From contig JBHJGQ010000004.1 in assembly GCA_050331595.1 (NCBI GenBank), forward strand, positions 140,262 to 204,261: 64,000 bases of DNA, given 5' to 3'. Made by a program: the position numbers and the translations under genes. This document shows, one piece after another, positions 1 through 64,000 of this stretch. Numbering within the stretch: the first letter of the stretch is position 1; each line of letters starts with the position of its first letter. Source of the DNA: Opitutales bacterium. GTDB taxonomy: Bacteria > Verrucomicrobiota > Verrucomicrobiia > Opitutales > JBHJGM01. The notes under the pieces are model-generated. The model did not search any database. It was given only the letters and a program-made list of their open reading frames with translations, and was not told where the DNA came from.

Positions 1-858
1 CACGATGATTTCATCGACGGCGGCACCGAGATGCGCGGGGAGTGGGAGGTGCGCACGCGCTCGGGAGAGTACAAAACAATCCTGGCCGACGCCGCGCTGA
101 TCGAGGAACCCGACGAGGCTCGTAAGAAGGTGACCTTCGTCATGGACATCACCGATCGCATTCAGGCCGAACAACTGCGCAAGGAACTGGAGCGGATCGC
201 CCGGCATGATTTGAAGACCCCGCTGACCGCGATCCTGACGCTGCCGGATCTGCTGATGGAGAGCCCACGCATGAGCGAGCAGGAGCGCGAGATGCTGGCC
301 GTGATGCGCAACTCCGCGCTGAAGATGCTGGATTTGATCAACATCTCGCTGGAAACCTACAAGATGGAGGAGGGCAGCTACGTACTGGACCGCCAGCAGG
401 TGGATTTCCTTGAGATCTTCCGCGAAGTCCTCGGCGAATTGCAGCACCTGGTGGAGAACGATTCGCTGAACGTGAGTTTCCACGTCGACGGCCAGCCCAT
501 CGAACTGGCCGACACACACCTGCTCGTATGCGTCGATCCGCTACTCTGCCACTCGCTGGTGGGCAACCTGATTAAGAACGCCATCGAGGCGTCCCCCACG
601 GGTGGTGCCATTGAGGTGATCTTCGAGCCGGGCGAGCCCTTCGTCTTTGCCGTGCGCAACGACGGGGTGGTGCCTGAGGAGATTCGGGACCGTTTCTTCG
701 AGAAATTCGTCACCACCGGTGGCGGCAACCGCACGGGTCTGGGCACCTACAGCGCCAACCTGATCGCCAAGACGCACGGCGGCTCCATCGAGATGACGAC
801 TTGCGAAGACACCGGCACCACCCTGCGCGTCACTTTACCGGGGACGAAGGAGACCTAG
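1..858 (+). CDS. Sensor histidine kinase, C-terminal part (5' end lies outside the window)
   Basis: Frame 1 is open from nt 1. H-box 'HDLKTPLTAILTLPDLL'. ATPase boxes 'LIKNAIEAS', 'RNDGVVPEEIRDRFFEKF' and 'GLGTYSANLIAKTHGG' indicate HisKA + HATPase_c. Confidence 0.85.
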   Translation, partial: HDDFIDGGTEMRGEWEVRTRSGEYKTILADAALIEEPDEARKKVTFVMDITDRIQAEQLRKELERIARHDLKTPLTAILTLPDLLMESPRMSEQEREMLAVMRNSALKMLDLINISLETYKMEEGSYVLDRQQVDFLEIFREVLGELQHLVENDSLNVSFHVDGQPIELADTHLLVCVDPLLCHSLVGNLIKNAIEASPTGGAIEVIFEPGEPFVFAVRNDGVVPEEIRDRFFEKFVTTGGGNRTGLGTYSANLIAKTHGGSIEMTTCEDTGTTLRVTLPGTKET

Positions 859-1436
859 CCGCGCGGCTCGGCATCGTTGCCGAGGTCGATCCAGACGAGC
901 GTGCCGACCTCGAGGCGGTCGTGGAGTTCGATGATGTCAGCGTCGCTCAAGAGGATGCAGCCGTGGCTGTTGGGCTGGCCGAGGCGCTCGTGCTGATTGG
1001 TGCCGTGCAGGTAGATGTAGCGCTTGAAAGTGTCGCGCCCGGGGCCGCGGTTGTGGCCGTCTTGCAGACCTTCCAGCCAAAGAATGCGCGAGGTGATGCA
1101 GTTTTCGGCGGCCTCGCTGGCGGCGAGTTCCTGCCAGGTTTGGCCGATGCTGACACGCCCACGAAAGACGGTGCCGACCGGGCTGCCGTCGCCGATTTTT
1201 TGGGCGATGCGGTGCAGGCCCAGCGGGGTGCCTAGCGATTCCTCGATGCAGGAGGGCGGGCGGCGGCTGGTGGAAACGATGTAGGTGTGTTGGAGGCTCT
1301 CGCCTTCAAAGAGTGACAAACGCTGCCGGGCGATGTCCACGCAGAGAACCTGGCGTGTCCGCGGCACCGAAAGCGCTTCACAACGCGTGTTCAGGCGCTT
1401 ATATTGGCGGGCTGTTTTTTCCAAAATGGCGTACAA
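855..1436 (-). CDS. L,D-transpeptidase (YkuD/ErfK) family protein
   Basis: Catalytic motif 'LHGTNQHERLGQPNSHGCILLSDADIIEL' (His...SHGC). The start is uncertain: TTG at 1436 or TTG at 1424, with no in-frame ATG. The 1436 start would overlap the divergent asd ATG. Confidence 0.75.
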   Translation of the reverse strand: MYAILEKTARQYKRLNTRCEALSVPRTRQVLCVDIARQRLSLFEGESLQHTYIVSTSRRPPSCIEESLGTPLGLHRIAQKIGDGSPVGTVFRGRVSIGQTWQELAASEAAENCITSRILWLEGLQDGHNRGPGRDTFKRYIYLHGTNQHERLGQPNSHGCILLSDADIIELHDRLEVGTLVWIDLGNDAEPRG

Positions 1437-2457
1437 GACAGCAATCGTCGGCGCGACCGGAGCGGTCGGTCAAGAGTTGATCCAACTGCTGCACCAGCGG
1501 GCCTTTCCCATGAGCGAACTGGTGCTGCTGGCCTCAGCGCGTTCTGCGGGAAAAACAATCCAGGCCCAGGGCCAAGCTTGGACCGTTCAGGAAGCGACAC
1601 CAGAAGCCTTTGAGGGCGTCGATGTGGCCTTCTTTTCGGCAGGCGGCGGTATTTCAAAAACACTTGCGCCGGAAGCGGTGAAGCGGGGCTGTGTCGTCAT
1701 CGACAACACCTCGGCCTTTCGGATGGACACGGACGTGCCGCTGGTGGTGCCGGAGGTCAACGCGGCAGCGCTGGACGAGCACCACGGGCTCATCGCCAAC
1801 CCGAACTGCTCGACGGCCGTGGCGCTGATGGGCTTGTACCCGCTGCACCGGGCGTTCGGGCTGAAACGGTTCTTTGCCGCGACCTACCAGGCGGTTTCGG
1901 GAAGCGGCGCGGAGGGCATGCGCGAGCTGGAAAACCAGCTGAAAGCCTGGGCGGGCGGGGCCACCGATTTCGAGGTAGCGCTTTATCCGCATGTGATCGC
2001 CTTCAACTTGATTCCGCACGTGGATACGTTTCAGGACGACGGTTATACCCGCGAGGAACTGAAGATGGCCAACGAGTCCCGCAAGATTCTGGGTGAGCCG
2101 GGGTTGAGCGTGTCGTGTACCTGCGTGCGCGTGCCGGTGATGCGGGCGCACTCGATTGCGATCAACGCCGAGTTTGCCAAGCCCGTCTCGGTGGATGCGG
2201 CGCGCGAGGCGGTGGCGGCGTTTGAGGGGGCGACGTTGGTCGACGAGCCAGAGTCGAATCGGTACCCGATGCCGGTCGACTTCTCTGGTCGGGAAGTCTG
2301 CGGGGTGGGTCGCCTGCGCAAGGACCACGCCTTCGAGAACGGGCTCGCGCTGTGGGTAAGCGGCGACCAGCTGTGGAAGGGCGCGGCGCTCAACGCCATC
2401 CAGATCGGCGAGGCCCTGCACGCGCGGTCGTTGATTCGGCCTGCCGTGCGCGGATAG
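1426..2457 (+). CDS. asd: Aspartate-semialdehyde dehydrogenase
   Basis: Internal ATG at 1426 gives 'MAYKTAIVGATGAVGQELIQLL' (Rossmann GxxGxxG). 'ANPNCSTAVALM' contains the active-site Cys, and 'SGDQLWKGAALNAIQIGE' is the typical C-terminus. The upstream 47 codons of the track ORF are Arg/Cys-rich and look non-coding. Confidence 0.93.
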   Translation: MAYKTAIVGATGAVGQELIQLLHQRAFPMSELVLLASARSAGKTIQAQGQAWTVQEATPEAFEGVDVAFFSAGGGISKTLAPEAVKRGCVVIDNTSAFRMDTDVPLVVPEVNAAALDEHHGLIANPNCSTAVALMGLYPLHRAFGLKRFFAATYQAVSGSGAEGMRELENQLKAWAGGATDFEVALYPHVIAFNLIPHVDTFQDDGYTREELKMANESRKILGEPGLSVSCTCVRVPVMRAHSIAINAEFAKPVSVDAAREAVAAFEGATLVDEPESNRYPMPVDFSGREVCGVGRLRKDHAFENGLALWVSGDQLWKGAALNAIQIGEALHARSLIRPAVRG

Positions 2458-2496
2458 CCCTGGCAGCCAGAAAAGGCGCACGGTTTCTAGAATTTC

Positions 2497-2539
2497 AAAA
2501 AAAGCGCAGGCCACGCTGCGTTGGAAGCAACGTGGCCTG
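2497..2539 (-). terminator. Candidate rho-independent terminator (read on the minus strand)
   Basis: 9-bp GC-rich inverted repeat caggccacg (2507-2515) / cgtggcctg (2531-2539). An A7 run at 2497-2503 gives a U-tract after the hairpin on the minus strand. It lies about 330 nt downstream of the PEP-CTERM gene stop, so the assignment is tentative. Confidence 0.4.
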
Positions 2540-2873
2540 TGTGGCAACCGGGTTCGGTGCCGGCAATCCCTCGGGTTCGCTGACGGAGCAAGCGACGCCG
2601 TCGAGGTGATGTGAGCTGAGCTGTGATTGGGCCCGTTACGGGAATAAAGAACGCGGTGATGATGTGCGTGTCACTCGATTTTGACAACAGGAAAGTTATC
2701 TCAGATTGGCTCTTTGTCGTGAGCGCAGGGCAGCAGGCTCATATCTTCGGGTTTGGGAAGCCTGAAACCGGCCCTCCGCGAACGAAGGACCGGTTTGGAA
2801 CGCACTTCCGGGGCTTGCCGTCCCCGGATTCGACCCGCCCGGCCACAGGATAGCCGCGGCGGGTCACTATCGC

Positions 2874-3581
2874 CTAAGAATGGGTGTGGCGGCGGCGGCG
2901 TTGCAGGATGGCGCCCAGCACGACCAAGGTGCCCAAGGCGCCGTAGACGCCTGGTTCAGGGATGGCGGTGCTGCGGTAGTTGAGCAGAGCGACGGCACCG
3001 GAGCCGTCGAAGACCACGTCGAGGGTGTCGATCGGCCCCTGCGGCAGGACCTGAGTCATGTAGTTGCCGTCGACGCCGCCGGGAAAGGCGACGTTGAAGA
3101 CCTCGTTGCCGGCGGCCAGGCCGATGATGCGCGTGTCGGGCTCTTCGTTGTCGAGGATGCCGAGTTCATCGAAGCTCACGAGCTGGTCGAACTCGAAGCG
3201 CAGGACGCCGCCGCCGCGCAGGTCATCGGGGTCGCTGCTGTCGTTGTCTTCGCTGATAATGAGGACATTGCCTAGCGCGTCGGCGACGACCGGGCTGGGG
3301 GTGAGCAGGTCGAAGTCGTTGCCGGTCGGGTTGGCGGTGTCGAAGACCATCGGCAGCCGGCTGCCGGGGGCGGTGTTGCCGCCGAGGTAAGCGCCCCGGG
3401 GGATGTAGGAGATGGCTACCAGGCCGACCGAGCTGAAGTCGAAGCTGGTCTGGCCCGCGGAGAGCGCGCCGTTGTCGTCGGATTCGAAGTCGACGCTGGC
3501 GGCGTTGAAGACGGCCTGGCCGGCGAGGGACGAAGTGGTGAGACTGGCCAGGATGAGGCTGGCGAAGGGAATGATTTTCAT
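2874..3581 (-). CDS. Secreted PEP-CTERM sorting-domain protein, function unknown
   Basis: N-terminal signal peptide 'MKIIPFASLILASLTTSSLAGQ'. C-terminal 'IPEPGVYGALGTLVVLGAILQRRRR' is the PEP motif followed by a TM helix and an Arg cluster. Confidence 0.75.
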   Translation of the reverse strand: MKIIPFASLILASLTTSSLAGQAVFNAASVDFESDDNGALSAGQTSFDFSSVGLVAISYIPRGAYLGGNTAPGSRLPMVFDTANPTGNDFDLLTPSPVVADALGNVLIISEDNDSSDPDDLRGGGVLRFEFDQLVSFDELGILDNEEPDTRIIGLAAGNEVFNVAFPGGVDGNYMTQVLPQGPIDTLDVVFDGSGAVALLNYRSTAIPEPGVYGALGTLVVLGAILQRRRRHTHS

Positions 3582-3596
3582 CAGACTTGGATAAGG

Positions 3597-4778
3597 ATGC
3601 GAAAAGGACTCAGGACAGATCCGGTGAAACCGGTCCCCATTCTACAGGATTATTTCCGGAATGGTAGGGGTAAATCACCTTACAGTGACTTAGGGGAACG
3701 CACTAGTTCCACCCTGGTAAGTCGTGGAAGTGGCCACGGGGGCTGCCTGGGGCAGCGTTGGCTTGGTGTCGCTGGCGGGCTGTTAGGGGCGCTTTCAGTG
3801 CTGGTCCCACGCAGTGTCGAGGCCTACTATCCGACCGCGGAGGATTTTCAGAAGCCGTTGGAGGTGATTGCCTTCGGATCCTGTAACGACGAGGACAAGC
3901 CGCAGGACTATTGGCCTTCCATCGCCGCGGTGGAGCCGGATGTGTGGATCTGGATGGGTGACAACATCTATGGCGATTCGCGCCAGGCCGAGGTGATCGA
4001 GGGCAAGTACACGCGCCAGTTTGAGGCCGGGCCGTACGTGCGCTTTCGAGAAGCGGTGCCGATCATCGGGACCTGGGATGACCACGATTTCGGCGAAAAC
4101 GACGCCGGGAGTTGGTATCCGTTGCGTGCGACTACCCAGCAATTGGCGCTGGATTTTTTGGAGGAACCCGCCGGAACGGTCCGCCGCCAGCAGGGGGGCC
4201 TTTACACGGCTTACCGTTTCGGTCCCGAGGGCCGGCAGGTGCAGGTTATCCTGCTGGATACACGCTATCACATGACGCGGCCGGGGCCGGAGGGGGATTT
4301 GTTGGGCGAGGCGCAGTGGCGCTGGCTGGAGTCGCAACTGCGCAGCGAAGCGCCGGAAGTGACGATCCTCGGCTCCTCGATTCAATTCGTGGCCGAGGAC
4401 CAGGGCTACGAGAAGTGGGCGAGGTTTCCGAAGTCACGGCAGCGCATGGTGGACTTGATCGCGCGCAGCGGACGCGCAGGCGTGCTCTTCATCAGCGGCG
4501 ATCGGCACATCCACGAGCTGTCGTGCTGGCGCGCAGAGGCCTTGCCGTACCCGCTCTATGATTTGACCTCCAGCGGGTTGACGCACACCTGGGAGAGTTT
4601 TCCGGGTGAGCCCAATCGCTGGCGGCTGGCTGGGCCGAACAATCGCCGTGGCTTTGGCGTGGTGCGGCTGGACTGGAGCAAGGAGCCGGTGCTGATCACC
4701 TTGGAGATACAGAGCCTGGACGGGACGGTTGTGCTGACGCACAGTTTCGAGCGCGGGCTGCTGACCGGGGGCAATTAA
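3597..4778 (+). CDS. PhoD-like alkaline phosphatase / metallophosphoesterase
   Basis: Motifs 'FGSCNDEDKPQ', 'WIWMGDNIYGD', 'GTWDDHDFGENDAG', 'LLDTRYH' and 'FISGDRHIHEL'. The hydrophobic segment 'WLGVAGGLLGALSVLVPRSVEA' sits about 55 aa in. The start is uncertain (ATG 3597 or GTG 3624). Confidence 0.78.
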   Translation: MRKGLRTDPVKPVPILQDYFRNGRGKSPYSDLGERTSSTLVSRGSGHGGCLGQRWLGVAGGLLGALSVLVPRSVEAYYPTAEDFQKPLEVIAFGSCNDEDKPQDYWPSIAAVEPDVWIWMGDNIYGDSRQAEVIEGKYTRQFEAGPYVRFREAVPIIGTWDDHDFGENDAGSWYPLRATTQQLALDFLEEPAGTVRRQQGGLYTAYRFGPEGRQVQVILLDTRYHMTRPGPEGDLLGEAQWRWLESQLRSEAPEVTILGSSIQFVAEDQGYEKWARFPKSRQRMVDLIARSGRAGVLFISGDRHIHELSCWRAEALPYPLYDLTSSGLTHTWESFPGEPNRWRLAGPNNRRGFGVVRLDWSKEPVLITLEIQSLDGTVVLTHSFERGLLTGGN

Positions 4779-4821
4779 GCCTTGCCTCCAGGGGCGACGG
4801 AACGATAACTCCTGCACTTTT

Positions 4822-4899
4822 GGGGCGGTTAGCTCAGTTGGCTAGAGCGGCTGGTTTACACCCAGTAGGTCACAGGTTCGAGCCCTGTACCGCCCACCA
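4822..4899 (+). tRNA. tRNA-Val (anticodon TAC), CCA encoded
   Basis: Cloverleaf read by eye. Acceptor stem GGGGCGG/CCGCCCA, D-arm AGCTCAGTTGGCTAGAGC, anticodon stem GCTGG/CCAGT with loop TTTACAC, T-arm CAGGTTCGAGCCCTG, then ACCA. Confidence 0.9.
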
Positions 4900-4913
4900 G
4901 GAAATCCCGTTCG

Positions 4914-5423
4914 ATGCGACACACAATTTCAGCGCTGGTGGAAAACAAGTTCGGCGTGCTGGCCCGGGTGGCCGGCATGTTCAGCGGACGTGGCTTCAAC
5001 ATCGACACCCTCAACGTGGGCCCGGCGCAGGACCCGAACTATTCGCGCATCACCGCGACCTTGCACGGCGACGACGCGACCGTGGACCTGGCGCTGCGTC
5101 AGCTCGACAAGCTGATCAACGTGATCGAGGTGAAGCATTTCAGCAGCAGCCAAACCTTTGTGGCCCGCGAACTGGTCATGGTGAAGCTGCCCGTAAATCC
5201 CAAAACGCGTGGCGAGATCATCCAGATTGCCGACATCTTTCGCGGCAAAATCGTCGATGTGTCGCCCAGCTCGATCATCATCGAGTGCACCGGCAACGAG
5301 AACAAGATCCGCGCCTTTTTGGAGATGATCCAAGCCTACGGCATCACCGAGATGGCCCGCAGCGGGAACCTCGGTTTAGAACGCCGCGCGCGCCAGGATG
5401 AGACCCCGACCGACGTCCAATAG
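4914..5423 (+). CDS. ilvH: Acetolactate synthase small (regulatory) subunit
   Basis: 'MRHTISALVENKFGVLARVAGMFSGRGFNIDTLNVGP' is the ACT domain typical of IlvH/IlvN, and the gene is followed by ilvC. Confidence 0.9.
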   Translation: MRHTISALVENKFGVLARVAGMFSGRGFNIDTLNVGPAQDPNYSRITATLHGDDATVDLALRQLDKLINVIEVKHFSSSQTFVARELVMVKLPVNPKTRGEIIQIADIFRGKIVDVSPSSIIIECTGNENKIRAFLEMIQAYGITEMARSGNLGLERRARQDETPTDVQ

Positions 5424-5475
5424 GGCGCGCCTTTATCCCAGACGTTTTTTTTCGTTAATCACGCAACCACCCTCC

Positions 5476-6507
5476 ATGCCTGCAAAGATCTACACCGACA
5501 AGGACGCCGACCTGGGCGTCTTCAAGGGCAAGACCCTGGCCGTGCTGGGCTACGGCTCACAAGGCCACGCCCACGCGCTCAACCTCAAGGAAAGCGGCTG
5601 CCACGTCATCATCGGCCTGTACAAGGGCTCGAAGTCGATCGCGGTGGCCAAGAAGCACGGCTTTGAAGTGGTGATGGTGGACGAGGCGGTGCGCCGCGCC
5701 GACGTCATCATGGTCGGGGTGCCGGACATGCGCCAGGCCGACCTATACGAGACCGAGATTGAGCCAAACCTGTCCAAGGGCAAGACGCTGCTCTTTTCGC
5801 ACGGGCTGGCCATTCACTACGGGCTGATTCAACCGCCTGAAGGCGTGGACGTGATCATGGTTGCGCCCAAGGGGCCCGGCCAAATCGTGCGCCAGCAGTA
5901 CCAGGAGGGCAAGGGCGTGCCGGCGCTGATCGCCGTCCTGGAAGGTTCCTCGCGCAACGCCAAGAAGCAGGCGCTGGCCTGGGCCAAGGGCGTGGGCGGC
6001 ACCCGTGCGGGCGTCATCCAAACGACCTTCCGCGAGGAAACCGAGACCGACCTCTTTGGTGAGCAGGCGGTGCTCTGTGGCGGTGCCAGCGCGCTGGTCA
6101 TGGCCGGGTTTGAGACGCTGGTCGAAGCCGGGTACCAGCCGGAGATGGCCTACTTTGAGTGCCTGCACGAGCTGAAGCTGATCGTCGATCTGATGTACGA
6201 ATCGGGGGTGGCCGGGATGCGTTTCACCATTTCGGAAACGGCCAAGTACGGCGACATCACCCGTGGCCCTCGCGTGGTCAACGCGCAGACGAAGAAGTCC
6301 ATGCAGAAGATTTTGGCCGAGATTCAGTCCGGCAAATTCACCCGCGAATGGGTGAAGGAGTACAAGGACGGTTTGCCCAAGTACAACGCGTTGCTCAAGG
6401 AAGGCGAAAAGCACGCCATCGAAAAAACGGGCCAGCGCTTGCGCGGGTTGATGCCGTGGCTGGCCAAACGCAACATCAAGGGCGCGCAGGCCTCCTTCAG
6501 CGGGTAG
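5476..6507 (+). CDS. ilvC: Ketol-acid reductoisomerase
   Basis: Internal ATG 5476 gives 'MPAKIYTDKDADLGVFKGKTLAVLGYGSQGHAHALNL'. Also 'LFSHGLAIHYG', 'FREETETDLFGEQAVLCGG' and 'ISETAKYG'. Confidence 0.95.
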   Translation: MPAKIYTDKDADLGVFKGKTLAVLGYGSQGHAHALNLKESGCHVIIGLYKGSKSIAVAKKHGFEVVMVDEAVRRADVIMVGVPDMRQADLYETEIEPNLSKGKTLLFSHGLAIHYGLIQPPEGVDVIMVAPKGPGQIVRQQYQEGKGVPALIAVLEGSSRNAKKQALAWAKGVGGTRAGVIQTTFREETETDLFGEQAVLCGGASALVMAGFETLVEAGYQPEMAYFECLHELKLIVDLMYESGVAGMRFTISETAKYGDITRGPRVVNAQTKKSMQKILAEIQSGKFTREWVKEYKDGLPKYNALLKEGEKHAIEKTGQRLRGLMPWLAKRNIKGAQASFSG

Positions 6508-6532
6508 ACGCGCGCTTTGTTGCAAACACAGC

Positions 6533-7399
6533 ATGGCCGCAACGCCCAGCCGGCTGGTCCTGGCCACCCGCGGCAGCGACTTGGCGCTGCGTCAGGCTGA
6601 ACTGACGCAGGCACGGCTGGAGGCGATTCACCCCCGCGTCGAAGTGGCGCTGGAGGTTGTTCGCACCTCCGGGGATCGGCAGACGCAGTGGTCGCTCGAA
6701 CAGCAGGGCGGGGTCGGGCTGTTCACGCTGGAAGTGGAGCGCGCCGTTCGCGAAGGCCGGGCGGACATCGCTGTGCACAGCGCGAAGGACATGCCCACGC
6801 AGATGGAGCCGGACGTGACCGTGGCCGCCTGCCTGCCGCGCGAGGCGGTCAACGATGTGCTGGTCGTGCGCAAGGGCGTCGGCGTGCCGCAGGTCATCGC
6901 GACGGGTTCGCCTCGGCGTCGGGCGCAGGCCAAGCGTCTGTTTCCGAAAGCGGTTTGGAAGGAGATTCGCGGCAACGTGGACACACGTCTGCGCAAGATT
7001 GCCAACGGCGAGGCGGAGGCCACGCTGCTGGCGGCGGCCGGGCTGAAGCGTCTGGGAATTCTGGCCTGGGCGGGCGTGGACTTGCGGCCTCTGGAAGTGC
7101 GCCAGATGGTGCCCGCACCGGCGCAGGGCGCGATTGCGCTACAGACCCTGACCGAGAAAGCGCACCTGCTGGAGGGTGTCGGTTGTGGGGCGACGTTGCA
7201 CGCGGTCACAGTCGAACGGGCGCTGTTGCGCGCCTTGGGTGGCGGGTGCCACACCGCTTACGCGGCACACTGGAGCAATGGACGCCTCTGGACCTTTCAC
7301 GAGACGACGGGGCACGGCTGCTTTGAGTGCGCCGAGTCTGCGGGTCCCGAGTTGGACGCCCGCATCGAGACCATTGCCAAAGCCATCCAGTCCGCGTAA
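6533..7399 (+). CDS. hemC: Hydroxymethylbilane synthase (porphobilinogen deaminase)
   Basis: 'LVLATRGSDLALRQAE', 'ADIAVHSAKDMP', 'IATGSPRRRAQ', 'IRGNVDTRLRK' and 'LGGGCHTAYAA' (cofactor Cys). Confidence 0.9.
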   Translation: MAATPSRLVLATRGSDLALRQAELTQARLEAIHPRVEVALEVVRTSGDRQTQWSLEQQGGVGLFTLEVERAVREGRADIAVHSAKDMPTQMEPDVTVAACLPREAVNDVLVVRKGVGVPQVIATGSPRRRAQAKRLFPKAVWKEIRGNVDTRLRKIANGEAEATLLAAAGLKRLGILAWAGVDLRPLEVRQMVPAPAQGAIALQTLTEKAHLLEGVGCGATLHAVTVERALLRALGGGCHTAYAAHWSNGRLWTFHETTGHGCFECAESAGPELDARIETIAKAIQSA

Positions 7400-7408
7400 G
7401 GTCGTCGC

Positions 7409-8980
7409 TTGGCAAAGATTGAACACAGTTCGAGCGGTCAGGGTGCCGCGCGCAAGGAAACGGTTTATCTGGTCGGAGCCGGGCCCGGCGAGGCGGGCTT
7501 GATGACGGTGCGTGGCAAGCAGCTCATCGAGACGTGCGATGTGCTGGTGTACGATTTTTTGGCATCACCGCAGATTTCGCAATGGACGCGTTCGGACTGC
7601 GAGCGCATCTACGTGGGCAAGCGCCCAAAGCGCCACACCATCGCTCAGGCCGACATTGCAACGTTGCTGGTCGAGGCGGCGCAGGAAGGTCAATCCGTGG
7701 TGCGGCTGAAGGGGGGCGACCCGTACATTTTCGGTCGCGGCGGAGAGGAAGTGCAGCGGCTGCGGGAGGCAGGCGTTGCCTTTGAAGTGGTGCCAGGCGT
7801 AACGGCGGCGCTGGCCGCCGGTGCCTATGCGGGCGTTGCGCTGACGCATCGTGACTTCAGTTCGGCGCTGACTTTTTTGACCGGGCACGAAGACCCGGAG
7901 AAGCACACCCTGCAAGTTGACTTTCGCAAGCACGCGGCGGCCGGCGGGACCTTCTGCATTTACATGGGGGTGGGTCAGGCTGCGCGGATCTGCCGGGAGA
8001 TGGTCGAAGGCGGTCTGCCGGAGTCTACGCCGGCGTTGGCCGTTGAGTGGGCCACCTTGCCGCATCAGCGAACGGTTGAGGGAACGCTGGGTAGTCTGCC
8101 GGAGCGGCTGGAGGCGATGGCGGTGACCTCGCCGGCGGTGCTGCTCATTGGCGAGGTCTGCGAACTCGCGCCGCAGCTGCATTGGTATTCGTCTACCGCA
8201 CCCCTGCGTGGGAAGCGGATTGTGGTGACGCGGGCGCAGGCGCAAGCCGGGCGCCTCAGCCGCAAGCTGGGAGAACTGGGCGCACAGGTGCTGGAACTGC
8301 CCTTGATCGAGACGCGCCCGGTGCACGAGCCCGCCGACGTTGACAAGGTGTTTCGGGAAATCGGGTCGTACCACTGGCTCCTCTTCACCAGCCGCAACGG
8401 GGTGCAGGAATTTTTCAGGCTGTTTCTGGAGCGCTTGAAGGACCTGCGACTGCTTGGTCCCAAGCGGATCGGAGTGGTGGGCAGCGGCACGGCTGAGGCG
8501 GTGCGCGCCTTTCACCTGGAGGTGGATGTGATGCCCGAGAAATCGACCAGCGCGGCGTTGGCGAACCGGCTCGTGCGCGAGGGCGACCTCGAAAACGAGA
8601 AGGTGCTCGTGGTGACAGGCAATCTCAATCGTGATACGCTGCGCAAGACGCTTGAGAGCAAGGGCCGCGCAATCGTCGATACGCTGCAGGTATACGAGAC
8701 GCGGCTGACGGATTTGGAGCGTAGCGGCAGCGCCACGGATTTTCGTAAGAACGGAGCCGATGCGATCACCTTCACCAGCGCGTCGACCGTGAAGTCCTTC
8801 GCGCGGCAAGCCAAGCACCTGCAGCTGGACGACGGTGCGCGTGTGCCCAAGGCGTTTGCGATTGGGCCGCAGACGCGCGCGGCAATGCAGGAGGCCGGAT
8901 TGCCTTGCGCGGGCGAAGCCGCCGAGCACACTCTCGAGGGGTTGACCGCGTTGCTGGTGGAGCAACTGGAAACGTCCTAG
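7409..8980 (+). CDS. cobA: Bifunctional uroporphyrinogen-III C-methyltransferase / uroporphyrinogen-III synthase (CobA-HemD fusion)
   Basis: The N-terminal half has 'VYLVGAGPGEAGLMTVRGKQLIETCDVLVYD' and 'LKGGDPYIFGRGGEE' (tetrapyrrole methylase). The C-terminal half has 'GKRIVVTRAQAQAGRLSRKLGELGAQVLELPLIETRP' and 'ITFTSASTVKSF' (HemD). TTG start. Confidence 0.87.
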   Translation: MAKIEHSSSGQGAARKETVYLVGAGPGEAGLMTVRGKQLIETCDVLVYDFLASPQISQWTRSDCERIYVGKRPKRHTIAQADIATLLVEAAQEGQSVVRLKGGDPYIFGRGGEEVQRLREAGVAFEVVPGVTAALAAGAYAGVALTHRDFSSALTFLTGHEDPEKHTLQVDFRKHAAAGGTFCIYMGVGQAARICREMVEGGLPESTPALAVEWATLPHQRTVEGTLGSLPERLEAMAVTSPAVLLIGEVCELAPQLHWYSSTAPLRGKRIVVTRAQAQAGRLSRKLGELGAQVLELPLIETRPVHEPADVDKVFREIGSYHWLLFTSRNGVQEFFRLFLERLKDLRLLGPKRIGVVGSGTAEAVRAFHLEVDVMPEKSTSAALANRLVREGDLENEKVLVVTGNLNRDTLRKTLESKGRAIVDTLQVYETRLTDLERSGSATDFRKNGADAITFTSASTVKSFARQAKHLQLDDGARVPKAFAIGPQTRAAMQEAGLPCAGEAAEHTLEGLTALLVEQLETS

Positions 8981-8991
8981 TAGACGCTGCA

Positions 8992-9639
8992 ATGTATTTA
9001 CCCGTTCAGATCAAAATTTGTGGCATCACCAATTCCAGTGATTTATCGCAGGCGCTGTCATTGGGCGCGGATTATATCGGGCTCAATGTGTACGCGGGTT
9101 CGCCGCGACGGGTCGGCTTGGAGGATGTCGGGCGCCTGCTCGAGCAGATTCCCGAAGGCAAGCGGGTGCTGGTGGACGTGTCCACGCCGACGGAGGAACT
9201 GGAGCGCTACGCGCGTGAACTTTCGTTCGACTATTTTCAGATTCACTTCGAGCCGGAAGTGTCACTGGCCACGGTCTCGGCCTGGGCCGGGCTGGTTGGC
9301 CAGGAGCGGCTGTGGCTGGCACCGCGCGTTCCGCCCGGCGAACCGTTTCCGGAACTGGCGCTGGAGTTTGCCGACACGCTGCTGATCGATGGCTATCATC
9401 CCGATCAGTTTGGCGGCACGGGCAAGACCGGTGACTGGTCGGCCTTCGCGCAGTTGCAAGAACGTTTTCCGACCAAGACGTGGATTCTGGCTGGCGGTCT
9501 GACACCGGACAACGTCAAGGAGGCGCTCTCGCAGTCCTTTGCCCAGGTGGTCGACGTCTGCAGTGGCGTGGAGGCGCAGCCGGGGCTGAAGGACGAGGTG
9601 ATGCTGCGGGCGTTCTTCGACCAGGCGCAGGGTGACTGA
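8992..9639 (+). CDS. trpF: Phosphoribosylanthranilate isomerase
   Basis: ATG 8992 gives 'MYLPVQIKICGITNSSDLSQALSLGADYIGLNVYAGSPRRV'. Also 'GGTGKTGDW' and 'ILAGGLTPDNV'. Confidence 0.87.
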   Translation: MYLPVQIKICGITNSSDLSQALSLGADYIGLNVYAGSPRRVGLEDVGRLLEQIPEGKRVLVDVSTPTEELERYARELSFDYFQIHFEPEVSLATVSAWAGLVGQERLWLAPRVPPGEPFPELALEFADTLLIDGYHPDQFGGTGKTGDWSAFAQLQERFPTKTWILAGGLTPDNVKEALSQSFAQVVDVCSGVEAQPGLKDEVMLRAFFDQAQGD

Positions 9640-9737
9640 ACCGACCCGGCAAGCCAAAGCGCTTGCTCGTAGGCGAGGGTACCGGCTACAGTCCCGGCAT
9701 GCCCTTGACTGAAGCTACCCCGCCTCTTCACTTCCGC

Positions 9738-9759
9738 ACGTCGGCCGAGCGGCCGACGT
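9738..9759. promoter_or_regulatory. Perfect 22-bp palindrome upstream of sulfatase A (operator or terminator hairpin)
   Basis: ACGTCGGCCG-AG-CGGCCGACGT, two 10-bp arms, followed by CCGTTTGAGG. It lies 32 nt before ATG 9791 and 99 nt after the trpF stop. Confidence 0.35.
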
Positions 9760-9790
9760 CCGTTTGAGGCTCAACGGCAAGCCCTTTGCA

Positions 9791-11182
9791 ATGAGCCGTC
9801 CGAATATCCTCTTGGTCCTGTGCGACCAGCTGCAGGTCTTCATGTTGGGGTGCTACGGCAACGGGTTTGTGCGTACGCCCAACCTCGACCGCCTTGCGCA
9901 CAGCGGGGTGCGCTTCGAGACGTCAATGTGCGTCTTTCCGGTGTGCATGGCCTCGCGTTCTTCGCTGCTGGCGGGGCAGTTCAATCGCACCTGCACCGGG
10001 GGCATTGGCAACGTGGCTTATCCGAGCTTTCCGGGGAACTTCAACATGCCGGAGTACCCCTTTACCGACCGTCCGCACCTGCCCGACACGACGCTGCCAG
10101 AAAGCCTGCAGACAGCGGGTTATCACACCGCGGCCATTGGCAAGTGGCACATTCACAGCTGGCCGCACGACATCGGCTTTGACGAGTACGTCATCCCGCG
10201 CGTGCATCACTGCCACAGCGCCCAGCACTACTGTGAGAACGGAGGTCCGGAGTTCGTCCCGGAGGGCTGGAGCCTGGACTTTGAAGTGGAGCGGGCGGGG
10301 CGCTTTTTCCGCGAGCGCGAGGACTCGCAGAAGCCGTTCTTTCTGTATTTCAACATTTCGCCGCCGCACTGCCCCGTGGCCGACATACCGGAGTCGTTTC
10401 GCACGATGTACGAGCCGGCCGAAGTGCCCTTTCGGGCAAACGTCGACCCCGCAGTGATCGAGCGCGAGGACTGGCACTATCAGGCCAGCGTACTGCGCCA
10501 CGACTTTCGTTACTATGGACTTGGGCTGCCCTGCACGCAGACCTTGCCGGAGGGCTACGACCTGCGGGCGCTCACGGCCGAATACATGGGAGCGGTCAGC
10601 TGGGTGGACGATGCGGTGGGGCGCCTGCTTGATCACCTCGAGCACAGCGGCCTGGCCGAAAACACGCTCGTCGTCTTCAGCTCGGACCACGGGGAGTTCA
10701 TGGGCAGCCACGGGCGTTTTCAGAAAGGGGCACCGCACGATGAAAGCGCACGCGTGCCCTTGCTGATGCGCTGGCCGGGTCACTATCCGGCTGAAGCGGT
10801 GCGCACGCCCGTGGTCTCGCTGCTCGACCTTGCGCCGACGCTGTTGACGGCGGCGGGCGCGCCGGTTCCGGATTCGATGGTGGGCGAGAGTCTGGATGCC
10901 TTGGCCCGCAGCGACGGGCACAGGCTGCGGGATGACTTCCGGATCGTCGAGAGTTCAAGCGGTGCGGCCATCCGCACGCGGGAGCATCTCTATGCCGCTG
11001 AGTTTACGGAGGACCGAAGCGGGTTTAAGCCCGAGCCCTCCCTGTTTGTAAACAACCTCAAGGATCCGCTGCAGCAGCACAACCTGGCGGGCACGGGTGC
11101 CGAGGCCGAGGTGGCGGCCACCTTGCGTCAACGCCTTGAGATCTTTCACTCGCAAACACCCTGGATGGGCTCCTATAAATGA
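9791..11182 (+). CDS. Sulfatase family protein (sulfatase A), no signal peptide
   Basis: 'MSRPNILLVLCDQL' starts directly in the sulfatase fold. Active-site region 'FPVCMASRSSLLAGQ' has C-x-A-x-R instead of C-x-P-x-R. Also 'VVFSSDHGEFMGSHG'. The stop overlaps the next gene's ATG (ATGA, 11179-11182). Confidence 0.87.
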   Translation: MSRPNILLVLCDQLQVFMLGCYGNGFVRTPNLDRLAHSGVRFETSMCVFPVCMASRSSLLAGQFNRTCTGGIGNVAYPSFPGNFNMPEYPFTDRPHLPDTTLPESLQTAGYHTAAIGKWHIHSWPHDIGFDEYVIPRVHHCHSAQHYCENGGPEFVPEGWSLDFEVERAGRFFREREDSQKPFFLYFNISPPHCPVADIPESFRTMYEPAEVPFRANVDPAVIEREDWHYQASVLRHDFRYYGLGLPCTQTLPEGYDLRALTAEYMGAVSWVDDAVGRLLDHLEHSGLAENTLVVFSSDHGEFMGSHGRFQKGAPHDESARVPLLMRWPGHYPAEAVRTPVVSLLDLAPTLLTAAGAPVPDSMVGESLDALARSDGHRLRDDFRIVESSSGAAIRTREHLYAAEFTEDRSGFKPEPSLFVNNLKDPLQQHNLAGTGAEAEVAATLRQRLEIFHSQTPWMGSYK

Positions 11183-12168
11183 CCAAAACAATGACATCTC
11201 GTGAACGCGTAGCCGCAGTGCTACGCCGGGAAAAGCCCGACCGCACGCCACTGTACGGCTGGGTCAAGTTGAACCTGCGCGAGCCGATTGCGGCGGCCTA
11301 CGGGTCGGTGGAAGCCTTTGAAGATCATTTCGCTTTTGATCTGGAGCACCTCTTTCCGAACGGCCTGGCCCCCTATTGGGGTAATCGACTGGATGCGATG
11401 CGCGAGACGGTGGGCGAGAGTGATCTGACTCCGGAGCATCTGCTGGAGGTCGAGCTGTCCGATCCGAATCTGTCCGCGCCCTACGCCCGGCTGAAGGAGC
11501 AGATTGAAGCCTGTCACGGCAAAGAGCGCTTTGCCTACGTGCAGACACCCGGGATCTTCGAGTGCCTCAATCAGGCGTTTGGGATCGAGAATCACCTCTG
11601 TTACCTGCTCGAGTACGCCGATGAACTGCAGGAGGTCTATGCCCGGCAGGCAAAGTGGAATCAGACCGTGGCGAATAACCTCATCGATCTCGGCGCGGAT
11701 ATGATACACGTTTCCGATGACTGGGGGTCGCAGGACAGTTTATTGTTCAGCCCGGAGATATGGCATAGCCTGATAGCGCCCCATCACCGTTCCACGGCGG
11801 AGGCGGTGCGTTGTCGCGGCGCCTTTTTGAGTTTGCACAGCGACGGCTATATCTGGCCCGTTCTGGCCGAGACAGCGGCGATGGGTTATCAGTTGGTGCA
11901 TCCCTTTCAGGAGTCTGCCGGGATGGATTGGAGGGCCTACCGCCAGGACTTCGCGGACTCTTTCAGCATCATGGGCGGGATGTGTGTGCAGACAACGGTT
12001 GGCTTCGGCGATCTGGCAAAGGTTGAGGCCGAGTTGAAACGCGTTTTTGAGCTTATGGGAGCAACGCCCTGGATTTGCTGTACCTCACACTTCGTCCAGT
12101 CCCACTGCAGCATCGAGGAACTGACACGAACCTTCGAGATCGCGCGCGACCTGGCCAATGCGGGTTGA
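11179..12168 (+). CDS. URO-D/MtaA-type (uroporphyrinogen decarboxylase family) methyltransferase-like protein 1
   Basis: 'MTSRERVAAVLRREKPDRTPLYGWV' is the N-terminus typical of MtaA/CmuA-like URO-D family proteins. Also 'DLGADMIHVSDDWGSQ' and 'LSLHSDGYIW' (no HxC zinc motif). Confidence 0.78.
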   Translation: MTKTMTSRERVAAVLRREKPDRTPLYGWVKLNLREPIAAAYGSVEAFEDHFAFDLEHLFPNGLAPYWGNRLDAMRETVGESDLTPEHLLEVELSDPNLSAPYARLKEQIEACHGKERFAYVQTPGIFECLNQAFGIENHLCYLLEYADELQEVYARQAKWNQTVANNLIDLGADMIHVSDDWGSQDSLLFSPEIWHSLIAPHHRSTAEAVRCRGAFLSLHSDGYIWPVLAETAAMGYQLVHPFQESAGMDWRAYRQDFADSFSIMGGMCVQTTVGFGDLAKVEAELKRVFELMGATPWICCTSHFVQSHCSIEELTRTFEIARDLANAG

Positions 12169-12226
12169 TCTAAATGCAGGCGGCGTTGTGCCTTGGGGCG
12201 ATGGGCCAACCCTCGGCGACTGGACT

Positions 12227-13888
12227 TCAAGGCAGCGCCAGGTGCTCGAGGTAGGTGTCTTCGAAGTCCGGCAACTGGTTTAGCTCGAGCAGGGTGGTGT
12301 TGTGGCGAAAGCGCTCAAGTTCATCCACCAAGGCAACGTCGAGCAGACAAAGGTAGGTGCCCCCCAGCGATGTGTTGCCGACGACCTCGATCTGGCCTTC
12401 ACGGAAGCCTGGCAACAGCCCGCAGGCCAGCGCGCACGAGACGTTGAGGTTCCGTCCAAAGCCCCCGGCCAGGTAAAGCGTTTCGATGTCTTCTGGCTTG
12501 AGTGAAGCTGATTGCAAGAGCAGGTCGATACCGGCGGCAATGGCGGCCTTGGCCTGAAGCAGGCTGGCGATGTCGGCTTCGGAGATGTGAAGTGGCAGTG
12601 TGGCTTCCGGGTTAAGGCGAAGGGCTCGGCCCCATTGGGTCTGAGTCCGTTGGGCCGGCTGGAGGTGATCCCATGCATTCGGCTCGAAACGCCCGTACTG
12701 GTTCAACAATCGGCCCTGGCGAGCCACGGCCAGGAAATCCAAGTAGGCTGAACCACAGACACCCGCGGCCTGTTTGGCAGGCTTGGCCCCGATGGTCTTG
12801 AGCACGAACGCCCCGCCCTCCGGGGATGCGGCGATCTCGCTGATGGCTCCCTCGACGGCCCGGGTGCCACAGTCCAGTCCTGCGCCCTCGAAGGCCGGGC
12901 CCGCCGCCGTCGCGCAGGCCAGGCGTTCTTGCGGGGTCTGGAGCACGATTTCGCCATTGGTGCCGATGTCGACCAGGAGGCTGGGCCGTTGGCGGTAGGG
13001 CAAGCCAAGCGCAGCCAGTCCGGCGTTCAGATCCGCCCCGACGTAGGGGCCCAACCCCGGCAGCAGGTGTACGGGGAAAGGGTCGGCGCCGTCTTCGAGG
13101 ACCAGTCCAAGCGTATCGGAAAAATGGATACGATGCTCTAGGAAGACCGGCTGGAAAGGGGCGATTCCCAGCGGGGTCGGGTCGATGCCCGCGAGCAGAT
13201 GGAGCATGACCGTATTGGCCGCGACCGCCATGCCGGCCAGGGACCCGGCCGGCAGCGAGGCCCGGCGCATCAGTTGGCGCAGCAAAGGCACGAGGGTCTC
13301 CTCGCCCAGGCTGCGTTGCAACTGGCCAAGAGCAGCGGGGGACTTCCCAGCGTACTCGATGCGGGTGAGGACATTGTCGCCAAAGCGCACTTGTGCGTTC
13401 AACGCGCTGGCTCGGTCCACGATGCGTCCATCGCGCAAATCGACCAGCAGAACCGCCACGGTGGTGGTGCCCAGGTCGACGGCGAATGCATGCGTTTTCA
13501 CCTCGACCTGCTCAAAGAGTGGATTTTGCCCGGCGGAGACTTTCAGGACGAAGGCGTCTTCGATCCTGGGCGAATGCGCCAGCAGCGAACGCCTGGGCAC
13601 GTGCACGACGACTGCTTCGCCCGCGGTGGCGTGCAGCTGACATTCGCAGGCAGGCAGCGTTTGGGTCGCGTGCTGGAGGTTGCCCTTGTGCCGCAGGGTG
13701 CCGGCCCGCAGTTCGACGGCGCATCCCTGGCACAGCCCGCGTCCGGCGCAGCGGGTGTTCAGCGCATAACCGGCGCGGGCGAGAAGAGCATCCAGCCGGG
13801 TTTCGCAATCCTCGGGCGCGACCCGAAGCGTAGCCGGCGGGCGATCCGGCAGGTCCAGCGTGAGTCGAATGGAGGCAGGCTCGCTCAC
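12227..13888 (-). CDS. Reductive activator of corrinoid enzymes (RACE/RamA-RACo-like): N-terminal [2Fe-2S] ferredoxin + ASKHA ATPase (DUF4445)
   Basis: Ferredoxin cysteines 'RCAGRGLCQGCAV...LPACEC'. ASKHA phosphate motifs 'AVDLGTTTVAVLLVDL' and 'LLVDIGTNGEIVL'. GTG start overlapping the DUF1638 stop (GTGA). Confidence 0.85.
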   Translation of the reverse strand: MSEPASIRLTLDLPDRPPATLRVAPEDCETRLDALLARAGYALNTRCAGRGLCQGCAVELRAGTLRHKGNLQHATQTLPACECQLHATAGEAVVVHVPRRSLLAHSPRIEDAFVLKVSAGQNPLFEQVEVKTHAFAVDLGTTTVAVLLVDLRDGRIVDRASALNAQVRFGDNVLTRIEYAGKSPAALGQLQRSLGEETLVPLLRQLMRRASLPAGSLAGMAVAANTVMLHLLAGIDPTPLGIAPFQPVFLEHRIHFSDTLGLVLEDGADPFPVHLLPGLGPYVGADLNAGLAALGLPYRQRPSLLVDIGTNGEIVLQTPQERLACATAAGPAFEGAGLDCGTRAVEGAISEIAASPEGGAFVLKTIGAKPAKQAAGVCGSAYLDFLAVARQGRLLNQYGRFEPNAWDHLQPAQRTQTQWGRALRLNPEATLPLHISEADIASLLQAKAAIAAGIDLLLQSASLKPEDIETLYLAGGFGRNLNVSCALACGLLPGFREGQIEVVGNTSLGGTYLCLLDVALVDELERFRHNTTLLELNQLPDFEDTYLEHLALP

Positions 13889-14679
13889 GTCGATCGCTTG
13901 CCTGGGCGTGCCTCGACGATCTGTTCGTGAGCCACGGGAACAATCGACTGACCCGGCTCAACGATCAGAAACCGCTGGCGGTCCCAGCGTCCGGCCAGCA
14001 GATCCTGAAGCAGTTGGGGCTCGCCTTTGAGGTGCATGAAGTCCCAACCCATGCTGTCGGCACAGCGGCGAGTGTACCGCGGGCCCCACTGCGGGTCGCT
14101 GGCGTCGCCCAAATCGGGAAACTCCACATGGGCGGCTTTGCGCACGTGGGCAAGGGCGGCCCGTTCGGTTTCGATGAGAAACTCGATATCTTCGGTGTCG
14201 TCGAACTTTTCTGCGTACGCCTCGCGCAGCCGTTCAAACTTTTCGTGGCAAGGGACCCGTCCGCCTCGGTTCCACCCCGGCGAATACCAGTACAAATCGG
14301 GGTGTGCCTGGCGCAACGTCTCGTAGCGTTCACGGCTGCCGAGCAAGAGCGTGATGCAGTCGTGCGCGCGCGGCAGAACCAGACGGCAGCGATGTGCGGA
14401 CAGCCCGCTCAGCCCATTGCCGCAAAGCCCGTAAGCCAGGACGATGGCCTGGGCGCTGGTCTGCGCCTCGATCACATCGATGGTTGCCTGCAGCCTGGCG
14501 CGCAGCTGCTCGGGTCGATCATGCAGGCCCATTTCCAGCAGGCAGAGCTCGACCACCGCCGGGATGGTCTGGCCTTGCAGAAAGTAGCGGACCTCTGCCT
14601 CGAAGACATCGCACGCCACCACGGCCAGAGGCGCGTCGGTGCCGTCTTCGCGGATTGGCGGGTGAGTGGTCTCAGCCAT
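13885..14679 (-). CDS. DUF1638 domain protein (corrinoid-system associated, function unknown)
   Basis: Internal ATG at 14679 gives 'MAETTHPP...LAVVACDVFEAEVRYF...LAYGLCGNGLSGL...LPRAHDCITLLLGS'. The first 144 codons of the track ORF overlap the upstream gene and were discarded. The start overlaps the upstream stop by 8 nt (ATGGCTGA). Confidence 0.72.
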   Translation of the reverse strand: MAETTHPPIREDGTDAPLAVVACDVFEAEVRYFLQGQTIPAVVELCLLEMGLHDRPEQLRARLQATIDVIEAQTSAQAIVLAYGLCGNGLSGLSAHRCRLVLPRAHDCITLLLGSRERYETLRQAHPDLYWYSPGWNRGGRVPCHEKFERLREAYAEKFDDTEDIEFLIETERAALAHVRKAAHVEFPDLGDASDPQWGPRYTRRCADSMGWDFMHLKGEPQLLQDLLAGRWDRQRFLIVEPGQSIVPVAHEQIVEARPGKRST

Positions 14680-15700
14680 CGAGGGCAGCGTTGAGCATGG
14701 CGCGGTAGTTTTCAATCGGCACGTAATCCGGGACGGAATTTCCGGTGCCCACGGCGTAGCCGCCCCGCTGTGCCGAACGCTCGACCATGCTCCGGGCGCG
14801 GCGGTAAACCTCCTCAGGCCGGCTGCGGCAGACGTAATCCATGTCGAGGCCGCCCAGGACTGCCAGGCGCGGGTGCAGGCGTTCGTAGGCGTCTTCCACG
14901 GGGCAAATGGCATCTTCGTAAGAGTGTTTGCCGTCCGCCTGGATGTCGTCGACCACGTCGTCCCAGACTTCATCAAGGTTTCCGCACGAGTGCAGGATAA
15001 CCGGTCGCCCGCACTGGTGGGCCATGCTCGCCATTCGCTTGTGCCAGGGAAAGATGTACCGGCGCAGGTCGGCGGGCGAGAGCATGGTCTGTGTCCTGTA
15101 GCCCCAATCATCGTTTTGAATGATTGCCCCTACGCTCTCGCAGGCGAGGGCCAGCTCGTAGTGGCGGACGAGCCGCCGGCCCACTTCGTCGGTGACCGCC
15201 TGAACCAGCTCGGGGTCCTCCAGGGTCAACAGGCACAGGTCCTCGAAGCCCACGACCTTGATCAGGTTTTCGAGCACGCCGCAGTTGGCCGGGACGACAA
15301 ACTTCATGCCATCGGGCAGTTCGCTGGCCAGCTCATCGATGATTTCAAAGGCCTGCTCGTTGACCTCGGGCCAGGTCAACTGATCCAGGTCGTCCCAGTC
15401 TTTGACCACGCCACCTTCATTGGCCGAGTACGATTCCATCTCGGCCTGATCGCCCAGGCTGAAGTGGATGAAGGGCGGCCACGCCGGGTGCACGACGGCG
15501 AAGTCATAGCCGGCCGCGGCAAAGAGCTCGATCCAGGCCTGCAGCTGAGCTTTGGGGTCATCGGGCGGTGGTGGCGCGATGTCGTAGTGCGGAAAAAGCG
15601 CTTCGCAGAGAATGAACTCAAAGAGGGTGGGACGGCTGGGCGCCTTGCGCTGCAGGACGGCCAGCAGATTGGCAAAGTCAGGTTCTCGAGGGGCCCTCAT
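14672..15700 (-). CDS. URO-D/MtaA-type methyltransferase-like protein 2 (HxC zinc motif present)
   Basis: ATG 15700 gives 'MRAPREPDFANLLAVLQRKAPSRPTLFEFIL'. 'GRPVILHSCGNLDEV' matches the H-x-C zinc-ligand motif of MtaA/MtbA-type enzymes. ATGA overlap with the upstream GTPase gene. Confidence 0.78.
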   Translation of the reverse strand: MRAPREPDFANLLAVLQRKAPSRPTLFEFILCEALFPHYDIAPPPPDDPKAQLQAWIELFAAAGYDFAVVHPAWPPFIHFSLGDQAEMESYSANEGGVVKDWDDLDQLTWPEVNEQAFEIIDELASELPDGMKFVVPANCGVLENLIKVVGFEDLCLLTLEDPELVQAVTDEVGRRLVRHYELALACESVGAIIQNDDWGYRTQTMLSPADLRRYIFPWHKRMASMAHQCGRPVILHSCGNLDEVWDDVVDDIQADGKHSYEDAICPVEDAYERLHPRLAVLGGLDMDYVCRSRPEEVYRRARSMVERSAQRGGYAVGTGNSVPDYVPIENYRAMLNAALDG

Positions 15701-16842
15701 GGTTGAGACAGATCGGCGGATTGCGCCCTTTCCCGGGAAGCAAAGCGGTGTGTGGGTTGAGGGGCCGCCGGCCGAAAGGCTGCCATCGCCTTCAGCTCGA
15801 AACGCACGCCTGCTCCGGCTTGCGACGACTGGAGCTGTGCCTGCAGGTGAGTGCGCAAAACCTGTGGCGAGGTGAGGGCGCGCACGTTGATTTCGAGCAG
15901 GGCTTCGCCCGGGGACATCCGGGCCCGTCCATGGTCGCGCTGTTGGGTGAAGTCGGCCCGACGGTCGATCCGGTTCAGACGAAGGCATTGGGCACGTGTG
16001 GCCAGATAGGCCTTGGCGTGGGCAATCTCGGCACCTTCGGCGAGCAGGCAGGCTATCAGCCGGGCAAAGAAGGCGCGTCCGTGGGCCAGGCCGTCGCTGT
16101 CACTTTTGGCTTTCAGGCCGACGGTGGCGTTGAGCCAGCCCAGCATCCCCTCGCCTTCGGCGTAGACTTCGTAGTCGACCTCGGGCATTCGCAGGCCAGG
16201 CGTAGCTGCGGGATCCGTCACCTGATTGAGCCATCGGTCGATGCCTTCGCCAGTCACCGTGGAGATCGTTTGCACGTGTCGGTCGGGAAACTCAGCGCGG
16301 AGCTTGTGGGTGAGGTTGCGCAGGAGGACGGGGTCGTGACGGTCGGCCTGGCTGAGCAACAGACAGTCGGCCTCCTCCAGTTGCTTGCGAAAGATGTAGA
16401 AGACCGATTCGGGAAAGGGTCGCTCTCCCAGCGGGCCGGTGAGCCGGGCCAGACGGGCCGGGTCGACCAACGCAGTGGCCGGCGCCACGGCGTAGCGGTC
16501 GGCAAAGTAGGTGCGCAAAGGTGCCGCAACCGTGGCGACCAAATCGGTACAACTGCCCACCGGCTCACACAAAAAGTAGTCCGGCGCCACCGCCTCGCCC
16601 AGCTGCTGCAGGGCTTGCAAAAGCGTATCGAACTTGCAGCAGAAGCATCCGCCACTGACTTCGCCTACCCGAAACCCGGCGGCTTCGAGCGTGGCGGTGT
16701 CGACCAGGTTCATCGCCTGGTCGTTGGTGATCAGGCCCACGCGCTGACCCCGCGCCGCCAGGCGCGTGGCGGCCGAGGCGAGCAAACTGGTTTTGCCCGC
16801 GCCAAGAAAGCCGCCAACGAGAATGAAGCGGGGCAGAGCCAC
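15697..16842 (-). CDS. COG0523/CobW-like G3E P-loop GTPase (putative metallochaperone)
   Basis: 'FILVGGFLGAGKTSLL' (Walker A) and 'VSGGCFCCKF' (the GCxCC motif of COG0523). The best start is GTG 16842, 6 nt after the upstream stop. The Arg/Pro-rich N-terminal 150 aa of the track ORF was rejected. Confidence 0.72.
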   Translation of the reverse strand: MALPRFILVGGFLGAGKTSLLASAATRLAARGQRVGLITNDQAMNLVDTATLEAAGFRVGEVSGGCFCCKFDTLLQALQQLGEAVAPDYFLCEPVGSCTDLVATVAAPLRTYFADRYAVAPATALVDPARLARLTGPLGERPFPESVFYIFRKQLEEADCLLLSQADRHDPVLLRNLTHKLRAEFPDRHVQTISTVTGEGIDRWLNQVTDPAATPGLRMPEVDYEVYAEGEGMLGWLNATVGLKAKSDSDGLAHGRAFFARLIACLLAEGAEIAHAKAYLATRAQCLRLNRIDRRADFTQQRDHGRARMSPGEALLEINVRALTSPQVLRTHLQAQLQSSQAGAGVRFELKAMAAFRPAAPQPTHRFASRERAQSADLSQP

Positions 16843-16847
16843 GGCGG

Positions 16848-18227
16848 TCAGCGCTCCCAGGCGTGCGTTGGATCGCCCACTGAACGGATCGCGGCCACCA
16901 GGCGGGGGCGATCTGGAATAATGGAGGCGAACTGTTCCCTGCCTTGAATGCAAATGCTGGGAATGGCCGTGACGTTGAGCTTCTTCATGTAGCCCAGGCC
17001 GGCGCGTTCCTTGATCTTGTGTTCGCGCACCTGCACGTGGTCGCCCGCTTCGCTCGCGGCTTGCTGAGCAGCCTGGAGCATGTACTGGCACGGTGCGCAG
17101 GAACCCGAATCCAGCGTAACCACGTCGACAATCACGCGGCCGCTGCGGTCGTAATCGGGCAAATCGATGTCCTCGAAGGGATCCTCGGGGGCTGCCTCGG
17201 CGGCGGTGCGGGCCACGTCGCGCTGGTAGGGATTGTGCACGAGTGCGGCCACCGCGCGCAGGTTGGCCTCGGGTGTGGCGTAGGGCAGGTCGCAACCGGG
17301 CGCGAGGATGAAGCCTGTGGCCCCACCTTCGTCGTAGCAGCGAAGGGCATCTCTCTGCGACTCGAGTTCGTTGCCCAGAAGCAGCGCGGTGGTCAGGCGC
17401 AGGTTGCCGCCAAAGGATTTTCCGGCTTTGGTGGCAATCGCCCGCAGGGCCGCCAGGCTGACGTTCTCGTCGACACTGAGGTTGTCACAGCGTGTCTGGC
17501 ACATGGCGGGAAGATTGCGGGTGGCGTCGCCGCAGACGAAGAGTGAAGCCAGCCCACCGCCCGCGTGAACGGCGTCGAAGACGTCGTTGAGGGGACTGCT
17601 GACGAAGCGCTCGAAGTGCTCGGGCGAGATCTGGCTGACCATCGGATCGACCACTGCCACAACGTCGGCGCCCGCCTCCAGGTAGGCTTGCGCGGTGACC
17701 TGGCCAACTTGAGCGCAGTGACGCAGCAGCACGTCGACGTCGTCTTCGGCGTCGTACATATCCAGGAAGATGTCGTCTCCGCGCAGGTGAAGGCCCAAGG
17801 TGAAGGGACCGGTGATGAGGCCGTAGAGAGCGACCGTCTCGCCGATCTCGGCCTTGAGTTGGCGCAGCGCTTCCAGGACGACCGGCAGGCGGCCTCCGTT
17901 TGGGTCGAACCCGGGCAGTACCGAGAGGTCCATCGAATCGAGCAAGGGATGGCTGCAGACCGCTGGTGGCGAGTCGTCGCTCCAGCGCAGCTTGCAGCCA
18001 AGAATCTCGGCCTCGATCTGAAGGTCGAAGGCCACGGGCAGGGCGTCGGGCTGGTAGGCCTCGTGGGCGTGCTTGAGGCCCGCGTACAGTTTTTGCGAGT
18101 CGCGCAGGTAATCGGAGGCGGTGGCACCGATCAGGCTGCCGCCATGGACGCCCACAAAGGGCAGCCACGGCACTCGCGGTACAGCCTGGCCGCGCAGGGC
18201 CGAAAGGAGGATTTCTTTGCCATTCAT
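16848..18227 (-). CDS. URO-D/MtaA-type methyltransferase-like protein 3 fused to a C-terminal thioredoxin-fold CxxC domain
   Basis: ATG 18227 gives 'MNGKEILLSALRGQAVPRVPWLPFVGVHGG', then 'GFILAPGCDLPYATP' (URO-D family C-terminus). About 95 extra residues follow: 'VIVDVVTLDSGSCAPCQYML...VTAIPSICIQGREQFASIIP', which resembles small redox-active disulfide proteins. ATGA overlap with the corrinoid protein gene. Confidence 0.75.
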   Translation of the reverse strand: MNGKEILLSALRGQAVPRVPWLPFVGVHGGSLIGATASDYLRDSQKLYAGLKHAHEAYQPDALPVAFDLQIEAEILGCKLRWSDDSPPAVCSHPLLDSMDLSVLPGFDPNGGRLPVVLEALRQLKAEIGETVALYGLITGPFTLGLHLRGDDIFLDMYDAEDDVDVLLRHCAQVGQVTAQAYLEAGADVVAVVDPMVSQISPEHFERFVSSPLNDVFDAVHAGGGLASLFVCGDATRNLPAMCQTRCDNLSVDENVSLAALRAIATKAGKSFGGNLRLTTALLLGNELESQRDALRCYDEGGATGFILAPGCDLPYATPEANLRAVAALVHNPYQRDVARTAAEAAPEDPFEDIDLPDYDRSGRVIVDVVTLDSGSCAPCQYMLQAAQQAASEAGDHVQVREHKIKERAGLGYMKKLNVTAIPSICIQGREQFASIIPDRPRLVAAIRSVGDPTHAWER

Positions 18228-18904
18228 ACGATTGTGTAGCCTTGCGAAAGGTCGCGGTTGCTTCGTTGCGCCGTTGAGGCCTCGCCCATGAGTTCGCGTA
18301 CGAGGTCCACCGCGCTGGCGGCATCGGTGGAAAACCCGTCGGCCTGAATCTCGTCGGCAAACTCCTGGGTTACGGGTGCGCCTCCCACAACGATACGGAT
18401 TTGCGGCAGATTTGCCTCCCGGATGCGCGCAACTGTCTCCTTCATCTTCGGCATCGTGGTCGTCAGCAGGGAGGAAAGGCCGATGATGTGGGCGTCGTTT
18501 GCCCTGGCGGCCTCGACAAACTGATCGGCGGTGACGTTGGTGCCCAGGTCGATGACCCGAAAGTTTGCACCCTTCCACATCATCGCCACGAGGTTCTTGC
18601 CGATGTCGTGCAGGTCGCCTTCGACGGTGCCAATAACCGCTGTGTACTTGGGGGCGAGGCCGGCGCCCGCCAGAGCGGGCTCGAGCAGCTGCATCGCCTG
18701 CTTCATCGCGCGGGCAGCCACCAGCACCTCAGGGATATAGATTTCGTTGGCCTTGAAGCGTCGGCCCACGTCATCCATCCCGCGCACCATTGCGGCGAGA
18801 ATGTCGCCCGGGTTGGCCTGTGCCTCCAGGGCCTGGCTGGTTTGGGCGACGGCGTCCTTGCGCTTGCCGGCTTTGATGGCTTCCTCGAGAGCATCCAAAT
18901 TCAT
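18224..18904 (-). CDS. Corrinoid (cobalamin)-binding protein, MtaC/MtbC-like
   Basis: Helical cap 'ILAAMVRGMDDVGRRFKANEIYIPEVLVAARAM'. B12-binding motif 'GTVEGDLHDIGKNLV' (DxHxxG), plus 'GLSSLLTTTM' and 'VVGGAPVT'. Confidence 0.88.
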   Translation of the reverse strand: MNLDALEEAIKAGKRKDAVAQTSQALEAQANPGDILAAMVRGMDDVGRRFKANEIYIPEVLVAARAMKQAMQLLEPALAGAGLAPKYTAVIGTVEGDLHDIGKNLVAMMWKGANFRVIDLGTNVTADQFVEAARANDAHIIGLSSLLTTTMPKMKETVARIREANLPQIRIVVGGAPVTQEFADEIQADGFSTDAASAVDLVRELMGEASTAQRSNRDLSQGYTIV

Positions 18905-18949
18905 GACGATAAGTATTTGCTAGTTATTGACCTGTTATTTGAAAGAAGG

Positions 18950-20065
18950 CTACTGGTCATTGCACCAGACTTCGCGGGACTTGGCGATGTAGAACCGGTA
19001 GTTTTGCAGGCTCACGTCCGGAGGGACGCGGTGGTCACAATGGGCCACAAAGCCACCTTCGCTGACCAGCGGGGCCAAGCGGTGTATCTCGGCCTCGATG
19101 GCCGTCGGCCCCTGCGCGAGGATACGCTTGTCGAACCCGCCACGCAGGAGCAACCCCTTGCCGAAGTGCTTGCGCAGGGTGACAGGATCGGCCTTCCAGG
19201 TGCCCACTTCAATGGGGAACATGCAGTTGACACCGGCTTCCAGCCAAAGCGGCAGCAGGGCATCGATGCAACCGTCGCAGTCGACCCAAATCACGTCGAT
19301 GCCGTGGCGCCGGGCCAGCTCGGTGATGCGCCGGTAGCGTGGCACCAGATACTTTTGGAAATGCTCGGGTGAGAGCAGGGGGCCGGCGTTGAAGCACATA
19401 TCCTCCCACATGGCCAGAGCATCGAACTGTCCGCCCCGGGCAAAGGCCCGCTCGAGCGTGCCTTCGATGCACTCGCAGAGCGTCTCGACCATCTCCTCAA
19501 AAAGCGCGGGGTCGTCGTAGACCAGGTAGGCAATCGCTTCCAGGCCCATCCAGTCGCGCAGCCAGCCAAAGAGGCTGCCCCCGTGGACTTCGACAATGGC
19601 ATTGCGGTTGGGGTCGCGCCAGAGCGCACACCGCTCCGAATCGGGGGCCGGCAGGCGGTCGGGGTGGTCGGGATTGAGTCTGGGCTTGTAGTGAGTTTCC
19701 CAGGACTCGCGGTCAACCAGCAGGTGCCCCAGGTGATGGGGGATGGAGCCCATGAACTTGCCGCGGCGGACCAGGACGCCATCGTGTTGGCGCACGACCT
19801 CGTTCTCGCCCTCGTCTCGAATCAATTCGGGCTCAAAGCCCGGGCACAGTCCGACGTGCACGCCGGCATCGCGCAGATCGTCCATGCCGAAATAACGCGC
19901 GCCCGCGCCGTGCGAATTGACTTCAGCGGGCAGGCCATCTCGCTGCCACAGGACCAGCGTCTCGTCCCAGAAGCCGAAGTCCAGCAACGTGGGTCGGTCA
20001 CGTGCCTCGAAACGCATCGTGGCCAGAAACCGCGCGCGGTCGGTCATGGGGTTGGAGTCGGTCAT
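18950..20065 (-). CDS. URO-D/MtaA-type methyltransferase-like protein 4
   Basis: 'MTDRARFLATMRFEARDRPTLLDFGFW' (family-typical N-terminus), 'GIDVIWVDCDGCIDALLP' and 'GGFVAHCDHRVPPDVS'. The start is ambiguous (ATG at 20047, 20065 or 20089) because an 18-bp duplication repeats the start codon. Confidence 0.76.
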   Translation of the reverse strand: MTDSNPMTDRARFLATMRFEARDRPTLLDFGFWDETLVLWQRDGLPAEVNSHGAGARYFGMDDLRDAGVHVGLCPGFEPELIRDEGENEVVRQHDGVLVRRGKFMGSIPHHLGHLLVDRESWETHYKPRLNPDHPDRLPAPDSERCALWRDPNRNAIVEVHGGSLFGWLRDWMGLEAIAYLVYDDPALFEEMVETLCECIEGTLERAFARGGQFDALAMWEDMCFNAGPLLSPEHFQKYLVPRYRRITELARRHGIDVIWVDCDGCIDALLPLWLEAGVNCMFPIEVGTWKADPVTLRKHFGKGLLLRGGFDKRILAQGPTAIEAEIHRLAPLVSEGGFVAHCDHRVPPDVSLQNYRFYIAKSREVWCNDQ

Positions 20066-20078
20066 GGGGTTGGAGTCA
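20043..20078 (-). repeat. 18-bp direct tandem duplication spanning the start region of URO-D-like gene 4
   Basis: gtcatggggttggagtcg / gtcatggggttggagtca, 17 of 18 identical. It encodes MTDSNP-MTDSNP-MTD on the minus strand. Confidence 0.85.
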
Positions 20079-20354
20079 CCGCTGATCATGAATGAAAGCT
20101 TACCATAAAGACTCCTTATCGTGGAATCGCTTTTCGCGCTGAAAACTTGTACTATTCTGCTGCCGCGCAGCCACGTGAGCAAGGTGCCGCTCAGTGGCTT
20201 TTGCGGGCGTTGTGCCGGGAGCTTGTCCAAGGGAAGCGCGCCGCAGAGGCCCGCGTAGCTTCATGTTTGCTGCGGATTACCCGGGCCTCCCGATCCGGCT
20301 GCCGGGCCGCTCGAATGTCCAGGGCAGGCCTTCGGCGGAGTGCTGGCAAACCGC

Positions 20355-21968
20355 CTAGGCGTCCGGGTAGTAGTCCGCGCGCAGCGCCCAGTTGCAGTCG
20401 ACGCCGTGGAAGTTCAGTCCGGGCAACCAGGCCTGGTGGGTCGCCGGCGTGCCGTTTTGGAAGTTGCCGTCGCACTCGGCCAGAAGCGTCGTGCTGAGCC
20501 GGCCGACAATCTCGCGCTCGTCGGCGGCACGGTCTTTGGTTTCGGCGTAGTCGTCGGGCAGGTGATAGAGCTGGTAGCGATTGCCGCCGGGCAGGGCGAG
20601 AAAGCGCAGCTTCCAGCCCTCGCGGGTGGTCAAGGCGGGTCCGGGTCCGGAGGCATAAACGACGTGGTCGTGTTCGGTCTGGGCGTCGGAGCGCCCGAGC
20701 AACTCGGGCAGGAAGCTGATGCCGTCGGCGGTGCCGCAGGGGACGTGGAGCAGGTCGGCCACCGTCGCCAGGAAGTCGTAGTTGGCCATGAGCAGGTTGG
20801 ACTGCCGCCCTGCGCTGATCGACTCGGGCCAACGCACCAGAAAGGGTAAACGCACCCCGCCTTCCCAGCTGTCGCGCTTGCGTCCGGCCATGCCGTCATT
20901 GCCGTTGAAGACGTCGCCGCTGGTCTCGGAGGTGAAGCGCGTGACCACATTGTCGTAGCGCTCGCCGGTTTGGACATTGCAGGCCGGGTGGGTCCGCCCT
21001 TCCTGATGGTAGTAGACCTCGTGACCGTTGTCGGCGCAGAAGATGACCATCGTGTTGTCGGCGATGCCGAGGCGTTCGAGCTCGTCGAGCACGAGGCCCA
21101 CGGTGTGGTCGAGCCGCAGCACCATCGAGGCGTATTCCTTCTCGTAATCAGTCAGGCCATCCACGTCGCGAACGGCCGGATCGATCTCGGGAATACGGAT
21201 CGGCCCGTGGGGCAACTGGCTGGGGTGAAAGAGGAAGAAGGGCCGGTTTTGGTGCAGGCGCAGGAACTCCAGCAGCTTGGCGTCGAAAAGGTCCTGGGAG
21301 TACGTGGCACAACCCGAAAAATCCCAGCGCTTTTCGGCGTTTTCCGGGGTGTCGCCATCGGGAACGACGCCGAAGTTCCAGCGGGTGTTGCCGTGAATGT
21401 CGAGACGCTGGCCGTTTTCAAAGAGGTAGGGCGGGTAAAAGCCGTGGCACTGCTCGTGGTCGTAGTAGCCGTAGTGGTAGTCCCAGCCGTGGCTGCGAAT
21501 GTCGGCGTCGGAGGTGGCAAAGCCCCATTCGAGTTTGCCGATTTGGCCGGTCACGTAACCGGCGGCACGCGCCACGTCGGCCAGGAAGACGGTGCCGGGT
21601 CCGGGCTGAAGGCTGACGGTGAAGAGGCGCTCTTCCAACGCGCGCTGGCTGACTTTGCCGCTGGTGTAGGCGTGGTAACTGCCGCCCGGCGTGAAGCTCC
21701 AGCCGCCGCGATGGCAATCGTGCGCGCCGGTCAGCAGGCTCGCTCGCGAGGGCGCGCAAAAGGCGCATCCGTAGGCACGTTCAAAGCGCAGGCCTTCACC
21801 GGCCAGGCGGTCGATGTTGGGCGTACGAAACCACTTTTGCCCGTAACAGCTGAGCATGCCGCGCCCCAGATCATCGGCGTAGATGTAAACGATGTTGGGG
21901 GGCTTTCCATCGAAGACAGGGGCAGCGCACATGGACCCGAGGTAGTGTTGTGAGGGTGGGGTCGGCAA
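20355..21968 (-). CDS. Sulfatase family protein (sulfatase B), no signal peptide
   Basis: 'PPNIVYIYADDLGRGMLSCYG' and 'GCAFCAPSRASLLTG' (C-x-P-x-R), plus 'VIFCADNGHE'. The N-terminus 'MPTPPSQHYLGSMCAAPVFDG' has no hydrophobic signal. Confidence 0.87.
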   Translation of the reverse strand: MPTPPSQHYLGSMCAAPVFDGKPPNIVYIYADDLGRGMLSCYGQKWFRTPNIDRLAGEGLRFERAYGCAFCAPSRASLLTGAHDCHRGGWSFTPGGSYHAYTSGKVSQRALEERLFTVSLQPGPGTVFLADVARAAGYVTGQIGKLEWGFATSDADIRSHGWDYHYGYYDHEQCHGFYPPYLFENGQRLDIHGNTRWNFGVVPDGDTPENAEKRWDFSGCATYSQDLFDAKLLEFLRLHQNRPFFLFHPSQLPHGPIRIPEIDPAVRDVDGLTDYEKEYASMVLRLDHTVGLVLDELERLGIADNTMVIFCADNGHEVYYHQEGRTHPACNVQTGERYDNVVTRFTSETSGDVFNGNDGMAGRKRDSWEGGVRLPFLVRWPESISAGRQSNLLMANYDFLATVADLLHVPCGTADGISFLPELLGRSDAQTEHDHVVYASGPGPALTTREGWKLRFLALPGGNRYQLYHLPDDYAETKDRAADEREIVGRLSTTLLAECDGNFQNGTPATHQAWLPGLNFHGVDCNWALRADYYPDA

Positions 21969-22055
21969 CCTTATTCCCCACTGTCCAGAACGGGGATCGG
22001 CAAAATCGTTCGCTGCGGTTTGATTTGGCAGGCGAATCGATCACCGGTGCACACT

Positions 22056-22406
22056 ATGGACATCCAAACAGCTATCGAAGACCTCAATGCCCTCGTGCTT
22101 TCTGGCAAAGCGCTCGAGGCGTTCGAGAAGTACTATGACGAGTCGATCGTCATGGTGGAGAAAAACGACGTACTGGCCGAAGGCAAAGACGCCAACCGTA
22201 AGCGCGAAGAGGAATTCTTCGCAAACATCACCGAGTTTCGCGGCGCTGAAGTGAAGGCCGTCGCGGTGGGTGAGAACGTGAGCATGGTCGAGTGGCACTT
22301 CGATTACGTGCACAAGGAATGGGGTCACATGAAGTACGACCAGGTGGCCGTGGCCAAGTGGAAGGACGGCAAGATCGTCCACGAGCGCTTTTACGCGCTT
22401 TACTAG
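22056..22406 (+). CDS. SnoaL-like / NTF2-fold small protein
   Basis: 117 aa from ATG 22056. 'YYDESIVMVEKNDVLAEGKDANRKREEEFF...VSMVEWHFDY...KWKDGKIVHERFY' fits a cone-shaped alpha+beta NTF2-like pattern. The call rests on fold only. Confidence 0.55.
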   Translation: MDIQTAIEDLNALVLSGKALEAFEKYYDESIVMVEKNDVLAEGKDANRKREEEFFANITEFRGAEVKAVAVGENVSMVEWHFDYVHKEWGHMKYDQVAVAKWKDGKIVHERFYALY

Positions 22407-22447
22407 ACCTCGCCTGGCCGACCCCGTGACGCGGGCGCCGGTTCAAT

Positions 22448-23917
22448 TCAAAACGCCCGCGGGATGGGCTTGAGGGAGGCACCGTTTGGATAGCGCTCGA
22501 ACAGTTGGGCCTTGAGCGATTCAAGCATCTCCGCGTATGCAGGATCGGAAGCCACGTTGCGGTTCTCCCGTGGGTCGTTGCGGTGGTCGAAAAGCTCCCA
22601 CTGGCCGCGCCCGGAGATCATCGAAGGGTTTGGGCCCTCTTCCGCTCTGGGGTACCACGTCACTCGGAACGCGTCGGTGAGGAGGGTGTAACCGTTCCAG
22701 CCACTGGCTGAGGCCGGCTTGGCCGTCTTCGCCTCCGTAGCGGCGGCTCCAAAGGGGAGGGGTTGGCCTTCGAGGTGGACGGGCGGCGTAGTCTGCGAAA
22801 GCGCGCACAGAGTCGGGTAGATGTCGGTTATCTCGACGAGGGCGCGGCAGACTTCGCCAGTGGTCCGGCCCGGCACGGAAAGCAACAGAGGTACGCGCGT
22901 CGACTCGTCAAAATGGGTGACCTTGGACCACAGCTTGTGCTCGCCCAGGTGCCATCCGTTGTCGCCCCAGAAGAGCACAACCGTGTTGTCGGCGAGTCTG
23001 AGACGGTCGAGCGTTTGCATCAGGCGGCCGACCTGAGCGTCCATGAAGCTGACCGAAGCCCAGTAGGCGTGAATGCACTCGCGCTGTTTGGCCTCGCTTA
23101 GGACCGGGAAGTCGTCATCTGCGTACCGGCCGATGTCGGAGAACAGCTTTGTGGCCTCGCGGTCGCCGTAGTGCATGAAGTCGCAGAGGTCGGACTTGCC
23201 GATGGCGTTCTCGGGAAAAAAGGGGTTGTCGGCAAGCTCGATGGAGTCGCGGTCGTAGAGGTCCCAGGCCCACTTCGGGGCGACCCAGGGCAAGTGCGGA
23301 CGCACGAATCCCACGGCGAGAAAGAGTGGGATCGCGTCGTCGTGATGGCGCTCGATCACGTCGACGGCACGGGTGGCGATCTTGTGATCGATGTAGGTTT
23401 CGTCAGGAGCCTCGGCGCACTCGCTCAGGGGTGGCAGGGGCTCCCAGATGTTGCGAAACTCGGGAAACGGGATGGCCTGCTTGTGGAGGGCCTTTGCCTG
23501 ATTCTCCGGAAGCTTGTAGTCGTGCGGCTCGTTCTCGAACTGGCCGGGAGCCTTTTCGCGAAAGCTCTCGCGGTGGAGTTCGTCCCAGGAATGCTGGTCA
23601 TCGAGGGGCTCGTGGTAGACCTTGCCAACGGAGACGGTCTTGTAGCCCGAGGCCTTGAAGTGCGCGGGCATGGTTGGCTGGTCGCTGGCCAACAATTGCT
23701 CGGACTTGTTGCAGAACTGCTGAGGGCGAACACCGCTGAGCATGCTCGCGCGCGAAGGCATGCATTGCGGAAACTGACAGTAGGCGCGCTCGTAACGAGT
23801 TGAGCGGGCCGCCAGCGCGTCAATGGCGGGGGTGTAGAGCTTGTGCCGGCCGAAGCAATTAAGCTCGGGCCGCAGGTCGTCGACGAAGATGGCGAGGATG
23901 TTGGGCTTCGACGACAT
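22448..23917 (-). CDS. Sulfatase family protein (sulfatase C), no signal peptide
   Basis: 'MSSKPNILAIFVDDLRPELNCFG', 'CQFPQCMPSRASMLSG' (C-x-P-x-R) and 'VVLFWGDNGWHLGEH'. Confidence 0.87.
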   Translation of the reverse strand: MSSKPNILAIFVDDLRPELNCFGRHKLYTPAIDALAARSTRYERAYCQFPQCMPSRASMLSGVRPQQFCNKSEQLLASDQPTMPAHFKASGYKTVSVGKVYHEPLDDQHSWDELHRESFREKAPGQFENEPHDYKLPENQAKALHKQAIPFPEFRNIWEPLPPLSECAEAPDETYIDHKIATRAVDVIERHHDDAIPLFLAVGFVRPHLPWVAPKWAWDLYDRDSIELADNPFFPENAIGKSDLCDFMHYGDREATKLFSDIGRYADDDFPVLSEAKQRECIHAYWASVSFMDAQVGRLMQTLDRLRLADNTVVLFWGDNGWHLGEHKLWSKVTHFDESTRVPLLLSVPGRTTGEVCRALVEITDIYPTLCALSQTTPPVHLEGQPLPFGAAATEAKTAKPASASGWNGYTLLTDAFRVTWYPRAEEGPNPSMISGRGQWELFDHRNDPRENRNVASDPAYAEMLESLKAQLFERYPNGASLKPIPRAF

Positions 23918-23935
23918 GGGGGAATGGGCCGTTGG

Positions 23936-24619
23936 TCAGGCGGTCGGAGTGGGCGCAGGCGGATCGTCCTCGACCGCGACGGGCTCGCCACGCTTCCAGG
24001 CGGCACGTTTGTTGCGCCAGTCCTCGGACTCTTCGAGGGCGTTGACTTCGGCGTCGATGCTTTCGTCAGATTCCGGGTCGATCGCGATCTTGCGCCCGAC
24101 CATCAGCAGGGAGTTGATCGAGAGCATGCACAAAATCCCGCCGACGGAAACGTAGCCCACGCCGAAGGCCCAGGTGCGCTGGCTCGCCAGTTCGAAGGCG
24201 ACTTCGTCTTCGGGATAATGGACAACCGTCAAGGCGTCGTTGACGCTGACGTAGGGCTTTTTGGCGCTGTCGACGCCCAGACGCATGATGTGCTCGGTGC
24301 CGTCTTCATTTTGCACGGCAACAAAGTGCTGAAAGGTGACAGTGTAGGCCTGCTCCTTGATTTCCTTCTTGTAGCGGATGACTTCGTCGTCCTTGCCCGG
24401 TTCGGAGCGCACGATGCGTACCACGCGCGCCTCCGAAGTTTCCCCGCCGACCCAACGCGCCAGCGGCGCCCACATGATCCACGCACCGACCGCCGTGAGC
24501 CCCAGAGCGAAGAGGACAAAGAGCACCTTCTGAGGAAAGGAGCCGGGGATATGATAATCGGGTTCGCCGGGTTCCTTGCCGTAGACCCGGCCATCGAAGT
24601 TCGGGTAATTCTTGCTCAT
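23936..24619 (-). CDS. Two-TM membrane protein, DUF3592-like architecture
   Basis: TM1 'VLFVLFALGLTAVGAWIMWAPL', a beta-rich middle region ('EARVVRIVRS...YTVTFQHFVAV') and TM2 'WAFGVGYVSVGGILCMLSINSLLMV'. ATGA overlap with the upstream MFS gene. Confidence 0.5.
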   Translation of the reverse strand: MSKNYPNFDGRVYGKEPGEPDYHIPGSFPQKVLFVLFALGLTAVGAWIMWAPLARWVGGETSEARVVRIVRSEPGKDDEVIRYKKEIKEQAYTVTFQHFVAVQNEDGTEHIMRLGVDSAKKPYVSVNDALTVVHYPEDEVAFELASQRTWAFGVGYVSVGGILCMLSINSLLMVGRKIAIDPESDESIDAEVNALEESEDWRNKRAAWKRGEPVAVEDDPPAPTPTA

Positions 24620-27282
24620 CGTGCCTGGTCCTCCTCGGCACCGTAGCGGTGCAGGGTTCCGCGTTTTTCCAGCCGTATGATCAGCCAGAGAATCAGCAGG
24701 CCGAAGATATCGGTGACGATCTGGATGGTCTGGGTGGAGAAGAAATACTCGTAGATTTCCTTGCTGTGGCTGGCGTCGATGGTGTGCCTGGGCACGGTCA
24801 CGTAGACCGGCTGAGCAGCGAACGTGGCGACCATCTTGGGGTACGCCAGCTGCATGTAGGCGAGGTCCGCGCCGCCTTCGGGGTTAAGCTCGGCCAGCCG
24901 CGCGGCCTCTTCTTCGTTGGACGTAGTCAAGTCCTCGGGGTCGGGCTTGACCGTGAGCTTGCCAACCACGCGAATGAAGCCGTTCTGCTGCGTGGCTTCG
25001 GCTTCTTTGAAGAGCGACTCGCTGGCGAAAATGCCGCCGATGATTTCCGGAGTGCTGTCCAGCGGGCTGTTGTCGACGATGTCGAAGGCGATGTCGTAGA
25101 GTCTGGGAAATTCTTCCTCCTGAGCATCGGTTTCAGCGGCCCCGTCGCTGGTGGCGTCTTCAACCGGTGCCTGGACGACGGAGACTGTGGGGATCTCGAA
25201 GCGGTCGGCCTCGCGTCCGTAAACACTGGTGAGCGCCGGCATGATCACCGCCCCCAGTTCGAAGCCCTGCGTGGCGCTCATGCCCGCGTCCACGCCCGTG
25301 CGGAACAGCGCCATGAACCTCGGGTCGAGCCCGAACTCGGCGCGGGCGCCCGGTTCGCCGTTTTTGAGCGATTGGACGGTGATGTCGGCAACAATTTTTT
25401 CGACGGCGTCGCCTTCCTGATCGTCGAGGCCGAACGACTCCAAAATGCCTTCAAAGAAACCGTCTTTCTCTTCGATCCGCCGGGTGACGAGCAGGTGTTC
25501 GGGGCCTTGCAGGTCGCCTTCGAGGCGTTGCCGCAGCTGAAGGAACGCTTCGTCAAAGTCTTTGGCACTGTCGAACTTCTCGGGATCGAGCAGGGGCTCA
25601 ATGGTGCGGACCTCAAACGTGAGCACATCGTTCTCGATGGAGGCGGCTCGAATTTGGTTGCCCGGCGGAAAGCGCTTGCCCTCGACAACCGGTTCAAAGC
25701 GCGACCGCATGGCTTCGGCCCCGAGTTTGAGGGCCTCGTCGATGGCGTCCATGCGTTCCTGCTTGGCTTTGATCTGGGCATCGATCTCTGGGATTTCCTC
25801 CTCAGAGGTGAAGATCCAGTCCTTATCGCCCCTCAGTGCGGCGACCTCATTGACGAGGTCCTCGCGCTCGTTGATCAAGTCTTTGACGTCGGGGTCGTCT
25901 TCGTGGATGCGCCAACGCATGGAGGCATCGCCGGTCTCGCCAAAGCGGAACAGCGGCTTCAAATCGAGCGCATCGGCAGCCACATCGTTGGCTTCGAGCA
26001 TGGCGACCACGGCGTCCTGATCCTTGGCTTCGCCGAAAATCGCCTCCAGGTGGTAGCCCGCTTGCGGAAAGAACAGCCAGGACCACAGCCAGAGCCAGCC
26101 GCCGATCAACAGGCCGATGGAATTGCGGATCAGCGCATTGTAAAGGCCGAGGCCCGCCGTGGCCGAGCCCAGGCGATTGCGGGCCACGTACTCCATCAAC
26201 AGCGGGAAACCAACCACGCCACGCGTCGCCCCAAAGATATACGCGAGGTTGCCGAACAGTACGATCTCGAAGAGCGAAGGGCGCTTGTCGGGCAGGTAGT
26301 AGACGTAGACCGTGTAGGCGATATTGATCACGAGGTTGCCGACCGTGGCCAGCAGGTAGACCCGCATCTTGCTGGTGCGGTCGGCCAGCCAACCCGCGAA
26401 CAAGGAGATGACGATGCCCAACAATACGCCGACCGCGATGGTGTTGCCCATCTCCTGCAGCGAGTAGCCCCACTGCTCCACGAAGAGTAGCGGTTGAATG
26501 AAGTTCACGCTGAAGCTGAACATCAGAAAGGCCGTCGACAGCAGGTACAGCGGCGCGAGGTCCTTGGCGAAGACGTCCTTGAAAAAGGAAAGGAAGAAGT
26601 GCAGCGCCACGCCGCGTTGAATTGGGCGCCCACTGTGGAGACGCTTGCGGCCGGGCGGGTAAATTTCCTTGATGCCCAGAAACTCGAACATCGCCGTGCC
26701 GGCCAACAGCAACGCTGCCAGGACAAACATCACGACCACGCCACTGGAGGAGACGAAGTACGAGAACGGCCCCATGAAGTAGACGTCGTCAAAACGTCCC
26801 AGCAGCAGCCAGAAGAAGACCAGGTTGCCCAGCTGCATGAAGGCACTCATGAAACCGGCGCTGCGACCGCGTTGCGGGTCGGGCACAATCTCGTAAGCGA
26901 GCGCCTGGGTCGGCGCGGAGAGGTCGCCGAAGAAGCCGTAGAGCCAGCGCAGAATGATCAGGACCCAAAGGTTGGGCGCGAAGGGCATCGCAATGAGGAT
27001 AAAGCCCCGAATCGCATCCGAACTGGCCTGAAAGTACTTGCGTCGACCGTAGCGCGTCCAGATGCGGTCGCTCAGCCAGGAGACGAAGGGTCCGCCCAGA
27101 AGCGTAATGTAGACCTCCAGCCCGATGAGCGCCAGAATAGCCGCCGGGTTGTCGATGAAGCGCTTGATCAGCAGCAGGAACGGCGCGTTGATCACCATGT
27201 TCCCGTAGATGGTCAGAATCAGGGGCAGCTGGGCGTAGAAGGCCCAATGGGTCGGGATCTTTTTCTTGCGGGTGATGATCAT
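24616..27282 (-). CDS. GPH/MFS-type transporter fused to a ~430-aa acidic soluble domain and a terminal extra TM helix
   Basis: The N-terminal ~420 aa are multi-TM with the GPH-like loop 'SDRIWTRYGRRKYF'. A hydrophilic D/E-rich region follows with no motif I recognise, and the protein ends in the TM 'IQIVTDIFGLLILWLIIRL'. Confidence 0.72.
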   Translation of the reverse strand: MIITRKKKIPTHWAFYAQLPLILTIYGNMVINAPFLLLIKRFIDNPAAILALIGLEVYITLLGGPFVSWLSDRIWTRYGRRKYFQASSDAIRGFILIAMPFAPNLWVLIILRWLYGFFGDLSAPTQALAYEIVPDPQRGRSAGFMSAFMQLGNLVFFWLLLGRFDDVYFMGPFSYFVSSSGVVVMFVLAALLLAGTAMFEFLGIKEIYPPGRKRLHSGRPIQRGVALHFFLSFFKDVFAKDLAPLYLLSTAFLMFSFSVNFIQPLLFVEQWGYSLQEMGNTIAVGVLLGIVISLFAGWLADRTSKMRVYLLATVGNLVINIAYTVYVYYLPDKRPSLFEIVLFGNLAYIFGATRGVVGFPLLMEYVARNRLGSATAGLGLYNALIRNSIGLLIGGWLWLWSWLFFPQAGYHLEAIFGEAKDQDAVVAMLEANDVAADALDLKPLFRFGETGDASMRWRIHEDDPDVKDLINEREDLVNEVAALRGDKDWIFTSEEEIPEIDAQIKAKQERMDAIDEALKLGAEAMRSRFEPVVEGKRFPPGNQIRAASIENDVLTFEVRTIEPLLDPEKFDSAKDFDEAFLQLRQRLEGDLQGPEHLLVTRRIEEKDGFFEGILESFGLDDQEGDAVEKIVADITVQSLKNGEPGARAEFGLDPRFMALFRTGVDAGMSATQGFELGAVIMPALTSVYGREADRFEIPTVSVVQAPVEDATSDGAAETDAQEEEFPRLYDIAFDIVDNSPLDSTPEIIGGIFASESLFKEAEATQQNGFIRVVGKLTVKPDPEDLTTSNEEEAARLAELNPEGGADLAYMQLAYPKMVATFAAQPVYVTVPRHTIDASHSKEIYEYFFSTQTIQIVTDIFGLLILWLIIRLEKRGTLHRYGAEEDQAR

Positions 27283-27550
27283 CGCGGCAGCAAAGGGGCT
27301 TGAAGCAGGGGCGGGTCAGTCGGGAATATCAGGCAATCAAGGGGGCACCTTAGGGCTCGGGCGGGTGATCGGGAAGCCTTGATTTACGCACCTCCCTATT
27401 GCAATCAGGAATCGCCTACCAGCTGCGCAACGCACCGTTGCGCCTAGTGCCAAGACCCTGAGGGCAAGGCGCTTGAGTTCTCTGTCAGGCCTTCCGAAGA
27501 GGTTGCTTCTGACACATTAAAGCAGAGCTAATTTCGTGCTCCTGGTATGC

Positions 27551-29080
27551 TCAGCGAGGGCCGTAGCGCAACCGGGTGCAGGCGAAGGTGGAGGCGCCCT
27601 CGGCAAAGAGGGCGAGGTACACGCCGGTGAACCGTCCGCCGAACTCAGTCGACATCAAGCGTGCATCGAAGGTGCGCACGCGCTTCTCCACGGACGCCAC
27701 GCGAATGATGAAATGGTAGGCGAGGGGTTCGGCCTCGACGATCAGCGAGAGGGGTGGGTTCGATGGTTGCGCCTGCGCAGCGACCAGCGGGAAGGCGTCT
27801 TCCAGGATCAGTTCGCCCAGCTGCAGGCGCGTGAAGCCCTCCATCGTGTGGTCCGCGCGGCGGATGCCGAGGCAGGCGTGGTAGCTGGGATTTTGAAAAA
27901 CGGTCAGGCCACCGCCGTCGCCGGGGTCGATGGGTTCGAGGTCGATTTCGAGGCGAAAGCTGTGGTCACGCTGGCGGGTGCCGCGCCAGGTAACGCGTTC
28001 GCCGAAGCAGTGTAAGGGTGCGCCTCCGGAGAAACGGAGGCATCCATCGCCCGAGCGCTGGAAGTCGCCCGCATGGGTTTCGCGCAAGGCGTTCCATTCG
28101 AGCGGCCAGTCTTCGGTCTCAAACGTATCTTCGAAGGTGGTCTCGATCGGCGGGCCAAGGGCGTGTGCTGGCAGCTTTCCGTCGTCCCCAAAGACCGGCC
28201 ACCCATCTTCCTTCCACTGGACGGGAAACAGGAAGGTCTCCCGGCCCAGGACATGGAAGTGATGGTAGCCTTGCGGCCGTATGCCGTGGCAAACGCCCAG
28301 CCACTGGCCGTTTGCCCCTTCGACCAGGTCGCAATGCCCGACCGCATGGACCGCCGTTGGCAGGCTGCGATGGGTGAGTACGGGGTTGTGCGGGCAGGGC
28401 TCAAACGGGCCGCGCACTGAACGGCTGCGCGCGAGGGTCTGCATGTGGCCGTATTCGGTGCCGCCCTCGGCGATGCACAGGTAGTACACGCCGTCTTTCA
28501 GATACAGGTGCGGACCCTCCGGGCCGAGTCCGCCGGTGCCGTTCCAAAGGGTTCGCGGGGCTTCCAGAAGTTTGCCGGTTTTCAGGTCGATGGCCGCCTG
28601 CGCAATGCAGATCTCCTCAGCGGGTTGCCCCGGTTGTTTCCAACTCCACTGGGCGTAGCAGGTGTTGTCGCTGTCCCAGAAGAGGTCGGGGTCGATGCCG
28701 GGCATACCATCGATCCAGACCGGTTCGGACCAGTCACCGCAGGGGTTCTCAGTCGTGACGAAAAAGTTGCGGCGGTGCGTTTCGTGCGGGGCCGCGGTGT
28801 TGGTGGTGATGCAGTAAAAAGTGCCGTCGCGATAGCGCAGGGTTGGCGCGTAAATGCCGCCCGAAATCCAGGCGTCGCGCAGGGGCAATTGCGACGGGCG
28901 GTTGAGGATGTGCCCGATCGGCGTCCAGTGCTGCAAGTCGCGGCTGTGGAACAGTGGAAGCCCGGGGAAGTACTCAAAGGAGCTGGTGGTGAGGAAGTAA
29001 TCCTCGCCCGCACAACAGATGGACGGGTCGGGAAAAAAGCCGGGCAGGGTGGGGCTCAGTTCCTCGTGCACCGGTTTCAT
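27551..29080 (-). CDS. GH43 beta-xylosidase/alpha-L-arabinofuranosidase-type glycoside hydrolase with C-terminal beta-sandwich
   Basis: 'LPGFFPDPSICCAGEDYFLTTSSFEYFPGLPLFHSRDLQHWTPIGHIL' is the classic XynB-type GH43 N-terminus. Also 'EGPHLYLKDGVYYL'. No signal peptide. Confidence 0.87.
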   Translation of the reverse strand: MKPVHEELSPTLPGFFPDPSICCAGEDYFLTTSSFEYFPGLPLFHSRDLQHWTPIGHILNRPSQLPLRDAWISGGIYAPTLRYRDGTFYCITTNTAAPHETHRRNFFVTTENPCGDWSEPVWIDGMPGIDPDLFWDSDNTCYAQWSWKQPGQPAEEICIAQAAIDLKTGKLLEAPRTLWNGTGGLGPEGPHLYLKDGVYYLCIAEGGTEYGHMQTLARSRSVRGPFEPCPHNPVLTHRSLPTAVHAVGHCDLVEGANGQWLGVCHGIRPQGYHHFHVLGRETFLFPVQWKEDGWPVFGDDGKLPAHALGPPIETTFEDTFETEDWPLEWNALRETHAGDFQRSGDGCLRFSGGAPLHCFGERVTWRGTRQRDHSFRLEIDLEPIDPGDGGGLTVFQNPSYHACLGIRRADHTMEGFTRLQLGELILEDAFPLVAAQAQPSNPPLSLIVEAEPLAYHFIIRVASVEKRVRTFDARLMSTEFGGRFTGVYLALFAEGASTFACTRLRYGPR

Positions 29081-30340
29081 TTAGGGATACAAACGCGTGT
29101 GCGCAATGCTGCGGCGGAGATGCTCCTTCTGGTCGGAGTTGAGGGTGGATTGCTCGATGGCGGCCTGAGCCTGTTCGGGCGCATGCTCCACCCATTGCTT
29201 GGCGGTCGCCATGAGGATTTCGCGCTGGCGCTCCGGATCGTTGACGAGATGGATGTTCTCGAAGGTGTAAGCAGGGCGGTACAGACCCACCGAGGCGAGG
29301 TAGCCGGCCATGGCCTCTTCCAAGGCAGGGGACTCGGGGAAGTCTTCCAAAAGAGTGACGGGCATCGTGTAGTTCTGGTCGCGCTCCAGCATCTCCGCGG
29401 TGTAAGCAGCAAAGGCCCAGTGCACGGAGGCACGCTGCGGGTCCGAGGGTTTCAGCGCGTAGACCCAGTGGATGGCCGCGGTGGGGTCATGGTGCAGCCA
29501 GGGCTCCAGCACCACGTCCAACACCAGGTCGCGGTTTGGCAGGGAGTCCCAGGTGGCGGTCAGGTGCGCGGCCTCGGCGGGATTATCAATCGCGAGGATG
29601 CGCACGGCGGTGGTCAGGGCTCCGGTTCGCAGCGCTTCGTCCTCCAGGTTTGTGGCCCAGTCGATCAGGTCGCGGGTGGGGAGCTGGGAGTGCTCGACAT
29701 AGGTCCGGGCGCCGGCCAGGCGAGCCCGGTCGTTGGGCCAGGCGGCGATCCGCGCCAGGACTTCGGCGTCGTCAGCAATCCCGGTGAGGTGCCTGACCGT
29801 TTGCTCGGCCAGCCGTCGGGCCTCTTCGGAATCCAGGTCAGGCTGACCTTGCAGCCACGTCGAGGCGACACGCGCATCGGTGGTGAGCCAGTGGCGATAG
29901 ATGTCGTCGCGTACCTCTGCGCGCAGCTTGATCGAGCCCACCGCCTCGGAGTGCTGCAGGGCCCCGGGCGGATCCAGCCTGCCCCAGGCGGCAAAGAGAA
30001 ATTGCAGGAAAAGGTCGCGGTCAGGCCCGGCAGGCATGGCTTGAATGGACTCCAGGGCCTGCGGGAAGTCGGCCAAAGCCAGCGTATCGACAAAACGCAT
30101 ACGATGGGGCTGGTAAAGATTGCCCGAGGCCAGCAGGTGACGGAGTTGCGTCAGGCCGTCGGAATCCACTCTGAGCTTGTCCGAGTCCACGCGGGTGAGG
30201 GCCTTTTTGTGTGCGCTGTGTTCCGTTGCGGATGGCGAGGGTGTTTGAGGCGGCGTGGGCCCGAGCAGCCACGTCAACGCCAGAAGGAGTAAAGCCGCCA
30301 TCACGGCAGGAAAGAGCCAGGGTAGAGCGCGATGCTTCAT
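29081..30340 (-). CDS. N-terminally anchored protein of unknown function
   Basis: 'MKHRALPWLFPAVMAALLLLALTWLL' is a signal/anchor, followed by a helical, Trp/Leu-rich sequence with no motif I recognise. The stop abuts the GH43 start codon. Confidence 0.5.
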   Translation of the reverse strand: MKHRALPWLFPAVMAALLLLALTWLLGPTPPQTPSPSATEHSAHKKALTRVDSDKLRVDSDGLTQLRHLLASGNLYQPHRMRFVDTLALADFPQALESIQAMPAGPDRDLFLQFLFAAWGRLDPPGALQHSEAVGSIKLRAEVRDDIYRHWLTTDARVASTWLQGQPDLDSEEARRLAEQTVRHLTGIADDAEVLARIAAWPNDRARLAGARTYVEHSQLPTRDLIDWATNLEDEALRTGALTTAVRILAIDNPAEAAHLTATWDSLPNRDLVLDVVLEPWLHHDPTAAIHWVYALKPSDPQRASVHWAFAAYTAEMLERDQNYTMPVTLLEDFPESPALEEAMAGYLASVGLYRPAYTFENIHLVNDPERQREILMATAKQWVEHAPEQAQAAIEQSTLNSDQKEHLRRSIAHTRLYP

Positions 30341-30435
30341 GCTGTGGAAAGTTTGATTCGGGGCTCGCGACAACGGGTTCGGACCGCTGCCGCGAAACGG
30401 GTTTGTGTGGTTGGATGGCTTCTTGTGAAGGTAAC

Positions 30436-33400
30436 CTATTGCTTGGTGAAACGCGCGCCGTCGGCCACCGGGCGAGCGTTGCCCCCGGCGTTGGTCAGGT
30501 TGGCGGAGACGACCTCCATGTAGGCGCCGTTGGTGAGGTTGAAGGTACCCAGCGAAACCCAGGTGCCCTTGTTGGCCACAGCGTTGACGGTCACGGTGGT
30601 GGTTCCGCCGTCGTGCGAGACGCGGTACTGTGCGTTGGTCGCGTTGCGCGGGTGGTTGGGGATGGCCACCTCGACTTCGTAGGAGCCTGCCTCACCCGCA
30701 AGGTTTGGCGTGAAACGCGCGACATCGCCCGTATTGCTACCGGTGATGCGGGTACCGCCGCCGTTGATGGAACTGCCCGAGTCCCACCAGTTGCCGGTTT
30801 CCGAGTAGCCGGGTGACCCGGTTGTTTCGGTTCCATTGTCCAGGGTGAGCGTCAGGCCTGGGGTGCCCCCGCCTCCACCACCTCCGCCGCCACCGCCACC
30901 GGCGGTGCCGCCGTTGCGCTTGAAGCTGAGGTCATCGATCCGCATGCGGTCATTCCCGCTGACGGAGTCCTTGTCGGCGTTGAAGACAATGTAGATGAAC
31001 TGATAGCCCCCAGCGCCGAGGTTGACGTTGTAGCTGAAGTTGTCGAAGCCGCCCGTGTCGCCGTTGGCAATGTCGCCCGAGGCGAAGAGCTGCTGCGCCT
31101 GGAAGGGCGTGTAGGTGAGGCTCTCGTTTTTGACGGTGATGTTCTGGTTAATGAGATCCCAACCGTCGAGGCGGCCATACCCGTTCACGCCGAAGACGTA
31201 GACTTTCATCTCGTTACCGCTGCCGGCCACTTCGTCGTTGAAGAACTTGAACTTGAGCTTGTGCGTCCCCTGGGCCGCCTGGGCGTTGGGCAGCATGTAG
31301 CCCACCCAGGTGCCGCGTTCACTGGTGTCATCGAGTTCGAAGTAACCGTTGCCGGACTTGTGCGACCACATCGAGCGGTTGTTGCCGAAGATGGTCCAGC
31401 CGGCTTTGTCGATGAAGAGCCCGCTCGTCGTCTGGTTGACGGACACACCCGAGGCAGGGTTGCCATCGGGGATCCACTCCTTGCCGGTGTCTTCCCAGAT
31501 GTTGACGGTATCGGAGAACGTATCCGAGGCACCGTGGGCATCGTACACGGTCAGCGTAACGTTCTTGTTGCCGTCGCTGGCGTAGTTGTGGCGCACCTTT
31601 TCGCCGTAGGCCGTAGTGCCATCGCCGAGGTTCCAGACGTAGAAGGGCAGGTCGTTCACGTTGCCTACCGGGTGGTCGGTCGTGTCCCATTCAGGCGTGT
31701 AGTCGGGGTCATTCGAACCGGAGGCATCGAATTCGCGCGCTCGCCCGCCCAGCGAGTTCACCACGAAGCTGGCGTTGGGGTCCTGGTTGCCCGTAACTTC
31801 GACAGCGGTGAAGTTTTGGACGAGTTGGATGCCCGTGTTGAACGGCGGCGCGTTGTAGCCGGCCGGGTTGTCCGAGGGCAAGTTGCCGGTGCGGCCGAAG
31901 CCAGCCTGGAAGTGCCGGTCGTTGTGGGCGAAGTAGCCGCCTTTGACGATCATGTTGATCCAGTCCGGCTCCTCGTTCCAGTTGTCTTTCAAGCCCTGGC
32001 CGCCGGTCTGTCCCATGTGCAGGGCCCACTCCCAGCCCTGCAGGTTTGGATTGTCGATGATGATGCCACGCACGTTTTTGTTGAAGGAGATGGCACCGCC
32101 GCCGTCGCCAAAGCCCTGCGCGCCGTCGGCCCCTTGAATGAAGTCGCCCGGCATGGGGGTGCTGGTGTCGCCGATGATCTTGAAGTCCTTCAACTCCTGG
32201 TAGGCGGCGTAGGTGGACTCATAGCCGTAGCGTCGCAGTGCCCATGCGGTGAAGCCGTCCACGGTGTTGTACATCTCAGCGTTGAGGACCGGAAATCCCG
32301 AGGTGCCGGAATGGAAGCCGGAGTCGTCGCGGGATGGTCCGGCCAGACGCAACCCGCCGTGCGTGTTGTAGGCAATGAAGTCCTTGAAGCTCTGGATCGG
32401 CACACGGGCGGCGTTGAAGGTGCTCGCACCTTCGGCCAGGAATTGCAGGTCGGCTGGCAGCGCGGAGGTGGGCACGTCGATCTCAAGCCCTTTGTTTTCG
32501 AGTGCGCCCCAGACAAAACAGCCCAGGCGGTCCATCCCGGCGGCCACGTTGCCTTCGAATTCTTTGGCGGCGATGGGCATCTGATACCAGAAGCCGACGC
32601 CTTCGAGCGCAAAGTCGTTGTTGTTGGCGCGCGACTGGAAGGTGCTGCCGGTGTCGTGGGAGTTCGGCGCGCCCTTGCCTTTGATGGCGATGTTGTCGTT
32701 CCAGATGGCGACCTCATCGCCGTCTTCGGTGACGAAGTGCGAGCCGAGCACGTCGTAGGCCACGCAGTTTTCGATGCGCCCGTAGCTGCCGTGCACTACG
32801 TAGCCCCAGCCCACGCCGTCCTCGATGGAGCAATCGGTTACGGTGATCGGGGTGCGCGAGGCGATGTTGTCGATGCCGGCCTTGTGCATGTGCAGGGCGT
32901 AGCGTCCGCGCGGGTTGGCGCCGCCCCCGGTCTGCACACCGCTGTTATTGACGATGGGATCGGTGATGGGGATCGTCTTGTCCGTACGTCCCAGCGAGAG
33001 GATCTGCACGCCGTGCACAATGACATCGTCGTTGTGCATGAACATGAGGTGGCCGCGCTGCTGTGTTGGCGTGGCGTCTTCGTCTTCGGACTTGAGCACG
33101 ATGTTGCGCGTCAAGTTGGCCACATGCAGTTTCAGCCCATGACCGGAGGGTACGGTGTGGTCAAAACTCAGCGCGTCCACCGTTAGATTCTTGCCGCTTT
33201 TGCCCAGGATGACGCGTTTCTCGTCGTGCGAGAAGTTGGCGTGGGAGGCGTTCCAATAGGTGCCGGTGAGGACGATCTCATCGCCGACGACCCAGTCTGA
33301 GGGAACATTCTGCGCCAGCGTGATGACCGTGTCACCGTCGTCGAGGCTGGCCCCGTTGGTTGGGCGAAAGGCGGTCTTGTCCTTGCCGTAGATGCGCAGT

Positions 33401-33897
33401 TGACCCTGCGTGACCAGCCCGCGACCGACCTCGAAGGGATCGGCGGAAACGTTGAGCGGCCCGTCGTTGGTGAAGATGATGGTCGCCTTGTCGGTGATCC
33501 GTGCGGAGGGCGTGCCGATGTGAATCTTGCTGGCGGCCTCGCCGATGATGTGCTCGACGAAGAGCTTGGTCGTCGCGTTGGTCTTCCACTTCAACGTGCC
33601 GTTATCATCAACGCGAATCCAGCGAATACGCGTGTTGTTGTTGGCGTTGTAGGTGACGGTGCGATTCGCCGGGATGTGCACCCGCGCATTGTTGCCGGGA
33701 ACGCCATTGTCCCAGGTGCCCGGGCTGGTCCAGTTGCCGTTGCTAACGGCGGTGTGGGTGGCTTGACTGACGGGAACAAGGCTGAGCATGCCTTGGTGAT
33801 CCATGGACATGGACGAGAGGGTGGGCGCGGCACAGCTCAGAGCCAGTGCACCGGCCACGAGGAGCTTGCCGAAGCTCCGGGGTAGCTTGGTCAACAT
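30436..33897 (-). CDS. Secreted G8-domain / right-handed beta-helix protein with PKD domain, poly-Gly linker and golvesin-C-like terminal domain
   Basis: Signal peptide 'MLTKLPRSFGKLLVAGALALSCAAP'. G8-like 'NWTSPGTWDNGVPGNNARVHIPANRTVTYN...LRIYGKDK'. PKD 'NLGDGTTAYGEKVRHNYASDGNKNVTLTVYDAHG'. A run of 12 glycines. C-terminal 'YRVSHDGGTTTVTVNAVANKGTWVSLGTFNL...ADGARF'. Confidence 0.72.
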   Translation of the reverse strand: MLTKLPRSFGKLLVAGALALSCAAPTLSSMSMDHQGMLSLVPVSQATHTAVSNGNWTSPGTWDNGVPGNNARVHIPANRTVTYNANNNTRIRWIRVDDNGTLKWKTNATTKLFVEHIIGEAASKIHIGTPSARITDKATIIFTNDGPLNVSADPFEVGRGLVTQGQLRIYGKDKTAFRPTNGASLDDGDTVITLAQNVPSDWVVGDEIVLTGTYWNASHANFSHDEKRVILGKSGKNLTVDALSFDHTVPSGHGLKLHVANLTRNIVLKSEDEDATPTQQRGHLMFMHNDDVIVHGVQILSLGRTDKTIPITDPIVNNSGVQTGGGANPRGRYALHMHKAGIDNIASRTPITVTDCSIEDGVGWGYVVHGSYGRIENCVAYDVLGSHFVTEDGDEVAIWNDNIAIKGKGAPNSHDTGSTFQSRANNNDFALEGVGFWYQMPIAAKEFEGNVAAGMDRLGCFVWGALENKGLEIDVPTSALPADLQFLAEGASTFNAARVPIQSFKDFIAYNTHGGLRLAGPSRDDSGFHSGTSGFPVLNAEMYNTVDGFTAWALRRYGYESTYAAYQELKDFKIIGDTSTPMPGDFIQGADGAQGFGDGGGAISFNKNVRGIIIDNPNLQGWEWALHMGQTGGQGLKDNWNEEPDWINMIVKGGYFAHNDRHFQAGFGRTGNLPSDNPAGYNAPPFNTGIQLVQNFTAVEVTGNQDPNASFVVNSLGGRAREFDASGSNDPDYTPEWDTTDHPVGNVNDLPFYVWNLGDGTTAYGEKVRHNYASDGNKNVTLTVYDAHGASDTFSDTVNIWEDTGKEWIPDGNPASGVSVNQTTSGLFIDKAGWTIFGNNRSMWSHKSGNGYFELDDTSERGTWVGYMLPNAQAAQGTHKLKFKFFNDEVAGSGNEMKVYVFGVNGYGRLDGWDLINQNITVKNESLTYTPFQAQQLFASGDIANGDTGGFDNFSYNVNLGAGGYQFIYIVFNADKDSVSGNDRMRIDDLSFKRNGGTAGGGGGGGGGGGGTPGLTLTLDNGTETTGSPGYSETGNWWDSGSSINGGGTRITGSNTGDVARFTPNLAGEAGSYEVEVAIPNHPRNATNAQYRVSHDGGTTTVTVNAVANKGTWVSLGTFNLTNGAYMEVVSANLTNAGGNARPVADGARFTKQ

Positions 33898-34118
33898 GAC
33901 GGTAGGTAGGTTGGCGCAAACCCGCCGCAGCCGGCTCACGCGTCGTTTGGTTTTGCCGACCGCGCCAGTGTATTCAAAAGCCCAGGACGGGCTGTGGGCG
34001 CGGGGCAACTGTGGGTATATGCAATCGAGACATAGGCTGCTTTGCGCAGCCGCATCCAGTGTTCAATTGGATGTAGATCGTATAAACGAAAGTGCATTCT
34101 TGTCGGAACGGCGCAGTC

Positions 34119-34134
34119 GGTTATCTTGATAACC
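34119..34134. promoter_or_regulatory. Perfect 16-bp palindrome abutting the LacI-family gene start (candidate auto-operator)
   Basis: GGTTATC-TT-GATAACC ends 1 nt before ATG 34136, in the divergent region shared with the G8-protein gene. Confidence 0.4.
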
Positions 34135-34135
34135 C

Positions 34136-35245
34136 ATGCGCGAGTTACCCCACCGCGTTACCCTCAAAGCGATTGCGGCCGAGGCCGGCGTTTCACAAGC
34201 GACGGTCTCGCTCTCGCTGCAGGGCAATCCGCGAATCTCGGCCTCCACGCGCCGCCGCATCTGCGCGCTGGCCAAGCGCATGGGCTACCTGCCCGACCCG
34301 GGGGTTTCACGAATGAACCTTTACCGCTGGGGCGAGCGGCACGTGAGTGAGGGTTCATCGGTGGCGTACCTGACGGCGTTCGGACACGTGAGTCGTCCGA
34401 ACACCGGATTTCGATCCTTTCAGCAAACCTGTTGGAACGGGGCCTGCGAGGAAGCCATGAAGCTGGGTTACTCGTTGTTTCATTTGGATTTGAACCAGTA
34501 CGCTCGGCCGCAGTCGGTGAACCGTCTCTTGAAAGCGCGCGGCGTACGCGGGCTGATTGTGGGGCCGGTCCGCGATGCGGTCTGGGCCAAGGGTCTGGAT
34601 TGGGAATCCTTTCCGGCTGTGGCGATTGAACGCGGGGCGATTCAGTTGCCGATTCACACGATCAGCCCGGATGACTTCGCCGGGGCGCGCCTGATCTGCC
34701 AACAGCTGCGTGGACGCGGTTACCGGCGCATCGGCCTGACCGTGCAATGGGATAACCTCACTTACGGCTATCCGGAGACGCGCGTTGCCGGCCTGCTGCA
34801 CGAGATGCAATTCGGTGAGCGTACACTGGGACAGATGCCGCTGCTGCAAACGGACTTTCGCGATGTCGGCAAACTCAAGCAATGGCTGGAGCAGTACCGT
34901 CCGGACTGTGTCGTCGGGACCAATGGGAGTGTGTATTGGGATTTGCACGACGCCGGTTGGCGCTGTCCGCGGGATGTGGGGTGCGCGATCCTGGTGTACC
35001 AAAGGCTCCGGCCCGATGCAGTGGATGTGAGCGGCATTGACCGGCGCGGTTTTCAACTGGGGGTGGCCGCGATGCAGTTTTTGGACTCGCGCATTCGGCT
35101 CAACCAGACTCTCCCGGCTCCTGAGGAACTCCAGACCATTCTCGTGCCACCGAAATGGGAAGAGGGCACTACGGTGCAGCCTGTCCGGCGACGTTCGACG
35201 CGGGCCAAGACAAGGGCGCGGCTACGAGCGCCGGGACGCCCCTGA
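34136..35245 (+). CDS. LacI family transcriptional regulator
   Basis: HTH 'VTLKAIAAEAGVSQATVSLSLQGNPRISASTRRRICALAKRMGYLPDP' followed by a periplasmic-binding-protein-like core. Confidence 0.87.
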   Translation: MRELPHRVTLKAIAAEAGVSQATVSLSLQGNPRISASTRRRICALAKRMGYLPDPGVSRMNLYRWGERHVSEGSSVAYLTAFGHVSRPNTGFRSFQQTCWNGACEEAMKLGYSLFHLDLNQYARPQSVNRLLKARGVRGLIVGPVRDAVWAKGLDWESFPAVAIERGAIQLPIHTISPDDFAGARLICQQLRGRGYRRIGLTVQWDNLTYGYPETRVAGLLHEMQFGERTLGQMPLLQTDFRDVGKLKQWLEQYRPDCVVGTNGSVYWDLHDAGWRCPRDVGCAILVYQRLRPDAVDVSGIDRRGFQLGVAAMQFLDSRIRLNQTLPAPEELQTILVPPKWEEGTTVQPVRRRSTRAKTRARLRAPGRP

Positions 35246-35682
35246 GTGCGCTAAAATTGATCTGAAAAACCTCCGAGGGTGGCCATTCGAGTTGGGCCAA
35301 TCCGCGACGTTCATGGGTGTAGCTCAGATCCATAGGGGTATTAGCATCATTTCTGGTTGGGACTTTTTCGGACGCCCAGAAGGCAGCAATGAAGCGTTTA
35401 TTCGGGCCGTGAATGATAGATATTGGTGCACACAAATGCGTTCATAACGAACTGGTTAGCAAAGTTTGCGGCGTTTTTGCATGTTTAGGAGCTTACCGGT
35501 GGCAGCTGAATGGTTCCAGGGCTCAACAGGCCTACTTGATAATCAGGTACTTAAAGAGGTCGAAAGGCCGACGACAGTGAAAGGTGTCGCCCTTGCTGTA
35601 TTCATGATGGGACTTGGTGCTCTGGCCGTGTCGCGGGCGATATCAAAGGCAGGTCAGAGCCTGGGTTCCGCTGGAGGAATCA

Positions 35683-37644
35683 ATGATGCGCTGCATCTAT
35701 TCAAATGGGATGCGAAGCCTGGTAGGCTTGGCCGCCATCGCGGGGCTTTTGTGTGCGCCGCTGGCGAATGCGGAGACCGAAGCCGGTCTCGACGAGGACT
35801 TCACGGAGCTCTCGCTGGAGGAACTGCTCGATGTGCAGATTTACACCGCCTCGAAACGCGAGGAGCCGCTGTTCACCACGCCGTCGGCCAGTTATGTATT
35901 GTCGGGCGATGACATTCGCTCGACGGGGGTGACCCACCTGGCCGATGCCTTACGCGTGGTACCCGGGGTGAACGTGGCCAGCTTCAACAGCAATCGCTGG
36001 GCGGTCTCGGTGCGCGGGTTCAACAGCGTCTTCAACAACAACCTGCTGACGCTGATCGACGGACGCGTGCTCTTCTCGAATTCGTTCGCCGGCACATTCT
36101 GGGCCGAGGTCGACATCCTGCTGGACAACATCCAGTCGATCGAGGTGGTGCGCGGGCCGGGCGGTTCGGTTTGGGGAGCCAACGCGGTCAACGGCGTGAT
36201 CAACGTGATCAGCAAGCCGGCCTCCGAGACTCAGGGCACCCTGGTGAAAGGGCGCATCGGCACGCAGGAGCGCACCGCGGCCTTTCGCTACGGCGGCAAA
36301 CTGGACAACCACGAGGCCTACTACCGCATCTGGGCCAAGTACAGTGACTACGATGCCTTCGAGAATCCGCTGGGCCCGGACTTCGACAGCTGGGATTCGT
36401 ACCAGGCAGCGGCCCGCCTGGACTGGGAACTGCAGAATGACCGCTCGCTGATCTTTGAAGTGGGCGGCTATCGTCAGGATATCGACGACCTGTTCGCGAT
36501 GCTTTCGGCCGATGCGATCCACACGGTGGAATCGCTGTACGTGACGGGTGCCTGGATCCATCGCAACGGGCCGGACCGCCAGCGCGAGATACGTTCCTAC
36601 CTCAACTACACCGACTTTAACGCGCTGCTGGATTTGCGTCAGTCGGAATACCGGTTCGACCTGCAGTACCAGGAATCGCTGCCCCTGGGCTCACGCAGCC
36701 AATTGACCTTCGGGGCGGGCTACCGTCTGGACTGGGATGATACGCGGGGCAACCTGTTTACCTTTCTGGAGCCGACCGAGGATTCGCGACACACCTTCAA
36801 CGCGTTCTTCCAGAACAAATTTGCCGTGCTGCCCGACAAGCTCTTCGTGCTCGGGGGTCTGAAGTTCGAGTACCACTCCTTCATTGGTCCGGTCTATCAG
36901 CCGGATGCCAAGATCCTCTTCACGCCCACCAAGGACCAGACCTACTGGGGTTCGGTGGCGCATGCGGTCCGCACACCGACGCGCAGCGAGCGCGCGCTGC
37001 GAGGTTTTGCGCCCGGCAGCTTTCCTCCCACACCGTTGATGGGGAACGAGAATCTGGCCGAGGAATCGGTGACGGCCTACGAGCTGGGGGCCCGCTGGCG
37101 TGTGCGCCAACGCGTTTCGATTGACGTGGCTGCGTTTTACAACACCTACCAGGATCTGGCGGGACCAGCCAACTTGATGGGCGTGCGAACCTTTGAAGAC
37201 GTAGGGGATGCCGAAACCTACGGCATCGAGGTGGCGATGGATTACAACGTCAGCGAGGACCTTCAGATTCGTACCTCTTACAGCTTCTTGAAGCTCGACT
37301 TCGACGGCAGCGCGATTGCCCGGCCGTCCTTCGAAGCCCAGGATACCCGTACGCCTGAGCAGCAATACTCAGTGCTGGCCACCTGGACACCGACCGAACA
37401 GCTGGAGTTTTCCGGGGTCCTGCGCTACTACGATAATCTCTTCGACGCTCAGTCGATGACCAGCATCGACGGCTACCTGCAGGCGGACTTGCGCGCAGCC
37501 TGGAAACCGAACGAGCGTCTGGAGTTTTCGCTAGTCGGGCGCAATCTGCTCGACGCCAGTCAGCAGGAGGTCTTCACCGTTAACTCGGTGACGCCGACGG
37601 AGGTACCTCGAGAGGTTTACGTGCAGGCAACCCTGAGCTTCTAG
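35683..37644 (+). CDS. TonB-dependent receptor
   Basis: Signal peptide 'MMRCIYSNGMRSLVGLAAIAGLLCAPLANA'. Plug 'LEELLDVQIYTASKREEPLFTTPSASYVLSGDDIRSTGVTHLADALRVVPGVNV'. C-terminal 'VYVQATLSF' ends in an aromatic residue. Confidence 0.88.
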   Translation: MMRCIYSNGMRSLVGLAAIAGLLCAPLANAETEAGLDEDFTELSLEELLDVQIYTASKREEPLFTTPSASYVLSGDDIRSTGVTHLADALRVVPGVNVASFNSNRWAVSVRGFNSVFNNNLLTLIDGRVLFSNSFAGTFWAEVDILLDNIQSIEVVRGPGGSVWGANAVNGVINVISKPASETQGTLVKGRIGTQERTAAFRYGGKLDNHEAYYRIWAKYSDYDAFENPLGPDFDSWDSYQAAARLDWELQNDRSLIFEVGGYRQDIDDLFAMLSADAIHTVESLYVTGAWIHRNGPDRQREIRSYLNYTDFNALLDLRQSEYRFDLQYQESLPLGSRSQLTFGAGYRLDWDDTRGNLFTFLEPTEDSRHTFNAFFQNKFAVLPDKLFVLGGLKFEYHSFIGPVYQPDAKILFTPTKDQTYWGSVAHAVRTPTRSERALRGFAPGSFPPTPLMGNENLAEESVTAYELGARWRVRQRVSIDVAAFYNTYQDLAGPANLMGVRTFEDVGDAETYGIEVAMDYNVSEDLQIRTSYSFLKLDFDGSAIARPSFEAQDTRTPEQQYSVLATWTPTEQLEFSGVLRYYDNLFDAQSMTSIDGYLQADLRAAWKPNERLEFSLVGRNLLDASQQEVFTVNSVTPTEVPREVYVQATLSF

Positions 37645-37651
37645 CGCTTAC

Positions 37652-38305
37652 TTGGAGCACAGCTGCGTGAGCCTGCGGACTTGTAGATGGATCCTCCGGG
37701 CCGGGGCCTGCCTCTTGGCGGTCGCGACCTTGGGCATGCCTTGCCTGAAGGGGGAGGAGATGGACGAACGTGCCTTGCGCTTACGCGCGGCCTTTGTGTT
37801 CAACTTCTGCAAGTTCGTCGAGTGGCCCAAAGATGCCTTCGATGGCAAAAAGGCTCCGCTGGTGGTGGGGATTGATTTGTCCGACGCCAACTTCTCCATC
37901 TTCGAAAAATCGCTGGCAAACAAGACCGTGCAAGGCCGTCCCTTGCAGGTGATACGGCTGACGCCCGAAACCCTGAATCAGACCATCCACGTTGCTTACT
38001 TGGGCAGCACTCCAGCCGATCAGATCGATGGTGCGCTGTCGGCGTTTGGCGGTCGCCCGGTGTTGACCATCGGGGACGCTGATCCATTCAACCAGGCCGG
38101 CGGTGTCATCCAGTTTCTGCCTTCGGAGGGCCGCCTGCGCTATCGGATCAACCTCGCGGCCAAGCACGATGACCTGGATTTCAGTGCGAAGTTGCTGCAG
38201 CTGGCGCTGGTTTACGAGAGCACCAGCATGCGCTGGCAATCGGAGCGGGTCTACTACGCTTCGCCCCTCACCATCGAGCCGGCGCAGCTCTGGGGTACCT
38301 TGTAG
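37652..38305 (+). CDS. YfiR family (DUF4154) periplasmic protein
   Basis: 'LRAAFVFNFCKFVEWP', 'HVAYLGS', 'PVLTIGD', 'GGVIQFLPSEGRLRYRINL' and 'LDFSAKLLQLA'. TTG start. The stop overlaps the kinase GTG by 1 nt. Confidence 0.72.
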   Translation: MEHSCVSLRTCRWILRAGACLLAVATLGMPCLKGEEMDERALRLRAAFVFNFCKFVEWPKDAFDGKKAPLVVGIDLSDANFSIFEKSLANKTVQGRPLQVIRLTPETLNQTIHVAYLGSTPADQIDGALSAFGGRPVLTIGDADPFNQAGGVIQFLPSEGRLRYRINLAAKHDDLDFSAKLLQLALVYESTSMRWQSERVYYASPLTIEPAQLWGTL

Positions 38306-40707
38306 TGAAAGCCTACTTTTACAGTCTTTCCACGCGCAACAAGCTGAGCCTGATCATCACGTCGCTCAGCTTTTGCTCGTTGATGCTGTTCTCGGTGGCG
38401 AAGGTTTATTTGGATTACCGCAGTCAACGGGCCGCCTTGAAGGACAGCCTGGCTACGACCTCGGCGATCATCGGGGACAACTTGAAGGCGCCTTTGCTTT
38501 TCCAGGATGCCATGGCCGCGACGGAGGTTCTCAACACCCTCAATCAGGATGCCTACATCACCCGGGCGACGCTCTGGAATCATTCGGGCGAAGCGTTCGC
38601 CGAGTATGTGGGCAACACTCGCTGTCAGGATTTGTGGGTGACCCAGTGTGGCTTGATCGACCACCGCAAAAGCATCGGCGTGCATCAGATGGAGGTGGTG
38701 GCCGATGGCGAAACGCTGGGCGTTCTGGTGATCGAGCGCTCGCTGGCCCCCTTTTACGAAGAGATTCTGGTCACCGCGCTCATCAGTGGCGCGCTGGCTC
38801 TGCTGGCAACGTTTCTGGCGTGGCTCGGGGCGACCTTCCTACAAAGCCTGATCACACGGCGCATCAGCATGCTGCGGCAGGCCGTCGAGGACGTCGAGCA
38901 GAGCAAAGTCTTCCACCACCGCATCGAGGACGACGGCCACACCGACGACATCGGAGTCCTGATCAGCGGGTTCAACCGGATGATGTCCGAAATCGAAGAG
39001 CGGGACGATTCGCTGGAGGAAGCGCGCAAAGTGCTCGAACTTAAAGTCGAAGAGCGCACGTCAGAACTGGCCCAAGCCATGGAGAAAGCCGAAGGCGCCA
39101 ATCGAGCCAAGTCCGCCTTCCTTGCGACGATGAGTCATGAGATGCGCACGCCGCTCAACGCCGTGATCGGCAACTCTGAGCTGATGCTGCAAAAGGAACT
39201 CGACGCGCAGGACGCCGAGGGACTGGAAACCATTCAGCAAAGCGGCAATGCCCTGCTATCGCTGATCAACGACATCCTGGACTTCAGCAAAATCGAGGCG
39301 GAGCGCCTGGAGCTGGAGGAACGCGATTTCGAACTGCTCGAAGCGATTACCCAGCCGCTGGCCCTGCAGGGCACACGAGCCGTGGCGAACCGAGTCCGCC
39401 TGTGTTACGCCCTAGACAGCGAACTGCCCACGGCCGTGGTGGGCGATGAAACGCGCCTGCGCCAGGTGATCACAAATCTGATTTCCAACGCGATCAAGTT
39501 CTCGCCAGACGGCGAGGTGCTCCTGCGAGTGAGCAGCGAAGCCGACGCGGAGTTGGCCGCACACCGCCTCACCATCAAGGTGGAGGATAACGGGGTGGGG
39601 ATTCCCTCGGACAAACTGGAGACAATTTTCGATCCCTTCACGCAGGCCGATGGCTCGACCACGCGCAAGTACGGGGGGACGGGCCTAGGGCTCACGATTT
39701 GCCGCCGCATCGTTGAAGCCATGGGGGGCACGCTCCAGGTGCAGAGCCGTGTCGCGTTGGGTACCACCTTTACGCTGAAGCTCGAGCTGAAAGAGGCTCC
39801 GGCGTCGCCCGCGCCTTATCATCACAACGCGCGCAACTTCATGGGCAAGCGAATCCTAGTCATCGAACCGCATGAGCCGACTCGCAAGCTTCTGGAGCAA
39901 TTGCAGCGCTCGTGGGGTGCGCTCTGCGACGCGGTCGGCACCGCCTACGAAGGGTTCTGCCTGCTGGAGGAAAAAACGCAATATCAGGCTGTCATCATTG
40001 GCATGAAACCGGATACGATGAGCGTGGAGGATTTGGCTGCTCAGATCCGAAAGATTCCGCGTCAGGAATCGCTGCCGTTATTGCTCCTCAGCGACGTGCC
40101 GCGCCTGCCAACAGAATATGCAGACGGGCTGATTCAGGCAGTGGTAACCTTTCCTTGTGCGCCTTCGCAACTGTTCATGCGATTGGCCGATATGCTGGGC
40201 ATGCGCACGGGTGGTAATCGCAGCCACGGTCTGGGCAAATCGTCCAACGGCAAGCTGGGCGAATCGCATCCGCTGTCGATCCTCATCGCCGAGGACAATC
40301 TGGTGAACCAGAAGGTGATGCAGAAGATATTGGCCTCGATGGCGTACGATTGCGACATCGCCGCCAACGGTGAGATCGCCCTGGAGATGCTTCGAGAAAA
40401 GCCATACGACCTGGTCCTGATGGACATGCAAATGCCGATCATGGATGGTTTGGAAGCATCCAGACACATTATCCGTGAGTATTCTGATGATCGGCGCCCG
40501 CGTATTGTGGCGCTGACCGCGAACGCCCTTAAAAATGACCAGGATGCCTGCCGCGATGCGGGGATGGACGGATTTGTCTCCAAGCCCGTTCAGCTGGCGC
40601 TGCTTCGCGAAATCCTGAAGGAGACGCCGTCGTTGACGACGAAGATGCGGGCGGATGCTTCCAGCAAGGGCCCGGCTAAAGACTCTACGCACCTGGCCGC
40701 GTGCTAG
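38305..40707 (+). CDS. Hybrid sensor histidine kinase with pseudo-receiver and canonical receiver domains
   Basis: Two TM segments flank a periplasmic sensor. HAMP, then a coiled coil, then 'SHEMRTPLNAVIGNSELM'. HATPase 'NLISNAIKF...DNGVGI...GGTGLGLTICRRIVEAMGG'. REC1 is degenerate ('VIIGMKPD', with Gly at the phospho-Asp position). REC2 'LIAEDNLVNQ...DLVLMDMQMPIMDG...SKP' is canonical. Confidence 0.9.
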   Translation: MKAYFYSLSTRNKLSLIITSLSFCSLMLFSVAKVYLDYRSQRAALKDSLATTSAIIGDNLKAPLLFQDAMAATEVLNTLNQDAYITRATLWNHSGEAFAEYVGNTRCQDLWVTQCGLIDHRKSIGVHQMEVVADGETLGVLVIERSLAPFYEEILVTALISGALALLATFLAWLGATFLQSLITRRISMLRQAVEDVEQSKVFHHRIEDDGHTDDIGVLISGFNRMMSEIEERDDSLEEARKVLELKVEERTSELAQAMEKAEGANRAKSAFLATMSHEMRTPLNAVIGNSELMLQKELDAQDAEGLETIQQSGNALLSLINDILDFSKIEAERLELEERDFELLEAITQPLALQGTRAVANRVRLCYALDSELPTAVVGDETRLRQVITNLISNAIKFSPDGEVLLRVSSEADAELAAHRLTIKVEDNGVGIPSDKLETIFDPFTQADGSTTRKYGGTGLGLTICRRIVEAMGGTLQVQSRVALGTTFTLKLELKEAPASPAPYHHNARNFMGKRILVIEPHEPTRKLLEQLQRSWGALCDAVGTAYEGFCLLEEKTQYQAVIIGMKPDTMSVEDLAAQIRKIPRQESLPLLLLSDVPRLPTEYADGLIQAVVTFPCAPSQLFMRLADMLGMRTGGNRSHGLGKSSNGKLGESHPLSILIAEDNLVNQKVMQKILASMAYDCDIAANGEIALEMLREKPYDLVLMDMQMPIMDGLEASRHIIREYSDDRRPRIVALTANALKNDQDACRDAGMDGFVSKPVQLALLREILKETPSLTTKMRADASSKGPAKDSTHLAAC

Positions 40708-40918
40708 TTCCTGTCTGCCACCCAATATGTTGGCACCTTCGCCGAGCCATCGGATGAAACGGGTCGGCAAGGCCAAAGCCGCCCGTTCAGCAGCAACCTT
40801 TTCAGGATAGCGTCGACGCGACAGTTGACTCTAGTGCCATCGATTATCGTAGAGGCATACGCATAAGGGTTGCAGGCGATGGGCGAATGCAGCTTACGGT
40901 CCGCGGTCTGGGGTTCGG

Positions 40919-41818
40919 TCAGCGAACCAGGTAAAGCAGGACGGTCATGGTCAGGCCGCTGAGAAGGGTGGTCCAGAAGACCTGTTGGGCGGCAATTTCG
41001 GGGTCGACCCGGTACTGCAGGGCCAGCAGGTGGGTGTTGACCGCCACGGGAAGCCCGCCGACCGCCAGAAGGATGGCGGCGTTCGGGCCCAGGTCGCCCG
41101 GCCAGAGCGCGATCAGCCCCCACATGAGCAAGGGCGAGAACAGCAGCCGCAAAACGGTTACGGTGCCTACTTGAATGAGGTGGCTCTTCAAGTTGCAGCG
41201 CGCCAGTTGGATGCCGAGGGTCAGCAGCATGACGGGCACCAGGCCGTCGGCCAGGTAGCGCACGGCGTTGCCGAGGGGTCCAGCGATGGGGGGCAGAACA
41301 AGCGCGAGCACGATGGCCCACAGCACCGGTACTTTGAGCAGGGACAGCAATTGGTGGCCGAAATGGATGCCGCCGTCCTGGCCGTCGCACGCGAGCAGGT
41401 AGATGCCGAGGGTGAAGTTTGTAAAGTTCTGCACCATCAGCACGATGGCCATGACGGCCGTGCCTTCGTCGCCAAAAAACAGCTGCGCCAGCGGGATGCC
41501 GTAGTTGCCGGCATTGTAAAAAATGACGCCGATGCGCGGGACGGATGTCTTGCCGGAGAACCAGCGCTTGTTGAAGACCGCCCAGGCCACGAGGGCGAGC
41601 AACAGCAGGTGCACCAGACAGAGCGCGGCAATGCCAGCGATGCGCGGGCCCTCCAAATCGCTTTCCTGGAGCTTCACGAAGATCAGTGCCGGCACAAAGG
41701 CGTAGAAGTTGATCTTGTTGAGCGTTTCCAGGTCCAGCGAGAAGGCACGCTCCAGCCCTGCGCCCAGGCCGATCAACAGGAAGATCGGCAGGATAACGTT
41801 GAGGAAGATGTCGACCAC
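40919..41818 (-). CDS. AEC (auxin efflux carrier) family permease
   Basis: GTG 41818 gives 'VVDIFLNVILPIFLLIGLGAGLERAF', and the protein is polytopic throughout (~300 aa). The upstream part of the track ORF overlaps the preceding gene and was rejected. Confidence 0.78.
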   Translation of the reverse strand: MVDIFLNVILPIFLLIGLGAGLERAFSLDLETLNKINFYAFVPALIFVKLQESDLEGPRIAGIAALCLVHLLLLALVAWAVFNKRWFSGKTSVPRIGVIFYNAGNYGIPLAQLFFGDEGTAVMAIVLMVQNFTNFTLGIYLLACDGQDGGIHFGHQLLSLLKVPVLWAIVLALVLPPIAGPLGNAVRYLADGLVPVMLLTLGIQLARCNLKSHLIQVGTVTVLRLLFSPLLMWGLIALWPGDLGPNAAILLAVGGLPVAVNTHLLALQYRVDPEIAAQQVFWTTLLSGLTMTVLLYLVR

Positions 41819-41837
41819 GGCGGGTGCGATGCGATGC

Positions 41838-43202
41838 CTAGGCCTTCGCGTCCAGGGCGATGAAGGTGTCCAGGTCGCGGTGCGGCACGACGGTGAAGGT
41901 GCCGGTGTTCGCGTACGTGTAGTGGCTCGTGCGTTCACCGCTCTCCGGGTCGTAGAGCGAGACCTCGAACGCATCGCTCTTGAGGACGCGGGTATCCAGG
42001 CAGAGTGGCTGTCGTACCGGTACGTAGGCCAGAATGTAGCTGCCTTCACGACACCGGGCAACACGCACGTGCGCCGCCGGGTCGCAATTTTCTGGCTGGG
42101 TGAAGTCCCGACCCACGCTGCGGAACTTTTGCAACGGCAGCCACAACTCCTGGGCGGGCATGCGTGTGAAATAGGCGCGCTCCAGCAGGCGATCCGTCAG
42201 GTGCTTCAGCTGCGCGGAACCCGGGGCGTCGAGCACGTCGCTCCAAACCGGCATGTGGTGCCGGCCATGCACGTGGATGCGGTCGCCCTTGCGGTGAATC
42301 TGGCGAATGGGTTCGCAGCCGTAGCCAAAGCCGGCGGCTCCCGCCAGGACGGAGCGGTAGAGGCACTTGCGCACGTCGTAGGCGCCAAAGACTGGTTCTT
42401 CCGCCGGATGGTCCTTTTCCTGCAACATCAGAAACATCGGGCTGCACTCGTAGTTGGCCTCCAGGTTCAGGCAGGGTTTGGGCGGGGCGTGGCGGTAGAG
42501 GTGCTCGATGTAGCGGTAGTCGGCGATGTTGGGCCGGGCGTGGCCGGATTGCATCGCGTTGAAATCCAGCCACGGGGCCGCGTGAAAAATGTCCGAGACG
42601 GAGGTATCGTTCGGATGGAAGGTCATGAGGCGCTCCCCGCTGCGTCCTGCCCGGATGCCGGCTGCCATCGCCTCGACGGTGCGGGCGTAGTCCTGGTTTT
42701 GGATGGGGCTGTCTCCGCCGAGCACCCACAGGATATTGGGCAGATCGCCCAGTGAATCGGAGAGGTGGCGTCCATAGGCGTGGGCTTTCGGCGCGTCCAT
42801 GATGACGGGTCCAGCCGAGTTGGAATGCTCGTTCCATTTGTCGCCCCAGGTGGGCAGCAAGCCCATGAAAAGGCCGTAGGACTGAGCGAGTTCCACCACC
42901 CGCCGCACGTTTTCCAGCCAGGCCGGATTCAGGCGCACGGCGTACATGTCCGCTTCCGAGGCAAAGGGCGTTACCCCGTAGGCGTTGGGTGTGTTTGGGG
43001 TGAACAGGTCCCGGAAAACGACGGAGAGGATCACCGTGAAGCCCTTGCTCGCTCGATTTTCAAACAACCGCCGCACGTCGGCCTCCTCCAGCTTGTTGAA
43101 GAGCAGCCAGGCGGTGTCAGCCAGAAGGAAGAAGGGCTGGCCTGTTTCGGTCTGGAAAAAGTGTCCGTCGGGACTGACCCGCAGCGTCGGCAGCATCGGC
43201 AT
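41838..43202 (-). CDS. DUF4038 / GH140-like glycoside hydrolase with C-terminal collagenase-type binding domain
   Basis: ATG 43202 gives 'MPMLPTLRVSPDGHFFQTETGQPFFLLADTAWLLFNKLEEADVRRLFENRASKGFTVI', a DUF4038-type TIM-barrel N-terminus. The C-terminus is 'YILAYVPV...FEVSLYDPESGE'. Confidence 0.7.
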   Translation of the reverse strand: MPMLPTLRVSPDGHFFQTETGQPFFLLADTAWLLFNKLEEADVRRLFENRASKGFTVILSVVFRDLFTPNTPNAYGVTPFASEADMYAVRLNPAWLENVRRVVELAQSYGLFMGLLPTWGDKWNEHSNSAGPVIMDAPKAHAYGRHLSDSLGDLPNILWVLGGDSPIQNQDYARTVEAMAAGIRAGRSGERLMTFHPNDTSVSDIFHAAPWLDFNAMQSGHARPNIADYRYIEHLYRHAPPKPCLNLEANYECSPMFLMLQEKDHPAEEPVFGAYDVRKCLYRSVLAGAAGFGYGCEPIRQIHRKGDRIHVHGRHHMPVWSDVLDAPGSAQLKHLTDRLLERAYFTRMPAQELWLPLQKFRSVGRDFTQPENCDPAAHVRVARCREGSYILAYVPVRQPLCLDTRVLKSDAFEVSLYDPESGERTSHYTYANTGTFTVVPHRDLDTFIALDAKA

Positions 43203-43303
43203 GGCCTGAATTGCAAGGGCCCATGCACGCCTGAGACAAGGCCGCAATCGTACCCAACCGCGGCAGATGCCCCATGCGGTCAGATTTGGAGGTGTCTGGA
43301 TGT

Positions 43304-44371
43304 CTACAGGCTTGGAGGTCGCCCGTGCCAGTGCGTGGCGAGGGCCACCCGATTCTCCAGCCCGAGCTTCTCCAGGATGTGCTCGACGTGCTTGGCGACA
43401 GTGCGCGGACTGATGCCCAGGATGGTCGCGATCTCGGGATTGGATTTGCCCTGCGCGACCCAATGGCTGACCTCGCCTTCGCGCTGGGTGAGCGTTGCCG
43501 GCGTCTGCGAGCCTGGTTGGACGAGGCGGAAATGCCCTTGAAAGCAGTCCGTTCCCGGATGCGGGGCCAGGCCCTCCAGGATCAGCTTACGGCCTTCGCC
43601 CAGCCGCCACTGTGCGTGCGTCTGAGCCCCTGCGATCAACGCGGGTAGCTGCTGACACAATTGATCGGGGAGCATGAACAGACCCTTTGAGCCGAGCCCG
43701 GTTTTGGCCAGGGCTTCACCGCCCCCAGCCGAGGCATGAAAGATCGCACCCTCGTCGCTGAAGATCACCAAGCCTCCCTGCGTGGCAAGACTGTCCCGGC
43801 TGCGGAAGCGGTCTTGCAGGGAGGATTGCACCTGGGCGATTAACGAATTGCGCAGATGCGCCACCGTGCTGATCGCCTCCAGAAAACGCGCCTCATCTTC
43901 GCTGAACCCGCTGCGCTTGCGGACATAGCAGCCGCCAGCCCAGACGCGCGGGAGCGGCTCGCTGTGATGAATCAACACGTACGGGCCGCCGAGCATCTTG
44001 TACACGTGCTCGTAGACATCGAGGCTCTGAAAATGCGGGATTCCGTACTCCTGCTCGATGTTGGCGGAGAAGCGCTGCAGCCTCCCTTCAAGTGCCTCAT
44101 GCGCGCGCGGCAGCTGATGGTTGAAATGGTAGAGATTCTCGCCGGCACGCAGCACGTCGGTGGTCGGTTTCTCGCTGGCGGCAATCTCGTTGAAGCTCGT
44201 CTCCAAATCATGCAGCGCAAAGCCGCCAAATTCGGCCCCGATCAGCTCGGTGATTTCGGTGGCCAGGTACCGGCCAACCTCACTGGTAGTCTCAAGCCGA
44301 CTGATCGTCGCGATACACTCAGGCAGGCGTTGCAAGAGGTCGGGGCGGGGTCGGTTCTGCCAGGCTTTCAT
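43304..44371 (-). CDS. LuxR family transcriptional regulator with N-terminal sensory region
   Basis: C-terminal HTH 'LTQREGEVSHWVAQGKSNPEIATILGISPRTVAKHVEHILEKLGLENRVALA'. Confidence 0.8.
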   Translation of the reverse strand: MKAWQNRPRPDLLQRLPECIATISRLETTSEVGRYLATEITELIGAEFGGFALHDLETSFNEIAASEKPTTDVLRAGENLYHFNHQLPRAHEALEGRLQRFSANIEQEYGIPHFQSLDVYEHVYKMLGGPYVLIHHSEPLPRVWAGGCYVRKRSGFSEDEARFLEAISTVAHLRNSLIAQVQSSLQDRFRSRDSLATQGGLVIFSDEGAIFHASAGGGEALAKTGLGSKGLFMLPDQLCQQLPALIAGAQTHAQWRLGEGRKLILEGLAPHPGTDCFQGHFRLVQPGSQTPATLTQREGEVSHWVAQGKSNPEIATILGISPRTVAKHVEHILEKLGLENRVALATHWHGRPPSL

Positions 44372-44567
44372 CGGCGGTTCTAGGGTGGGTCTGGACCAAG
44401 TCTCCGAGGGACGCCGATGAGGTGTTGTATTCCGTAGGATGAGATACTCCAGCCCAAAGGGCGTTTAGGGTCATCTTTATACGCAGATGTACGTATTCCC
44501 GGTGAAAAGCACAGCTGATAGAGTTACACGCACGCAGCCACGCTTAACGTTCCACGTCCTCTTGCTT

Positions 44568-44744
44568 ATGTCGCAGTTCGATGCAGACGATCTCGCCGCC
44601 GATGCGCAGACAGAGATTTGCCTGACCCTACCTGAAAACATGGTCCGCGCGCTGGAGAGCCAGGCGAACATCCGCGGGCTGAACCTCGAGCAATGGGTAG
44701 CCCAAGCCATCCGCGAATTGGCCGAGGACGGTGGCTCAAATTAG
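44568..44744 (+). CDS. Small ribbon-helix-helix-like protein (58 aa), orphan
   Basis: 'EICLTLPENMVRALESQANIRGLNLEQWVAQAIREL' fits a beta-strand/helix/helix CopG-like pattern. There is no partner gene downstream. Weak call. Confidence 0.3.
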   Translation: MSQFDADDLAADAQTEICLTLPENMVRALESQANIRGLNLEQWVAQAIRELAEDGGSN

Positions 44745-44917
44745 GGCGCCGCAAAGTTCAATTTATTGAACATCAATCTAAAATTTTAAACTCAATTGGA
44801 CGGCGGGCCGCCAGTCTAAGCCGATCGAGTTGACTCGCTACAAGCGGGCAATCCAGGGCGGAGGGTGTTTGTTTCAATTAGGTTCGCGACATTCGTTGGC
44901 GCGATGCTCGCTCGAGG

Positions 44918-46516
44918 TCAGCCTTGGCCGATCCAGTACAACCCGAGGTACACGCCGACGACCGCTACGAGAACGAACGCGCCAAAGGGCAGGGCGAAGC
45001 GCCACGGCTTCAGATCCACCCGTGAGGTGCCCGAATCCGTGAGCGGTTCCTGAACAGTAACCGGCTGCAGGTGGCCCCACACCAGCATGATGGCCGTGGG
45101 CACCGCCGCGCAAAAGGCCAACGTGTGCAACCAGTGCACTTCCAAGCCGAAAACGTGGTTATCCAGAACGAAGGACAGCACGATGTACAGGATCCCGCCG
45201 ACGAAGAAGGCCACCTTGGCCGCGATCGCCGGCACCTTTGGGTTAAACATCCCCACCAGGATCACGACCGGCAGCGCGCAGAAAATCGAGCCTAGCTGCT
45301 TCATCAAGTTGAAGAGGCCCTCGCCCGACTTGGAGATAAAGGGCGCAGCGCAGATGGAGGCCAACGCGATGACAACCCCGAAGACCTTTCCGGCGGCGAT
45401 CAGCTCGGACTCGCCAACGGTTTTGCGCAGGGGTTTGTAGACGTTGAGGCTGAAGATGGTGGCGGCACTGTTGAGCGTGCTGTTGAACGAACTCAGGACG
45501 GCCCCAAACAATACCGCACCGAAAAAGCCCGCCAGCCAGCCGGGCAGCACCTGCTGAACGAGATCGGGATAGGCGTCGTCGCCCTTGGCCAGGTCCGGGC
45601 CCAGCAGGTGCCAAGCGATGATGCCAGGAAGCACCAGGTAGAGCGGCCCCCACAGCTTCATCGTGGCGGCGAAGAGAATGCCCTTTTGCCCCTGCTCGAG
45701 GCTGCCGGAGGCGAGCGTGCGCTGAATGATGTACTGTGTGGTGCACCAGTAGGCAAAGTTGATGTACAGCATGCCGGTGAAGAGCGTGCTGAAGGGGACG
45801 TCGGCGTCCTCGTCGCCCACCGGGTTGAGGCGCTCGGGCGCACGGCTGGTGAGCGTGTCGACACCCTCGAGAAAACTGCCGTCGCCCAGGGCAACCAGGG
45901 CGAAGCCCGGCACGAGCAAACCCCCGATGAACAAACCCACGCCGTTGATGGTGTCTGATACCGCTACCGCGCGCAGCCCGCCACCGATGGCGTAGATGCT
46001 GCCGACCACGCCCGTGAGCACGATCATCAGCAGCAGCGATTGGCCCTCGGACAGACCGAGCAACTCCTCGGTCTGGAAGATTGCGTTCAGCGCCAGCGCC
46101 CCCGAATACAGGATGAAAGGCATGACCAGGAAAATCATGCCGAAGAGGCTGGCCGCGGTGAAAATGTTGCGCACGCCCCGGTCGAAGCGCTGCTCCACGA
46201 AATCCGGCGTGGTGGCGATGCCCCGGCGCAGGTACTCCTTGAGCATGTACAGCGCCATGAAAACCATCGTGACCGCGGCGACGACCTCCCAGGCCATGAC
46301 CACCATGCCGTTGGTGTAGGCGTTGCCGTTCAGCCCCACCATTTGCTCGGAGGAGAGGTTGGTCAGCAGCAGCGAGCCGCCAATGAAGTACCAGCGCAGG
46401 CTGCGTCCGCCCAAAAAGTAGCCGTCCGCTGTGGTGCGGTCGCTCCCGCGTGTCTTCAGCCAGGAGACGACGGCCACGAGGCCGGTAAAAAGGAGAAACG
46501 AAACGAGAGTCCACAC
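44918..46516 (-). CDS. Sodium:solute symporter (SSS/SGLT family)
   Basis: 'DGYFLGGRSLRWYFIGGSLLLTNLSSEQMVGLNGNAY' is the SGLT-type signature region. About 14 TM segments. Confidence 0.9.
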   Translation of the reverse strand: MWTLVSFLLFTGLVAVVSWLKTRGSDRTTADGYFLGGRSLRWYFIGGSLLLTNLSSEQMVGLNGNAYTNGMVVMAWEVVAAVTMVFMALYMLKEYLRRGIATTPDFVEQRFDRGVRNIFTAASLFGMIFLVMPFILYSGALALNAIFQTEELLGLSEGQSLLLMIVLTGVVGSIYAIGGGLRAVAVSDTINGVGLFIGGLLVPGFALVALGDGSFLEGVDTLTSRAPERLNPVGDEDADVPFSTLFTGMLYINFAYWCTTQYIIQRTLASGSLEQGQKGILFAATMKLWGPLYLVLPGIIAWHLLGPDLAKGDDAYPDLVQQVLPGWLAGFFGAVLFGAVLSSFNSTLNSAATIFSLNVYKPLRKTVGESELIAAGKVFGVVIALASICAAPFISKSGEGLFNLMKQLGSIFCALPVVILVGMFNPKVPAIAAKVAFFVGGILYIVLSFVLDNHVFGLEVHWLHTLAFCAAVPTAIMLVWGHLQPVTVQEPLTDSGTSRVDLKPWRFALPFGAFVLVAVVGVYLGLYWIGQG

Positions 46517-46819
46517 GATGCTCTGGAGGGGTAGGGGTGCGCCAGGGTTTCCTTTCTAACACCGCCTGCCCTGCCTGAGCGCAAGCTTATCCCGGGCTCT
46601 GCGTGACTACGCGTTCCTCTGTTTTGAGTAATTATCGGTGGTTGTCTTGCGCATTGTGGACGTGACGTACCGCGCGTAAGAGGCATAAAAAAAGCCGGGC
46701 CCCCAGACCGCTGGAGCGGTGTTGAAGGCCCGGCTGCGAAGTTGTGTGAACGTACTTTGATCGGCGTGATTCTAGCCTCGGGATATCCGTCGCATGGTTG
46801 CCGAATCACGCAGTGGGCG

Positions 46820-49800
46820 TCAGCTGCCGCCGGGAATCTCGATGTAGTCGACGTTGGGGCTGTGACTGTAGCGCGCCTCCAGCGTGATCACGTTGGTGCC
46901 GGCGTTGAGGTTGACGGAGACGTTTTTGTCGGTCCAGGTCGTCCAGCCCCCGGTTGGGTCGAGCCCCCAGATGGTCCGGACGAAGGTGCCGTTGACGTGC
47001 AGGTCGATGGCCGAGGCGTAGGAGCGCCCATTGGCGTAGCGGAGGGTCATGGTGACGTTGCCAGCGGACGCCAGATCCACGCTGTCGAACTCGATGGTGT
47101 CGCCTGCGTTTTGGAAGTCGGCGTAGCCGCCGCCGTTCGCCCCGCCTCCGGTGGCTTGAAGGACACCGGTCAGGTCGGCGTTTTCGGCCTCGTAGAGAGG
47201 TCCTTCCGCGCTGCCGCCGCCATTGCCTGCACCGGAACCGCCACCGCCCGAACCGCCACTGGCACCGGGAATCTCGATGTAGTCGACGCTGGGGCTGTGG
47301 CTGTAACGCGCATGCAGACCGATGGTGTTGGTGCCGGCGTTGAGGTTGACGGAGACGTTTTTGTCGGTCCAGGTCGTCCAGCCCCCGGTTGGGTCGAGCC
47401 CCCAGATCGTCTGGACGAAGGTGCCGTTGACGTAGAGGTCGATGGCCGAGCCATACGAGCGCCCGTTGGCGTAACGCAGGGTCATCGTAGTGGGGCCTGC
47501 GGTGGAGACATTCACGTTGGTGAACTCGATGGCGTCGCCCGCGGCCAGGTAATCGACGTAGCCGCTGCCCTCGGCGTTACCGCCGCTGAGGATCGTCGCG
47601 CCTGTGACGGAAGCGTTCTCGGCCTGGAAACGCGGGCCCTCGCCGCCGCTTCCGCTTCCACCACTGCTGCCGCTGGGGGTGCCATTGATGACGAGGTTGT
47701 CGATGGCTCCGAAGCGAGCCGCGCCCTGGGCATCGCGCTTCTCGTACCAGTAGAACTCGAGGCTGCGCAGACCAACCATATCCGGCTCGACCGTAGTCAT
47801 CGGTACCTTCTGCAGGTCCAGGTTGTAGATCTCCTCCAGGAGGTCGCCGTTCAGGGTCGTGCCCACGATGCGGACGCTGCCCTGGTTGGTCACCGAGTCG
47901 CCCTGGAACATCGCCAGATCCACGCGCGTGAGGTCGAAGGCGTTGCCGTTGGTACGCTCGAGCAGTTGGCGCGAGTTCCAATTCTTCCCGCGCAGGATGG
48001 TGGACTCCCAGCCCGTCGGCCAGCCTGGGCCATTTTCGTCCTGAAGCATCAGCGCTGCTCCGGCACTGGCGCCGGTCGAAGTGAACTGGTAGGCGCCGAT
48101 CGTGAGTGGTTCGGCGATCGGCGAGGCCGACGTCGTCAGTCCAGCGAAGTTGATCGTCACCTCCGGATCGGTGGACCGCGCCAAACACTGGACGGTGAAT
48201 GTCCGCCAGGCCGGGTCGCCGTCCGCGTCGATGACGCGCAGGTAGACGTAGCACACGCCATTTTCAGTCGGGCTGCCCGAGATTGTCCGGTTGCCCGCAT
48301 TGAAGGTCATCCCCGGCACCAGGAACGCGCCGATCAGATCGTAGGACAGCGCCCCATTGCCGCCCGATGCCTGCAGTTGCTGGCTGTAGGACGTACCCAC
48401 CTCTGCTCGTGGCAGCTCCGCGGGCGTCGTGAACGACGGCACGGCTCCCTGCGGATTGTGAATGGAGCGGATGGATTGGAACTCGTCGATGAAATCGAGG
48501 ATGAACTTGTACTTGATGGCTTCGTTGAGATCTTGACCCAGGTACTCGAGGTGGCCCCACTGGCCAAACTTGCCCCACTGGCTGATGTCGGTGAACATCG
48601 AGTGCGCGCGCAGCCCTCGCTCGAAGGCCTGGTTAAGGTGCACGCGGTAGACGTCGGCAAAGTGCGGGTGCCGGTTCATCGTCTCCATAAACAGGGTGAT
48701 GGAGTCGTCCTCGGGGGCGCCGCCGTCCACCCCGTCGGTGTAGATGGACGGGCCACCTTCGTAGGCAACGATCGGCAGATTGCGCTGCTGGCTGATGTCC
48801 CGAACATAGGCTCGGAATCCGCCGGAGACCGCCACGTTGTCACGCCCGGTGTTGCCGTCGTAGCCAAAGCCGGCCAGGACGTAGCGCATCCACACATCGT
48901 AAAGCTCATCGAGGTCATCTTCGATCTGCGCACCCGTCCAGTAGCTGCTGGTCCACGGGGTACTGCCGCCGGGTAAGCTCACGTTGTCGAGCGCCCAGAA
49001 CTGGATGCCGTTGCCGAAATAGGTCGTCACCGACAGGATTTCAGGCTCGAGCAAGCTGCTGTTGTTGTAGAACTCATCGATGAAGCTGCTCGTGTAATTT
49101 TCGCTGGCGGTGAAGACTGCCGCCGTGCGGATGACACGACTGGTTCCGAGCACTTGCTCGAAAATGTCCCAGGTGCGCGAGAACTGGCGCGCGTTGAATT
49201 GAGCTGTGCTGATGCCCTGCTCGCTCGCGCGATCGCTGGCCCAATTGCCCTGCGGGAAGCTGTTGTTGCCCGCCCAGATTTCGTTGGAGAACTCCACGTA
49301 GACCTTGAGGTTAGCATTCAACGGTGGATAGACGGGGTTGCTCTGGTTCGAGGTGTACGGATTGACGCCGTTGGAGCCGTAGCGAATCAGCCGGGCCACT
49401 TTGCGGATGTAGTCATCGGTGGCCAGGTGCGGAATGGTGACCCATATGTCGTTGTTCGTCAGATTCGACAACAGCACTTGATACTCGTAGGCAACTCCCG
49501 TTGAGCGTTTGTCCGATGCGAAGACCGGCGAACCGTCGTTGCGGTAGTACAAAACCGAGCCCGGGGCCGGGTTGCGCGGGTTGATCACTCCGGCCTGAAA
49601 CGTGTCGGTCGGGCGGCGGCGGTCGACCCAATCCTGCTGGGGGCTGGCGTTGGTGACGTGCCAGTTCATGTAGCGGATGGCACCCCAGTCGCGGTCTTGC
49701 AGCCGGTCCAGATAGATGGGGTGGAACACTTCATCCTCCAGGGAGGCGTTGTTCCAGTTGTCCGGGTCGGGCAACCAGGCGCGTATTTGCGTTGGCGGAT

Positions 49801-50365
49801 TCGAGGAATCCACACCGTGAATCTCGACGTTGAAGCGTCCGGTCGTTGTGTAGACGCGCCGGCCGTTCGTCACGAGTCCGCTGGCCGAGCCGGACTTGAG
49901 GGTGGAGCCCCCGCCGACCACGCGGATGTCCGCGCGGCCCTGCCATTCCAGGACAACCTGACCGGCAAACATGTTGTGTCCGTTGTAGAGGGTGCGGTCC
50001 GGCCAATTCGCTGGTTTATGATAACCGGGACCGCCGCCGTAGCCGACCTCGGCGCGCAGAATTTGGCCTGGGTCCAGATACAGCGGGTTGCCGTCGAGGC
50101 TGATCTGATTCGAGGTGCGCGGAATCGTCGTGTTCGTGGCAACATCGCGCCAATTGCGTCCGTCGTGAGCCAAGCCGTTGGCAAAAACGGCGTTGCTGTA
50201 GTAGTTAACGCCTCCGGGATGATGGAGCACCGGCTTGAGGTCGGTGTTCGGGTTGAAGGCAGACAGTGAGGAGGGTAGAAGCGCCGCTGCCGTTAGAAGG
50301 CTGGCGACGGTAAGGCTGCGGGGCCAGGGGCAGGACCCGCGACGAGACATGGACAGGGATAACAT
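46820..50365 (-). CDS. Secreted multidomain glycan-active protein: unassigned clan-GH-A-like region + Ig-like (He_PIG-type) domain + two CBM6/35-like modules
   Basis: Signal peptide 'MLSLSMSRRGSCPWPRSLTVASLLTAAALLPSSLSA'. 'KVYVEFSNEIW' is a candidate acid/base NE motif. 'SYSQQLQASGGNGALSYDL...ISGSPT' is Ig-like. Two copies of 'F/YxAENA...GDxIEF...MTLRYANGRSY...WTTWTDKNVSVNLNAGTN...VDYIEIPG' are separated by Gly/Ser linkers. Confidence 0.72.
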   Translation of the reverse strand: MLSLSMSRRGSCPWPRSLTVASLLTAAALLPSSLSAFNPNTDLKPVLHHPGGVNYYSNAVFANGLAHDGRNWRDVATNTTIPRTSNQISLDGNPLYLDPGQILRAEVGYGGGPGYHKPANWPDRTLYNGHNMFAGQVVLEWQGRADIRVVGGGSTLKSGSASGLVTNGRRVYTTTGRFNVEIHGVDSSNPPTQIRAWLPDPDNWNNASLEDEVFHPIYLDRLQDRDWGAIRYMNWHVTNASPQQDWVDRRRPTDTFQAGVINPRNPAPGSVLYYRNDGSPVFASDKRSTGVAYEYQVLLSNLTNNDIWVTIPHLATDDYIRKVARLIRYGSNGVNPYTSNQSNPVYPPLNANLKVYVEFSNEIWAGNNSFPQGNWASDRASEQGISTAQFNARQFSRTWDIFEQVLGTSRVIRTAAVFTASENYTSSFIDEFYNNSSLLEPEILSVTTYFGNGIQFWALDNVSLPGGSTPWTSSYWTGAQIEDDLDELYDVWMRYVLAGFGYDGNTGRDNVAVSGGFRAYVRDISQQRNLPIVAYEGGPSIYTDGVDGGAPEDDSITLFMETMNRHPHFADVYRVHLNQAFERGLRAHSMFTDISQWGKFGQWGHLEYLGQDLNEAIKYKFILDFIDEFQSIRSIHNPQGAVPSFTTPAELPRAEVGTSYSQQLQASGGNGALSYDLIGAFLVPGMTFNAGNRTISGSPTENGVCYVYLRVIDADGDPAWRTFTVQCLARSTDPEVTINFAGLTTSASPIAEPLTIGAYQFTSTGASAGAALMLQDENGPGWPTGWESTILRGKNWNSRQLLERTNGNAFDLTRVDLAMFQGDSVTNQGSVRIVGTTLNGDLLEEIYNLDLQKVPMTTVEPDMVGLRSLEFYWYEKRDAQGAARFGAIDNLVINGTPSGSSGGSGSGGEGPRFQAENASVTGATILSGGNAEGSGYVDYLAAGDAIEFTNVNVSTAGPTTMTLRYANGRSYGSAIDLYVNGTFVQTIWGLDPTGGWTTWTDKNVSVNLNAGTNTIGLHARYSHSPSVDYIEIPGASGGSGGGGSGAGNGGGSAEGPLYEAENADLTGVLQATGGGANGGGYADFQNAGDTIEFDSVDLASAGNVTMTLRYANGRSYASAIDLHVNGTFVRTIWGLDPTGGWTTWTDKNVSVNLNAGTNVITLEARYSHSPNVDYIEIPGGS
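46823..47650 (-). repeat. Intragenic tandem duplication (period 435 nt) encoding the two CBM modules
   Basis: An 81-nt stretch is identical in both copies (46892-46972 and 47327-47407: gttggtgccggcgttgaggttgacggagacg...gagcccccagat). The flanks diverge. Confidence 0.85.
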
Positions 50366-50859
50366 AGCAATCCTGTGGGTTTTTGAGTGGACGAGACAAA
50401 GGGGCCGCAACGCGCGAAAACTCGACGCCCGTGCTGCCCGAGAGGGGTATGGACATGCTTCAAAGCAGGCCAAAGGGACAAATGGGAACGGCAACCGCTT
50501 GAGGTTGCTTCCAGTGGCGATTCTATCAGAGCGTGAGCGCCACTGTTGGCGAAGGGGTAGAGCCGCCAGCTATCGTTCACATAGAAACGCTAACGACCTG
50601 TTACTTTCGGTAGCAAACAAAAAATAATATGTATACGTGGACCCACAATGTCATAGACAATAGACAGGGGTATGCGCACGCTTGGGTTCGACACTCCTGA
50701 AGCTTAGTGACAACGTCCAGCATTTTCTTTACAAAGCATTGGTGCCAGCTGCGATTTTGAGGTGCCAAGTGCTTGCCTTGCTAAGGACAGAGAAGCTGAG
50801 TGAATCATTGCTAATACATAATCTTATAACTTGGACGCCTGTCCAGGGTGCATCAGGAT

Positions 50860-51909
50860 ATGAGTAAGCGTATCGTATTGAAAGACGTCGCGGAGGCGGC
50901 GGGCGTCAGCGTGGCCACGGCGTCACGGGCTCTGGCAAACAGCACGCTGCTGAAGACAGACACCGTTGAACGCGTGCGGCGCATCGCTGATGAATTGGGC
51001 TACCGTCCGGACCCGGGGTTGAGTTCGTTGGCCGCTTATCGCGGAGCTACGCGGGACCGCAAGCAATACGCCACGATCGCTTACCTGAATTACTGGCATC
51101 ACGACGATGAGTGGCCGGAGTTTGCGCAGGATTTCTACGAGGGCGCGCGTCAACAAGCAGCGAAGTTTGGATGGAAACTGGAGAGCTATCCACTGGCGCG
51201 TACGGTTGAATCTCAACGCGCGTTAAGCCGAACACTTTACAACCGCAATATACGCGGTGTGATCGTGAGTTCGTTGCCCCGGGATGGCTGGCACGTTGAG
51301 CTGCAATGGGAACAGTTTGCCGCCGTGGCTTCCGGCTTCACCCTGGAGGTACCCAAACTGCACGGGGTTGCTTACTCTCAACACGCGACGGTGTGGGAAT
51401 CCTTTGAGGTTCTGCATAAGCGTGGCTGTCGGCAAATCGCCTATGTGTCGGAGCTGGTGTATGAGGAACGACACCAGTACCGTGGGTTTGGCGGGGCGGT
51501 CGGTTACCAGCAGGCGCACAAGCTGCCGTCACTGACGTACATTCTGTCGAAATCGGAGAAGCCAGAAATGTTGAATCGATGGCTGGTCCGCAAACGAGTG
51601 GATTCCATCGTGGGCGACTCGGACTTTTTCATTGATGGATTGAAGACTATCGCGAACGAGCTTCCTGCTGACTTCAAAGTGGTCAGCCCGGTGTTTCATC
51701 CGAAGCATCCGCACATTGCGGGCGTGGCCCAGCGGCTCGATCGAGCGGGAGCGAATGCAGTGGACCAGGTGATTTCAATGATCCACCGCAACGAGTTCGG
51801 TATACCTGAGTCGCCCCATGTGACCCGTGTGGTGGGCGAATTTCAGGATGGGCCCAGCGCGCGAGACGGCTGGCGGATCGACGCGGCTGCGCCCGCGCGC
51901 AACGATTGA
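50860..51909 (+). CDS. LacI family transcriptional regulator
   Basis: 'MSKRIVLKDVAEAAGVSVATASRALANSTLLKTDTVERVRRIADELGYRPDP'. The gene is divergent from the CBM-protein gene. Confidence 0.87.
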   Translation: MSKRIVLKDVAEAAGVSVATASRALANSTLLKTDTVERVRRIADELGYRPDPGLSSLAAYRGATRDRKQYATIAYLNYWHHDDEWPEFAQDFYEGARQQAAKFGWKLESYPLARTVESQRALSRTLYNRNIRGVIVSSLPRDGWHVELQWEQFAAVASGFTLEVPKLHGVAYSQHATVWESFEVLHKRGCRQIAYVSELVYEERHQYRGFGGAVGYQQAHKLPSLTYILSKSEKPEMLNRWLVRKRVDSIVGDSDFFIDGLKTIANELPADFKVVSPVFHPKHPHIAGVAQRLDRAGANAVDQVISMIHRNEFGIPESPHVTRVVGEFQDGPSARDGWRIDAAAPARND

Positions 51910-51978
51910 TCCGCGTTGACAAAAAACGCCCGGCCCCTGAACAGGACCGGACGTTTGCTACGTTCTCAACTGTGTTAA

Positions 51979-52719
51979 CTAGCGGCGTGTATATCGCCGA
52001 CGGAACACTGCGACGACCAGAGAGAGGCCTCCAAAGAGGAGTGCGTAGGTCGACGGTTCCGGTACTGCGATAAAGCCAAAGTCTTCGAAGCGGGTGAAGT
52101 TGTCGGTGCCGATTTCAGCGGCGATGATCGGGTTGAGTTCCGAAGCTTCGTAGCCGAAGAAAATGGCGGCTTCTTCGGTGTTCACGTTCGGAATGGTTTC
52201 TGCGTCGTAGGCAATCTCGGTGCCGTCGGCCAACGTCAGCGTCAGGGTGACCGTGCGGGCGCCCACACGCGAAATGCCGGTCAGGCCGAAGTGGGTGAGC
52301 CCGCTGCCAAAGGACCAGGTCGCGCCACTGTTGTTAGCGATGCCGAGGTGGAAATCTCCCGAAATACCGACGGTACCCGAGTTGCCGGTAGCGTTACGCC
52401 CGAGGTTCTGCGTGCTGGTCAACGACAACACGTTGGAACCGCTGACGCCGTAGTTGATGTCAAACAACGGCGTCGCCGGGCCCCAGTCAGTTTCGAAGTC
52501 CCAGACGCCACCGGTGTCGGCGGCAAACGCGCTGGCAACGTCGGCCTGGAAGTCGACAAAGGAGATGTTGTTGCCGACCGCTTCGGCCGTAATGGTCGAG
52601 AGATTGTCGATTTGCTCGTCGTAGACGCCGACGGTGTCTACCGAGACCTGGCCTACAGCGGTCGCCGTGACGAAGGCCGCGGCGGAGTTTAAAAGAAGGA
52701 GGGATGATGTTGTTTTCAT
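51979..52719 (-). CDS. Secreted PEP-CTERM sorting-domain protein
   Basis: Signal peptide 'MKTTSSLLLLNSAAAFVTATAVGQ'. C-terminus 'VPEPSTYALLFGGLSLVVAVFRRRYTRR'. Confidence 0.75.
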   Translation of the reverse strand: MKTTSSLLLLNSAAAFVTATAVGQVSVDTVGVYDEQIDNLSTITAEAVGNNISFVDFQADVASAFAADTGGVWDFETDWGPATPLFDINYGVSGSNVLSLTSTQNLGRNATGNSGTVGISGDFHLGIANNSGATWSFGSGLTHFGLTGISRVGARTVTLTLTLADGTEIAYDAETIPNVNTEEAAIFFGYEASELNPIIAAEIGTDNFTRFEDFGFIAVPEPSTYALLFGGLSLVVAVFRRRYTRR

Positions 52720-53017
52720 GGATGGGTGATGGTGTCTTTCACTATATAAGATGAGGGGGACGGGTGGTCGCAAGACAGGGCATCTGCAAACAGTTGCAAT
52801 TTCGCCGCAATGTTGAGATCGACAAAACGATCTCAGAACCAGTTGACCTTGATTCGTGGACTCCGAAGAGCCTCTGCACCCATCGCTTGAAAGACAACTG
52901 AGTCCGCACTTGGCGGCGTGAACGGATTGACCTGAAGCTCTTCGCCCGGGGAGAAGACCGTCTCATGCCCCCGACGGATTGACAGGTAGCCACGCTTGCG
53001 GCCATGACTTCACGCCC

Positions 53018-53923
53018 ATGACTTCGGATTTTTTGGATACGAACGGTGAATTCATCAACGCGCACGGCGGAGGCATGCTGTGGCATGAGGGCACCTACTA
53101 TTGGTATGGTGAATGCCGCCCCGCCGGCCCTTCCACGCTCAATGCGCAAATCGGTATTTCGTGTTACGCCTCGACGGATTTGGTGCAGTGGGAGAATCAC
53201 GGCGCGGTGCTGCGCGTGAGCGACGAGCCGGGTCACGATCTGGAAGCTGGCTGTAAGATCGAGCGCCCCAAGGCTACCTTCTGCGAGCAGACGGGAAAAT
53301 TTGTGCTCTGGTGGCACCACGACTTGAAGGGTTTGGGGCACCTGGGCGCGCTCGCCGGCGTGGCGACGGCCGACACGCCCACGGGCCCCTTCGAGTTCAT
53401 CCGCACGTTTCGCCCGTCCAACCTGATGTTCCGAGACTGTACGCTCTTCAAAGACGACGACGGAACGGCCTATTTGGTCTTTGCGACCGACGACAATGCC
53501 AACCTGGCCATCGCCGAGCTGGACTCGACCTATCTCGAGCCAACGGCCAAGACGATCAAATGCTTTCCGGGCCGCTACATGGAGGCCCCCTGTGTGTTCA
53601 AGCGCAACGGTCTGTACTATCTGATCGCATCGGACTGTTCGTCGTGGCTACCGAACGAGGCGCGCTCGGCCGTGGCCCCGAGCCTTTTTGGTCCGTGGCA
53701 TGAACTCGGAAATCCCTGCCTTGGCGAAGACGCCGAAATCACCTTCGGCGCGCAAAGCACCTACGTGCAGCCGATCGTTGGTCAGGAGGACGCCTACCTG
53801 TTTATGGCCGACCGCTGGCGCCCGGACGCACTCGAGCAATCGACCTACCTCTGGCTCCCTCTGGAATTTCGGAAGACGGTGCCGCATTGGCCCGACCGGC
53901 CATTTTTGCGCCAGAAGCCATAG
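53018..53923 (+). CDS. GH43 family glycoside hydrolase (five-bladed propeller, single domain)
   Basis: 'INAHGGGMLWHEGTYYWYGE', 'KIERPKATFCEQTGKFVLWWH', 'RDCTLFKDDDGTAYLVF' and 'YMEAPCVFKRNGLYYLIAS'. No signal peptide. The start could also be 52979. Confidence 0.8.
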   Translation: MTSDFLDTNGEFINAHGGGMLWHEGTYYWYGECRPAGPSTLNAQIGISCYASTDLVQWENHGAVLRVSDEPGHDLEAGCKIERPKATFCEQTGKFVLWWHHDLKGLGHLGALAGVATADTPTGPFEFIRTFRPSNLMFRDCTLFKDDDGTAYLVFATDDNANLAIAELDSTYLEPTAKTIKCFPGRYMEAPCVFKRNGLYYLIASDCSSWLPNEARSAVAPSLFGPWHELGNPCLGEDAEITFGAQSTYVQPIVGQEDAYLFMADRWRPDALEQSTYLWLPLEFRKTVPHWPDRPFLRQKP

Positions 53924-54013
53924 AACCGGGTCGACTCGCCGTCGGAATCGAGTCACTCCTGCGACGTCGAATTTGGCTCGCCGTGGAGCGCTCGGAACGT
54001 CTCGATTCAGTGC

Positions 54014-55807
54014 ATGACGCTCCCACGTTCGATTTTGCTTTCTGTCGCCTCTGTCACGCTCAGCCTGCCTCTGATGAGTCGCGACGCCGCCATCGAAATC
54101 GGGGCCGAGGCCCTACACGCGGTCAATCCGCGGCTGTTTGGCCAGTTCATGGAACGGGCCAGCTGGGGGGAGCCGGGCCCGGAAGCCGTTCTGCAGGAAG
54201 GCGAGAAGGATCTTCCCGAGGCGGTGCTGGAACACTTCGAGGCAATGAACGTTCCGCTCATTCGCTACCCGGGTGGGTCCGACATCAAGGTGCTCGACTG
54301 GACCGATTGGATCTCGAACGCGCCCAACCGCGAAGACCCGGAACGCCCCGTCTCCAAGGGCATGCGAGGCGATCCCATTACCAATAACTTCGGTTTGGAC
54401 GAGTACTTCCGCCTGCGCGACCGGCTTGGCGCGGAGACCATCCTCGTAGTCAACCTGCACGATGCCCTCTACAAGGAAAAGGCGCTGGAGGCAGCCGCTC
54501 GTCATGCCGCGGGTCTGGTGGCTTATTGCAACGCGCCCGCCGGTGCCAAACTCCCTGAGGGCATGCCGGACTGGCCCGCAATCCGCGCCAAGAACGGGCA
54601 CCCCGAGCCGTTCGGCGTGGAGTATTTCCAAATTGGCAACGAGACGTATTTTTTCTGGCCACCCAAGGCCAAGGCCGCTGCCGACCTCGGCCTCGAGTCC
54701 TTCGACGCGCAGGCGGAGTACTACATCCAGTGCGTGGTGACCAAGGCCGATGCCATGCGCGCGGTCGATCCGTCGATTCGGCTGATCCTGGATGGTCCCC
54801 GTCAGGCATCCCATGACGAAAGCGACGTCCGGCGCGCGTTGTTTTATCGGGTGGCGGCGGACCCCCGCGTGCGTGAACGCTTCGAGTACTTGTCGTACCA
54901 CGCCTATGCGGGCAGCGGCACCCCCGTCCTTCTGCGGGTTTCTCGGCCAGAGGATGGGCCGATCGACGATTTCGAGACCGACCGGTGGTGGAAGGACCGG
55001 GTCAGCGGTACGGTGTTGCGTCAGGACGAAATCGATGCCGAAAGCCTCTGGTATGTTTGGATGGCGCGTCCGGGCTACATTGACGGACAGGGGCTCAACA
55101 ACGGGCTGGGCGAAATCACCGCCTTCGTCAAAGGTCTGGGGTACCGCATCGCCTGCACGGAATGGAACTTCAACCACTGGGGGGTGCCCGACCTGGAAGG
55201 CGGCTTGAAGCATCAGTGGGCTTCCGGACTGGGAGCCGCGGGCTTCATCCATGGCATGTTGCGTCAAGCCGATGTGATTGAACTGGGCGCGCAGAGCATG
55301 ATGCTGGGCGTGCAGTGGGGAATCAACTCGGTCCGCTATGACCCTGAGCGCGACCCGTCGGTTTACTTCCATCCGCAGGGCAGGGTGACCGCTTTTTACA
55401 GCAACAATGTCGGCACGGCCTTTTTGCCGGTGACCTACCGCGAGAATCCACGGGTACCGATCGACGCGCAGTACGTGGACGGCTGGGGTTGGCCCGAGCA
55501 AGCCTCGCTCGCCCTGGTCGACGCGGTGGCCACGCGCAACGAGGAGATGCTCTTCGTGCACTTGCTCCACCGGGAATTCTCCGACTCGCGCACGGTTGAG
55601 ATTCGCTTGGACGAGGCTTTCGGGCTTAGCTTTCCGACCGAAGCCACCCAGCGCATGCTGACCGGGGACATCACCGTCGGCTACGGGCCCAATACCGTCC
55701 ACGACGAGGAATCGGTGCCGCTCGTCCTTGAATCGAATACGCTGAAGCTTTCGCTCCCGCCGCGAAGCATTTCGATCCTGCGCATCCCGCTGCCGGCGAC
55801 ACCGTAG
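54014..55807 (+). CDS. GH51-like (clan GH-A) glycoside hydrolase, putative alpha-L-arabinofuranosidase-related
   Basis: Signal-like 'MTLPRSILLSVASVTLSLPLMS'. 'VNPRLFGQFMERASWG', 'IRYPGGSD' and 'YFQIGNETYF' (GNE acid/base motif). The sequence is a distant match, so the family call is tentative. Confidence 0.6.
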   Translation: MTLPRSILLSVASVTLSLPLMSRDAAIEIGAEALHAVNPRLFGQFMERASWGEPGPEAVLQEGEKDLPEAVLEHFEAMNVPLIRYPGGSDIKVLDWTDWISNAPNREDPERPVSKGMRGDPITNNFGLDEYFRLRDRLGAETILVVNLHDALYKEKALEAAARHAAGLVAYCNAPAGAKLPEGMPDWPAIRAKNGHPEPFGVEYFQIGNETYFFWPPKAKAAADLGLESFDAQAEYYIQCVVTKADAMRAVDPSIRLILDGPRQASHDESDVRRALFYRVAADPRVRERFEYLSYHAYAGSGTPVLLRVSRPEDGPIDDFETDRWWKDRVSGTVLRQDEIDAESLWYVWMARPGYIDGQGLNNGLGEITAFVKGLGYRIACTEWNFNHWGVPDLEGGLKHQWASGLGAAGFIHGMLRQADVIELGAQSMMLGVQWGINSVRYDPERDPSVYFHPQGRVTAFYSNNVGTAFLPVTYRENPRVPIDAQYVDGWGWPEQASLALVDAVATRNEEMLFVHLLHREFSDSRTVEIRLDEAFGLSFPTEATQRMLTGDITVGYGPNTVHDEESVPLVLESNTLKLSLPPRSISILRIPLPATP

Positions 55808-55822
55808 GCGTGCGAAGATCGC

Positions 55823-55845
55823 TACCTCGTCTCGGTGACGAGGTA
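55823..55845 (+). terminator. Stem-loop downstream of the GH51-like gene
   Basis: TACCTCGTC-tcggt-GACGAGGTA, a 9-bp perfect stem, lies 16 nt after the stop. No clear U-tract follows. Confidence 0.35.
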
Positions 55846-56085
55846 TACCCGTGCCAGCGGAGACGAGTTCTGCTTCACGAGAAGGCCAAAATCCCGACGT
55901 TGTTTGGATTGGGAAGCTCCCGGCTAAACCATAGTCAGACGAATTTCTCCTGGCTGTAACCTCGATTTAACAATTCCCGAGATCACGTAGTGCATATGCC
56001 TACGTTATACTCAGGTGACTGCATTAGGTGCGGACCCACGTGACTTAGTGCATGCATCTACCATCATCCAACCGACGACATCCAA

Positions 56086-56844
56086 ATGATTACCTATCAT
56101 CGCACTCTAATCGCAGGTGGCGCTTTGATGCTCGCCGCCAGCCAGTCTCACGGTCAATCCCTGACCGTGATCGAAGGGCTGGACGACGATGCCATTCGCG
56201 GCCTGCCCACCGCTTAGGAGGTTGCGGCTCGCATTGGCGGGCCCGGCACCGAGCGTGAACTTGAGCTCGGCATTCCCAATGCGGGAAACTCCGCAAACAT
56301 CATCGACGAAGCGAGCTTCAACTGGGTCAGCAATCGACTTTATGAATGGGAACTCGATTACGACGCGAACCTCGATGCCGGCCAGCTCATCTTTTCGGTG
56401 AGAGATACAGTCACCGGAGAGGTTTTTGAAGTAACGAACGGCGCAGCCAGTGAGGGCGGCACTCCGGTCTTCGACGACGCGTTCACCACGTTGGCTTTTC
56501 GAGTCGCCGCGCCGGACAACAACACCGGTTCCGTTGCCGTAACGGTGGATTCGTTCAGCCTCGATCCGACGGGCTTCACTTCCTTCGAGCTGTTTGAGTT
56601 CGATGACCCGGGTCGTACGGAGGTTGTGCTGGTCAACGGCGCAGTCGGCGTCGACGACTCGTTCGTCTTCGGCGGCACGCTGGTTTTCGACAACCCGAAT
56701 GACCTTCGTCGTTCCCAGCTGGCTTTCCAGATCAAGGGCTTGGCCGGTGGCCAAGTCGTCCCCGAACCGAGCACCTATGCAGCCATCGCTGGTGTGCTCG
56801 CATTGGGCTTGGCCGTACTTCGGCGCCGCATGCGTCGCCGCTAA
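56086..56844 (+). pseudogene. PEP-CTERM protein gene interrupted by a single in-frame TAG (codon 44)
   Basis: ATG 56086 gives the signal peptide 'MITYHRTLIAGGALMLAASQSHGQS'. An in-frame TAG sits at 56215-56217. The same frame then stays open to TAA 56842-56844 and ends 'VPEPSTYAAIAGVLALGLAVLRRRMRRR'. The track only reports the GTG-initiated 3' part (56398-56844). Confidence 0.6.
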
Positions 56845-56880
56845 GGGACGCAACACAGCAATACTTAGGCTTCATTTTCA

Positions 56881-56914
56881 AGCGGCACCCCGGTTCGGGT
56901 GCCGCTTTTTTTTT
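56881..56914 (+). terminator. Rho-independent terminator
   Basis: AGCGGCACCC-cggttc-GGGTGCCGCT followed by T9, 37 nt after the PEP-CTERM gene stop. Confidence 0.75.
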
Positions 56915-57092
56915 CCGCGCGGACGTGAACGCCATCGTCGAGCCGATTTCGGATCGCTTCGATCCGCTCGTGTTCTTTGTCGGCGATACGTGCATTTCTG
57001 TCGCAGCGGATTCGTGGTTCAGGAACATACGCGGCAATGAGCGCTAGCTCCGATAAAGCCGATGCAGTCATGCCGCCAGGATCGGGCAGAGA

Positions 57093-57944
57093 CTACTCGG
57101 CGTTTCCCTCGGGTTCGAGAATCTGCAGGACAATCGCGGTCATGTTATCGCGGCTGGTGAAAGCGGCTTCGTTGACCAGGCGCTTGGGCGGGGGCAGATC
57201 GCTGTCGCGGGGAGGCGGCTCGCGGACGAGGCCCTCAATTTTCGAGGTGCTCACGCCATCGGTAATGCCGTCCGTGCACAGGACAAACCAGTCGCCGGGC
57301 TCGTAGAGGATGGTGCCCAGCTGCGGCTCCACGTTCCGGATCTTCCCGCCCAGGGCCATCTGCAGGGCGGCTTTGGCCGGGTGGCGGCGCGCCTCGAGTT
57401 CGCTCAGCTTCCCCTGGCGAACCAGCCAGCCGACGTGCGTGTGGTCGTAGGAAACCTGCTGTATCGGGCTGTTGCGTGCCAGGTGATACAGGCGGCTGTC
57501 GCCGGCGTGACCAAAATACGCCTTCTCCGGAGTGAACCAAATCAGGCTGAGCGTGGCACCCATGCCGGCAGTTTCTTCGTAGGCGCGCCCCAGATTGACC
57601 ATTTCCTGGTGCGTGCGCTCGAAGAGTTCTTCGAGGAAGTCTTCGCCGCCTGGGTGCAGCCCGGTGGCTTTGAGCCGGAAACTCCGGGGCAGCAGTTCGG
57701 AAATTTTGTCGACGGCAATCTGGCTGGCGTACTCCCCGGCTTGCGCCCCGCCCATGCCATCGCTGACGGCAAAGACAAAGTCTCCCTGGCCGAAAGACCC
57801 CTGGCCCTGGCTGCCCAAACGAAACACCTCCAACCCATCCAGTTGCAGGCCCAAAAAGGCATCCTCATTTTTTTTGCGGAATCGGCCAGGGTCGGTGAGG
57901 CCCCACCAACGAATCGCGGCAGGTGGCATGTTGTTGCTGGTCAT
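57093..57944 (-). CDS. PP2C-family Ser/Thr protein phosphatase
   Basis: 'TDPGRFRKKNEDAF', 'FAVSDGMGGAQAGEYAS', 'GATLSLIWF', 'HAGDSRLY', 'VLCTDGITD' and 'RDNMTAIV'. Confidence 0.88.
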   Translation of the reverse strand: MTSNNMPPAAIRWWGLTDPGRFRKKNEDAFLGLQLDGLEVFRLGSQGQGSFGQGDFVFAVSDGMGGAQAGEYASQIAVDKISELLPRSFRLKATGLHPGGEDFLEELFERTHQEMVNLGRAYEETAGMGATLSLIWFTPEKAYFGHAGDSRLYHLARNSPIQQVSYDHTHVGWLVRQGKLSELEARRHPAKAALQMALGGKIRNVEPQLGTILYEPGDWFVLCTDGITDGVSTSKIEGLVREPPPRDSDLPPPKRLVNEAAFTSRDNMTAIVLQILEPEGNAE

Positions 57945-58393
57945 TCCGTCAGATCACTTCGCTGGGACTGCCGGCGGTACTGCTCCACCTGCGCCACCAC
58001 GAGGCCTTCCCCGGTCTCCAGGTTGGTGGCGAACTCAAAGTCGATCAGGCAGAACCGGCCCAGCTGCGGACTGTAGGTCACGTTGCGAGGGTAGGGGTCC
58101 TCGTGCCGCACCCCGTATGATTCGAGTTCGGCAAACAAGGCCTTGAGCTTGTCCGGATTGATTTTGTCCACGATCTGACCGCAATTGCTCGTGACCAGCG
58201 CCGGGATGTCGGGATTGTCGTCCAGAACCCTCGGGACGAAGGGACAGTTCTTTTGCTCCAAAAAGCGCAAGATACGGCGCTCGTTGTCAAAACGTTCGAA
58301 GGCCATCGGTCCCACGAATTCCTTGGTCACGCGCCCATCGAAGGCAATCCGGACGCGGGCCTGTTTCGTGTCTTTGATATCCATAGCTTCCAC
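57941..58393 (-). CDS. Minimal protein-kinase-like protein (150 aa)
   Basis: Kinase-core landmarks appear in order: 'RVTKEF' (beta3 Lys), 'FDNERRILRFL' (alphaC Glu), 'VRHEDPYPRNV' (HxD...N catalytic loop) and 'CLIDFEFA' (DFG-like). No Gly-rich loop or C-lobe is evident. The stop overlaps the PP2C ATG (ATGA). Confidence 0.5.
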   Translation of the reverse strand: MEAMDIKDTKQARVRIAFDGRVTKEFVGPMAFERFDNERRILRFLEQKNCPFVPRVLDDNPDIPALVTSNCGQIVDKINPDKLKALFAELESYGVRHEDPYPRNVTYSPQLGRFCLIDFEFATNLETGEGLVVAQVEQYRRQSQRSDLTE

Positions 58394-58565
58394 TGGCGTT
58401 GCGGCGAAACCAAGGGCTGGTGGGTCAGGTGGTCAAATAAAGACACCCGCAGTTAGCTGGCATAATGCTTGCTTCTCAGGGCGTTTTCCGATTTCCAAAC
58501 CAGCCATCTCCTCCATGGTAACTCAATATTGGTCAACCCTTTCGCCCTGTAAATGAGGAACTCCT

Positions 58566-59579
58566 ATGCCTAAGTACAAACTCGAATACATCTGGCTCGA
58601 CGGTTACACGCCCGTCCCCAACCTGCGTGGCAAAACACGCCTGGCGAGCGAAGCGCCCAAGAGCATCGACGATCTCCCGGAATGGGGCTTCGACGGAAGC
58701 TCAACGCGTCAGGCCGACGGCAGCGACTCCGACTGCATGCTCAAACCGGTTGCGCTGTACCCGGACGTTGGGCGTGACGATCACTCCTTCATCGTGATGT
58801 GTGAGGTGATGCTGCCGGACGGCGCGCCGCACCCCTCCAACATGCGGGCCACGATCATCGACGACGCCGACGCCTGGTTTGGCCTCGAGCAAGAATACTT
58901 TCTTTTCCACGACAAGCGCCCGCTCGGCTGGCCCATCGGCGGTTATCCCGACCCCCAGGGTGAGTACTACACCGGCGTCGGATACGCCAACGTGGGCGAT
59001 GTTGCCCGCGAAATCGTCGACAAGCACCTGGACCTCTGTCTCGCGGCCGGGATCAACCACGAAGGCATCAACGCCGAGGTGGCCAAAGGTCAGTGGGAAT
59101 TTCAGATCTTCGCCAAGGGTTCCAAGAAGTGCGCGGACGACGTCTGGGTTGCCCGTTTTCTGCTGATGCGCCTGTGCGAGAAGTACAAGGTCGATGTGGA
59201 ATGGCACTGCAAACCCTTCCTGGGCGACTGGAACGGCTCGGGCATGCACTGCAACTTTTCGACGAAGCACCTGCGCGAAGTCGGCGGCAAAGACTACTTC
59301 CTCAAGCTCATGGACGCGTTCGAGAAGAACAAGGATGAGCACATCGCCGCCTACGGCCCGGACAACCACCTGCGCTTGACCGGCCTGCACGAAACGCAGT
59401 CCATCGACAAGTTCAGCTGGGGCGTGGCCGACCGCGGTGCCTCCATCCGCGTGCCGCACAGCTTCGTCAAGAACGACTACAAAGGATATCTGGAAGACCG
59501 CCGCCCCAATTCCCAGGGCGACCCCTACCAGATTTGTTCGCGTGTGCTCCGCACCATCGCAGAAGTGCCGCAGGGCTAA
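58566..59579 (+). CDS. glnII: Glutamine synthetase type II (eukaryote-like)
   Basis: 'MPKYKLEYIWLDGYTPVPNLRGKTR', 'WGFDGSSTRQA', 'GLEQEYFLF', 'YYTGVGYANVGDVAREIVDKHLDLCLAAGINHEGINAEVAKGQWEFQI' and 'SIRVP'. Confidence 0.9.
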   Translation: MPKYKLEYIWLDGYTPVPNLRGKTRLASEAPKSIDDLPEWGFDGSSTRQADGSDSDCMLKPVALYPDVGRDDHSFIVMCEVMLPDGAPHPSNMRATIIDDADAWFGLEQEYFLFHDKRPLGWPIGGYPDPQGEYYTGVGYANVGDVAREIVDKHLDLCLAAGINHEGINAEVAKGQWEFQIFAKGSKKCADDVWVARFLLMRLCEKYKVDVEWHCKPFLGDWNGSGMHCNFSTKHLREVGGKDYFLKLMDAFEKNKDEHIAAYGPDNHLRLTGLHETQSIDKFSWGVADRGASIRVPHSFVKNDYKGYLEDRRPNSQGDPYQICSRVLRTIAEVPQG

Positions 59580-59600
59580 CCAGCCTCTTCAACCGTTTTC

Positions 59601-59640
59601 AAACGGCGCTCTCCACCGCGGGGAGCGCCGTTTTGTTTTT
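59601..59640 (+). terminator. Rho-independent terminator
   Basis: AAACGGCGCTC-(11 nt)-GAGCGCCGTTT followed by TGTTTTT, 22 nt after the glnII stop. Confidence 0.72.
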
Positions 59641-59754
59641 AGGCTGAAAGAATCGGGCGAGCCTCTTGCATGGAGTCCGTAAGCGCGTGGTACGGAAGCG
59701 CCGCGACGATCTCGCGCTATCACTGGCATCTGCGGGGGAACGACAAAAGATTTA

Positions 59755-60489
59755 TCAGGTCGTGCCGCTGCGTTCAATGGCCAGGGGTTTCAACCGCGTG
59801 CCCGAAAGATCCGGCCGGTGCTCTGCCGTGGCGTCCGCAGTGTTTTTCGCGTGGATTTCTTGGATACGGCCCTCGTCGATGCGGAGGATACGGTCGCCCA
59901 GTCGGCGGGCTTCGCTCAGGCTATGCGTCACGTGCAGCACAGTGAGCTGACGGGTCTGCTGCTGCCGCTGGAGCAACTGGTAGAGGCCTTCACGCGTGTC
60001 GTCGTCTAAGGCGCTGACCGGTTCGTCCAGCAGGAGAATTTTCGGCTCGAAGGCCAGGGCGCGACCCAGGGCGACGCGCTGTTTCTCGCCACCGCTGAGG
60101 TGCTTGGGGCCGCGTTCGAGCAAATGGGCAATGTTCAGGTCCGTTGCCAGTTGCTCAACGCGCTTGCGGATCCGGTCCTTGCGAAGACCACGAATGCGCA
60201 GCGCAAAACCGAGCTGCTCCCGCGTCGGCATGGTGCTGAAGAGCACGCCGTCTTGGGGGACATAGCCGACGCCCCGCTCCGAGGGCTTCATCGCGGAAAC
60301 GTCGCGGTCCATCAGAAAAACGGAGCCCTTGGACGGTCGCTGCAGGCCGGCGATGATCTCCAGCAAGGTGGTTTTTCCACTGCCGCTTGGGCCCATCAAA
60401 ATGCTGTAAGCGCCGGTCGGCACCGTCAGGGCGAGGTTGCTCAGACGAAACGAACCCAGTTGGATCGAGAGGTTTCTGAGTTCGATCAT
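59755..60489 (-). CDS. ABC transporter ATP-binding protein (ModC/CysA-like)
   Basis: ATG 60489 gives 'MIELRNLSIQLGSF...LMGPSGSGKTTLL' (Walker A). Also 'LSGGEKQRVALGRAL' and 'LLLDEPVSALD'. The upstream 97 codons of the track ORF were rejected. Confidence 0.87.
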   Translation of the reverse strand: MIELRNLSIQLGSFRLSNLALTVPTGAYSILMGPSGSGKTTLLEIIAGLQRPSKGSVFLMDRDVSAMKPSERGVGYVPQDGVLFSTMPTREQLGFALRIRGLRKDRIRKRVEQLATDLNIAHLLERGPKHLSGGEKQRVALGRALAFEPKILLLDEPVSALDDDTREGLYQLLQRQQQTRQLTVLHVTHSLSEARRLGDRILRIDEGRIQEIHAKNTADATAEHRPDLSGTRLKPLAIERSGTT

Positions 60490-60491
60490 GG

Positions 60492-61367
60492 CTAGAGAAG
60501 AATGCGGCCACGGCCCCACACGCGTGCTGCGATCAAGACGCTCAGCGCCGCTACGATCATGATCAGCGAGACGGCGACGGCGGCTTCCAGATCGCCGATG
60601 CTCAGCTCGAGGAAAACCGTCGTCGCGAGCACTTCGGTTTTGTTGCGGGTAGCTCCGGCAAAAATCAGCAACGGACCGAACTCGCCCAGCGAGCGCGCCC
60701 AGGCAAGCGTGAGCGCCGTCAGCATGCCGTTGCGAACCTCCGGCACAACGACTTTCCAGAAGGCTTGCCAGCGGCTGCAACCCAAGGTCAGGGCAACATT
60801 CTCCGCGCGCGCATCGGTTTGGTCGAAGGTGGCGCGCATGGTGCGCACGGCAAAAGCAGCGGCGACCGTGTACTGCGCCAGGATCACGGCCGGTATCTGG
60901 TAAACGACCCAGCGACTGGCCAGGCTGAACGGAAGGAATTGAAACAGTATCAGCAGGCTCAAGCCGACCACAAGCGGCGGCAGCACAATCGGAATGTCGA
61001 AGATTGCCTCGACAAGATTCCGCCCGCGAAAGGGCACCCGTGCCAGCAGGTACGCGACCGGGACGGCCGTCAGCACCGAGAGAATCGCAGCCACCGTGCA
61101 GCTGATGAGCGTCAGTCCGATCGAGTAGCGAATCTCCGGTTTTTGCAGGGCCGCCACCATCGGGTGTGCCGCGGCCTCCTCGGCGTCGCCCACCACACGG
61201 GTGTCCAGCTGGAAGACATAGAGCACATCTGCCAGTACGAGCAGCACCAACAGCAGCGCGTAGGTGCCGCCGATCACCACGAACGCGGCGTAGAAAAACC
61301 GGTCAGCCACGCGGTGCGACCCGCCGATGTTCGCAGCCGCGAGGTCGTCTTTGGCCGGCGCGCTCAT
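60492..61367 (-). CDS. ABC transporter permease (ModB/CysTW-like)
   Basis: 'IPIVLPPLVVGLSLLILF', and the EAA-type loop 'LGCSRWQAFWKVVVPEVRNGMLTALTLAWARSLGEFG'. Confidence 0.84.
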   Translation of the reverse strand: MSAPAKDDLAAANIGGSHRVADRFFYAAFVVIGGTYALLLVLLVLADVLYVFQLDTRVVGDAEEAAAHPMVAALQKPEIRYSIGLTLISCTVAAILSVLTAVPVAYLLARVPFRGRNLVEAIFDIPIVLPPLVVGLSLLILFQFLPFSLASRWVVYQIPAVILAQYTVAAAFAVRTMRATFDQTDARAENVALTLGCSRWQAFWKVVVPEVRNGMLTALTLAWARSLGEFGPLLIFAGATRNKTEVLATTVFLELSIGDLEAAVAVSLIMIVAALSVLIAARVWGRGRILL

Positions 61368-62914
61368 CGCACTGGTCCATCCGCTATAAAGGTGAAGCCC
61401 GCCTCCTGGAACGCCGCGCGCGCGACCAAGACCGCATCGAGCAGGCGCTGGCTGAGGTGCGGGTGTGCGGTGTGCCTGGAAACAGCAAAAGGTTGCGTGG
61501 CCAGTGCCGCGGAATGGTCGATCGGGATGACCGCCACCCGGTCTTCCCGCAGGGTGTCCGTCTCATAGGCGATGGTGGCGTCAGCCGAGCGTGTCGCCAC
61601 CGTGGGGACGAGCATGGCGGAGGAAGCGGTCTGCATGACAACGTTTGCCATCACTGCATCTTTCAGCCCCACCTGCTCAAGGAGAATCCGCGTGAGCGCA
61701 CCGACGGTGCACTGCTCAGGCTGTCCCACGGTCACGCGCACGCCCGGGCGAGCGAGGTCTTCAAGGTTGCGGATGCCGGCCGGGTTGCCCCTGGGCACTG
61801 CGATGACGATCGGCGCGATGGAAATGTTGCGCCCGGGCAGGAACCAGTCCTGAACAGTGTCGAGGTCGTAGTGGTCGCAGGCCATATAGACATCTGGAAA
61901 GCCCGCGGCGGCCCCAGTCTGATTGAAGCGAATCGACTTCATCTGCCCGGTCAAGATGCCGCACTCGTTGTAGACCGTATTGATGGTGACCCCCTCGCGT
62001 TCCTGAAAAGCGCGCAGAACCGGTTCGATGGCCCGGCGGTTGACCGCGCCGCAGAAAAATGTGAGTTCGGGCCGGTCCGACCAGCGATCGCCTTGAATGG
62101 GTTCAAAGCGGTGAGCCGCGAAAAACTCATTGCCGATTTCGCTGTTGAGGAAACGCGCCAAATGCAGGGCGGCAGTCGCCGCTTGCGTGCTTTGAAGGAC
62201 GCCGATCGCGACTGTCTGCGTCTTCGCGGCCAGTACCGGGTCATGAATGATTTCGATCGCGGCGTGCTGACGCGCGGTGGCGTCCCAAACGATCGCTGCG
62301 TCGACGGCACGCAGCACGACGGCATTGGCCAACTCAGGAACCGTGGGCATGAAGACGCCGTTCTGCTCGGCCTGTTGCTTGATTGAACTCCAGTGTCCGG
62401 AAGCCCGAAGCCGTTCCCGCGTCTGCTTGCCAATGGAGGCGGCTTCCGGATTGCCCAGCGCCAGGCGCACGCCCGGACGCAGGAGATCGTCCAGACCCTG
62501 TATTCGCTGGGGATTGCCCGCTGGCACCGCGATGACGGGCGTGAGTTTGGCCAGCGGGAGGACTTCGGCGACCAAGCCTTCGCGCCTGGCAATGTCGGTG
62601 TATGAGCTGTCGGCGGCAAGATACAGATCGCCCGTTTTCGCAATCTTGAGGTTGCTCAGCAGCGTACCGGAACCTCCGTACTGGACCTGCACCCGCACCC
62701 CGTACTCTGTCTCGTAGCGCTCGAGCAGTTCTTCCACGGGCGGCTTGGCACTGGCGGCGCAGTACAGGGTGAGGGTTCGTGGCGACTCGGAATCCTGCGA
62801 GCCACCGCACCCGACCGCCAAGAGCGCCCATACGGCAAGGCATACCCTCAGTCCCGTGCGAATGGGAGCGAGGTTTCGCCGCTGGCGTGTCGCAAAAGCG
62901 AGCGGGGTTTTCAT
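61364..62914 (-). CDS. Lipoprotein with two tandem ModA-like (molybdate/tungstate-type) substrate-binding domains
   Basis: Lipobox 'LLAVGCGG'. Half 1 has 'LTLYCAASAKPPVEELL...YGGSGTLLSNL...VIAVPAGNPQRIQGLDDLLRPGVRLALGNPE'. Half 2 has 'LTFFCGAVNRRAIEPVL...VIAVPRGNPAGIRNLEDLARPGVRVTVGQPE'. ATGA overlap with the permease gene. Confidence 0.75.
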   Translation of the reverse strand: MKTPLAFATRQRRNLAPIRTGLRVCLAVWALLAVGCGGSQDSESPRTLTLYCAASAKPPVEELLERYETEYGVRVQVQYGGSGTLLSNLKIAKTGDLYLAADSSYTDIARREGLVAEVLPLAKLTPVIAVPAGNPQRIQGLDDLLRPGVRLALGNPEAASIGKQTRERLRASGHWSSIKQQAEQNGVFMPTVPELANAVVLRAVDAAIVWDATARQHAAIEIIHDPVLAAKTQTVAIGVLQSTQAATAALHLARFLNSEIGNEFFAAHRFEPIQGDRWSDRPELTFFCGAVNRRAIEPVLRAFQEREGVTINTVYNECGILTGQMKSIRFNQTGAAAGFPDVYMACDHYDLDTVQDWFLPGRNISIAPIVIAVPRGNPAGIRNLEDLARPGVRVTVGQPEQCTVGALTRILLEQVGLKDAVMANVVMQTASSAMLVPTVATRSADATIAYETDTLREDRVAVIPIDHSAALATQPFAVSRHTAHPHLSQRLLDAVLVARAAFQEAGFTFIADGPVR

Positions 62915-63285
62915 CGTTTCGTGAGCAGCGAGTCTCAGGGCGGGCGTTCATTCCCATGCGTGAAGCGTGGGTGAGGGCGCAATTTTGAGGAGCGCCATCA
63001 CCGAACGTGTTTGACTCTATTGGGCTTAAGCCGGCTCGAGTTGGGACGTCTTGGTGAGCACGACACAGGCCATGATGCGTTACGTCAACGACGTGACGTC
63101 TTCAGGGATCAACCTGGGAACTGCTAAGTGCAACTGGGTGCAAAAGGCGCCCAGCCAAGAAGGAAGGGGAACCATCATGCAGGAAGCGTTCGCCCAGCCA
63201 GTCGCCGGGAATGTCGACGCAGCGTCATCGCGCTGGACCTCGGGCAGCTGGCATCAGCGGACGGGCCCCTTCAGCAGGCATTGCG

Positions 63286-64000
63286 TCAGCGTGGCGGTAC
63301 TTTTGGTAGCGACGGGATACATCCGAACTCGACGAGCTGCGGGTAGGCGAGGAAGCTGCCCCAGAAGTTGAAGGGGTCAGCATTGGCCCGGTCTCCGGTC
63401 TGGCCGGTAAGGGCGTTGTAGTTTTCGCCGACGTGGCCTTTCTCGCGCCAGCCGCGAAGGAGCAACTCCGCGGACTTGCTGGCGAGCGCTTTGGCGGCAG
63501 CCTCGAAGCCGGTATTGGCCAGGCCCCAGTAGACGAAAAAGTTCATCGGAGCCCAGATGCGTCCGCGCCAGTAGCTTTGGTCGGCGAAAGCCGGGTCGTT
63601 GCGGGCGATGGAAGGGAGCACGTGGTCGCCCCAGAACGTTGCCGGGTTGAAGAGGTGTTCCTCGCGCATGCGCAGCGCTCGCTCTTTGGAGACACGGCCG
63701 GTGAAAAGAGGATAGAAGTTGGTGGGCGACATGCGCGGGGACAACGCCTGTTTGGTGAGGTCGTAATTCAGGTAAATGCCGTCTTCTTCGCTCCAGAGTT
63801 GCTCAAGGCCGGTCGCGTAGCTGTCCGCGCGGGCACGGAGTTCGGCGGCGTCCTCGGGCCGGTCGTTGGCTTGCATGAGCGCGGCGAGGTCCTGGCAGTC
63901 ACGGATGTAGAAGGACTGGAGGCCGACGTCGGCGAGCAGGAGGAGGCCGCGCGTGTCGTCAAACACGGCGTCATCGTACATCGGAGAATTGTCGAGGCCG
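63286..64000 (-). CDS. GH63/MGH1-like six-hairpin glycoside hydrolase, C-terminal part (5' end outside the window)
   Basis: The frame is open to the window edge. 'YWRGRIWAPMNFFVYWGL', 'GHVGENYNALTGQ' and 'FNFWGSFL'. Confidence 0.68.
   Translation of the reverse strand, partial: GLDNSPMYDDAVFDDTRGLLLLADVGLQSFYIRDCQDLAALMQANDRPEDAAELRARADSYATGLEQLWSEEDGIYLNYDLTKQALSPRMSPTNFYPLFTGRVSKERALRMREEHLFNPATFWGDHVLPSIARNDPAFADQSYWRGRIWAPMNFFVYWGLANTGFEAAAKALASKSAELLLRGWREKGHVGENYNALTGQTGDRANADPFNFWGSFLAYPQLVEFGCIPSLPKVPPR

Follow-up and report, generated by a model that had tools for sequence, protein, structure and literature searches.

A 64,000-nucleotide stretch of DNA from an Opitutales MAG (Verrucomicrobia), hereafter the window, carries a corrinoid-dependent methyl-transfer gene set lying between sulfatase genes. 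This raises the question of which compounds supply the methyl groups, and whether the sulfatases belong to the same pathway. Domains were called using Pfam and NCBIfam profile searches, with our own start assignments for the minus-strand genes; the longest-ORF starts in an earlier note on this DNA were over-extended. The gene content listed there held up, with the claimed domains present in 10 of 10 genes.

Gene content and transcription units

On the plus strand, sulfatase A (SulfA, 9791..11182; Pfam Sulfatase 164 bits, plus SGSH_C), an S1 formylglycine sulfatase with a CMASR motif, is followed by URO-D1 (11179..12168; Pfam URO-D 48 bits), a divergent member of the MtaA superfamily with LHSDG and CCTSH..HC motifs and a candidate substrate:corrinoid methyltransferase (MT1). 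The minus-strand unit opens with sulfatase B (SulfB, 20355..21932; Sulfatase 154 bits; S1, CAPSR), followed by URO-D4 (18950..20065; URO-D 44 bits; WVDCDG, FPxE, and DH motifs), a distinct superfamily member and likewise a candidate MT1. Next are a corrinoid protein (CoP, 18224..18904; B12-binding 98 bits and B12-binding_2 62 bits) that combines a cap with a Rossmann domain and has the DxHxxG motif as DLHDIG, and URO-D3-Trx (16848..18227; URO-D 194 bits plus Thioredoxin_3 with a CAPC motif), a fusion of an MtaA/CmuA-like methyltransferase with a thioredoxin domain and our proposed MT2. The unit continues with a COG0523 (CobW-type) GTPase metallochaperone (15697..16842; cobW 76 bits; GAGKTS and GCFCC motifs), URO-D2 (14672..15700; URO-D 76 bits; HxC motif in LHSCGN), a DUF1638 protein (13885..14679; PF07796 113 bits), an accessory factor of B12 reactivation, and a RACo/RamA-type ATP-dependent reductive activase (12227..13888; RACo_C_ter 215 bits, Raco_middle 135 bits). 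On the far side of SulfB, a plus-strand SnoaL-like gene (22056..22406; SnoaL_5 48 bits) precedes minus-strand sulfatase C (SulfC, 22448..23917; Sulfatase 134 bits; S1_7-like, CMPSR), so SulfC and the MFS and GH43 genes belong to a different transcription unit.

Most junctions within the minus-strand unit are tight, with 4-nt overlaps at CoP/URO-D3, CobW/URO-D2, and DUF1638/RACo, an 8-nt overlap at URO-D2/DUF1638, and gaps of 5 nt at URO-D3/CobW and 45 nt at URO-D4/CoP. An 18-bp tandem duplication makes the start of URO-D4 ambiguous (20089, 20065, or 20047). SulfB lies about 290 nt from URO-D4, a distance that shrinks to about 125 nt with the TTG at 20230 as start codon, and hence is not translationally coupled to it. 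Translational coupling of the module to sulfatases, as proposed earlier, applies to SulfA and URO-D1, whose stop and start codons share an ATGA overlap, and not to SulfB and URO-D4.

The DxHxxG corrinoid protein, RACo-type activase, and MtaA-superfamily methyltransferases support the reading of the locus as a corrinoid-dependent methyl-transfer operon. In the N-terminal [2Fe-2S] ferredoxin domain of the activase the Cx5Cx2C...CxC motif is visible and the Fer2 match is weak. An AcsV-type model matched the activase at 306 bits (below the 800-bit cutoff), and MtgC/MtbC-like models matched CoP at 156-179 bits, also below their cutoffs. DUF1638 is genetically linked to a RamA-like protein and a split MetH in B12 reactivation (PMC5764234), and is co-induced with MtgC (PMC12478193). 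It is outdated to place such systems only in methanogens, acetogens, and organohalide respirers: RamA- and DUF1638-dependent CoP systems also function in marine, aerobic Roseobacters (PMC5764234, PMC12478193). The completeness claimed earlier is likewise not supported: no pterin-binding or homocysteine-binding acceptor methyltransferase was found within the window, including none for folate, and relatives carry such genes.

Relationships of the four URO-D-like proteins

By NCBIfam, BLASTP, and structure comparison, the four proteins are all distinct from HemE, as the earlier note had anticipated, and alignment with MtaA revealed the full HxC...C zinc motif in none of them. URO-D3 is far more like MtaA than HemE, both in sequence and in its predicted structure. 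It scored 157 bits against TIGR01463 (cutoff 235) vs. 68 bits against hemE (cutoff 303) in NCBIfam, matched the MtaA structure 4ay7 with E=1e-27, and gave BLASTP scores of 105 bits to MtaA vs. 20 bits to HemE. The AF2 model of URO-D3-Trx (pLDDT 92) aligned in Foldseek to MtaA with a TM of 0.88 (rmsd 2.5 Å), and to HemE with a TM of ~0.8. Residues Cys232, Asp253/Glu254, and Cys312, the counterparts of MtaA zinc ligands Cys242, Glu263, and Cys319, are invariant in 20 homologs, and CAPC in the Trx domain is a canonical CxxC that aligns with WCGPC.

URO-D1, URO-D2, and URO-D4 scored far below every curated methyltransferase cutoff in NCBIfam, which leaves their methyltransferase activity putative. 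URO-D1 had weak MtaA matches and no hemE match, and URO-D2 matched PRK06252 (48 bits), retaining the HxC and Glu ligand in the MtaA alignment with the distal Cys missing. URO-D4 had no NCBIfam match, and its AF2 model (pLDDT 86) is equidistant from MtaA and HemE.

URO-D1 and URO-D4 are conserved families (51-57% and 57-62% identity across phyla, respectively), whose members either adjoin the core or stand by themselves in clusters for the catabolism of sugars, uronates, and pectin. Most URO-D1 orthologs stand alone, a corrinoid protein being nearby in one of 53 metagenome loci, and neighbors of URO-D1 orthologs include GFO_IDH_MocA, GH5, GH2, and sugar-isomerase-like TIM barrels; in strain DG1235 (L008) the ortholog lies immediately upstream of the corrinoid protein. 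Orthologs of URO-D4 (~60% identity) adjoin the corrinoid core in the window and in L042, L055, L060, and L172, so that together with L008 five loci in other phyla combine the core with a member of one of the two families. Other URO-D4 orthologs occur in a pectin/hexuronate locus with four URO-D paralogs (L173), next to genes for acid-sugar kinases (L005, L174), and in the vicinity of GH51/GH43/GH127 genes (L006), which lends independent support to the earlier suggestion of O-methyl-sugar donors. URO-D2 orthologs are rarely close to the core.

Conservation of the core and of the sulfatase linkage

A tblastn search of GTDB data (one genome per species) found relatives at 578 or more sites. Neighbors of URO-D3-Trx in 83 loci were the COG0523 GTPase (69), a corrinoid protein (31), an AraC regulator (22), RACo (17), DUF1638 (13), homocysteine methyltransferase (9), and sulfatase (4, within 10 kb). 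URO-D3-Trx and the GTPase are thus a conserved pair, in a methyl-transfer gene set of a widespread, uncharacterised bacterial type. In L050 the order is AraC, then CoP, a genuine MtaB (543 bits), CobW, RACo, HcyMT, and URO-D3-Trx; this pairing puts URO-D3-Trx in the slot of MtaA (MT2). In L008 it occurs alongside a CmuA-like fusion and a pterin-binding methyltransferase.

L001, a relative with 84% amino-acid identity, is syntenic, and so is Pelagicoccus mobilis (L010) apart from its lack of sulfatases; the arrangement is therefore not due to chance. Accessory methyltransferases are swapped even between close relatives: the URO-D4 ortholog of L001 is an 84-aa deletion remnant, replaced by a paralog of 28% identity.

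The catalytic domains of SulfA, SulfB, and SulfC begin 4-12 residues after the start codon, and no hydrophobic stretch was found in the in-frame sequence upstream (≤37 codons); the three therefore lack signal peptides, as claimed earlier, and are predicted to be cytoplasmic. By their nearest solved structures they are carbohydrate-type sulfatases: GlcNAc-6-sulfatase 5g2v for SulfA (E=3.5e-44), 7ana and 7an1 for SulfB, and 6hhm (E=1e-62) and iduronate-2-sulfatase for SulfC. The GH43, GH51-like, and GH140-like (apiosidase) enzymes reported earlier are present, whereas the supposed GPH-type importer is an 888-aa transporter that matches MFS_1 and not the GPH family.

In both Opitutales genomes (the window and L001) the module is bracketed by SulfA and SulfB, SulfB being the first gene of the operon in each, while the wider context differs. 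The sulfatase linkage was not conserved outside this immediate lineage, an outcome that the earlier note had named as refuting its reading. Besides the four of 83 core loci, a sulfatase adjoined URO-D1 orthologs in three of 53 metagenome loci (≥5 kb each), counts that do not exceed what sulfatase-rich PVC genomes would give anyway, and no glycan-gene enrichment was found in a random sample of 123 proteins neighboring the core. Sulfatase coupling is thus conserved only in one close relative, and the module is not sulfatase-specific, which is the new point here. The earlier interpretation stands as to the corrinoid methyl-transfer operon and its non-HemE proteins, but not as to sulfatase linkage, completeness, or restricted taxa.

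Proposed function and alternative readings

We give about even chances to the reading that this operon combines a widespread core with interchangeable substrate modules, the donors most likely being O-methylated sugars or sugar acids; plausibly, it serves O-methyl sugars as a modular corrinoid hub whose substrate-specific methyltransferases can be exchanged. The core comprises CoP, URO-D3-Trx, the COG0523 GTPase, the RACo-type activase, and DUF1638. The assignment of MT1 and MT2, of methyl donor and acceptor, and of the direction in which the methyl moves is inferred, as follows. RACo, aided by DUF1638, would use ATP and its own [2Fe-2S] cluster to reduce inactive Co(II)-CoP to Co(I). A divergent URO-D-like enzyme (URO-D1, URO-D4, perhaps URO-D2), each with a different version of the metal site of MtaA, would act as MT1, its Lewis-acid metal activating a methyl ether so that the methyl passes to Co(I). 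URO-D3-Trx as MT2 would then discharge methyl-Co(III)-CoP to an acceptor that is probably a thiol, or discharge could fall to pterin- or homocysteine-binding methyltransferases encoded elsewhere. The GTPase would load the metal sites. Because the module lies between cytoplasmic carbohydrate-type sulfatases, the likeliest donors are sugars or sugar acids that carry O-methyl groups and derive from glycan fragments after import and desulfation, and the gene set may be a means of oxygen-independent sugar demethylation. Co(I) attack on an alkyl methyl ether is chemically harder than on the aryl ethers of known O-demethylases. As the earlier note had supposed, a literature search found no published description of a corrinoid route for methyl-sugar demethylation, nor of this gene set.

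It is conceivable, though we think it rather unlikely, that the module and the sulfatases are unrelated neighbors in a sulfatase-rich genome, with the methyl groups drawn from small molecules other than glycans, for instance methanol, methylated thiols or amines, methyl halides, or methoxylated aromatics. The scarcity of nearby sulfatases fits this, as do the syntenic modules of Pelagicoccus mobilis and DG1235, which are under an AraC regulator and lack a sulfatase, the coupling of the core to a methanol-using MtaB and to a CmuA-like fusion, the spacing after SulfB, and the opposite-strand gene that sets SulfC apart. Even the SulfA/URO-D1 overlap is missing in L001, where a 47-nt gap takes its place. 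Against it are that overlap in the window, the flanking of the module by SulfA and SulfB in two genomes of otherwise different context, a Pirellulaceae locus (L034) where a sulfatase overlaps the COG0523 stop codon by 4 nt, and the recurrence of URO-D4 and URO-D1 orthologs in sugar-catabolic clusters. A mainly anabolic module, supplying methyl groups by way of cobalamin to homocysteine (methionine synthesis) or folate with the URO-D-like proteins as donor-side or acceptor-side parts, seems improbable. The four paralogous methyltransferases, with the accessory ones exchanged, fit substrate diversification better than housekeeping, the window lacks a homocysteine- or pterin-binding gene, and the core-adjacent regulators are of AraC type. 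AraC-type regulators are typical of catabolic operons. Still, homocysteine S-methyltransferase (PF02574, 244 bits) occurs in L172 as well as in the nine core loci, MTHFR or pterin-binding genes occur in at least five, and URO-D4 orthologs adjoin Pterin_bind and MTHFR genes in L006 and L007; such neighbors fit methionine/C1 metabolism as well as catabolism. The module would then resemble the Roseobacter split MetH with RamA and DUF1638: DUF1638 and RamA-like mutants of Phaeobacter are methionine auxotrophs (PMC5764234), and in Ruegeria one CoP is common to methionine synthesis and betaine demethylation (PMC12478193).

Two further readings weigh less against the proposed O-methyl-sugar hub. URO-D3-Trx and the GTPase could act on metals or metalloids, for example by methylating or demethylating arsenic, mercury, or selenium species, with the thioredoxin CxxC and the GCxCC GTPase handling a soft metal. 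In L037, L041, L045, and L050 the pair faces convergent genes of two kinds, HgcA-like ones (NVWCAAGK motif, CdhD domain) and ACR3 arsenite carriers, and in NCBIfam both the Trx domain and the GTPase come closest to selenoprotein families (listed in PMC13188914), the CobW-related selenoprotein model matching the GTPase at 58 bits, below its cutoff. However, this pattern occurs in just four of the 83 loci, three or more of which belong to related Verrucomicrobiota, the HgcA-like and ACR3 genes are on the opposite strand and do not occur in the window, and COG0523 could equally well be a zinc chaperone for the methyltransferases; we consider this reading very unlikely. That the URO-D-like genes encode HemE-type decarboxylases is effectively refuted. 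It would account for hemC and cobA-hemD 1-3 kb upstream, likewise in L001, and for HemE being the sole sequence-level PDB match of URO-D4 (E=4e-4; 31.6 bits to E. coli HemE in BLASTP). But no protein reached the hemE model, identity to E. coli HemE is at most 22%, the N-terminal RQAGRY substrate motif is missing, the genes share an operon with CoP, RACo, and DUF1638, and trpF separates the tetrapyrrole genes from the locus.

Gene content and operon structure

All genes that the earlier note had listed for the window (G+C content 62%) were recovered by ORF listing, inspection of start codons, and Pfam and NCBIfam scans. On the plus strand, sulfatase A (SulfA, 9791-11182) ends in a TGA that overlaps the ATG of the first uroporphyrinogen decarboxylase (URO-D)-like gene, URO-D1 (11179-12168), as ATGA. 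Converging on this pair from the minus strand are, in order of transcription, sulfatase B (SulfB, 21932-20355), URO-D4 (20065-18950), a corrinoid protein (CoP, 18904-18224), URO-D3 fused to a thioredoxin domain (URO-D3-Trx, 18227-16848), a COG0523/CobW-type GTPase with a GCFCC motif (16842-15697), URO-D2 with an LHSCGN motif (15700-14672), DUF1638 (14679-13885), and the [2Fe-2S] reductive activase RACo (13888-12227). From CoP to RACo, adjacent genes overlap by 4 to 8 nt or are separated by 5 nt, a spacing from which this stretch can certainly be predicted to form one operon.

The flanking genes are less tightly joined to the module than had been proposed. SulfB, thought to be translationally coupled to URO-D4, is separated from it by a gap of about 290 nt. 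The third sulfatase (SulfC), the transporter, and the GH43 gene had been counted as context of the module; a plus-strand SnoaL-like gene (22056-22406) intervenes between SulfC and SulfB, so that SulfC, an 888-aa transporter, GH43, and a G8/beta-helix protein constitute a separate unit. That transporter matches MFS_1 instead of the GPH type named previously. The wider window also encodes a GH51-like enzyme, a GH140-like apiosidase, a CBM6/35 protein, two LacI regulators, and an SSF transporter.

CoP matches B12-binding_2 (62 bits) and B12-binding (98 bits) and contains DLHDIG (DxHxxG), SSLL, and VGG motifs; against the pyl_corrinoid model TIGR02370 it scores 167 bits, under the cutoff of 215. 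RACo matches RACo_C_ter (215 bits), Raco_middle (135 bits), and, weakly, Fer2, and has the Cys motif as well as the phosphate motifs DLGTTT and DIGTNG. A corrinoid protein with B12 cap and Rossmann domain and an ATP-dependent reductive activase, both features of three-component methyltransferase systems, are therefore present. None of the window ORFs scanned encodes a Pterin_bind or S-methyl_trans protein. Across the whole window, Rfam gave no cobalamin riboswitch, its sole match being a tRNA (4823-4896), and a scan of the window for sigma-70 promoters and terminators was uninformative, since counts equaled those in shuffled sequence.

Several other features of the window were recorded. The 5′ end of URO-D4 (20039-20077, minus strand) contains a perfect 18-bp tandem duplication of 2.2 copies, which repeats the peptide DSNPMT and yields three in-frame ATGs (20089, 20065, and 20047), so that the true start is ambiguous; AAGGAG and a 6-codon mini-ORF lie directly upstream of this start region. 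Genes for hemC, a cobA-hemD fusion, and trpF (6533-9639) directly precede SulfA, in the same order as in L001, the relative at 84% amino-acid identity; that tetrapyrrole genes adjoin a B12-dependent operon may be coincidence. The MFS transporter (24616-27282) has a C-terminal portion of about 490 aa with no assigned domain, and two minus-strand ORFs (23936-24619, 227 aa; 29081-30373, 430 aa) have coding-like GC3 and no Pfam or NCBIfam match. The gene for the G8/beta-helix protein (30436-34008, 1190 aa), oriented divergently to a LacI regulator gene (34136-35245), heads the unit of SulfC, GH43, and the transporter; its product combines G8, CEMIP-type beta-helix, PKD, and Golvesin_C domains and may be a secreted glycan-cleaving enzyme of undescribed type.

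Identity and metal sites of the URO-D-like proteins

The URO-D-like proteins were placed by profile scores and pairwise comparisons against references. None is HemE: the hemE model TIGR01464 was matched by URO-D3 only, at 68 bits versus a cutoff of 303, and BLASTP against E. coli HemE gave at most 32 bits and 22% identity, with the N-terminal RQAGRY motif absent from the alignment.

URO-D3 is clearly MtaA-like (E = 1e-27 versus Methanosarcina mazei MtaA). Its score of 157 bits against the MtaA/CmuA model TIGR01463 does not reach the curated cutoff of 235.4, which places it as a relative of the MtaA/CmuA family outside the curated family itself. The AF2 model (pLDDT 92, pTM 0.90) has the MtaA-type TIM-barrel fold and superposes on MtaA (4ay7) with a TM of 0.88 and an rmsd of 2.5 Å (E = 9e-22), compared to about 0.8 for HemE structures. 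We take the MtaA zinc site to be His240, Cys242, Glu263, and Cys319 (4ay7 numbering, mapped through the URO-D3/MtaA alignment). Cys232, Asp253/Glu254, and Cys312 of URO-D3 align with the Cys242, Glu263, and Cys319 ligands, and an invariant Phe stands in for the His ligand, so the site reads Phe-x-Cys ... Asp-Glu ... Cys. Across 20 homologs from several phyla these residues do not vary, nor do Cys377, Cys380, His403, and Cys426 of the C-terminal domain, which has a canonical thioredoxin fold with CAPC aligned to WCGPC and the cis-Pro in place.

By alignment, the full MtaA zinc site (His-x-Cys ... Glu ... Cys) is absent from all four proteins. URO-D2 has His-x-Cys ... Glu-Asp and no distal Cys; URO-D1 has His-x-Asp ... 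Cys-Thr-Ser-His, and URO-D4 has Asp-x-Asp ... Glu ... Asp-His. Against TIGR01463 (cutoff 235.4), URO-D2 scores 39 bits, URO-D1 scores 32 bits, and URO-D4 gives no match. For URO-D1 and URO-D4 there is no sequence-detectable solved relative except a marginal HemE match. The URO-D4 model (pLDDT 86) is as distant from MtaA as from HemE (TM about 0.6-0.65), its match to 4ay8 (TM 0.65, E = 9e-12) being no better than that to HemE. URO-D1 and URO-D4 are separate families of the superfamily, and all three proteins are putative methyltransferases.

Conservation and genomic context

The 455-aa URO-D3-Trx fusion belongs to a tight family, with the best 120 homologs at least 57% identical. A scan of one genome per GTDB species confirmed relatives at a minimum of 578 sites, the best 80 of which are full-length orthologs. 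These 80 come from Phycisphaerae, Planctomycetales, Verrucomicrobiota, Victivallales, and Kiritimatiellales, from Prolixibacteraceae (Mariniphaga, Sunxiuqinia, Saccharicrinis, and Draconibacterium), and from Fimbriimonadales, Acidobacteriota, Hydrogenedentota, KSB1, and Calditrichia. ORFs were called at 83 URO-D3-Trx loci and searched with the seed proteins. COG0523 was found in 69 of the 83 loci, CoP (usually immediately upstream of URO-D3-Trx) in at least 31, RACo in at least 17, and DUF1638 in at least 13; the last three frequencies are lower bounds because the counts come from simple ORF calling and phmmer seeds on contigs that are often short. The same 83 loci include an AraC-type regulator (22), other URO-D paralogs (17), a homocysteine S-methyltransferase (HcyMT; confirmed, 244 bits; 9), MTHFR (5), an HgcA-like protein (4), ACR3 (4), and a sulfatase (4). 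No Pfam family dominated a random sample of 123 other neighbors of the core, by which we mean CoP, URO-D3-Trx, COG0523, RACo, and DUF1638.

Individual loci show what travels with this core. Pelagicoccus mobilis has a syntenic module (AraC, then CoP, URO-D, URO-D3-Trx, COG0523, URO-D, DUF1638, and RACo), and strain DG1235 (L008) additionally encodes a CmuA-like fusion, a pterin-binding methyltransferase, and an SSF transporter. In L031 (Opitutales) the order is MTHFR, Pterin_bind, CoP, URO-D3-Trx, COG0523, DUF1638, RACo, and URO-D. The most telling locus is L050 (Verrucomicrobiota), where AraC is followed by CoP, a genuine MtaB (PF12176, 543 bits), COG0523, RACo, HcyMT, URO-D3-Trx, and a further COG0523; here URO-D3-Trx occupies the place of MtaA, the methyl-corrinoid:acceptor methyltransferase (MT2) of methanol systems. 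This context, together with its similarity to MtaA, makes URO-D3-Trx a candidate MT2. The window has CoP, RACo, and DUF1638 and is without homocysteine- and pterin-binding modules, which occur in the related loci L031, L050, L082, L086, L090, and L172. In DG1235, DUF1638 is followed by a 224-aa protein with no Pfam match (L008:13084-13758). At four loci from Verrucomicrobiota and Kiritimatiellales (L050:4071-15638, L037, L041, and L045), genes for an HgcA-like protein (NVWCAAGK cap-helix motif, CdhD domain) and for an ACR3 arsenite carrier run convergently toward the URO-D3-Trx/COG0523 pair.

URO-D1 orthologs (51-57% identity across Latescibacterota, Armatimonadota, and Lentisphaerae) are mostly solitary genes. 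At 53 metagenome loci of at least 5 kb, CoP was nearby in one and a sulfatase in three. The commonest neighbors, at three to five loci each, are sugar-related (among them GFO/IDH/MocA oxidoreductases, GH5, GH2, and sugar-isomerase-like TIM barrels), and clustering the neighbors of 80 metagenome loci revealed no conserved partner, with no family in more than five. In DG1235 the ortholog (50% identity, LHSDG motif) immediately precedes CoP and URO-D3-Trx.

Ten contexts of URO-D4 orthologs (57-62% identity; Chloroflexota, Verrucomicrobiota, and others) were viewed, five of which (the window, L042, L055, L060, and L172) place the gene next to the corrinoid core. L172 is arranged as URO-D4, CoP, an unannotated protein, RACo, HcyMT, DUF1638, and URO-D, with URO-D3-Trx, COG0523, and URO-D divergent; the unannotated protein (L172:9794-10873, 359 aa) carries a YHMDG motif and is recorded without a Pfam entry. 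In L006 and L007 the orthologs are beside pterin-binding and MTHFR genes. Four contexts are carbohydrate or acid-sugar clusters: L173, L005, L174, and L006. L173:1-17122 is a pectin/hexuronate utilization locus (GH88, GH28, KduI, KduD-like, UxuA-like, PL22, aldo-keto reductases, and UxaC) with four interleaved URO-D-like paralogs, one of them a 61%-identical URO-D4 ortholog, and no corrinoid protein within 8 kb. L005 and L174 contain DUF1537-type acid-sugar kinases, SIS, RraA, and PTE, and L006 has GH51, GH43, and GH127 nearby. In L001 (17705-19167) the URO-D4 ortholog is reduced to an 84-aa internal-deletion remnant in which residues 7-62 are joined to 348-369, and another URO-D paralog (366 aa, 28% identity, YHTDG and YHSDH motifs) sits between this remnant and SulfB. 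Given such differing accessory sets in two close Opitutales genomes, the accessory methyltransferases behave as exchangeable cassettes around a constant core.

Of the sulfatases, all three have the C-x-(P/A)-x-R formylglycine motif and, as the earlier note had it, leave no space for a signal peptide. Among solved structures they are closest to carbohydrate sulfatases (GlcNAc-6-sulfatase, 7ana/7an1, 6hhm, and iduronate-2-sulfatase). Choline-O-sulfate is not supported as a substrate, given these structural relatives and scores of 80-155 bits versus a choline sulfatase cutoff of 433. L001 keeps the link to the module, with SulfA and URO-D1 on one side and SulfB on the other, in different surroundings and with a 47-nt gap in place of the SulfA/URO-D1 overlap; a PhyH-family gene precedes SulfA there. 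Elsewhere the cases are sporadic. A sulfatase directly follows URO-D1 in L101 and L169, and on one Lentisphaerae contig a URO-D gene and a sulfatase gene overlap. In a Pirellulaceae MAG (L034:10726-14054) URO-D3-Trx is followed by a COG0523 gene whose stop a sulfatase gene overlaps by 4 nt, an independent but isolated instance of coupling to the core. Sulfatases make up a few percent of genes in these phyla, and against that background the frequencies at core loci (4/83) and URO-D1 loci (3/53) are no higher than chance would give; neither Pelagicoccus nor DG1235 has a sulfatase in its syntenic module. The linkage proposed earlier is therefore not conserved beyond the genus level. The sulfatase coupling is the weakest part of the original claim; the interesting part is the module itself, which recurs in association with sugar-acid and pectin loci.

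Proposed mechanism and relation to known systems

In the mechanism we propose, RACo together with DUF1638 would reactivate Co(II)-CoP. A genetic link connects DUF1638 with a RamA-like activase in Phaeobacter (PMC5764234), and in Ruegeria it is co-induced with MtgC (PMC12478193). URO-D1, URO-D4, and possibly URO-D2 would act as substrate-specific substrate:corrinoid methyltransferases (MT1), their harder Asp/Glu/His metal sites polarizing the methyl ether, and URO-D3-Trx would act as MT2, its Cys-rich, MtaA-type site being suited to a thiol acceptor. COG0523 would metallate the URO-D metal sites, and in some genomes pterin- or homocysteine-binding modules would move the methyl group into folate or methionine. 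Plausible donors are O-methyl sugars or uronates derived from glycan fragments that would be imported and desulfated by the flanking cytoplasmic sulfatases. We consider this the most likely account of the locus, with confidence and doubt about evenly balanced.

The main competitor is that the sulfatases are juxtaposed by chance and the methyl donor is not a glycan. Sulfatase frequencies at chance level speak for it, and the retained link in L001 and the acid-sugar contexts of URO-D4 orthologs speak for a glycan donor; we hold it to be unlikely, albeit a serious contender. A mainly anabolic role in methionine or C1 metabolism is improbable: HcyMT, MTHFR, and pterin-binding genes recur in related loci, and the window itself has no homocysteine- or pterin-binding module. 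The HgcA-like and ACR3 neighbors suggest metal(loid) chemistry, a very improbable alternative confined in its evidence to four of the 83 loci, and a tetrapyrrole role has a negligible chance given the HemE comparisons. Extending the proposed mechanism beyond this locus, we would only tentatively suggest a widespread, undescribed, O2-independent pathway in which URO-D-fold enzymes demethylate plant and algal O-methyl sugars or uronates onto a shared CoP, and an MtaA-like-Trx MT2 with its own COG0523 passes the methyl group to a bacterial thiol, methionine, or folate.

By analogy, the overall logic is already known from MtaABC, the O-demethylases, and the RamA/DUF1638-served corrinoid protein systems of Roseobacters. 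MtaABC of Methanosarcina (MtaA, 4ay7) likewise combines an MT1, a CoP, and a URO-D-fold MT2 with ATP-dependent reductive reactivation. Of the proteins here, URO-D3 is the closest to MtaA, with three of four zinc-site residues kept, and in L050 a genuine MtaB stands beside the same core. In contrast to MtaA, URO-D3 has the invariant Phe for His, a CxxC thioredoxin domain added at the C terminus, and a COG0523 GTPase of its own; the window has three divergent URO-D-like paralogs instead of MtaB, and its activase is of the bacterial [2Fe-2S] RACo type, accompanied by DUF1638. Coenzyme M synthesis is not known from bacteria of these phyla, so a different acceptor must be used.

Another comparison is with the aryl O-demethylases, namely those found in acetogens and Desulfitobacterium (MtvABC/Odm), made up of MT I, CoP, a pterin-binding MT II, and an activating enzyme, and MtoABCD of Methermicoccus; their MT I is in the same superfamily as MtaA, CmuA, and MtvB (PMC8630106). 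Shared features are several substrate-specific MT I paralogs per genome, a RACo-type activase with an N-terminal 2Fe-2S cluster, and methyl ethers as (here proposed) donors. However, the window has no pterin-binding MT II (L008 and L031 do), the module is carried by glycan degraders (PVC, Bacteroidota, and similar) rather than acetogens, and the ethers proposed as donors are alkyl (sugar) instead of aryl; none of the O-demethylase systems described includes a Trx-fused MtaA-like protein, COG0523, or DUF1638. The split methionine synthase and MtgBC betaine demethylase of Roseobacters, which use a RamA-like protein and DUF1638 (PMC5764234; PMC12478193), share the reactivation set of CoP, RamA/RACo-like activase, and DUF1638, operate in non-methanogenic, oxygen-tolerant bacteria, and resemble related loci here in having homocysteine- and pterin-binding modules. 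Their donor enzymes, however, are MttB-superfamily members or MetH domains, where the candidates proposed here are URO-D-like; those systems have neither a Trx-fused MtaA-like protein nor a COG0523 partner, and the window has no MetH modules. For the chloromethane dehalogenase/methyltransferase CmuAB of Methylobacterium, the likeness lies in the sub-cutoff match of URO-D3 to the shared MtaA/CmuA model (157 versus 235 bits) and in DG1235, where a CmuA-like URO-D and B12 fusion and a pterin-binding protein adjoin the core; the window has no fused corrinoid domain or CmuB-type partner.

The only characterized route for sugar demethylation is, as the earlier note said, a P450 enzyme, the 6-O-methyl-D-galactose demethylase of marine Bacteroidetes, which is oxidative, needs O2, and releases formaldehyde (PMC6292453). 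It shares the proposed physiological role and is unrelated in fold, cofactor, and mechanism; transfer in the system proposed here would be nucleophilic and O2-independent and would conserve the methyl group. A literature search found no corrinoid route for sugar demethylation, sulfatase-linked or otherwise, as the note had also supposed, and no description of a Trx-fused MtaA-like enzyme with a COG0523 partner or of the URO-D1 and URO-D4 families. Papers on Ace Lake MAGs and Pontiella agarivorans contained nothing relevant to such a system, and those on "HUIPC" and "CobW-related selenoprotein" merely list these families.

Sugar methyl ethers, such as 6-O-methyl-galactose in porphyran and agar, 4-O-methyl-glucuronate in xylans, and 2-O-methyl-fucose and 2-O-methyl-xylose in rhamnogalacturonan II, block glycoside hydrolases and downstream sugar catabolism. 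Much glycan turnover takes place in anoxic sediments, guts, and digesters, where the phyla carrying the module are prominent. If URO-D-like families do demethylate sugars through a corrinoid, as in the wider pathway suggested above, the system would be an anaerobic counterpart of the P450 route, filling a gap in anaerobic glycan degradation and tying glycan turnover to vitamin B12 demand and C1/methionine metabolism. It would also give a function to thousands of genes annotated as "uroporphyrinogen decarboxylase family protein" and explain why glycan degraders among PVC, Bacteroidota, Chloroflexota, and Armatimonadota have so many of them. The URO-D3-Trx/COG0523 pair is a well-defined unknown by itself, with relatives at 578 or more sites; cultured carriers such as Pelagicoccus mobilis, Verrucomicrobiae bacterium DG1235, Mariniphaga sediminis, Sunxiuqinia rutila, and Saccharicrinis sp. 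are available for genetics.

Follow-up and report, generated by a model that had tools for sequence, protein, structure and literature searches.

In methanogens, the URO-D-type corrinoid methyltransferases have been characterised well and act in the methylation of coenzyme M; much less is established about what they do in bacteria. The zinc site of MtaB, the methanol:corrinoid methyltransferase, consists of Glu-Cys-Cys. In MetE it is formed by His-Cys-Glu-Cys (PMC10861871). The COG0523 proteins are metal chaperones, and one of their subfamilies is encoded near genes of corrinoid methyltransferases, among them the Zn-dependent mtaA and mtaB (PMC2770081). The DUF1638 proteins have been linked genetically to B12 reactivation in Phaeobacter (PMC5764234). 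[quoted passage not shown]

The window analysed here, a whole stretch of 64,000 nucleotides from an Opitutales bacterium, contains on its minus strand a single ORF (ATG at 18227, stop at 16848-16850) coding for a protein of 459 amino acids, in which an MtaA-type URO-D barrel is followed by a thioredoxin-fold domain with a CxxC motif. This architecture had been proposed in an earlier note on the DNA and proved to be right by Pfam, AlphaFold2 and Foldseek; the position given there for the CAPC motif (residues 377-380) was exact. The length of the extension had been put at about 95 residues, which holds for the folded module (residues 365-459), whereas approximately 125 residues follow the barrel if its end is taken from Pfam (residue 332). 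The whole fusion protein was modelled by AlphaFold2 with a pLDDT of 94 and a pTM of 0.90. No regular secondary structure was predicted in the linker, where the pLDDT was about 72 (residues 341-350) and about 93 (residues 351-360). The segment GFILAPGCDLPYATP corresponds to residues 305-319 and the segment VTAIPSICIQGREQFASIIP to residues 419-438 of the fusion protein. The coordinates of the features are collected in Table 1.

Table 1. Features of the fusion gene and of its operon in the window (residue numbers refer to the fusion protein).
Feature	Position	Strand	Basis
URO-D/MtaA-like methyltransferase + thioredoxin-like domain, whole gene	16848..18227	-	ORF, translation, homologues
URO-D/MtaA-like (beta/alpha)8 barrel, residues 4-332	17232..18218	-	Pfam PF01208, E 2e-57
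Phe230 codon, where MtaA has zinc-ligand His (LHICGN vs LFVCGD)	17538..17540	-	alignment to 4ay7
Cys232 codon, putative metal ligand, first Cys of H-x-C motif	17532..17534	-	invariant in homologues
Glu254 codon, D-E-N motif, putative third metal ligand in place of His	17466..17468	-	conservation, alignment
Cys312 codon, PGCD motif, putative metal ligand	17292..17294	-	invariant in homologues
Inter-domain linker, ordered, residues 333-364; conserved F351, P357, Y359	17136..17231	-	model and conservation
Thioredoxin-fold domain, residues 365-450, beta-alpha-beta-alpha-beta-beta-alpha	16878..17135	-	Pfam, AlphaFold2, Foldseek
C377-A-P-C380 motif, N-terminus of helix 1 (378-394)	17088..17099	-	conservation, model
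Pro423 codon, thioredoxin cis-proline position before strand 3 (424-427)	16959..16961	-	conservation, model
Corrinoid (B12-binding) protein, translationally coupled to fusion	18224..18904	-	Pfam B12-binding + B12-binding_2
COG0523/CobW-family GTPase, 381 aa, GGCFCC motif	15697..16842	-	Pfam cobW, E 1.4e-21
Unfused URO-D paralogue, H-x-C...N motif (O-type)	14672..15700	-	Pfam, alignment
DUF1638 protein	13885..14559	-	Pfam, E 3.8e-33
RACo/RamA-type corrinoid reductive activase, N-terminal 2Fe-2S Cys motif	12227..13888	-	Pfam RACo_C_ter, Raco_middle; NCBIfam AcsV-like
Unfused divergent URO-D paralogue, 5' of corrinoid protein, start codon uncertain	18950..20230	-	Pfam URO-D E 1.4e-11, alignment

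The fusion is a genuine and conserved natural two-domain enzyme. The possibility that two separate genes had been merged by a frameshift was ruled out, since one continuous ORF with the CxxC was present in 80 of the 80 related genome loci. Full-length homologues comprised one from an Opitutales MAG at 100% identity and 119 more, and the CxxC was conserved, besides the loci, in all 120 of these closest homologues and in 238 of 243 fused proteins belonging to two clades. The fusion was detected in at least 576 species genomes of PVC bacteria, Armatimonadota, Hydrogenedentota and others; the second fused clade, with the motif CAAC, belongs to the Clostridia, including gut Clostridia (Lentihominibacter). 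The two clades are about 40% identical to each other, and P357 and Y359 of the linker are kept in both. Unfused "orthologues" accompanied by a thioredoxin gene of their own were not seen, the profile of the unfused relatives recovering mostly the second fused clade. A search for stand-alone relatives of the C-terminal domain gave 11 short proteins, most of them with the linker or the barrel end, which are probably fragments of the fusion. In the databases the fusion is listed without a name of its own, either as PF13192+PF01208 or as "uroporphyrinogen decarboxylase family protein". The earlier note regarded such a fusion as apparently undescribed and, in agreement with this, full-text literature searches found no paper on a URO-D + thioredoxin-like fusion.

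The closest solved relative of the barrel is M. mazei MtaA (4ay7), with a phmmer E of 1.2e-27 and a Foldseek TM(target) of 0.88-0.90. The MtaA/MtbA enzymes of methanogens are the best sequence and structure match of the fusion and share with it the barrel fold, the catalytic-face motifs, both Cys ligands and the Glu, and in the window also the B12-binding corrinoid partner and the ATP-dependent activase. However, the identity is 25%, and the fusion remained under all curated family cut-offs: it scored 157.4 bits with TIGR01463 mtaA_cmuA (cut-off 235), and 129.4 and 140.2 bits with the MtaA and MtbA equivalogs (cut-offs 400 and 600). Judged by these sequence scores, it is related to the MtaA/CmuA-type families and lies outside the curated equivalogs. 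It also differs from MtaA/MtbA in the additional C-terminal linker and thioredoxin-like domain of about 120 residues, and a corrinoid protein is often missing from the neighbourhood of its gene. The hosts of the fusion are bacteria in which, to our knowledge, no coenzyme M is known, thus the methyl acceptor must differ from that of MtaA/MtbA.

The standard MtaA zinc-thiolate site, which the earlier note had assumed, was not found: Phe230 stands where the His-Cys-Cys triad has its His, and Glu254, which is aligned with the E-E of MtaA (4ay7), is fixed instead. Position 230 is Phe in 238 of the 243 fused proteins and His in 33 unfused relatives; Glu254 is present in 253 of 258 Phe-type proteins as opposed to about 5 of 36 His-type relatives. 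Since the change of His to Phe co-varies with the fixed Glu254, a Cys-Glu-Cys metal site is implied. The zinc sites of MtaB and MetE likewise combine a Glu with two Cys on a TIM barrel and activate the methyl donor or acceptor, although these enzymes belong to other barrel families with only a remotely related fold, and neither of them has a thioredoxin-like domain. About 17 unfused relatives are also Phe-Cys-Cys, therefore the barrel can apparently work without a thioredoxin domain in cis. In locus L088 unfused Phe-type paralogues share the cluster with the fused copy.

The near coincidence of the His to Phe exchange with the presence of the CxxC domain, in the counts given above, would be accounted for if the CxxC were directly catalytic, one of its Cys serving as metal ligand for the lost His, or its thiolate accepting the methyl group from methyl-corrinoid. 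This would make the CxxC a protein-thiol acceptor or relay, comparable with the Zn-Cys4 acceptor of Ada. The divergent member P0141, in which the CxxC and both barrel cysteines are lost together, points in the same direction, and so does the mutual information (MI-APC) in the PVC clade, which ties residues beside the CxxC and the cis-Pro (S376, Q381, A421, S424 and A434) to the barrel loops 138-154, L96 and P319 on the catalytic face. This patch is suggestive but comes from one clade; the Clostridia clade did not reproduce the covariation, and gap artefacts dominated the mean-field DCA. The fixed Glu254 is a simpler substitute for the lost His, the Phe-Cys-Cys combination occurs in the unfused proteins as well, and a stoichiometric protein methyl sink fits poorly to a catabolic operon. 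Moreover, in the divergent member P0190 the CxxC is replaced by SxxS and yet C312 of the PGCD motif is retained (the region of Cys232 is absent from this fragment). A directly catalytic CxxC is thus considered unlikely.

The domain modelled by itself reached a pLDDT of 90.7, and its top 50 Foldseek PDB matches were all thioredoxins (probability 1.00, TM 0.53-0.67), so AlphaFold2 and Foldseek agreed on the thioredoxin-like fold that had been suggested for it. The Pfam Thioredoxin_3 model (PF13192) was just under its cut-off on the domain alone (E 4.5e-5, 23.8 bits, cut-off 24.8) and is precomputed on roughly 40% of the fusion homologues. The nearest NCBIfam models, NF047660 and TIGR00411 (MJ0307 family), were all sub-threshold; TIGR00411 gave 21.2 bits (cut-off 92.75) and TIGR00412 17.1 bits (cut-off 62). 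Small archaeal thioredoxin/glutaredoxin-like proteins of the MJ0307 (1fo5), MTH807 (1nho) and MTH895 (1ilo) type come nearest both among the sequence models and in the PDB sequence search, all of these matches being marginal (E 4e-4 to 0.1). The domain shares with these proteins and with Thioredoxin_3 the four-stranded fold of about 85 residues, the CxxC starting helix 1 and the cis-Pro loop, but they are free-standing, whereas here the domain is attached to an enzyme and its motif is CAPC or CAAC. Taking sequence and model together, the thioredoxin likeness is judged to be beyond chance. In the 238 fused proteins the motif is CAPC in 120, CAAC in 116 and CPPC in 2 cases. Pro423 is invariant in both clades, D373, Y382 and M383 beside the CxxC are conserved along with it, and conservation is also high on the surface that surrounds the CxxC and the cis-Pro loop. 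Cys426 in strand 3 was considered as a third functional Cys of a three-Cys metalloid site and rejected, as Tyr, Val, Phe or Leu takes its place in the divergent members and throughout the Clostridia clade.

It is conceivable that the domain is purely structural or serves the docking of the corrinoid protein, RACo or the GTPase, the CxxC having no chemical role. The lack of the Cys pair in P0141 and P0190, the second, Cys-less thioredoxin-like domain in P0132, P0161 and P0184, and the high pTM, which suggests rigid packing on the barrel, would be in line with this. However, a structural motif would be expected to drift, while the CxxC is kept almost without exception across clades of about 40% identity, together with D373, Y382, M383 and the cis-Pro. 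Such a role is regarded as very improbable.

In the window, the ATG of the fusion gene shares bases (ATGA) with the stop of the upstream gene, whose product is nearest to the MtgC-type corrinoid protein among the NCBIfam models, and the GTPase gene starts with GTG 5 nt past the stop of the fusion gene. Three unfused URO-D paralogues of the operon have lost one or both Cys in the alignment and are therefore taken as O-type enzymes by the criterion of PMC10418091; the one next to the GTPase gene is likely a substrate-specific methyltransferase. The fusion is the sole methyltransferase of these clusters which keeps a sulfur-type metal site. The seven-gene layout of the operon is identical in Pelagicoccus mobilis. 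The window resembles the Type 1 mlp clusters (PMC10418091) in the several MtaA-like paralogues, the corrinoid protein, the activase, the lack of a tetrahydrofolate methyltransferase in the cluster and the non-methanogenic host. In contrast, the Mlps are His-Cys-Cys enzymes without a thioredoxin domain, while the fusion has Phe-Cys-Cys plus Glu and its paralogues are O-type, which places the window outside the Type 1 mlp definition in spite of its corrinoid protein and RACo.

A COG0523 gene was located directly downstream of the fusion in 74 of the 80 loci (median distance 28 nt) and adjoined it in 8 of 9 further, Pfam-annotated contexts. This adjacency was observed in both clades, even with nothing else corrinoid-related nearby. 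The near-constant COG0523/CobW neighbour, the strongest clue from the gene context and one that the earlier note had missed, indicates metal-site or cofactor maturation, over a simple redox helper. As in the COG0523 subfamily of Haas et al. 2009 (PMC2770081), the CobW-family GTPase gene of the window has the gene of an MtaA-type methyltransferase for a neighbour, together with those of a corrinoid protein and of a RamA-type activase; the neighbourhoods described there (mtaA/mtaB/mtaC of Methanosarcina, Methanococcus and Clostridium) are unfused, whereas here the putative client has a thioredoxin-like domain. The majority of the partner GTPases carry GGS[IL]FCxC, that is CxC instead of the canonical GCxCC, the window copy has GGCFCC, and the majority type matches the generic CobW/ZigA models better than NF041053. 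Since the canonical GCxCC is missing from most of them, a role as zinc chaperone is less secure. One fusion locus adjoins znuABC-zur.

On this basis we tentatively favour, at somewhat less than even chances, the view that the fusion is a thiolate-type corrinoid methyltransferase, the Cys-rich metal site of which is installed or kept reduced by the CxxC domain and the GTPase. What is established are the identities of the domains, their conservation, the changed set of ligands and the synteny, whereas we infer which class of substrate and which metal are involved and what the CxxC does. The barrel would be an MtaA/MtbA-like corrinoid-dependent methyltransferase, and a soft nucleophile (thiol or selenol) would probably be activated on a metal to which Cys232, Glu254 and Cys312 are the ligands. 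In the window the methyl group would be exchanged between the barrel and the corrinoid protein encoded just upstream; the RACo activase and DUF1638 would service this corrinoid protein, and the variable O-type URO-D paralogues would probably load it. The thioredoxin-like CxxC domain would most likely be a built-in maturation/repair module for the Cys-rich metal site of the barrel, partnered with the co-encoded COG0523 GTPase. Its dithiol may keep Cys232 and Cys312 reduced, and/or the CxxC and the CxC/CxCC of the GTPase may form a transient shared Cys site during metal hand-over. The roles offered for the dithiol in the earlier note, namely that it keeps the zinc site reduced, keeps the corrinoid reduced or accepts the methyl group itself, are all three candidates. 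The assignment as a methyltransferase with a corrinoid partner is based on the overlap of the start codon with the corrinoid stop, the adjacency in 21 of the 80 loci, the P. mobilis operon and the Sinanaerobacter cluster described below. The absence of the CxxC from two divergent members, P0141 and P0190, speaks against a maturation/repair role.

Knowledge of the function of the fusion would identify the methyl acceptor, or else the maintenance step, of those bacterial corrinoid methyl-transfer systems that have no tetrahydrofolate methyltransferase, would give the COG0523 GTPases a defined client, and would help to explain the handling of methylated substrates by polysaccharide-degrading Verrucomicrobiota. 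With a rather small probability, the CxxC lies over the mouth of the barrel and takes part chemically in the reaction, either as a methyl-accepting thiolate or, together with the CxC/CxCC GTPase, in a nucleotide-driven, dithiol-powered re-arming of the corrinoid or the metal site. Either would represent a previously unknown way in which bacteria that are not methanogens, and are often exposed to oxygen, run or repair their B12-dependent methyl transfer.

A metal site so rich in Cys is suggestive of S/Se chemistry, and related mlp clusters are tied to methyl-sulfur and methyl-selenide metabolism (PMC10418091). The domain might accordingly handle small molecules, reducing a disulfide to the thiol that accepts the methyl group, or capturing the sulfide, selenide or methanethiol freed by demethylation. 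One Clostridial locus adjoins a DsbD/thioredoxin/rhodanese-TusA-DsrE gene set, and the nearest NCBIfam models are selenoprotein families (NF047660, 35.8 bits for the domain; NF041053, 59.7 bits for the window GTPase). These scores are, however, far under the cut-offs (105 and 180 bits), the majority GTPases prefer CobW/ZigA, and neither recurrent sulfur or selenium genes near the 80 loci nor a conserved thioredoxin reductase or other recycling partner near the fusion loci were found. The selenium link to which the two models had led is not supported on these grounds, and small-molecule handling as a whole appears doubtful.

Next to the fusion, a corrinoid protein was encoded in 21, DUF1638 in 16 and RACo in 15 of the 80 loci. 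In most loci the corrinoid protein and RACo are absent within ±6-8 kb, therefore the corrinoid dependence is deduced there from homology, and the fusion-GTPase pair stands alone. This two-gene pair, its company of the corrinoid-servicing RACo and DUF1638 when clustered, the B12-dependent eut genes abutting one locus, and some operons which are already complete without the fusion (donor methyltransferase, corrinoid protein, homocysteine methyltransferase) would suit a module that services corrinoids better than a methyltransferase belonging to a pathway. It could act, for example, in thiol-dependent cobalamin dealkylation/reduction, as CblC/MMACHC with its G3E GTPase, or in dithiol-driven reductive remethylation of Co(II). 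Dithiols are, however, poor one-electron donors for the Co(II)/Co(I) couple, RACo already provides reactivation at the sites that encode a corrinoid protein, a search of the window and of 8 loci for cobalamin riboswitches was negative, and B12 transport genes were not recurrent near the loci; a service role is considered unlikely.

The replacement of His by Phe with the fixed Glu254, the downstream COG0523/CobW GTPase, and the corrinoid protein, RACo or DUF1638 being near in only about a quarter of the loci, among which is the window, are new here. In 3 loci a separate homocysteine S-methyltransferase is part of the operon, thus the terminal methyl-accepting enzyme may be a protein other than the fusion. 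In Sinanaerobacter (Clostridia) the fusion is situated among MttB, MtbB, corrinoid proteins, RACo, PylS and PylD, where methanogens have MtbA.

On translation of the fusion gene, the CAPC motif was found where the earlier note had placed it. The Pfam match of the C-terminal part to Thioredoxin_3 (residues 372-433) was marginal, the domain alone reaching 23.8 bits against a cut-off of 24.8. A full-length AlphaFold2 model, for which an alignment of 120 homologues served as input, was confident along the whole length (pLDDT 94, pTM 0.90). Its top solved match was the methylcobalamin:coenzyme M methyltransferase MtaA of Methanosarcina mazei (4ay7; target-normalised TM 0.88-0.90; 25% identity, phmmer E 1.2e-27). 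Residues 333-364 of the model form an ordered linker with no regular secondary structure, followed by a beta-alpha-beta-alpha-beta-beta-alpha module (residues 365-450) with the CxxC at the start of its first helix and Pro423 just ahead of the third strand. The module modelled by itself gave a pLDDT of 90.7; its top 50 PDB matches were thioredoxins only (prob 1.00, TM 0.53-0.67) and its closest sequence relatives were a Streptomyces thioredoxin and the small archaeal MTH807, MJ0307 and MTH895. Since models, PDB matches and sequence relatives agree on thioredoxins, the proposed thioredoxin fold is confirmed, although membership in Thioredoxin_3 and the MJ0307 family is marginal by sequence.

Features of the fusion gene and its operon, with genes numbered in operon order
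Feature	Position	Strand	Remark
Divergent URO-D paralogue	18950-20230	-	gene 1
Corrinoid protein	18224-18904	-	gene 2
Fusion gene	16848-18227	-	gene 3; ATG 18227 to stop 16848-16850, 459 residues
URO-D domain of the fusion	residues 4-332		Pfam, E 2e-57
CAPC motif of the fusion	residues 377-380, nt 17088-17099	-	
COG0523/CobW GTPase	15697-16842	-	gene 4; 381 aa, GGCFCC
Second URO-D paralogue	14672-15700	-	gene 5
DUF1638	13885-14559	-	gene 6
RACo/RamA-type activase	12227-13888	-	gene 7; 2Fe-2S motif

The fusion is genuine and no frameshift merger, since barrel and thioredoxin parts form a single unbroken ORF in all of the best 80 genome loci of its relatives. The CxxC is conserved as well: it is CAPC in 78 of these loci and CPPC in 2, and all of the 120 closest database clusters, which are full length (451-538 aa, 57-82% identity), possess it. 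An identical protein is recorded in an Opitutales metagenome-assembled genome. When one genome per species was scanned, relatives were encoded in at least 576 genomes, the hosts including Opitutales, Puniceicoccaceae, Pelagicoccus mobilis, other Verrucomicrobiota, Planctomycetota, Phycisphaerae, Kiritimatiellia, Lentisphaerota, Armatimonadota, Hydrogenedentota and WS1. Unexpectedly, a profile made from the few unfused relatives brought up another large clade of fused proteins in the Clostridia (~450 aa, with CAAC as the CxxC), including Sinanaerobacter, Anaerotalea, Lentihominibacter and Tissierellia. The residues conserved in both clades, in the thioredoxin domain or in the stretch that leads to it, are P357, Y359, L372, D373, C377, A378, C380, Y382, M383, K404, P423, G429, S435 and P438; that a domain with such residues is purely structural seems very unlikely. 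Exceptions to the CxxC are rare: one related protein (P0141) is without it and without both barrel Cys, and another (P0190) has SxxS. Three others (P0132, P0161, P0184) carry behind the first a second thioredoxin-like domain, with no CxxC in it.

The zinc ligands of URO-D-type S-methyltransferases are His-Cys-Cys, and the O-methyltransferases are without one or both Cys (PMC10418091). In the alignment to 4ay7, 'LHICGN' of MtaA pairs with 'LFVCGD' of the fusion protein, thus the position of the zinc-ligand His is Phe230, and Cys232 and Cys312 are retained. Among the 315 relatives compared, Phe-Cys-Cys plus CxxC was found in 238 of the 243 fused proteins; most unfused relatives (33) have His-Cys-Cys and a minority Phe-Cys-Cys. 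Position 254, which aligns with the Glu-Glu of MtaA, is Glu (D-E-N motif) in 253/258 Phe-type proteins but only in ~5/36 of the His-type ones; these correlations of Phe, Glu254 and CxxC do not represent independent events, because all sequences belong to one wider clade. The observation of the earlier note (fusion, fold, CxxC) stood, while its interpretation is supported in part only and the standard MtaA-type zinc site that it assumed had to be abandoned. The simplest reading of the alignments is a putative Cys-Glu-Cys metal site. The metal site of MtaB is of the Cys/Glu/Cys type and that of MetE contains Glu, and the proposed site can be likened to both. With such a site the missing ligand need not come from the CxxC, and direct participation of the CxxC in catalysis, as ligand or methyl acceptor, is unlikely in our judgement. 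Covariation of the thioredoxin active-site residues with barrel loops 138-154, L96 and P319 was suggestive in one clade but was not reproduced in the other, and gap artefacts dominated the signal in mean-field DCA.

A COG0523 gene lies directly downstream of the fusion in 74 of the best 80 loci (median gap 28 nt). The usual partner has ~311 aa and GGS[IL]FCxC where GCxCC is expected; the window copy, with the canonical GGCFCC, is a variant of a type which is in the minority among the partners. Tandem fusions of ~650-680 aa at two loci (L059 1376-3418, L073 6388-8354) unite both GTPase types. In Phycisphaerae, Armatimonadota and two Clostridia, fusion and GTPase are an isolated gene pair among unrelated genes. 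Neighbours in the best 80 loci also include a corrinoid protein (21), DUF1638 (16) and RACo (15). Haas et al. (PMC2770081) described COG0523 genes adjoining mtaA, mtaB, mtaC and ramM, and DUF1638 and RamA-like proteins have a genetic tie to B12 reactivation (PMC5764234; PMC12478193). That fusion and GTPase would be a corrinoid-servicing pair, by analogy with CblC and a G3E GTPase, is conceivable but improbable.

In Sinanaerobacter, the fusion lies inside a pyrrolysine-dependent methylamine cluster (MttB, MtbB, corrinoid proteins, RACo, PylS, PylD), at the spot held by MtbA in methanogens. In this locus of S. chloroacetimidivorans (L086 1-12243), which also contains cobW, the MttB and MtbB genes are each called as two pieces, as expected with an in-frame pyrrolysine UAG, and two unannotated genes (235 and 72 aa) are present. 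In Anaerotalea, a PocR-AraC regulator and two corrinoid proteins precede the fusion, RACo and cobW follow it, and in A. alkaliphila a zinc-uptake operon, znuA-znuC-znuB-fur(zur), is directly upstream of this cluster (L089 2959-6069). A stand-alone homocysteine S-methyltransferase occurs in three of the best 80 loci and an MTHFR-like gene in four, a possible sign of a connection with methionine or C1 metabolism in the manner of split MetH systems. The former (PF02574) shares the operon with fusion and GTPase (L042 5179-6207, L064 7120-8004, L065 3667-4587); L045 3335-4936 is listed with these loci. In a Phycisphaerae/Planctomycetota genome (L002 and L081, 14540-14590, +), an nhaA-I riboswitch-like RNA (RF03057, 52 bits) lies downstream of the fusion/cobW pair, ~5 kb away, and is probably unrelated to it.

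The protein has an MtaA-like barrel, in which a Cys/Glu/Cys site is conserved, and a thioredoxin-like CxxC that is conserved as well, and its gene shows tight synteny with that of a G3E GTPase. It is related to MtaA/MtbA and would work like them, with methyl transfer by the barrel, a corrinoid and a soft nucleophile being the two partners. We tentatively favour a role of CxxC domain and GTPase in jointly maturing or repairing the Cys-rich metal site, because they accompany this one URO-D paralogue and no other; this might occur by reduction of the Cys pair and/or through a Cys site that both share when the metal is passed on. The CxxC domain could instead handle a disulfide substrate or a chalcogenide product, for which we see little likelihood. 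The interest is moderate, and would be high if the CxxC proved part of the chemistry.

Since the protein scores below the curated family cut-offs and is without the defining His ligand, classification as MtaA would be inappropriate. Both the mlp clusters (Kountz and Balskus) and the COG0523-methyltransferase neighbourhoods (Haas et al.) are similar to the window cluster, which differs from them in ligand set, fused domain and host range. Databases annotate the fusion only as 'uroporphyrinogen decarboxylase family protein' or 'MtaA/CmuA family methyltransferase', and full-text literature searches found no description of it. The fusion proteins form a large subfamily of corrinoid-type methyltransferases that is unstudied; a dithiol domain is built into them, their metal site is altered, and their GTPase partner looks obligate.

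In the window, the ATG of the fusion gene shares bases with the stop codon of the corrinoid-protein gene, to which it is translationally coupled, and the GTPase gene starts 5 nt past the fusion stop. The same seven-gene operon is present in Pelagicoccus mobilis. A fourth URO-D paralogue and sulfatases flank the set, and all three unfused paralogues align with O-type ligand patterns, that is, one or both metal-ligand Cys are lost. These paralogues would methylate the corrinoid protein at the expense of methoxylated substrates, possibly O-methyl sugars, because sulfatases, GH43 and apiosidase-like genes surround the operon, which looks like a candidate system removing sugar O-methyl groups in an Opitutales polysaccharide-utilisation region. 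Across 9764-30373 and 41838-50494, the operon with its four URO-D paralogues stands amid three sulfatases, an MFS transporter, GH43, an apiosidase-like enzyme and a CBM6/35 protein. The N-terminal 133 codons of the activase (13489-13888) encode a CX4CX2C...C motif, which is characteristic of plant-type 2Fe-2S ferredoxin domains and was not scored by Pfam. A few kb away from the operon is a fused uroporphyrinogen-III C-methyltransferase/synthase (TP_methylase + HEM4; 7409-8980, +), and a tRNA gene is at 4823-4896 (+).

Follow-up and report, generated by a model that had tools for sequence, protein, structure and literature searches.

We found that a small protein-kinase-like gene (PKL) and a PP2C phosphatase gene that it overlaps lie divergently beside glnII, the gene of a type II glutamine synthetase (GSII), and this arrangement suggests that nitrogen assimilation has a phosphorylation switch not described so far. 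It is plausible, if somewhat short of probable, that PKL and PP2C act as a stoichiometric kinase/phosphatase pair whose likeliest target would be the neighbouring GSII or a factor dedicated to it. To our knowledge, no covalent control of bacterial GSII is known, and the occurrence of a putative dedicated kinase/phosphatase pair beside GSII in hundreds of Verrucomicrobiota makes such control directly testable with two small soluble proteins and one enzyme. A full-text literature search returned nothing on the PKL family and nothing on phosphorylation of bacterial GSII.

The three ORFs of the locus lie where an earlier note on this DNA had placed them, and the four PKL motifs that it had listed (RVTKEF, NERRIL, HEDPYPRN and IDFEFA, in that order) are present, as is the ATGA overlap of the PKL and PP2C genes (Table 1). 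Its 150-aa length for PKL and 172-nt gap to glnII were only partly retained: the ORF is real and an in-frame GTG at 58393 offers an alternative start that would yield 150 aa, but the ATG at 58384 (MDIKDTK...) is where homologues begin, as does the identical database protein P0001 (147 aa), and with this start the gap to the glnII ATG at 58566 is 181 nt, not 172 nt. The equivalent PKL–glnII spacing in related genomes has a median of 196 nt. On the other side of glnII, the intrinsic-terminator-like hairpin suggests that this gene is monocistronic.

Table 1. Features of the PKL–PP2C–glnII locus. Positions are those of the window, the whole 64-kb stretch of DNA that was analysed
Feature	Position	Strand	Basis
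PP2C (PPM) Ser/Thr phosphatase gene, 283 aa	57093..57944	-	Pfam/NCBIfam matches, motifs
ATGA overlap, PKL stop TGA / PP2C start ATG	57941..57944	-	+ strand reads TCAT
PKL (minimal protein-kinase-like) gene, 147 aa	57941..58384, stop codon included	-	ORF; identical to database protein P0001; AlphaFold model and kinase-fold matches
PKL DFE motif Asp115-Phe116-Glu117, DFG equivalent	58034..58042	-	100% conserved; translation confirmed
PKL catalytic loop HEDPYPRN: His94, Asp96, Arg100, Asn101	58082..58105	-	Translation and conservation
PKL Glu35 codon, helix C glutamate equivalent	58280..58282	-	99% conserved; model helix 28-44
PKL Lys21 codon, beta3 'VAIK' lysine equivalent	58322..58324	-	100% in 169 members; model strand 19-23
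Intergenic region, PKL-PP2C operon vs divergent glnII	58385..58565	none	ORF positions
Sigma54-type -24/-12 promoter element TGGCATAATGCTTGCT, 92 nt upstream of glnII ATG	58458..58473	+	Motif scan
glnII, type II glutamine synthetase, 337 aa	58566..59579	+	NCBIfam/Pfam/PDB matches
Intrinsic-terminator-like hairpin and T tract 3' of glnII	59601..59643	+	14-bp stem, 9 G-C pairs

PKL belongs to a large family without curation, which numbers at least 1394 clusters at a 90% identity threshold, or 429 representatives at 50%, and is found in Verrucomicrobiota and some Planctomycetota. Across 169 members, with identities as low as 32%, the catalytic residues proposed earlier (Lys, Glu, Asp, Asn and Asp) are conserved, together with their neighbours, at 98–100%: Lys21 (100%), Glu35 (99%), the loop His94-x-Asp96-x3-Arg100-Asn101 (98% for His94 and Asp96, 100% for Arg100 and Asn101) and Asp115-Phe-Glu117 (100% for Asp115). 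Lys4 is also invariant. The conserved core spans only ~123 residues, and keeps all catalytic residues while most of the C-lobe is absent; GxGxxG, APE and an activation segment were found neither in the family alignment nor in the structure model. That PKL ends shortly after its DFG-like motif, as the earlier note had put it, is correct but understated, since in fused relatives conservation ends ~6–8 residues past DFE, and the C-terminal helix of stand-alone PKL is dispensable there, with a disordered linker in its place. A protein that is short and lacks most of a C-lobe could be a decayed fragment of a Hanks kinase or a functionless chance ORF. However, the same length is kept across hundreds of species with catalytic residues conserved at 98–100%, the GC3 of the gene (0.77) resembles that of neighbouring genes, the coupling and fusions to PP2C described below are conserved, and the predicted fold is confident; conservation already refutes decay or chance, which we regard as scarcely conceivable. 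As a separate point, Cys47 and Cys68 were considered as a covarying pair and rejected, because each is lost independently, which leaves a disulfide or metal pair without support.

No Pfam or NCBIfam model covers the family, which explains its absence from kinome surveys, and public annotation is inconsistent and partly wrong, with stand-alone PKL called 'serine/threonine protein phosphatase'. In the HMM searches that the earlier note had proposed, neither Pkinase (PF00069, even at E 10) nor the RIO family matched the window PKL, and the curated kinase models that did respond were all below threshold: APH (19.6 vs 23.2) and Kdo (18.8 vs 21.3), which were its only Pfam matches, and the Bud32 equivalog TIGR03724 (13.8 bits vs a cut-off of 125). 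Its top NCBIfam match was the LanKC kinase region. Sequence-profile matches in the PDB were mostly protein Ser/Thr kinases, including Cdc7 (E 0.005), CK2, MAPK11 and RSK (60 of 81 matches listed); the alignments cover the catalytic loop and the DFG region, and HEDPYPRN aligns to the HRDxKxxN of Cdc7 and CK2.

The kinase-like fold that had been proposed from these motifs is borne out by prediction. The AlphaFold model of PKL (pLDDT 87.2, pTM 0.82) has the canonical order of kinase strands and helices, and Foldseek matched it with a probability of 1.00 to Bud32, Ark1, PRPK, CK2, the LanKC kinase domain and Rio2 (query TM-scores 0.51–0.59). The best match was a Kae1-Bud32 fusion protein (Bud32/PRPK structures 3en9, 2vwb and 6wqx) and the second-best was Ark1 (8yv5, 171–173 aa), and PKL is indeed smaller than the Bud32, RIO and Kdo kinases with which it had been compared. 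The absence of a Gly-rich loop holds for the sequence, but the model still shows the usual three N-terminal strands, with the invariant Lys4 in strand 1. As in the Pfam clan PKinase, the model contains a beta3 Lys/helix C Glu pair, a catalytic loop, two strands and a metal-binding Asp, and the residue set of that superfamily (Lys, Glu, HxD Asp, Asn and DFG Asp) is conserved; the full C-lobe with helices F to I, which anchor the spines, is missing, and the protein ends in a single helix (130–146). The model supports PKL as a kinase-like fold, a stripped-down member of the protein-kinase-like superfamily.

With no Gly-rich loop, activation segment or helices F–I, PKL need not be an active protein kinase; helices F–I bind peptide substrates in Hanks kinases. 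Moreover, an ATPase (Bud32) and an RNA kinase (Ark1) are among the nearest structural relatives of PKL, which counts against the protein-kinase reading. The substrate of PKL might be RNA, as for ArkI, or a small molecule, as in the APH and Kdo families, with PP2C being functionally unrelated or having a different role. This would fit Ark1 as second-best structural match and the DFE that ArkI (COG2112, AQ578 family; an archaeal tRNA 2'-kinase and likewise a mini eukaryote-like kinase) carries instead of DFG (PMC9095486). It would also fit the APH and Kdo matches, which pass the cut-off in some members (for APH, P0143 37.0, P0126 30.4 and P0139 29.3), and the JGI labels of some members, which read Bud32 or 'predicted Ser/Thr protein kinase'. 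However, ArkI has HGQ replacing HRD and also carries a P-loop and, at its C-terminus, a YKR RNA-binding helix (PMC9095486), whereas PKL keeps His-x-Asp in its HED loop and is without the YKR helix, and no ArkI chain was among the matches listed (60 of 81 PDB sequence matches to PKL). ArkI also differs in its context, which is tRNA maturation, and in its eraser, a Tpt1/KptA-type enzyme and not PP2C. The frequent coupling and fusion of PKL to a protein Ser/Thr phosphatase would be hard to explain by an RNA or small-molecule substrate, and we consider such a substrate very improbable.

The window PP2C exceeds the Pfam cut-offs of PP2C_2 (51.1 bits vs 24) and PP2C (36.1 vs 20.3), matches the NCBIfam Stp1/IreP model with E 2.5e-46 (158.1 bits vs a cut-off of 230) and, as far as sequence comparison goes, is related to Stp1/IreP and not an equivalog. 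Its motifs are NED26-28, DGMGG62-66, GDSR148-151, TDG224-226 and RDN265-267, and the metal-binding motifs are intact and invariant across 50 fusion proteins. In a fused homologue, the PP2C domain can be overlaid on the structures of tPphA, PstP and Stp1 (target TM-scores 0.86–0.90). Its top Foldseek match was tPphA, described as 'cyanobacterial PP2C-like phosphatase' (E 2e-20, target TM-score 0.89); PstP and Stp1 scored nearly equally, and hence we draw no substrate inference from the closest PP2C structure.

The tight link of PKL to PP2C, first seen in the window as overlapping genes, holds in most genomes. PP2C is directly downstream of PKL in 61 of 76 genomes and overlapping or fused in 5 more (about 66/76 in total), and the junctions at 69 related loci with an adjacent PP2C include 38 overlaps, 16 gaps of up to 30 nt and 6 in-frame fusions. 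Full-length PKL::PP2C fusions of roughly 400 aa form more than 120 clusters in many lineages, with PKL N-terminal and PP2C C-terminal. In a model of a fusion protein both domains were confident and the linker was disordered, and the pTM of 0.69 leaves a fixed interface between kinase and PP2C without a confident prediction. In the remaining genomes a replacement phosphatase was considered and rejected, the downstream genes being mutually unrelated. An anti-phage role was likewise rejected, as the PADLOC defence-system models gave no match to PKL and only a weak generic match to PP2C.

This coupling can also be read in another way, in which PKL is no protein kinase but would serve PP2C as a regulatory subunit or N-terminal domain that binds or hydrolyses ATP in the manner of Bud32. 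Its nucleotide state would switch the phosphatase on or off, and the phosphatase would act on GSII or on some other protein that a different kinase phosphorylates. Bud32 in Kae1-Bud32 is a partner-controlled ATPase, and PKL has exactly this fusion as top structural match, with PRPK also among the best; moreover, PKL lacks the substrate-binding part of the C-lobe, occupies in the fusions the N-terminal place that is usual for PP2C regulatory domains, and can dispense there with its C-terminal helix. On the other hand, the catalytic-base Asp96 (98%) and the full set of metal- and phosphate-binding residues are kept, which fits phosphotransfer, although Bud32 keeps these residues too, and PKL stands without an adjacent PP2C in about 9 of 76 genomes. 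We regard a purely regulatory PKL as rather unlikely.

Window GlnII matched the NCBIfam GlnII model with E 3.9e-114 (381 bits, below the equivalog cut-off of 500), has Gln-synt_N and Gln-synt_C Pfam domains both above cut-offs and is 73–74% identical to rhizobial GlnII; its best solved relative is 4bax_A (E 5.5e-96), an entry named only 'glutamine synthetase' that we take to be Streptomyces coelicolor GSII. Judged by sequence, it is a genuine type II glutamine synthetase. The sigma54 element upstream of it is the only match within the window, and an equivalent element at similar distance is present in 54 of 55 divergent loci. In a comparison with random windows, of which 27/800 carried such an element, it was found upstream of glnII in 32/32 divergent and 17/17 downstream-codirectional loci. 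Thus glnII has its own sigma54 promoter in both divergent and downstream same-strand orders, and the linkage is more than a shared promoter or operon.

The synteny of the pair with glnII, on which the proposed connection to GSII depended, recurs elsewhere, with adjacency in 66–83% of assessable loci (42/64 species genomes and 35/42 metagenome loci). Gene order varies in the metagenome loci, with 20 divergent, 5 upstream same-strand and 10 downstream same-strand arrangements, and glnII is the sole conserved gene family around the pair, no other neighbour recurring. It is not found next to the pair in roughly a third of the species genomes, whose neighbouring genes at this place are unrelated, nor beside 3/3 individually examined PKL::PP2C fusion genes. 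A replacement nitrogen gene was considered for these places and rejected: the upstream genes encode ABC transporters, an aminoacyl-tRNA synthetase, RsgA, a TonB receptor and a caspase-like protein. In locus L168, a 72-aa DUF6500 gene holds the divergent position upstream of glnII. Candidate phosphosites were compared between 100 module-linked GlnII proteins and a small unlinked set of three proteobacterial GlnII, 4bax_A and 3fky_A, the last presumably yeast glutamine synthetase. Every Ser/Thr conserved in at least 90% of module-linked GlnII was also conserved in this unlinked set, except for a partial signal at Ser279. No PKL–PP2C module lies near rhizobial GlnII.

These data bear on whether GSII itself would be the substrate. 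The pair could be a genuine kinase/phosphatase switch acting on another nitrogen-control protein, with PII or the enhancer-binding protein that activates the sigma54 glnII promoter as candidates and with adjacency to glnII reflecting a shared regulon. In cyanobacteria, PII is phosphorylated at Ser49 and is dephosphorylated by the PP2C phosphatase PphA, and tPphA is the top structural match of the PP2C domain, with PstP and Stp1 near-equal. Moreover, the conserved sigma54 promoter requires an activator, the sequence comparison gave no module-specific Ser/Thr in GlnII beyond the partial signal at Ser279, and many loci have no adjacent glnII. Nevertheless, a PII-like T-loop motif was not found within the 64-kb window, neither a PII nor a regulator gene recurs near the pair, and adjacency that is kept in three gene orders points at glnII itself. 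Such a target other than GSII is in our judgement distinctly unlikely.

Under the preferred reading, PKL and PP2C would constitute a two-part reversible-phosphorylation module. PKL, whose N-lobe is full but whose C-lobe is reduced to its catalytic half, would bind Mg-ATP through Lys21 and Glu35 together with the HxDxxxRN loop and the aspartate of DFE, with the invariant Lys4 and Arg100 possibly standing in for the absent Gly-rich loop and catalytic-loop lysine. It would move phosphate onto Ser/Thr of a protein target, from which the co-translated PP2C would remove it. The two are made 1:1 through the ATGA overlap, or as a single polypeptide, and thus probably form one complex, which may act as a push-pull modifier with its net direction set by a metabolic signal. 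If the target is the neighbouring GSII or a factor dedicated to it, GSII would gain covalent control comparable to the adenylylation of GSI by GlnE. A precedent comes from plants and algae, whose GSII is controlled through reversible phosphorylation and the binding of 14-3-3 proteins (PMC8668187). The most specific form of this proposal, in which a ~123-residue domain is the smallest catalytically competent protein kinase domain known, is completed by PP2C or functions only when complexed with it, and together with it switches bacterial GSII via Ser/Thr phosphorylation, seems to us on the unlikely side. If true, a core that keeps every catalytic residue yet has no helix F scaffold would set a new minimum size for the kinase fold and show a partner protein substituting for a missing half of a kinase; the system would then mirror GlnE without sharing homology with it and, within bacteria, would parallel the phospho-regulation of GSII in plants.

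Among known systems, Bud32/PRPK (the KEOPS atypical kinase/ATPase) is close to PKL in that its kinase fold is very small, its C-lobe is reduced and an activation segment is absent, and its natural fusion to a partner enzyme (Kae1-Bud32) parallels PKL::PP2C. However, sequence similarity is negligible, the PKL core is about 70–100 residues shorter, its catalytic loop is HEDPxxRN, and the family is restricted to Verrucomicrobiota and Planctomycetota; no Kae1/TsaD gene was found among the PKL neighbours examined, where the conserved partners are PP2C and glnII. The GHKL partner-switching kinases that are paired with PP2C (RsbW/SpoIIAB) do not correspond to PKL, since by Foldseek the fold of PKL is kinase-like and not GHKL, and no STAS domain was present among PKL neighbours scanned with Pfam. 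Operons of Hanks kinases and PP2C (PrkC/PrpC, PknB/PstP and Stk1/Stp1) likewise have adjacent, co-transcribed kinase and phosphatase genes; their phosphatases belong to the same Stp1/PstP/PphA structural group as the PP2C described here, and the catalytic-loop/DFG region of PKL aligns to Ser/Thr kinases. In contrast, PKL has about 123–147 aa where a Hanks catalytic domain has about 270 aa, gives no Pkinase HMM match, lacks a Gly-rich loop and an activation segment as well as helices F–I, a transmembrane segment and PASTA domains, and is often fused to its phosphatase in a module that is linked to glnII.

For the control of glutamine synthetase, Ser/Thr phosphorylation of plant and algal GSII affects decamer assembly (PMC8668187). 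That system differs in being eukaryotic and in using kinases that are unrelated and full-size. We also know of no 14-3-3 proteins in bacteria. GlnE, the adenylyltransferase/removase of GSI, and AceK, the isocitrate dehydrogenase kinase/phosphatase, offer a functional analogy only, in that opposing activities in one polypeptide or complex are dedicated to one metabolic enzyme. GlnE acts on the other class of glutamine synthetase and has no homology to PKL–PP2C; AceK is a large kinase-like protein with both activities in one site, while the activities and target of PKL–PP2C are putative. Lastly, rhizobial GstI is a small translational inhibitor encoded divergently from a sigma54-dependent glnII; an unrelated protein with an unrelated RNA-level mechanism, it nevertheless provides an example of a regulator gene dedicated to glnII in the same divergent position as PKL–PP2C.

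The three open reading frames (ORFs) proposed in the earlier note were all found at the positions claimed for them, in the ORF listing and in the sequence itself. The plus-strand ORF is assigned as a type II glutamine synthetase gene (glnII) by the NCBIfam GlnII model (E 3.9e-114), and the best solved relative of its product is 4bax_A ('glutamine synthetase', E 5.5e-96), which we take to be S. coelicolor GSII. The second minus-strand ORF reads as a PP2C phosphatase gene: Pfam PP2C_2 (51.1 bits) and PP2C (36.1 bits) both scored above their cut-offs, NCBIfam Stp1/IreP matched with E 2.5e-46 but below its equivalog cut-off, and the full set of usual metal-binding motifs is present. The small ORF encodes a protein-kinase-like product, here PKL, which carries all four of the motifs quoted for it, in the order claimed. 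Plus-strand TCAT at 57941-57944 corresponds to ATGA in coding orientation, and therefore the PKL stop codon overlaps the PP2C start codon, as had been noticed. The PKL ORF itself stands, its 150-aa reading from a GTG start does not, because all homologues begin at the ATG at 58384, as does P0001, a database protein from an Opitutales MAG; the product is then MDIKDTK..., 147 aa, and P0001 is identical to it. With this start, the divergent spacer to glnII becomes 181 nt instead of 172 nt.

Features of the window, including the PKL-PP2C pair and glnII
Feature	Position	Strand	Remark
ORF overlapping tRNA-Val	4820-5401		long; GC3 0.42; probably non-coding
tRNA-Val	4823-4899	+	anticodon TAC
ArfA-like ORF	54014-55807	+	597 aa; weak similarity to arabinofuranosidase ArfA
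PEP-CTERM gene	56398-56844	+	small secreted-type protein, C-terminal PEP-CTERM signal (TIGR02595 23.8 bits, cut-off 16); convergent with PP2C gene
Hairpin	56880-56907		strong, terminator-like; 3' of PEP-CTERM gene
PP2C ORF	57093-57944	-	283 aa
PKL ORF including GTG start	57941-58393	-	150 aa
PKL Cys112 codon	58049-58051	-	
PKL Cys68 codon	58181-58183	-	
PKL Cys47 codon	58244-58246	-	
Sigma54-type element	58458-58473	+	TGGCATAATGCTTGCT
glnII ORF	58566-59579	+	337 aa
Molybdate/tungstate-type ABC transporter operon	59755-62914	-	overlapping genes: double-length 516-aa ModA-like binding protein, ModB-like permease, WtpC/ModC-like ATPase; convergent with glnII

Several other ORFs of the window have N-terminal sequences that look sulfatase-like or LacI-like by eye, and together with the ArfA-like ORF these would suggest a polysaccharide-degrading Opitutales-type genome.

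Homology searches indicate that PKL is a genuine family of wide distribution. Word-seeded searching placed 1394 of 1400 candidate clusters (90% identity) in it, mostly 134-169 aa long among 120 listed clusters with one of 185 aa; an exhaustive profile search gave 429 representatives at 50% identity (68 with E <1e-30), and when one genome per species was scanned, at least 568 proved to be carriers. The best 80 of these belong to Opitutales, Puniceicoccales, Limisphaerales, Verrucomicrobiales and Pedosphaera, while Planctomycetota, Pirellulaceae among them, contribute a few (taxa as labelled in the records). Neither Pfam nor NCBIfam holds a model for the family, and database names vary from 'serine/threonine protein phosphatase' and 'Bud32' to 'predicted Ser/Thr protein kinase' and 'hypothetical'. 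JGI labels relatives either as Bud32 or as a 'predicted Ser/Thr protein kinase'; the NCBI phosphatase name is attached to stand-alone members (P0001, P0003, P0012, P0016, P0024, P0025 and P0037), probably as a spill-over from proteins in which PKL and PP2C are fused.

Across 169 full-length members with identity down to 32%, Lys4, Lys21, Arg100, Asn101 and Asp115-Phe116-Glu117 are conserved in 100%, Glu35 in 99%, and His94 and Asp96 in 98%. An Arg at HxD+4 replaces the Lys at HxD+2, recalling the HRDLAARN loop of tyrosine kinases. Three cysteines are also near-invariant (Cys47 98%, Cys68 98%, Cys112 163/169), and in rare exceptions Cys47 and Cys68 were lost independently of each other; they may serve in redox chemistry, metal binding or packing. 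The AlphaFold2 model, built from a 35-sequence alignment (pLDDT 87.2, pTM 0.82), begins with three strands, the last of which contains Lys21, and continues with a long helix bearing Glu35, two strands and a helix, followed by the HEDPYPRN loop, two strands, the DFE motif and a terminal helix (130-146), a predicted topology that is canonical for kinases as far as subdomain VII. The kinase-like fold suspected earlier was borne out by a Foldseek search against the PDB (probability 1.00, query TM-scores 0.51-0.59), which matched Kae1-Bud32 fusions (3en9, 2vwb), the RNA kinase Ark1 (8yv4, 8yv5; 171-173 aa), human PRPK, CK2 alpha, the kinase domain of the lanthipeptide synthetase CuvL, and Rio2. Protein Ser/Thr kinases also dominate when the sequence profile is compared with the PDB (Cdc7 at E 0.005, then CK2, MAPK11 and RSK), in alignments spanning the catalytic loop and DFG region, besides a few weak unrelated matches. 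In its modelled fold and its catalytic residues, PKL behaves as protein-kinase-like superfamily members do.

The protein is extremely reduced. As first observed, it has no Gly-rich loop, and it is also without an activation segment, an APE motif and helices F-I. In PKL::PP2C fusions a low-complexity linker occupies the place of the terminal helix; in the fusion model (pTM 0.69), linker residues 130-136 have pLDDT <50 and the kinase-like domain ends near residue 123, and thus the conserved unit is ∼123 residues. This agrees with the small size proposed before, being well below Ark1 (∼172 aa, PDB chains) and also below Bud32, Kdo and RIO, which are about 190-260 aa. PP2C is an obvious candidate to cover the surface that helix F normally buries.

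Of 76 assessable loci in the 80 species genomes, 61 have PP2C as the next gene downstream, on the same strand, and 5 more have it overlapping or fused; ∼9 genomes have a PKL gene with no PP2C alongside and with unrelated genes downstream. These loci, like those from metagenomes, are the best-scoring 80 matches and not a random sample. With ORF boundaries inferred from tblastn coordinates, the 69 junctions include 38 overlaps, typically of 4 or 1 nt, 16 spacers no longer than 30 nt and 6 in-frame fusions. The fusions are ∼400 aa with PKL N-terminal and PP2C C-terminal, are abundant in Verrucomicrobiales-type lineages, and form >120 clusters that span the entire query; P0139 is one natural fusion. 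An alignment of 50 fusions shows no variation in either the kinase residues or the PP2C metal ligands, and tPphA, PstP and Stp1 match the PP2C domain structurally at target TM-scores of 0.86-0.90. The main rival to a protein kinase is that PKL is a Bud32-like nucleotide-dependent regulator of PP2C, a reading that explains both why the substrate-binding lobe is missing and why PKL is N-terminal in the fusions.

All-against-all ORF clustering of the 80 genome loci returned PP2C and glnII as the only recurrent neighbours of PKL, no other family occurring in more than 6 loci, and the pair was rejected as a defence system, since PADLOC gives no such assignment. The synteny with glnII that had been called for was found: it adjoins the pair in 42 of 64 assessable species-genome loci (66%; 41 divergent, 1 upstream same-strand) and in 35 of 42 assessable metagenome loci retrieved with the fusion alignment (83%; 20 divergent, 5 upstream and 10 downstream same-strand). 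Because adjacency survives these rearrangements, it argues for selection on linkage and not for inherited gene order. Isolates of Cerasicoccus and Pelagicoccus (L004, L013, L014) are culturable carriers of all three genes together. In a Pirellulaceae MAG (L057, 3758-6194), a planctomycete and hence another phylum, the same three parts are arranged differently, glnII preceding an in-frame fusion in the same orientation. Counting against the link, about one-third of species genomes have unrelated genes in the glnII position, and no glnII was nearby at the three fusion genes examined individually. At L081-L083 (marine Verrucomicrobiales contigs), the fusion gene has no glnII beside it; the Pfam domains of its neighbours read as argininosuccinate or adenylosuccinate lyase, M20 peptidase and ArgA-like N-acetylglutamate synthase/kinase. 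This setting may be coincidental or may be a second nitrogen-metabolism context.

The element upstream of glnII is the sole match to TGGCAY-N5-TTGCW in the window. In related loci (L001-L080 and L087-L166), 54 of 55 divergent arrangements have a sigma54-type -24/-12 element of the form TGGCAY-N5-xTGCT ∼50-115 nt upstream of glnII; among metagenome loci, those with the element number 32/32 (divergent), 17/17 (downstream same-strand) and 3/7 (upstream same-strand), against 27 of 800 random 200-nt windows. Since almost every related locus has it regardless of gene order, glnII is predicted to be sigma54-dependent across Verrucomicrobiota, which would make it nitrogen-regulon-like; rhizobial glnII belongs to the nitrogen regulon. 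A terminator-like hairpin follows glnII. With its own predicted promoter, glnII would have transcription of its own even where it comes after the pair in the same orientation, so that a shared promoter or operon does not explain the adjacency. The window GlnII is 73-74% identical to GlnII from rhizobial megaplasmids and chromids (comparison at L167-L169), as near as to many other Verrucomicrobiota, a closeness that points to very strong constraint or to horizontal transfer. The pair is absent from the three proteobacterial glnII loci examined; a Roseateles-labelled glnII locus has in the divergent position a 72-aa DUF6500 gene, which may be the counterpart of the rhizobial GstI regulator.

From the modelled fold, the conservation and the gene linkage of the pair we infer every functional statement beyond them, and the best-supported reading is a stoichiometric kinase/phosphatase acting as a unit on a nitrogen-assimilation target. 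PKL and PP2C would act on one target, most likely GSII. Plant and algal GSII are under phospho-regulation (PMC8668187), and covalent control of bacterial GSII was not found in the literature searched. Ser/Thr residues present in ≥90% of 100 module-linked GlnII also occur in the few unlinked sequences, save for a partial signal at Ser279. Another rival reading is a different nitrogen-control substrate, such as PII or the sigma54 activator, and a further one is a non-protein substrate, as for ArkI or APH. Against curated models the window PKL reached no threshold: APH scored 19.6 (cut-off 23.2), Kdo 18.8 (21.3) and Bud32 13.8 (125), the LanKC kinase region gave E 9e-6, and Pkinase gave no match. 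Membership tests failed for Hanks kinases, Bud32, ArkI, RIO and Kdo, and no publication describing the family was found in the literature searched. The DFE motif of PKL is shared by ArkI, but the ArkI catalytic loop carries HGQ, and ArkI has a YKR helix that binds RNA. We regard PKL as a new kinase-like family, reduced to an extreme degree, whose conserved module also includes PP2C and GSII.
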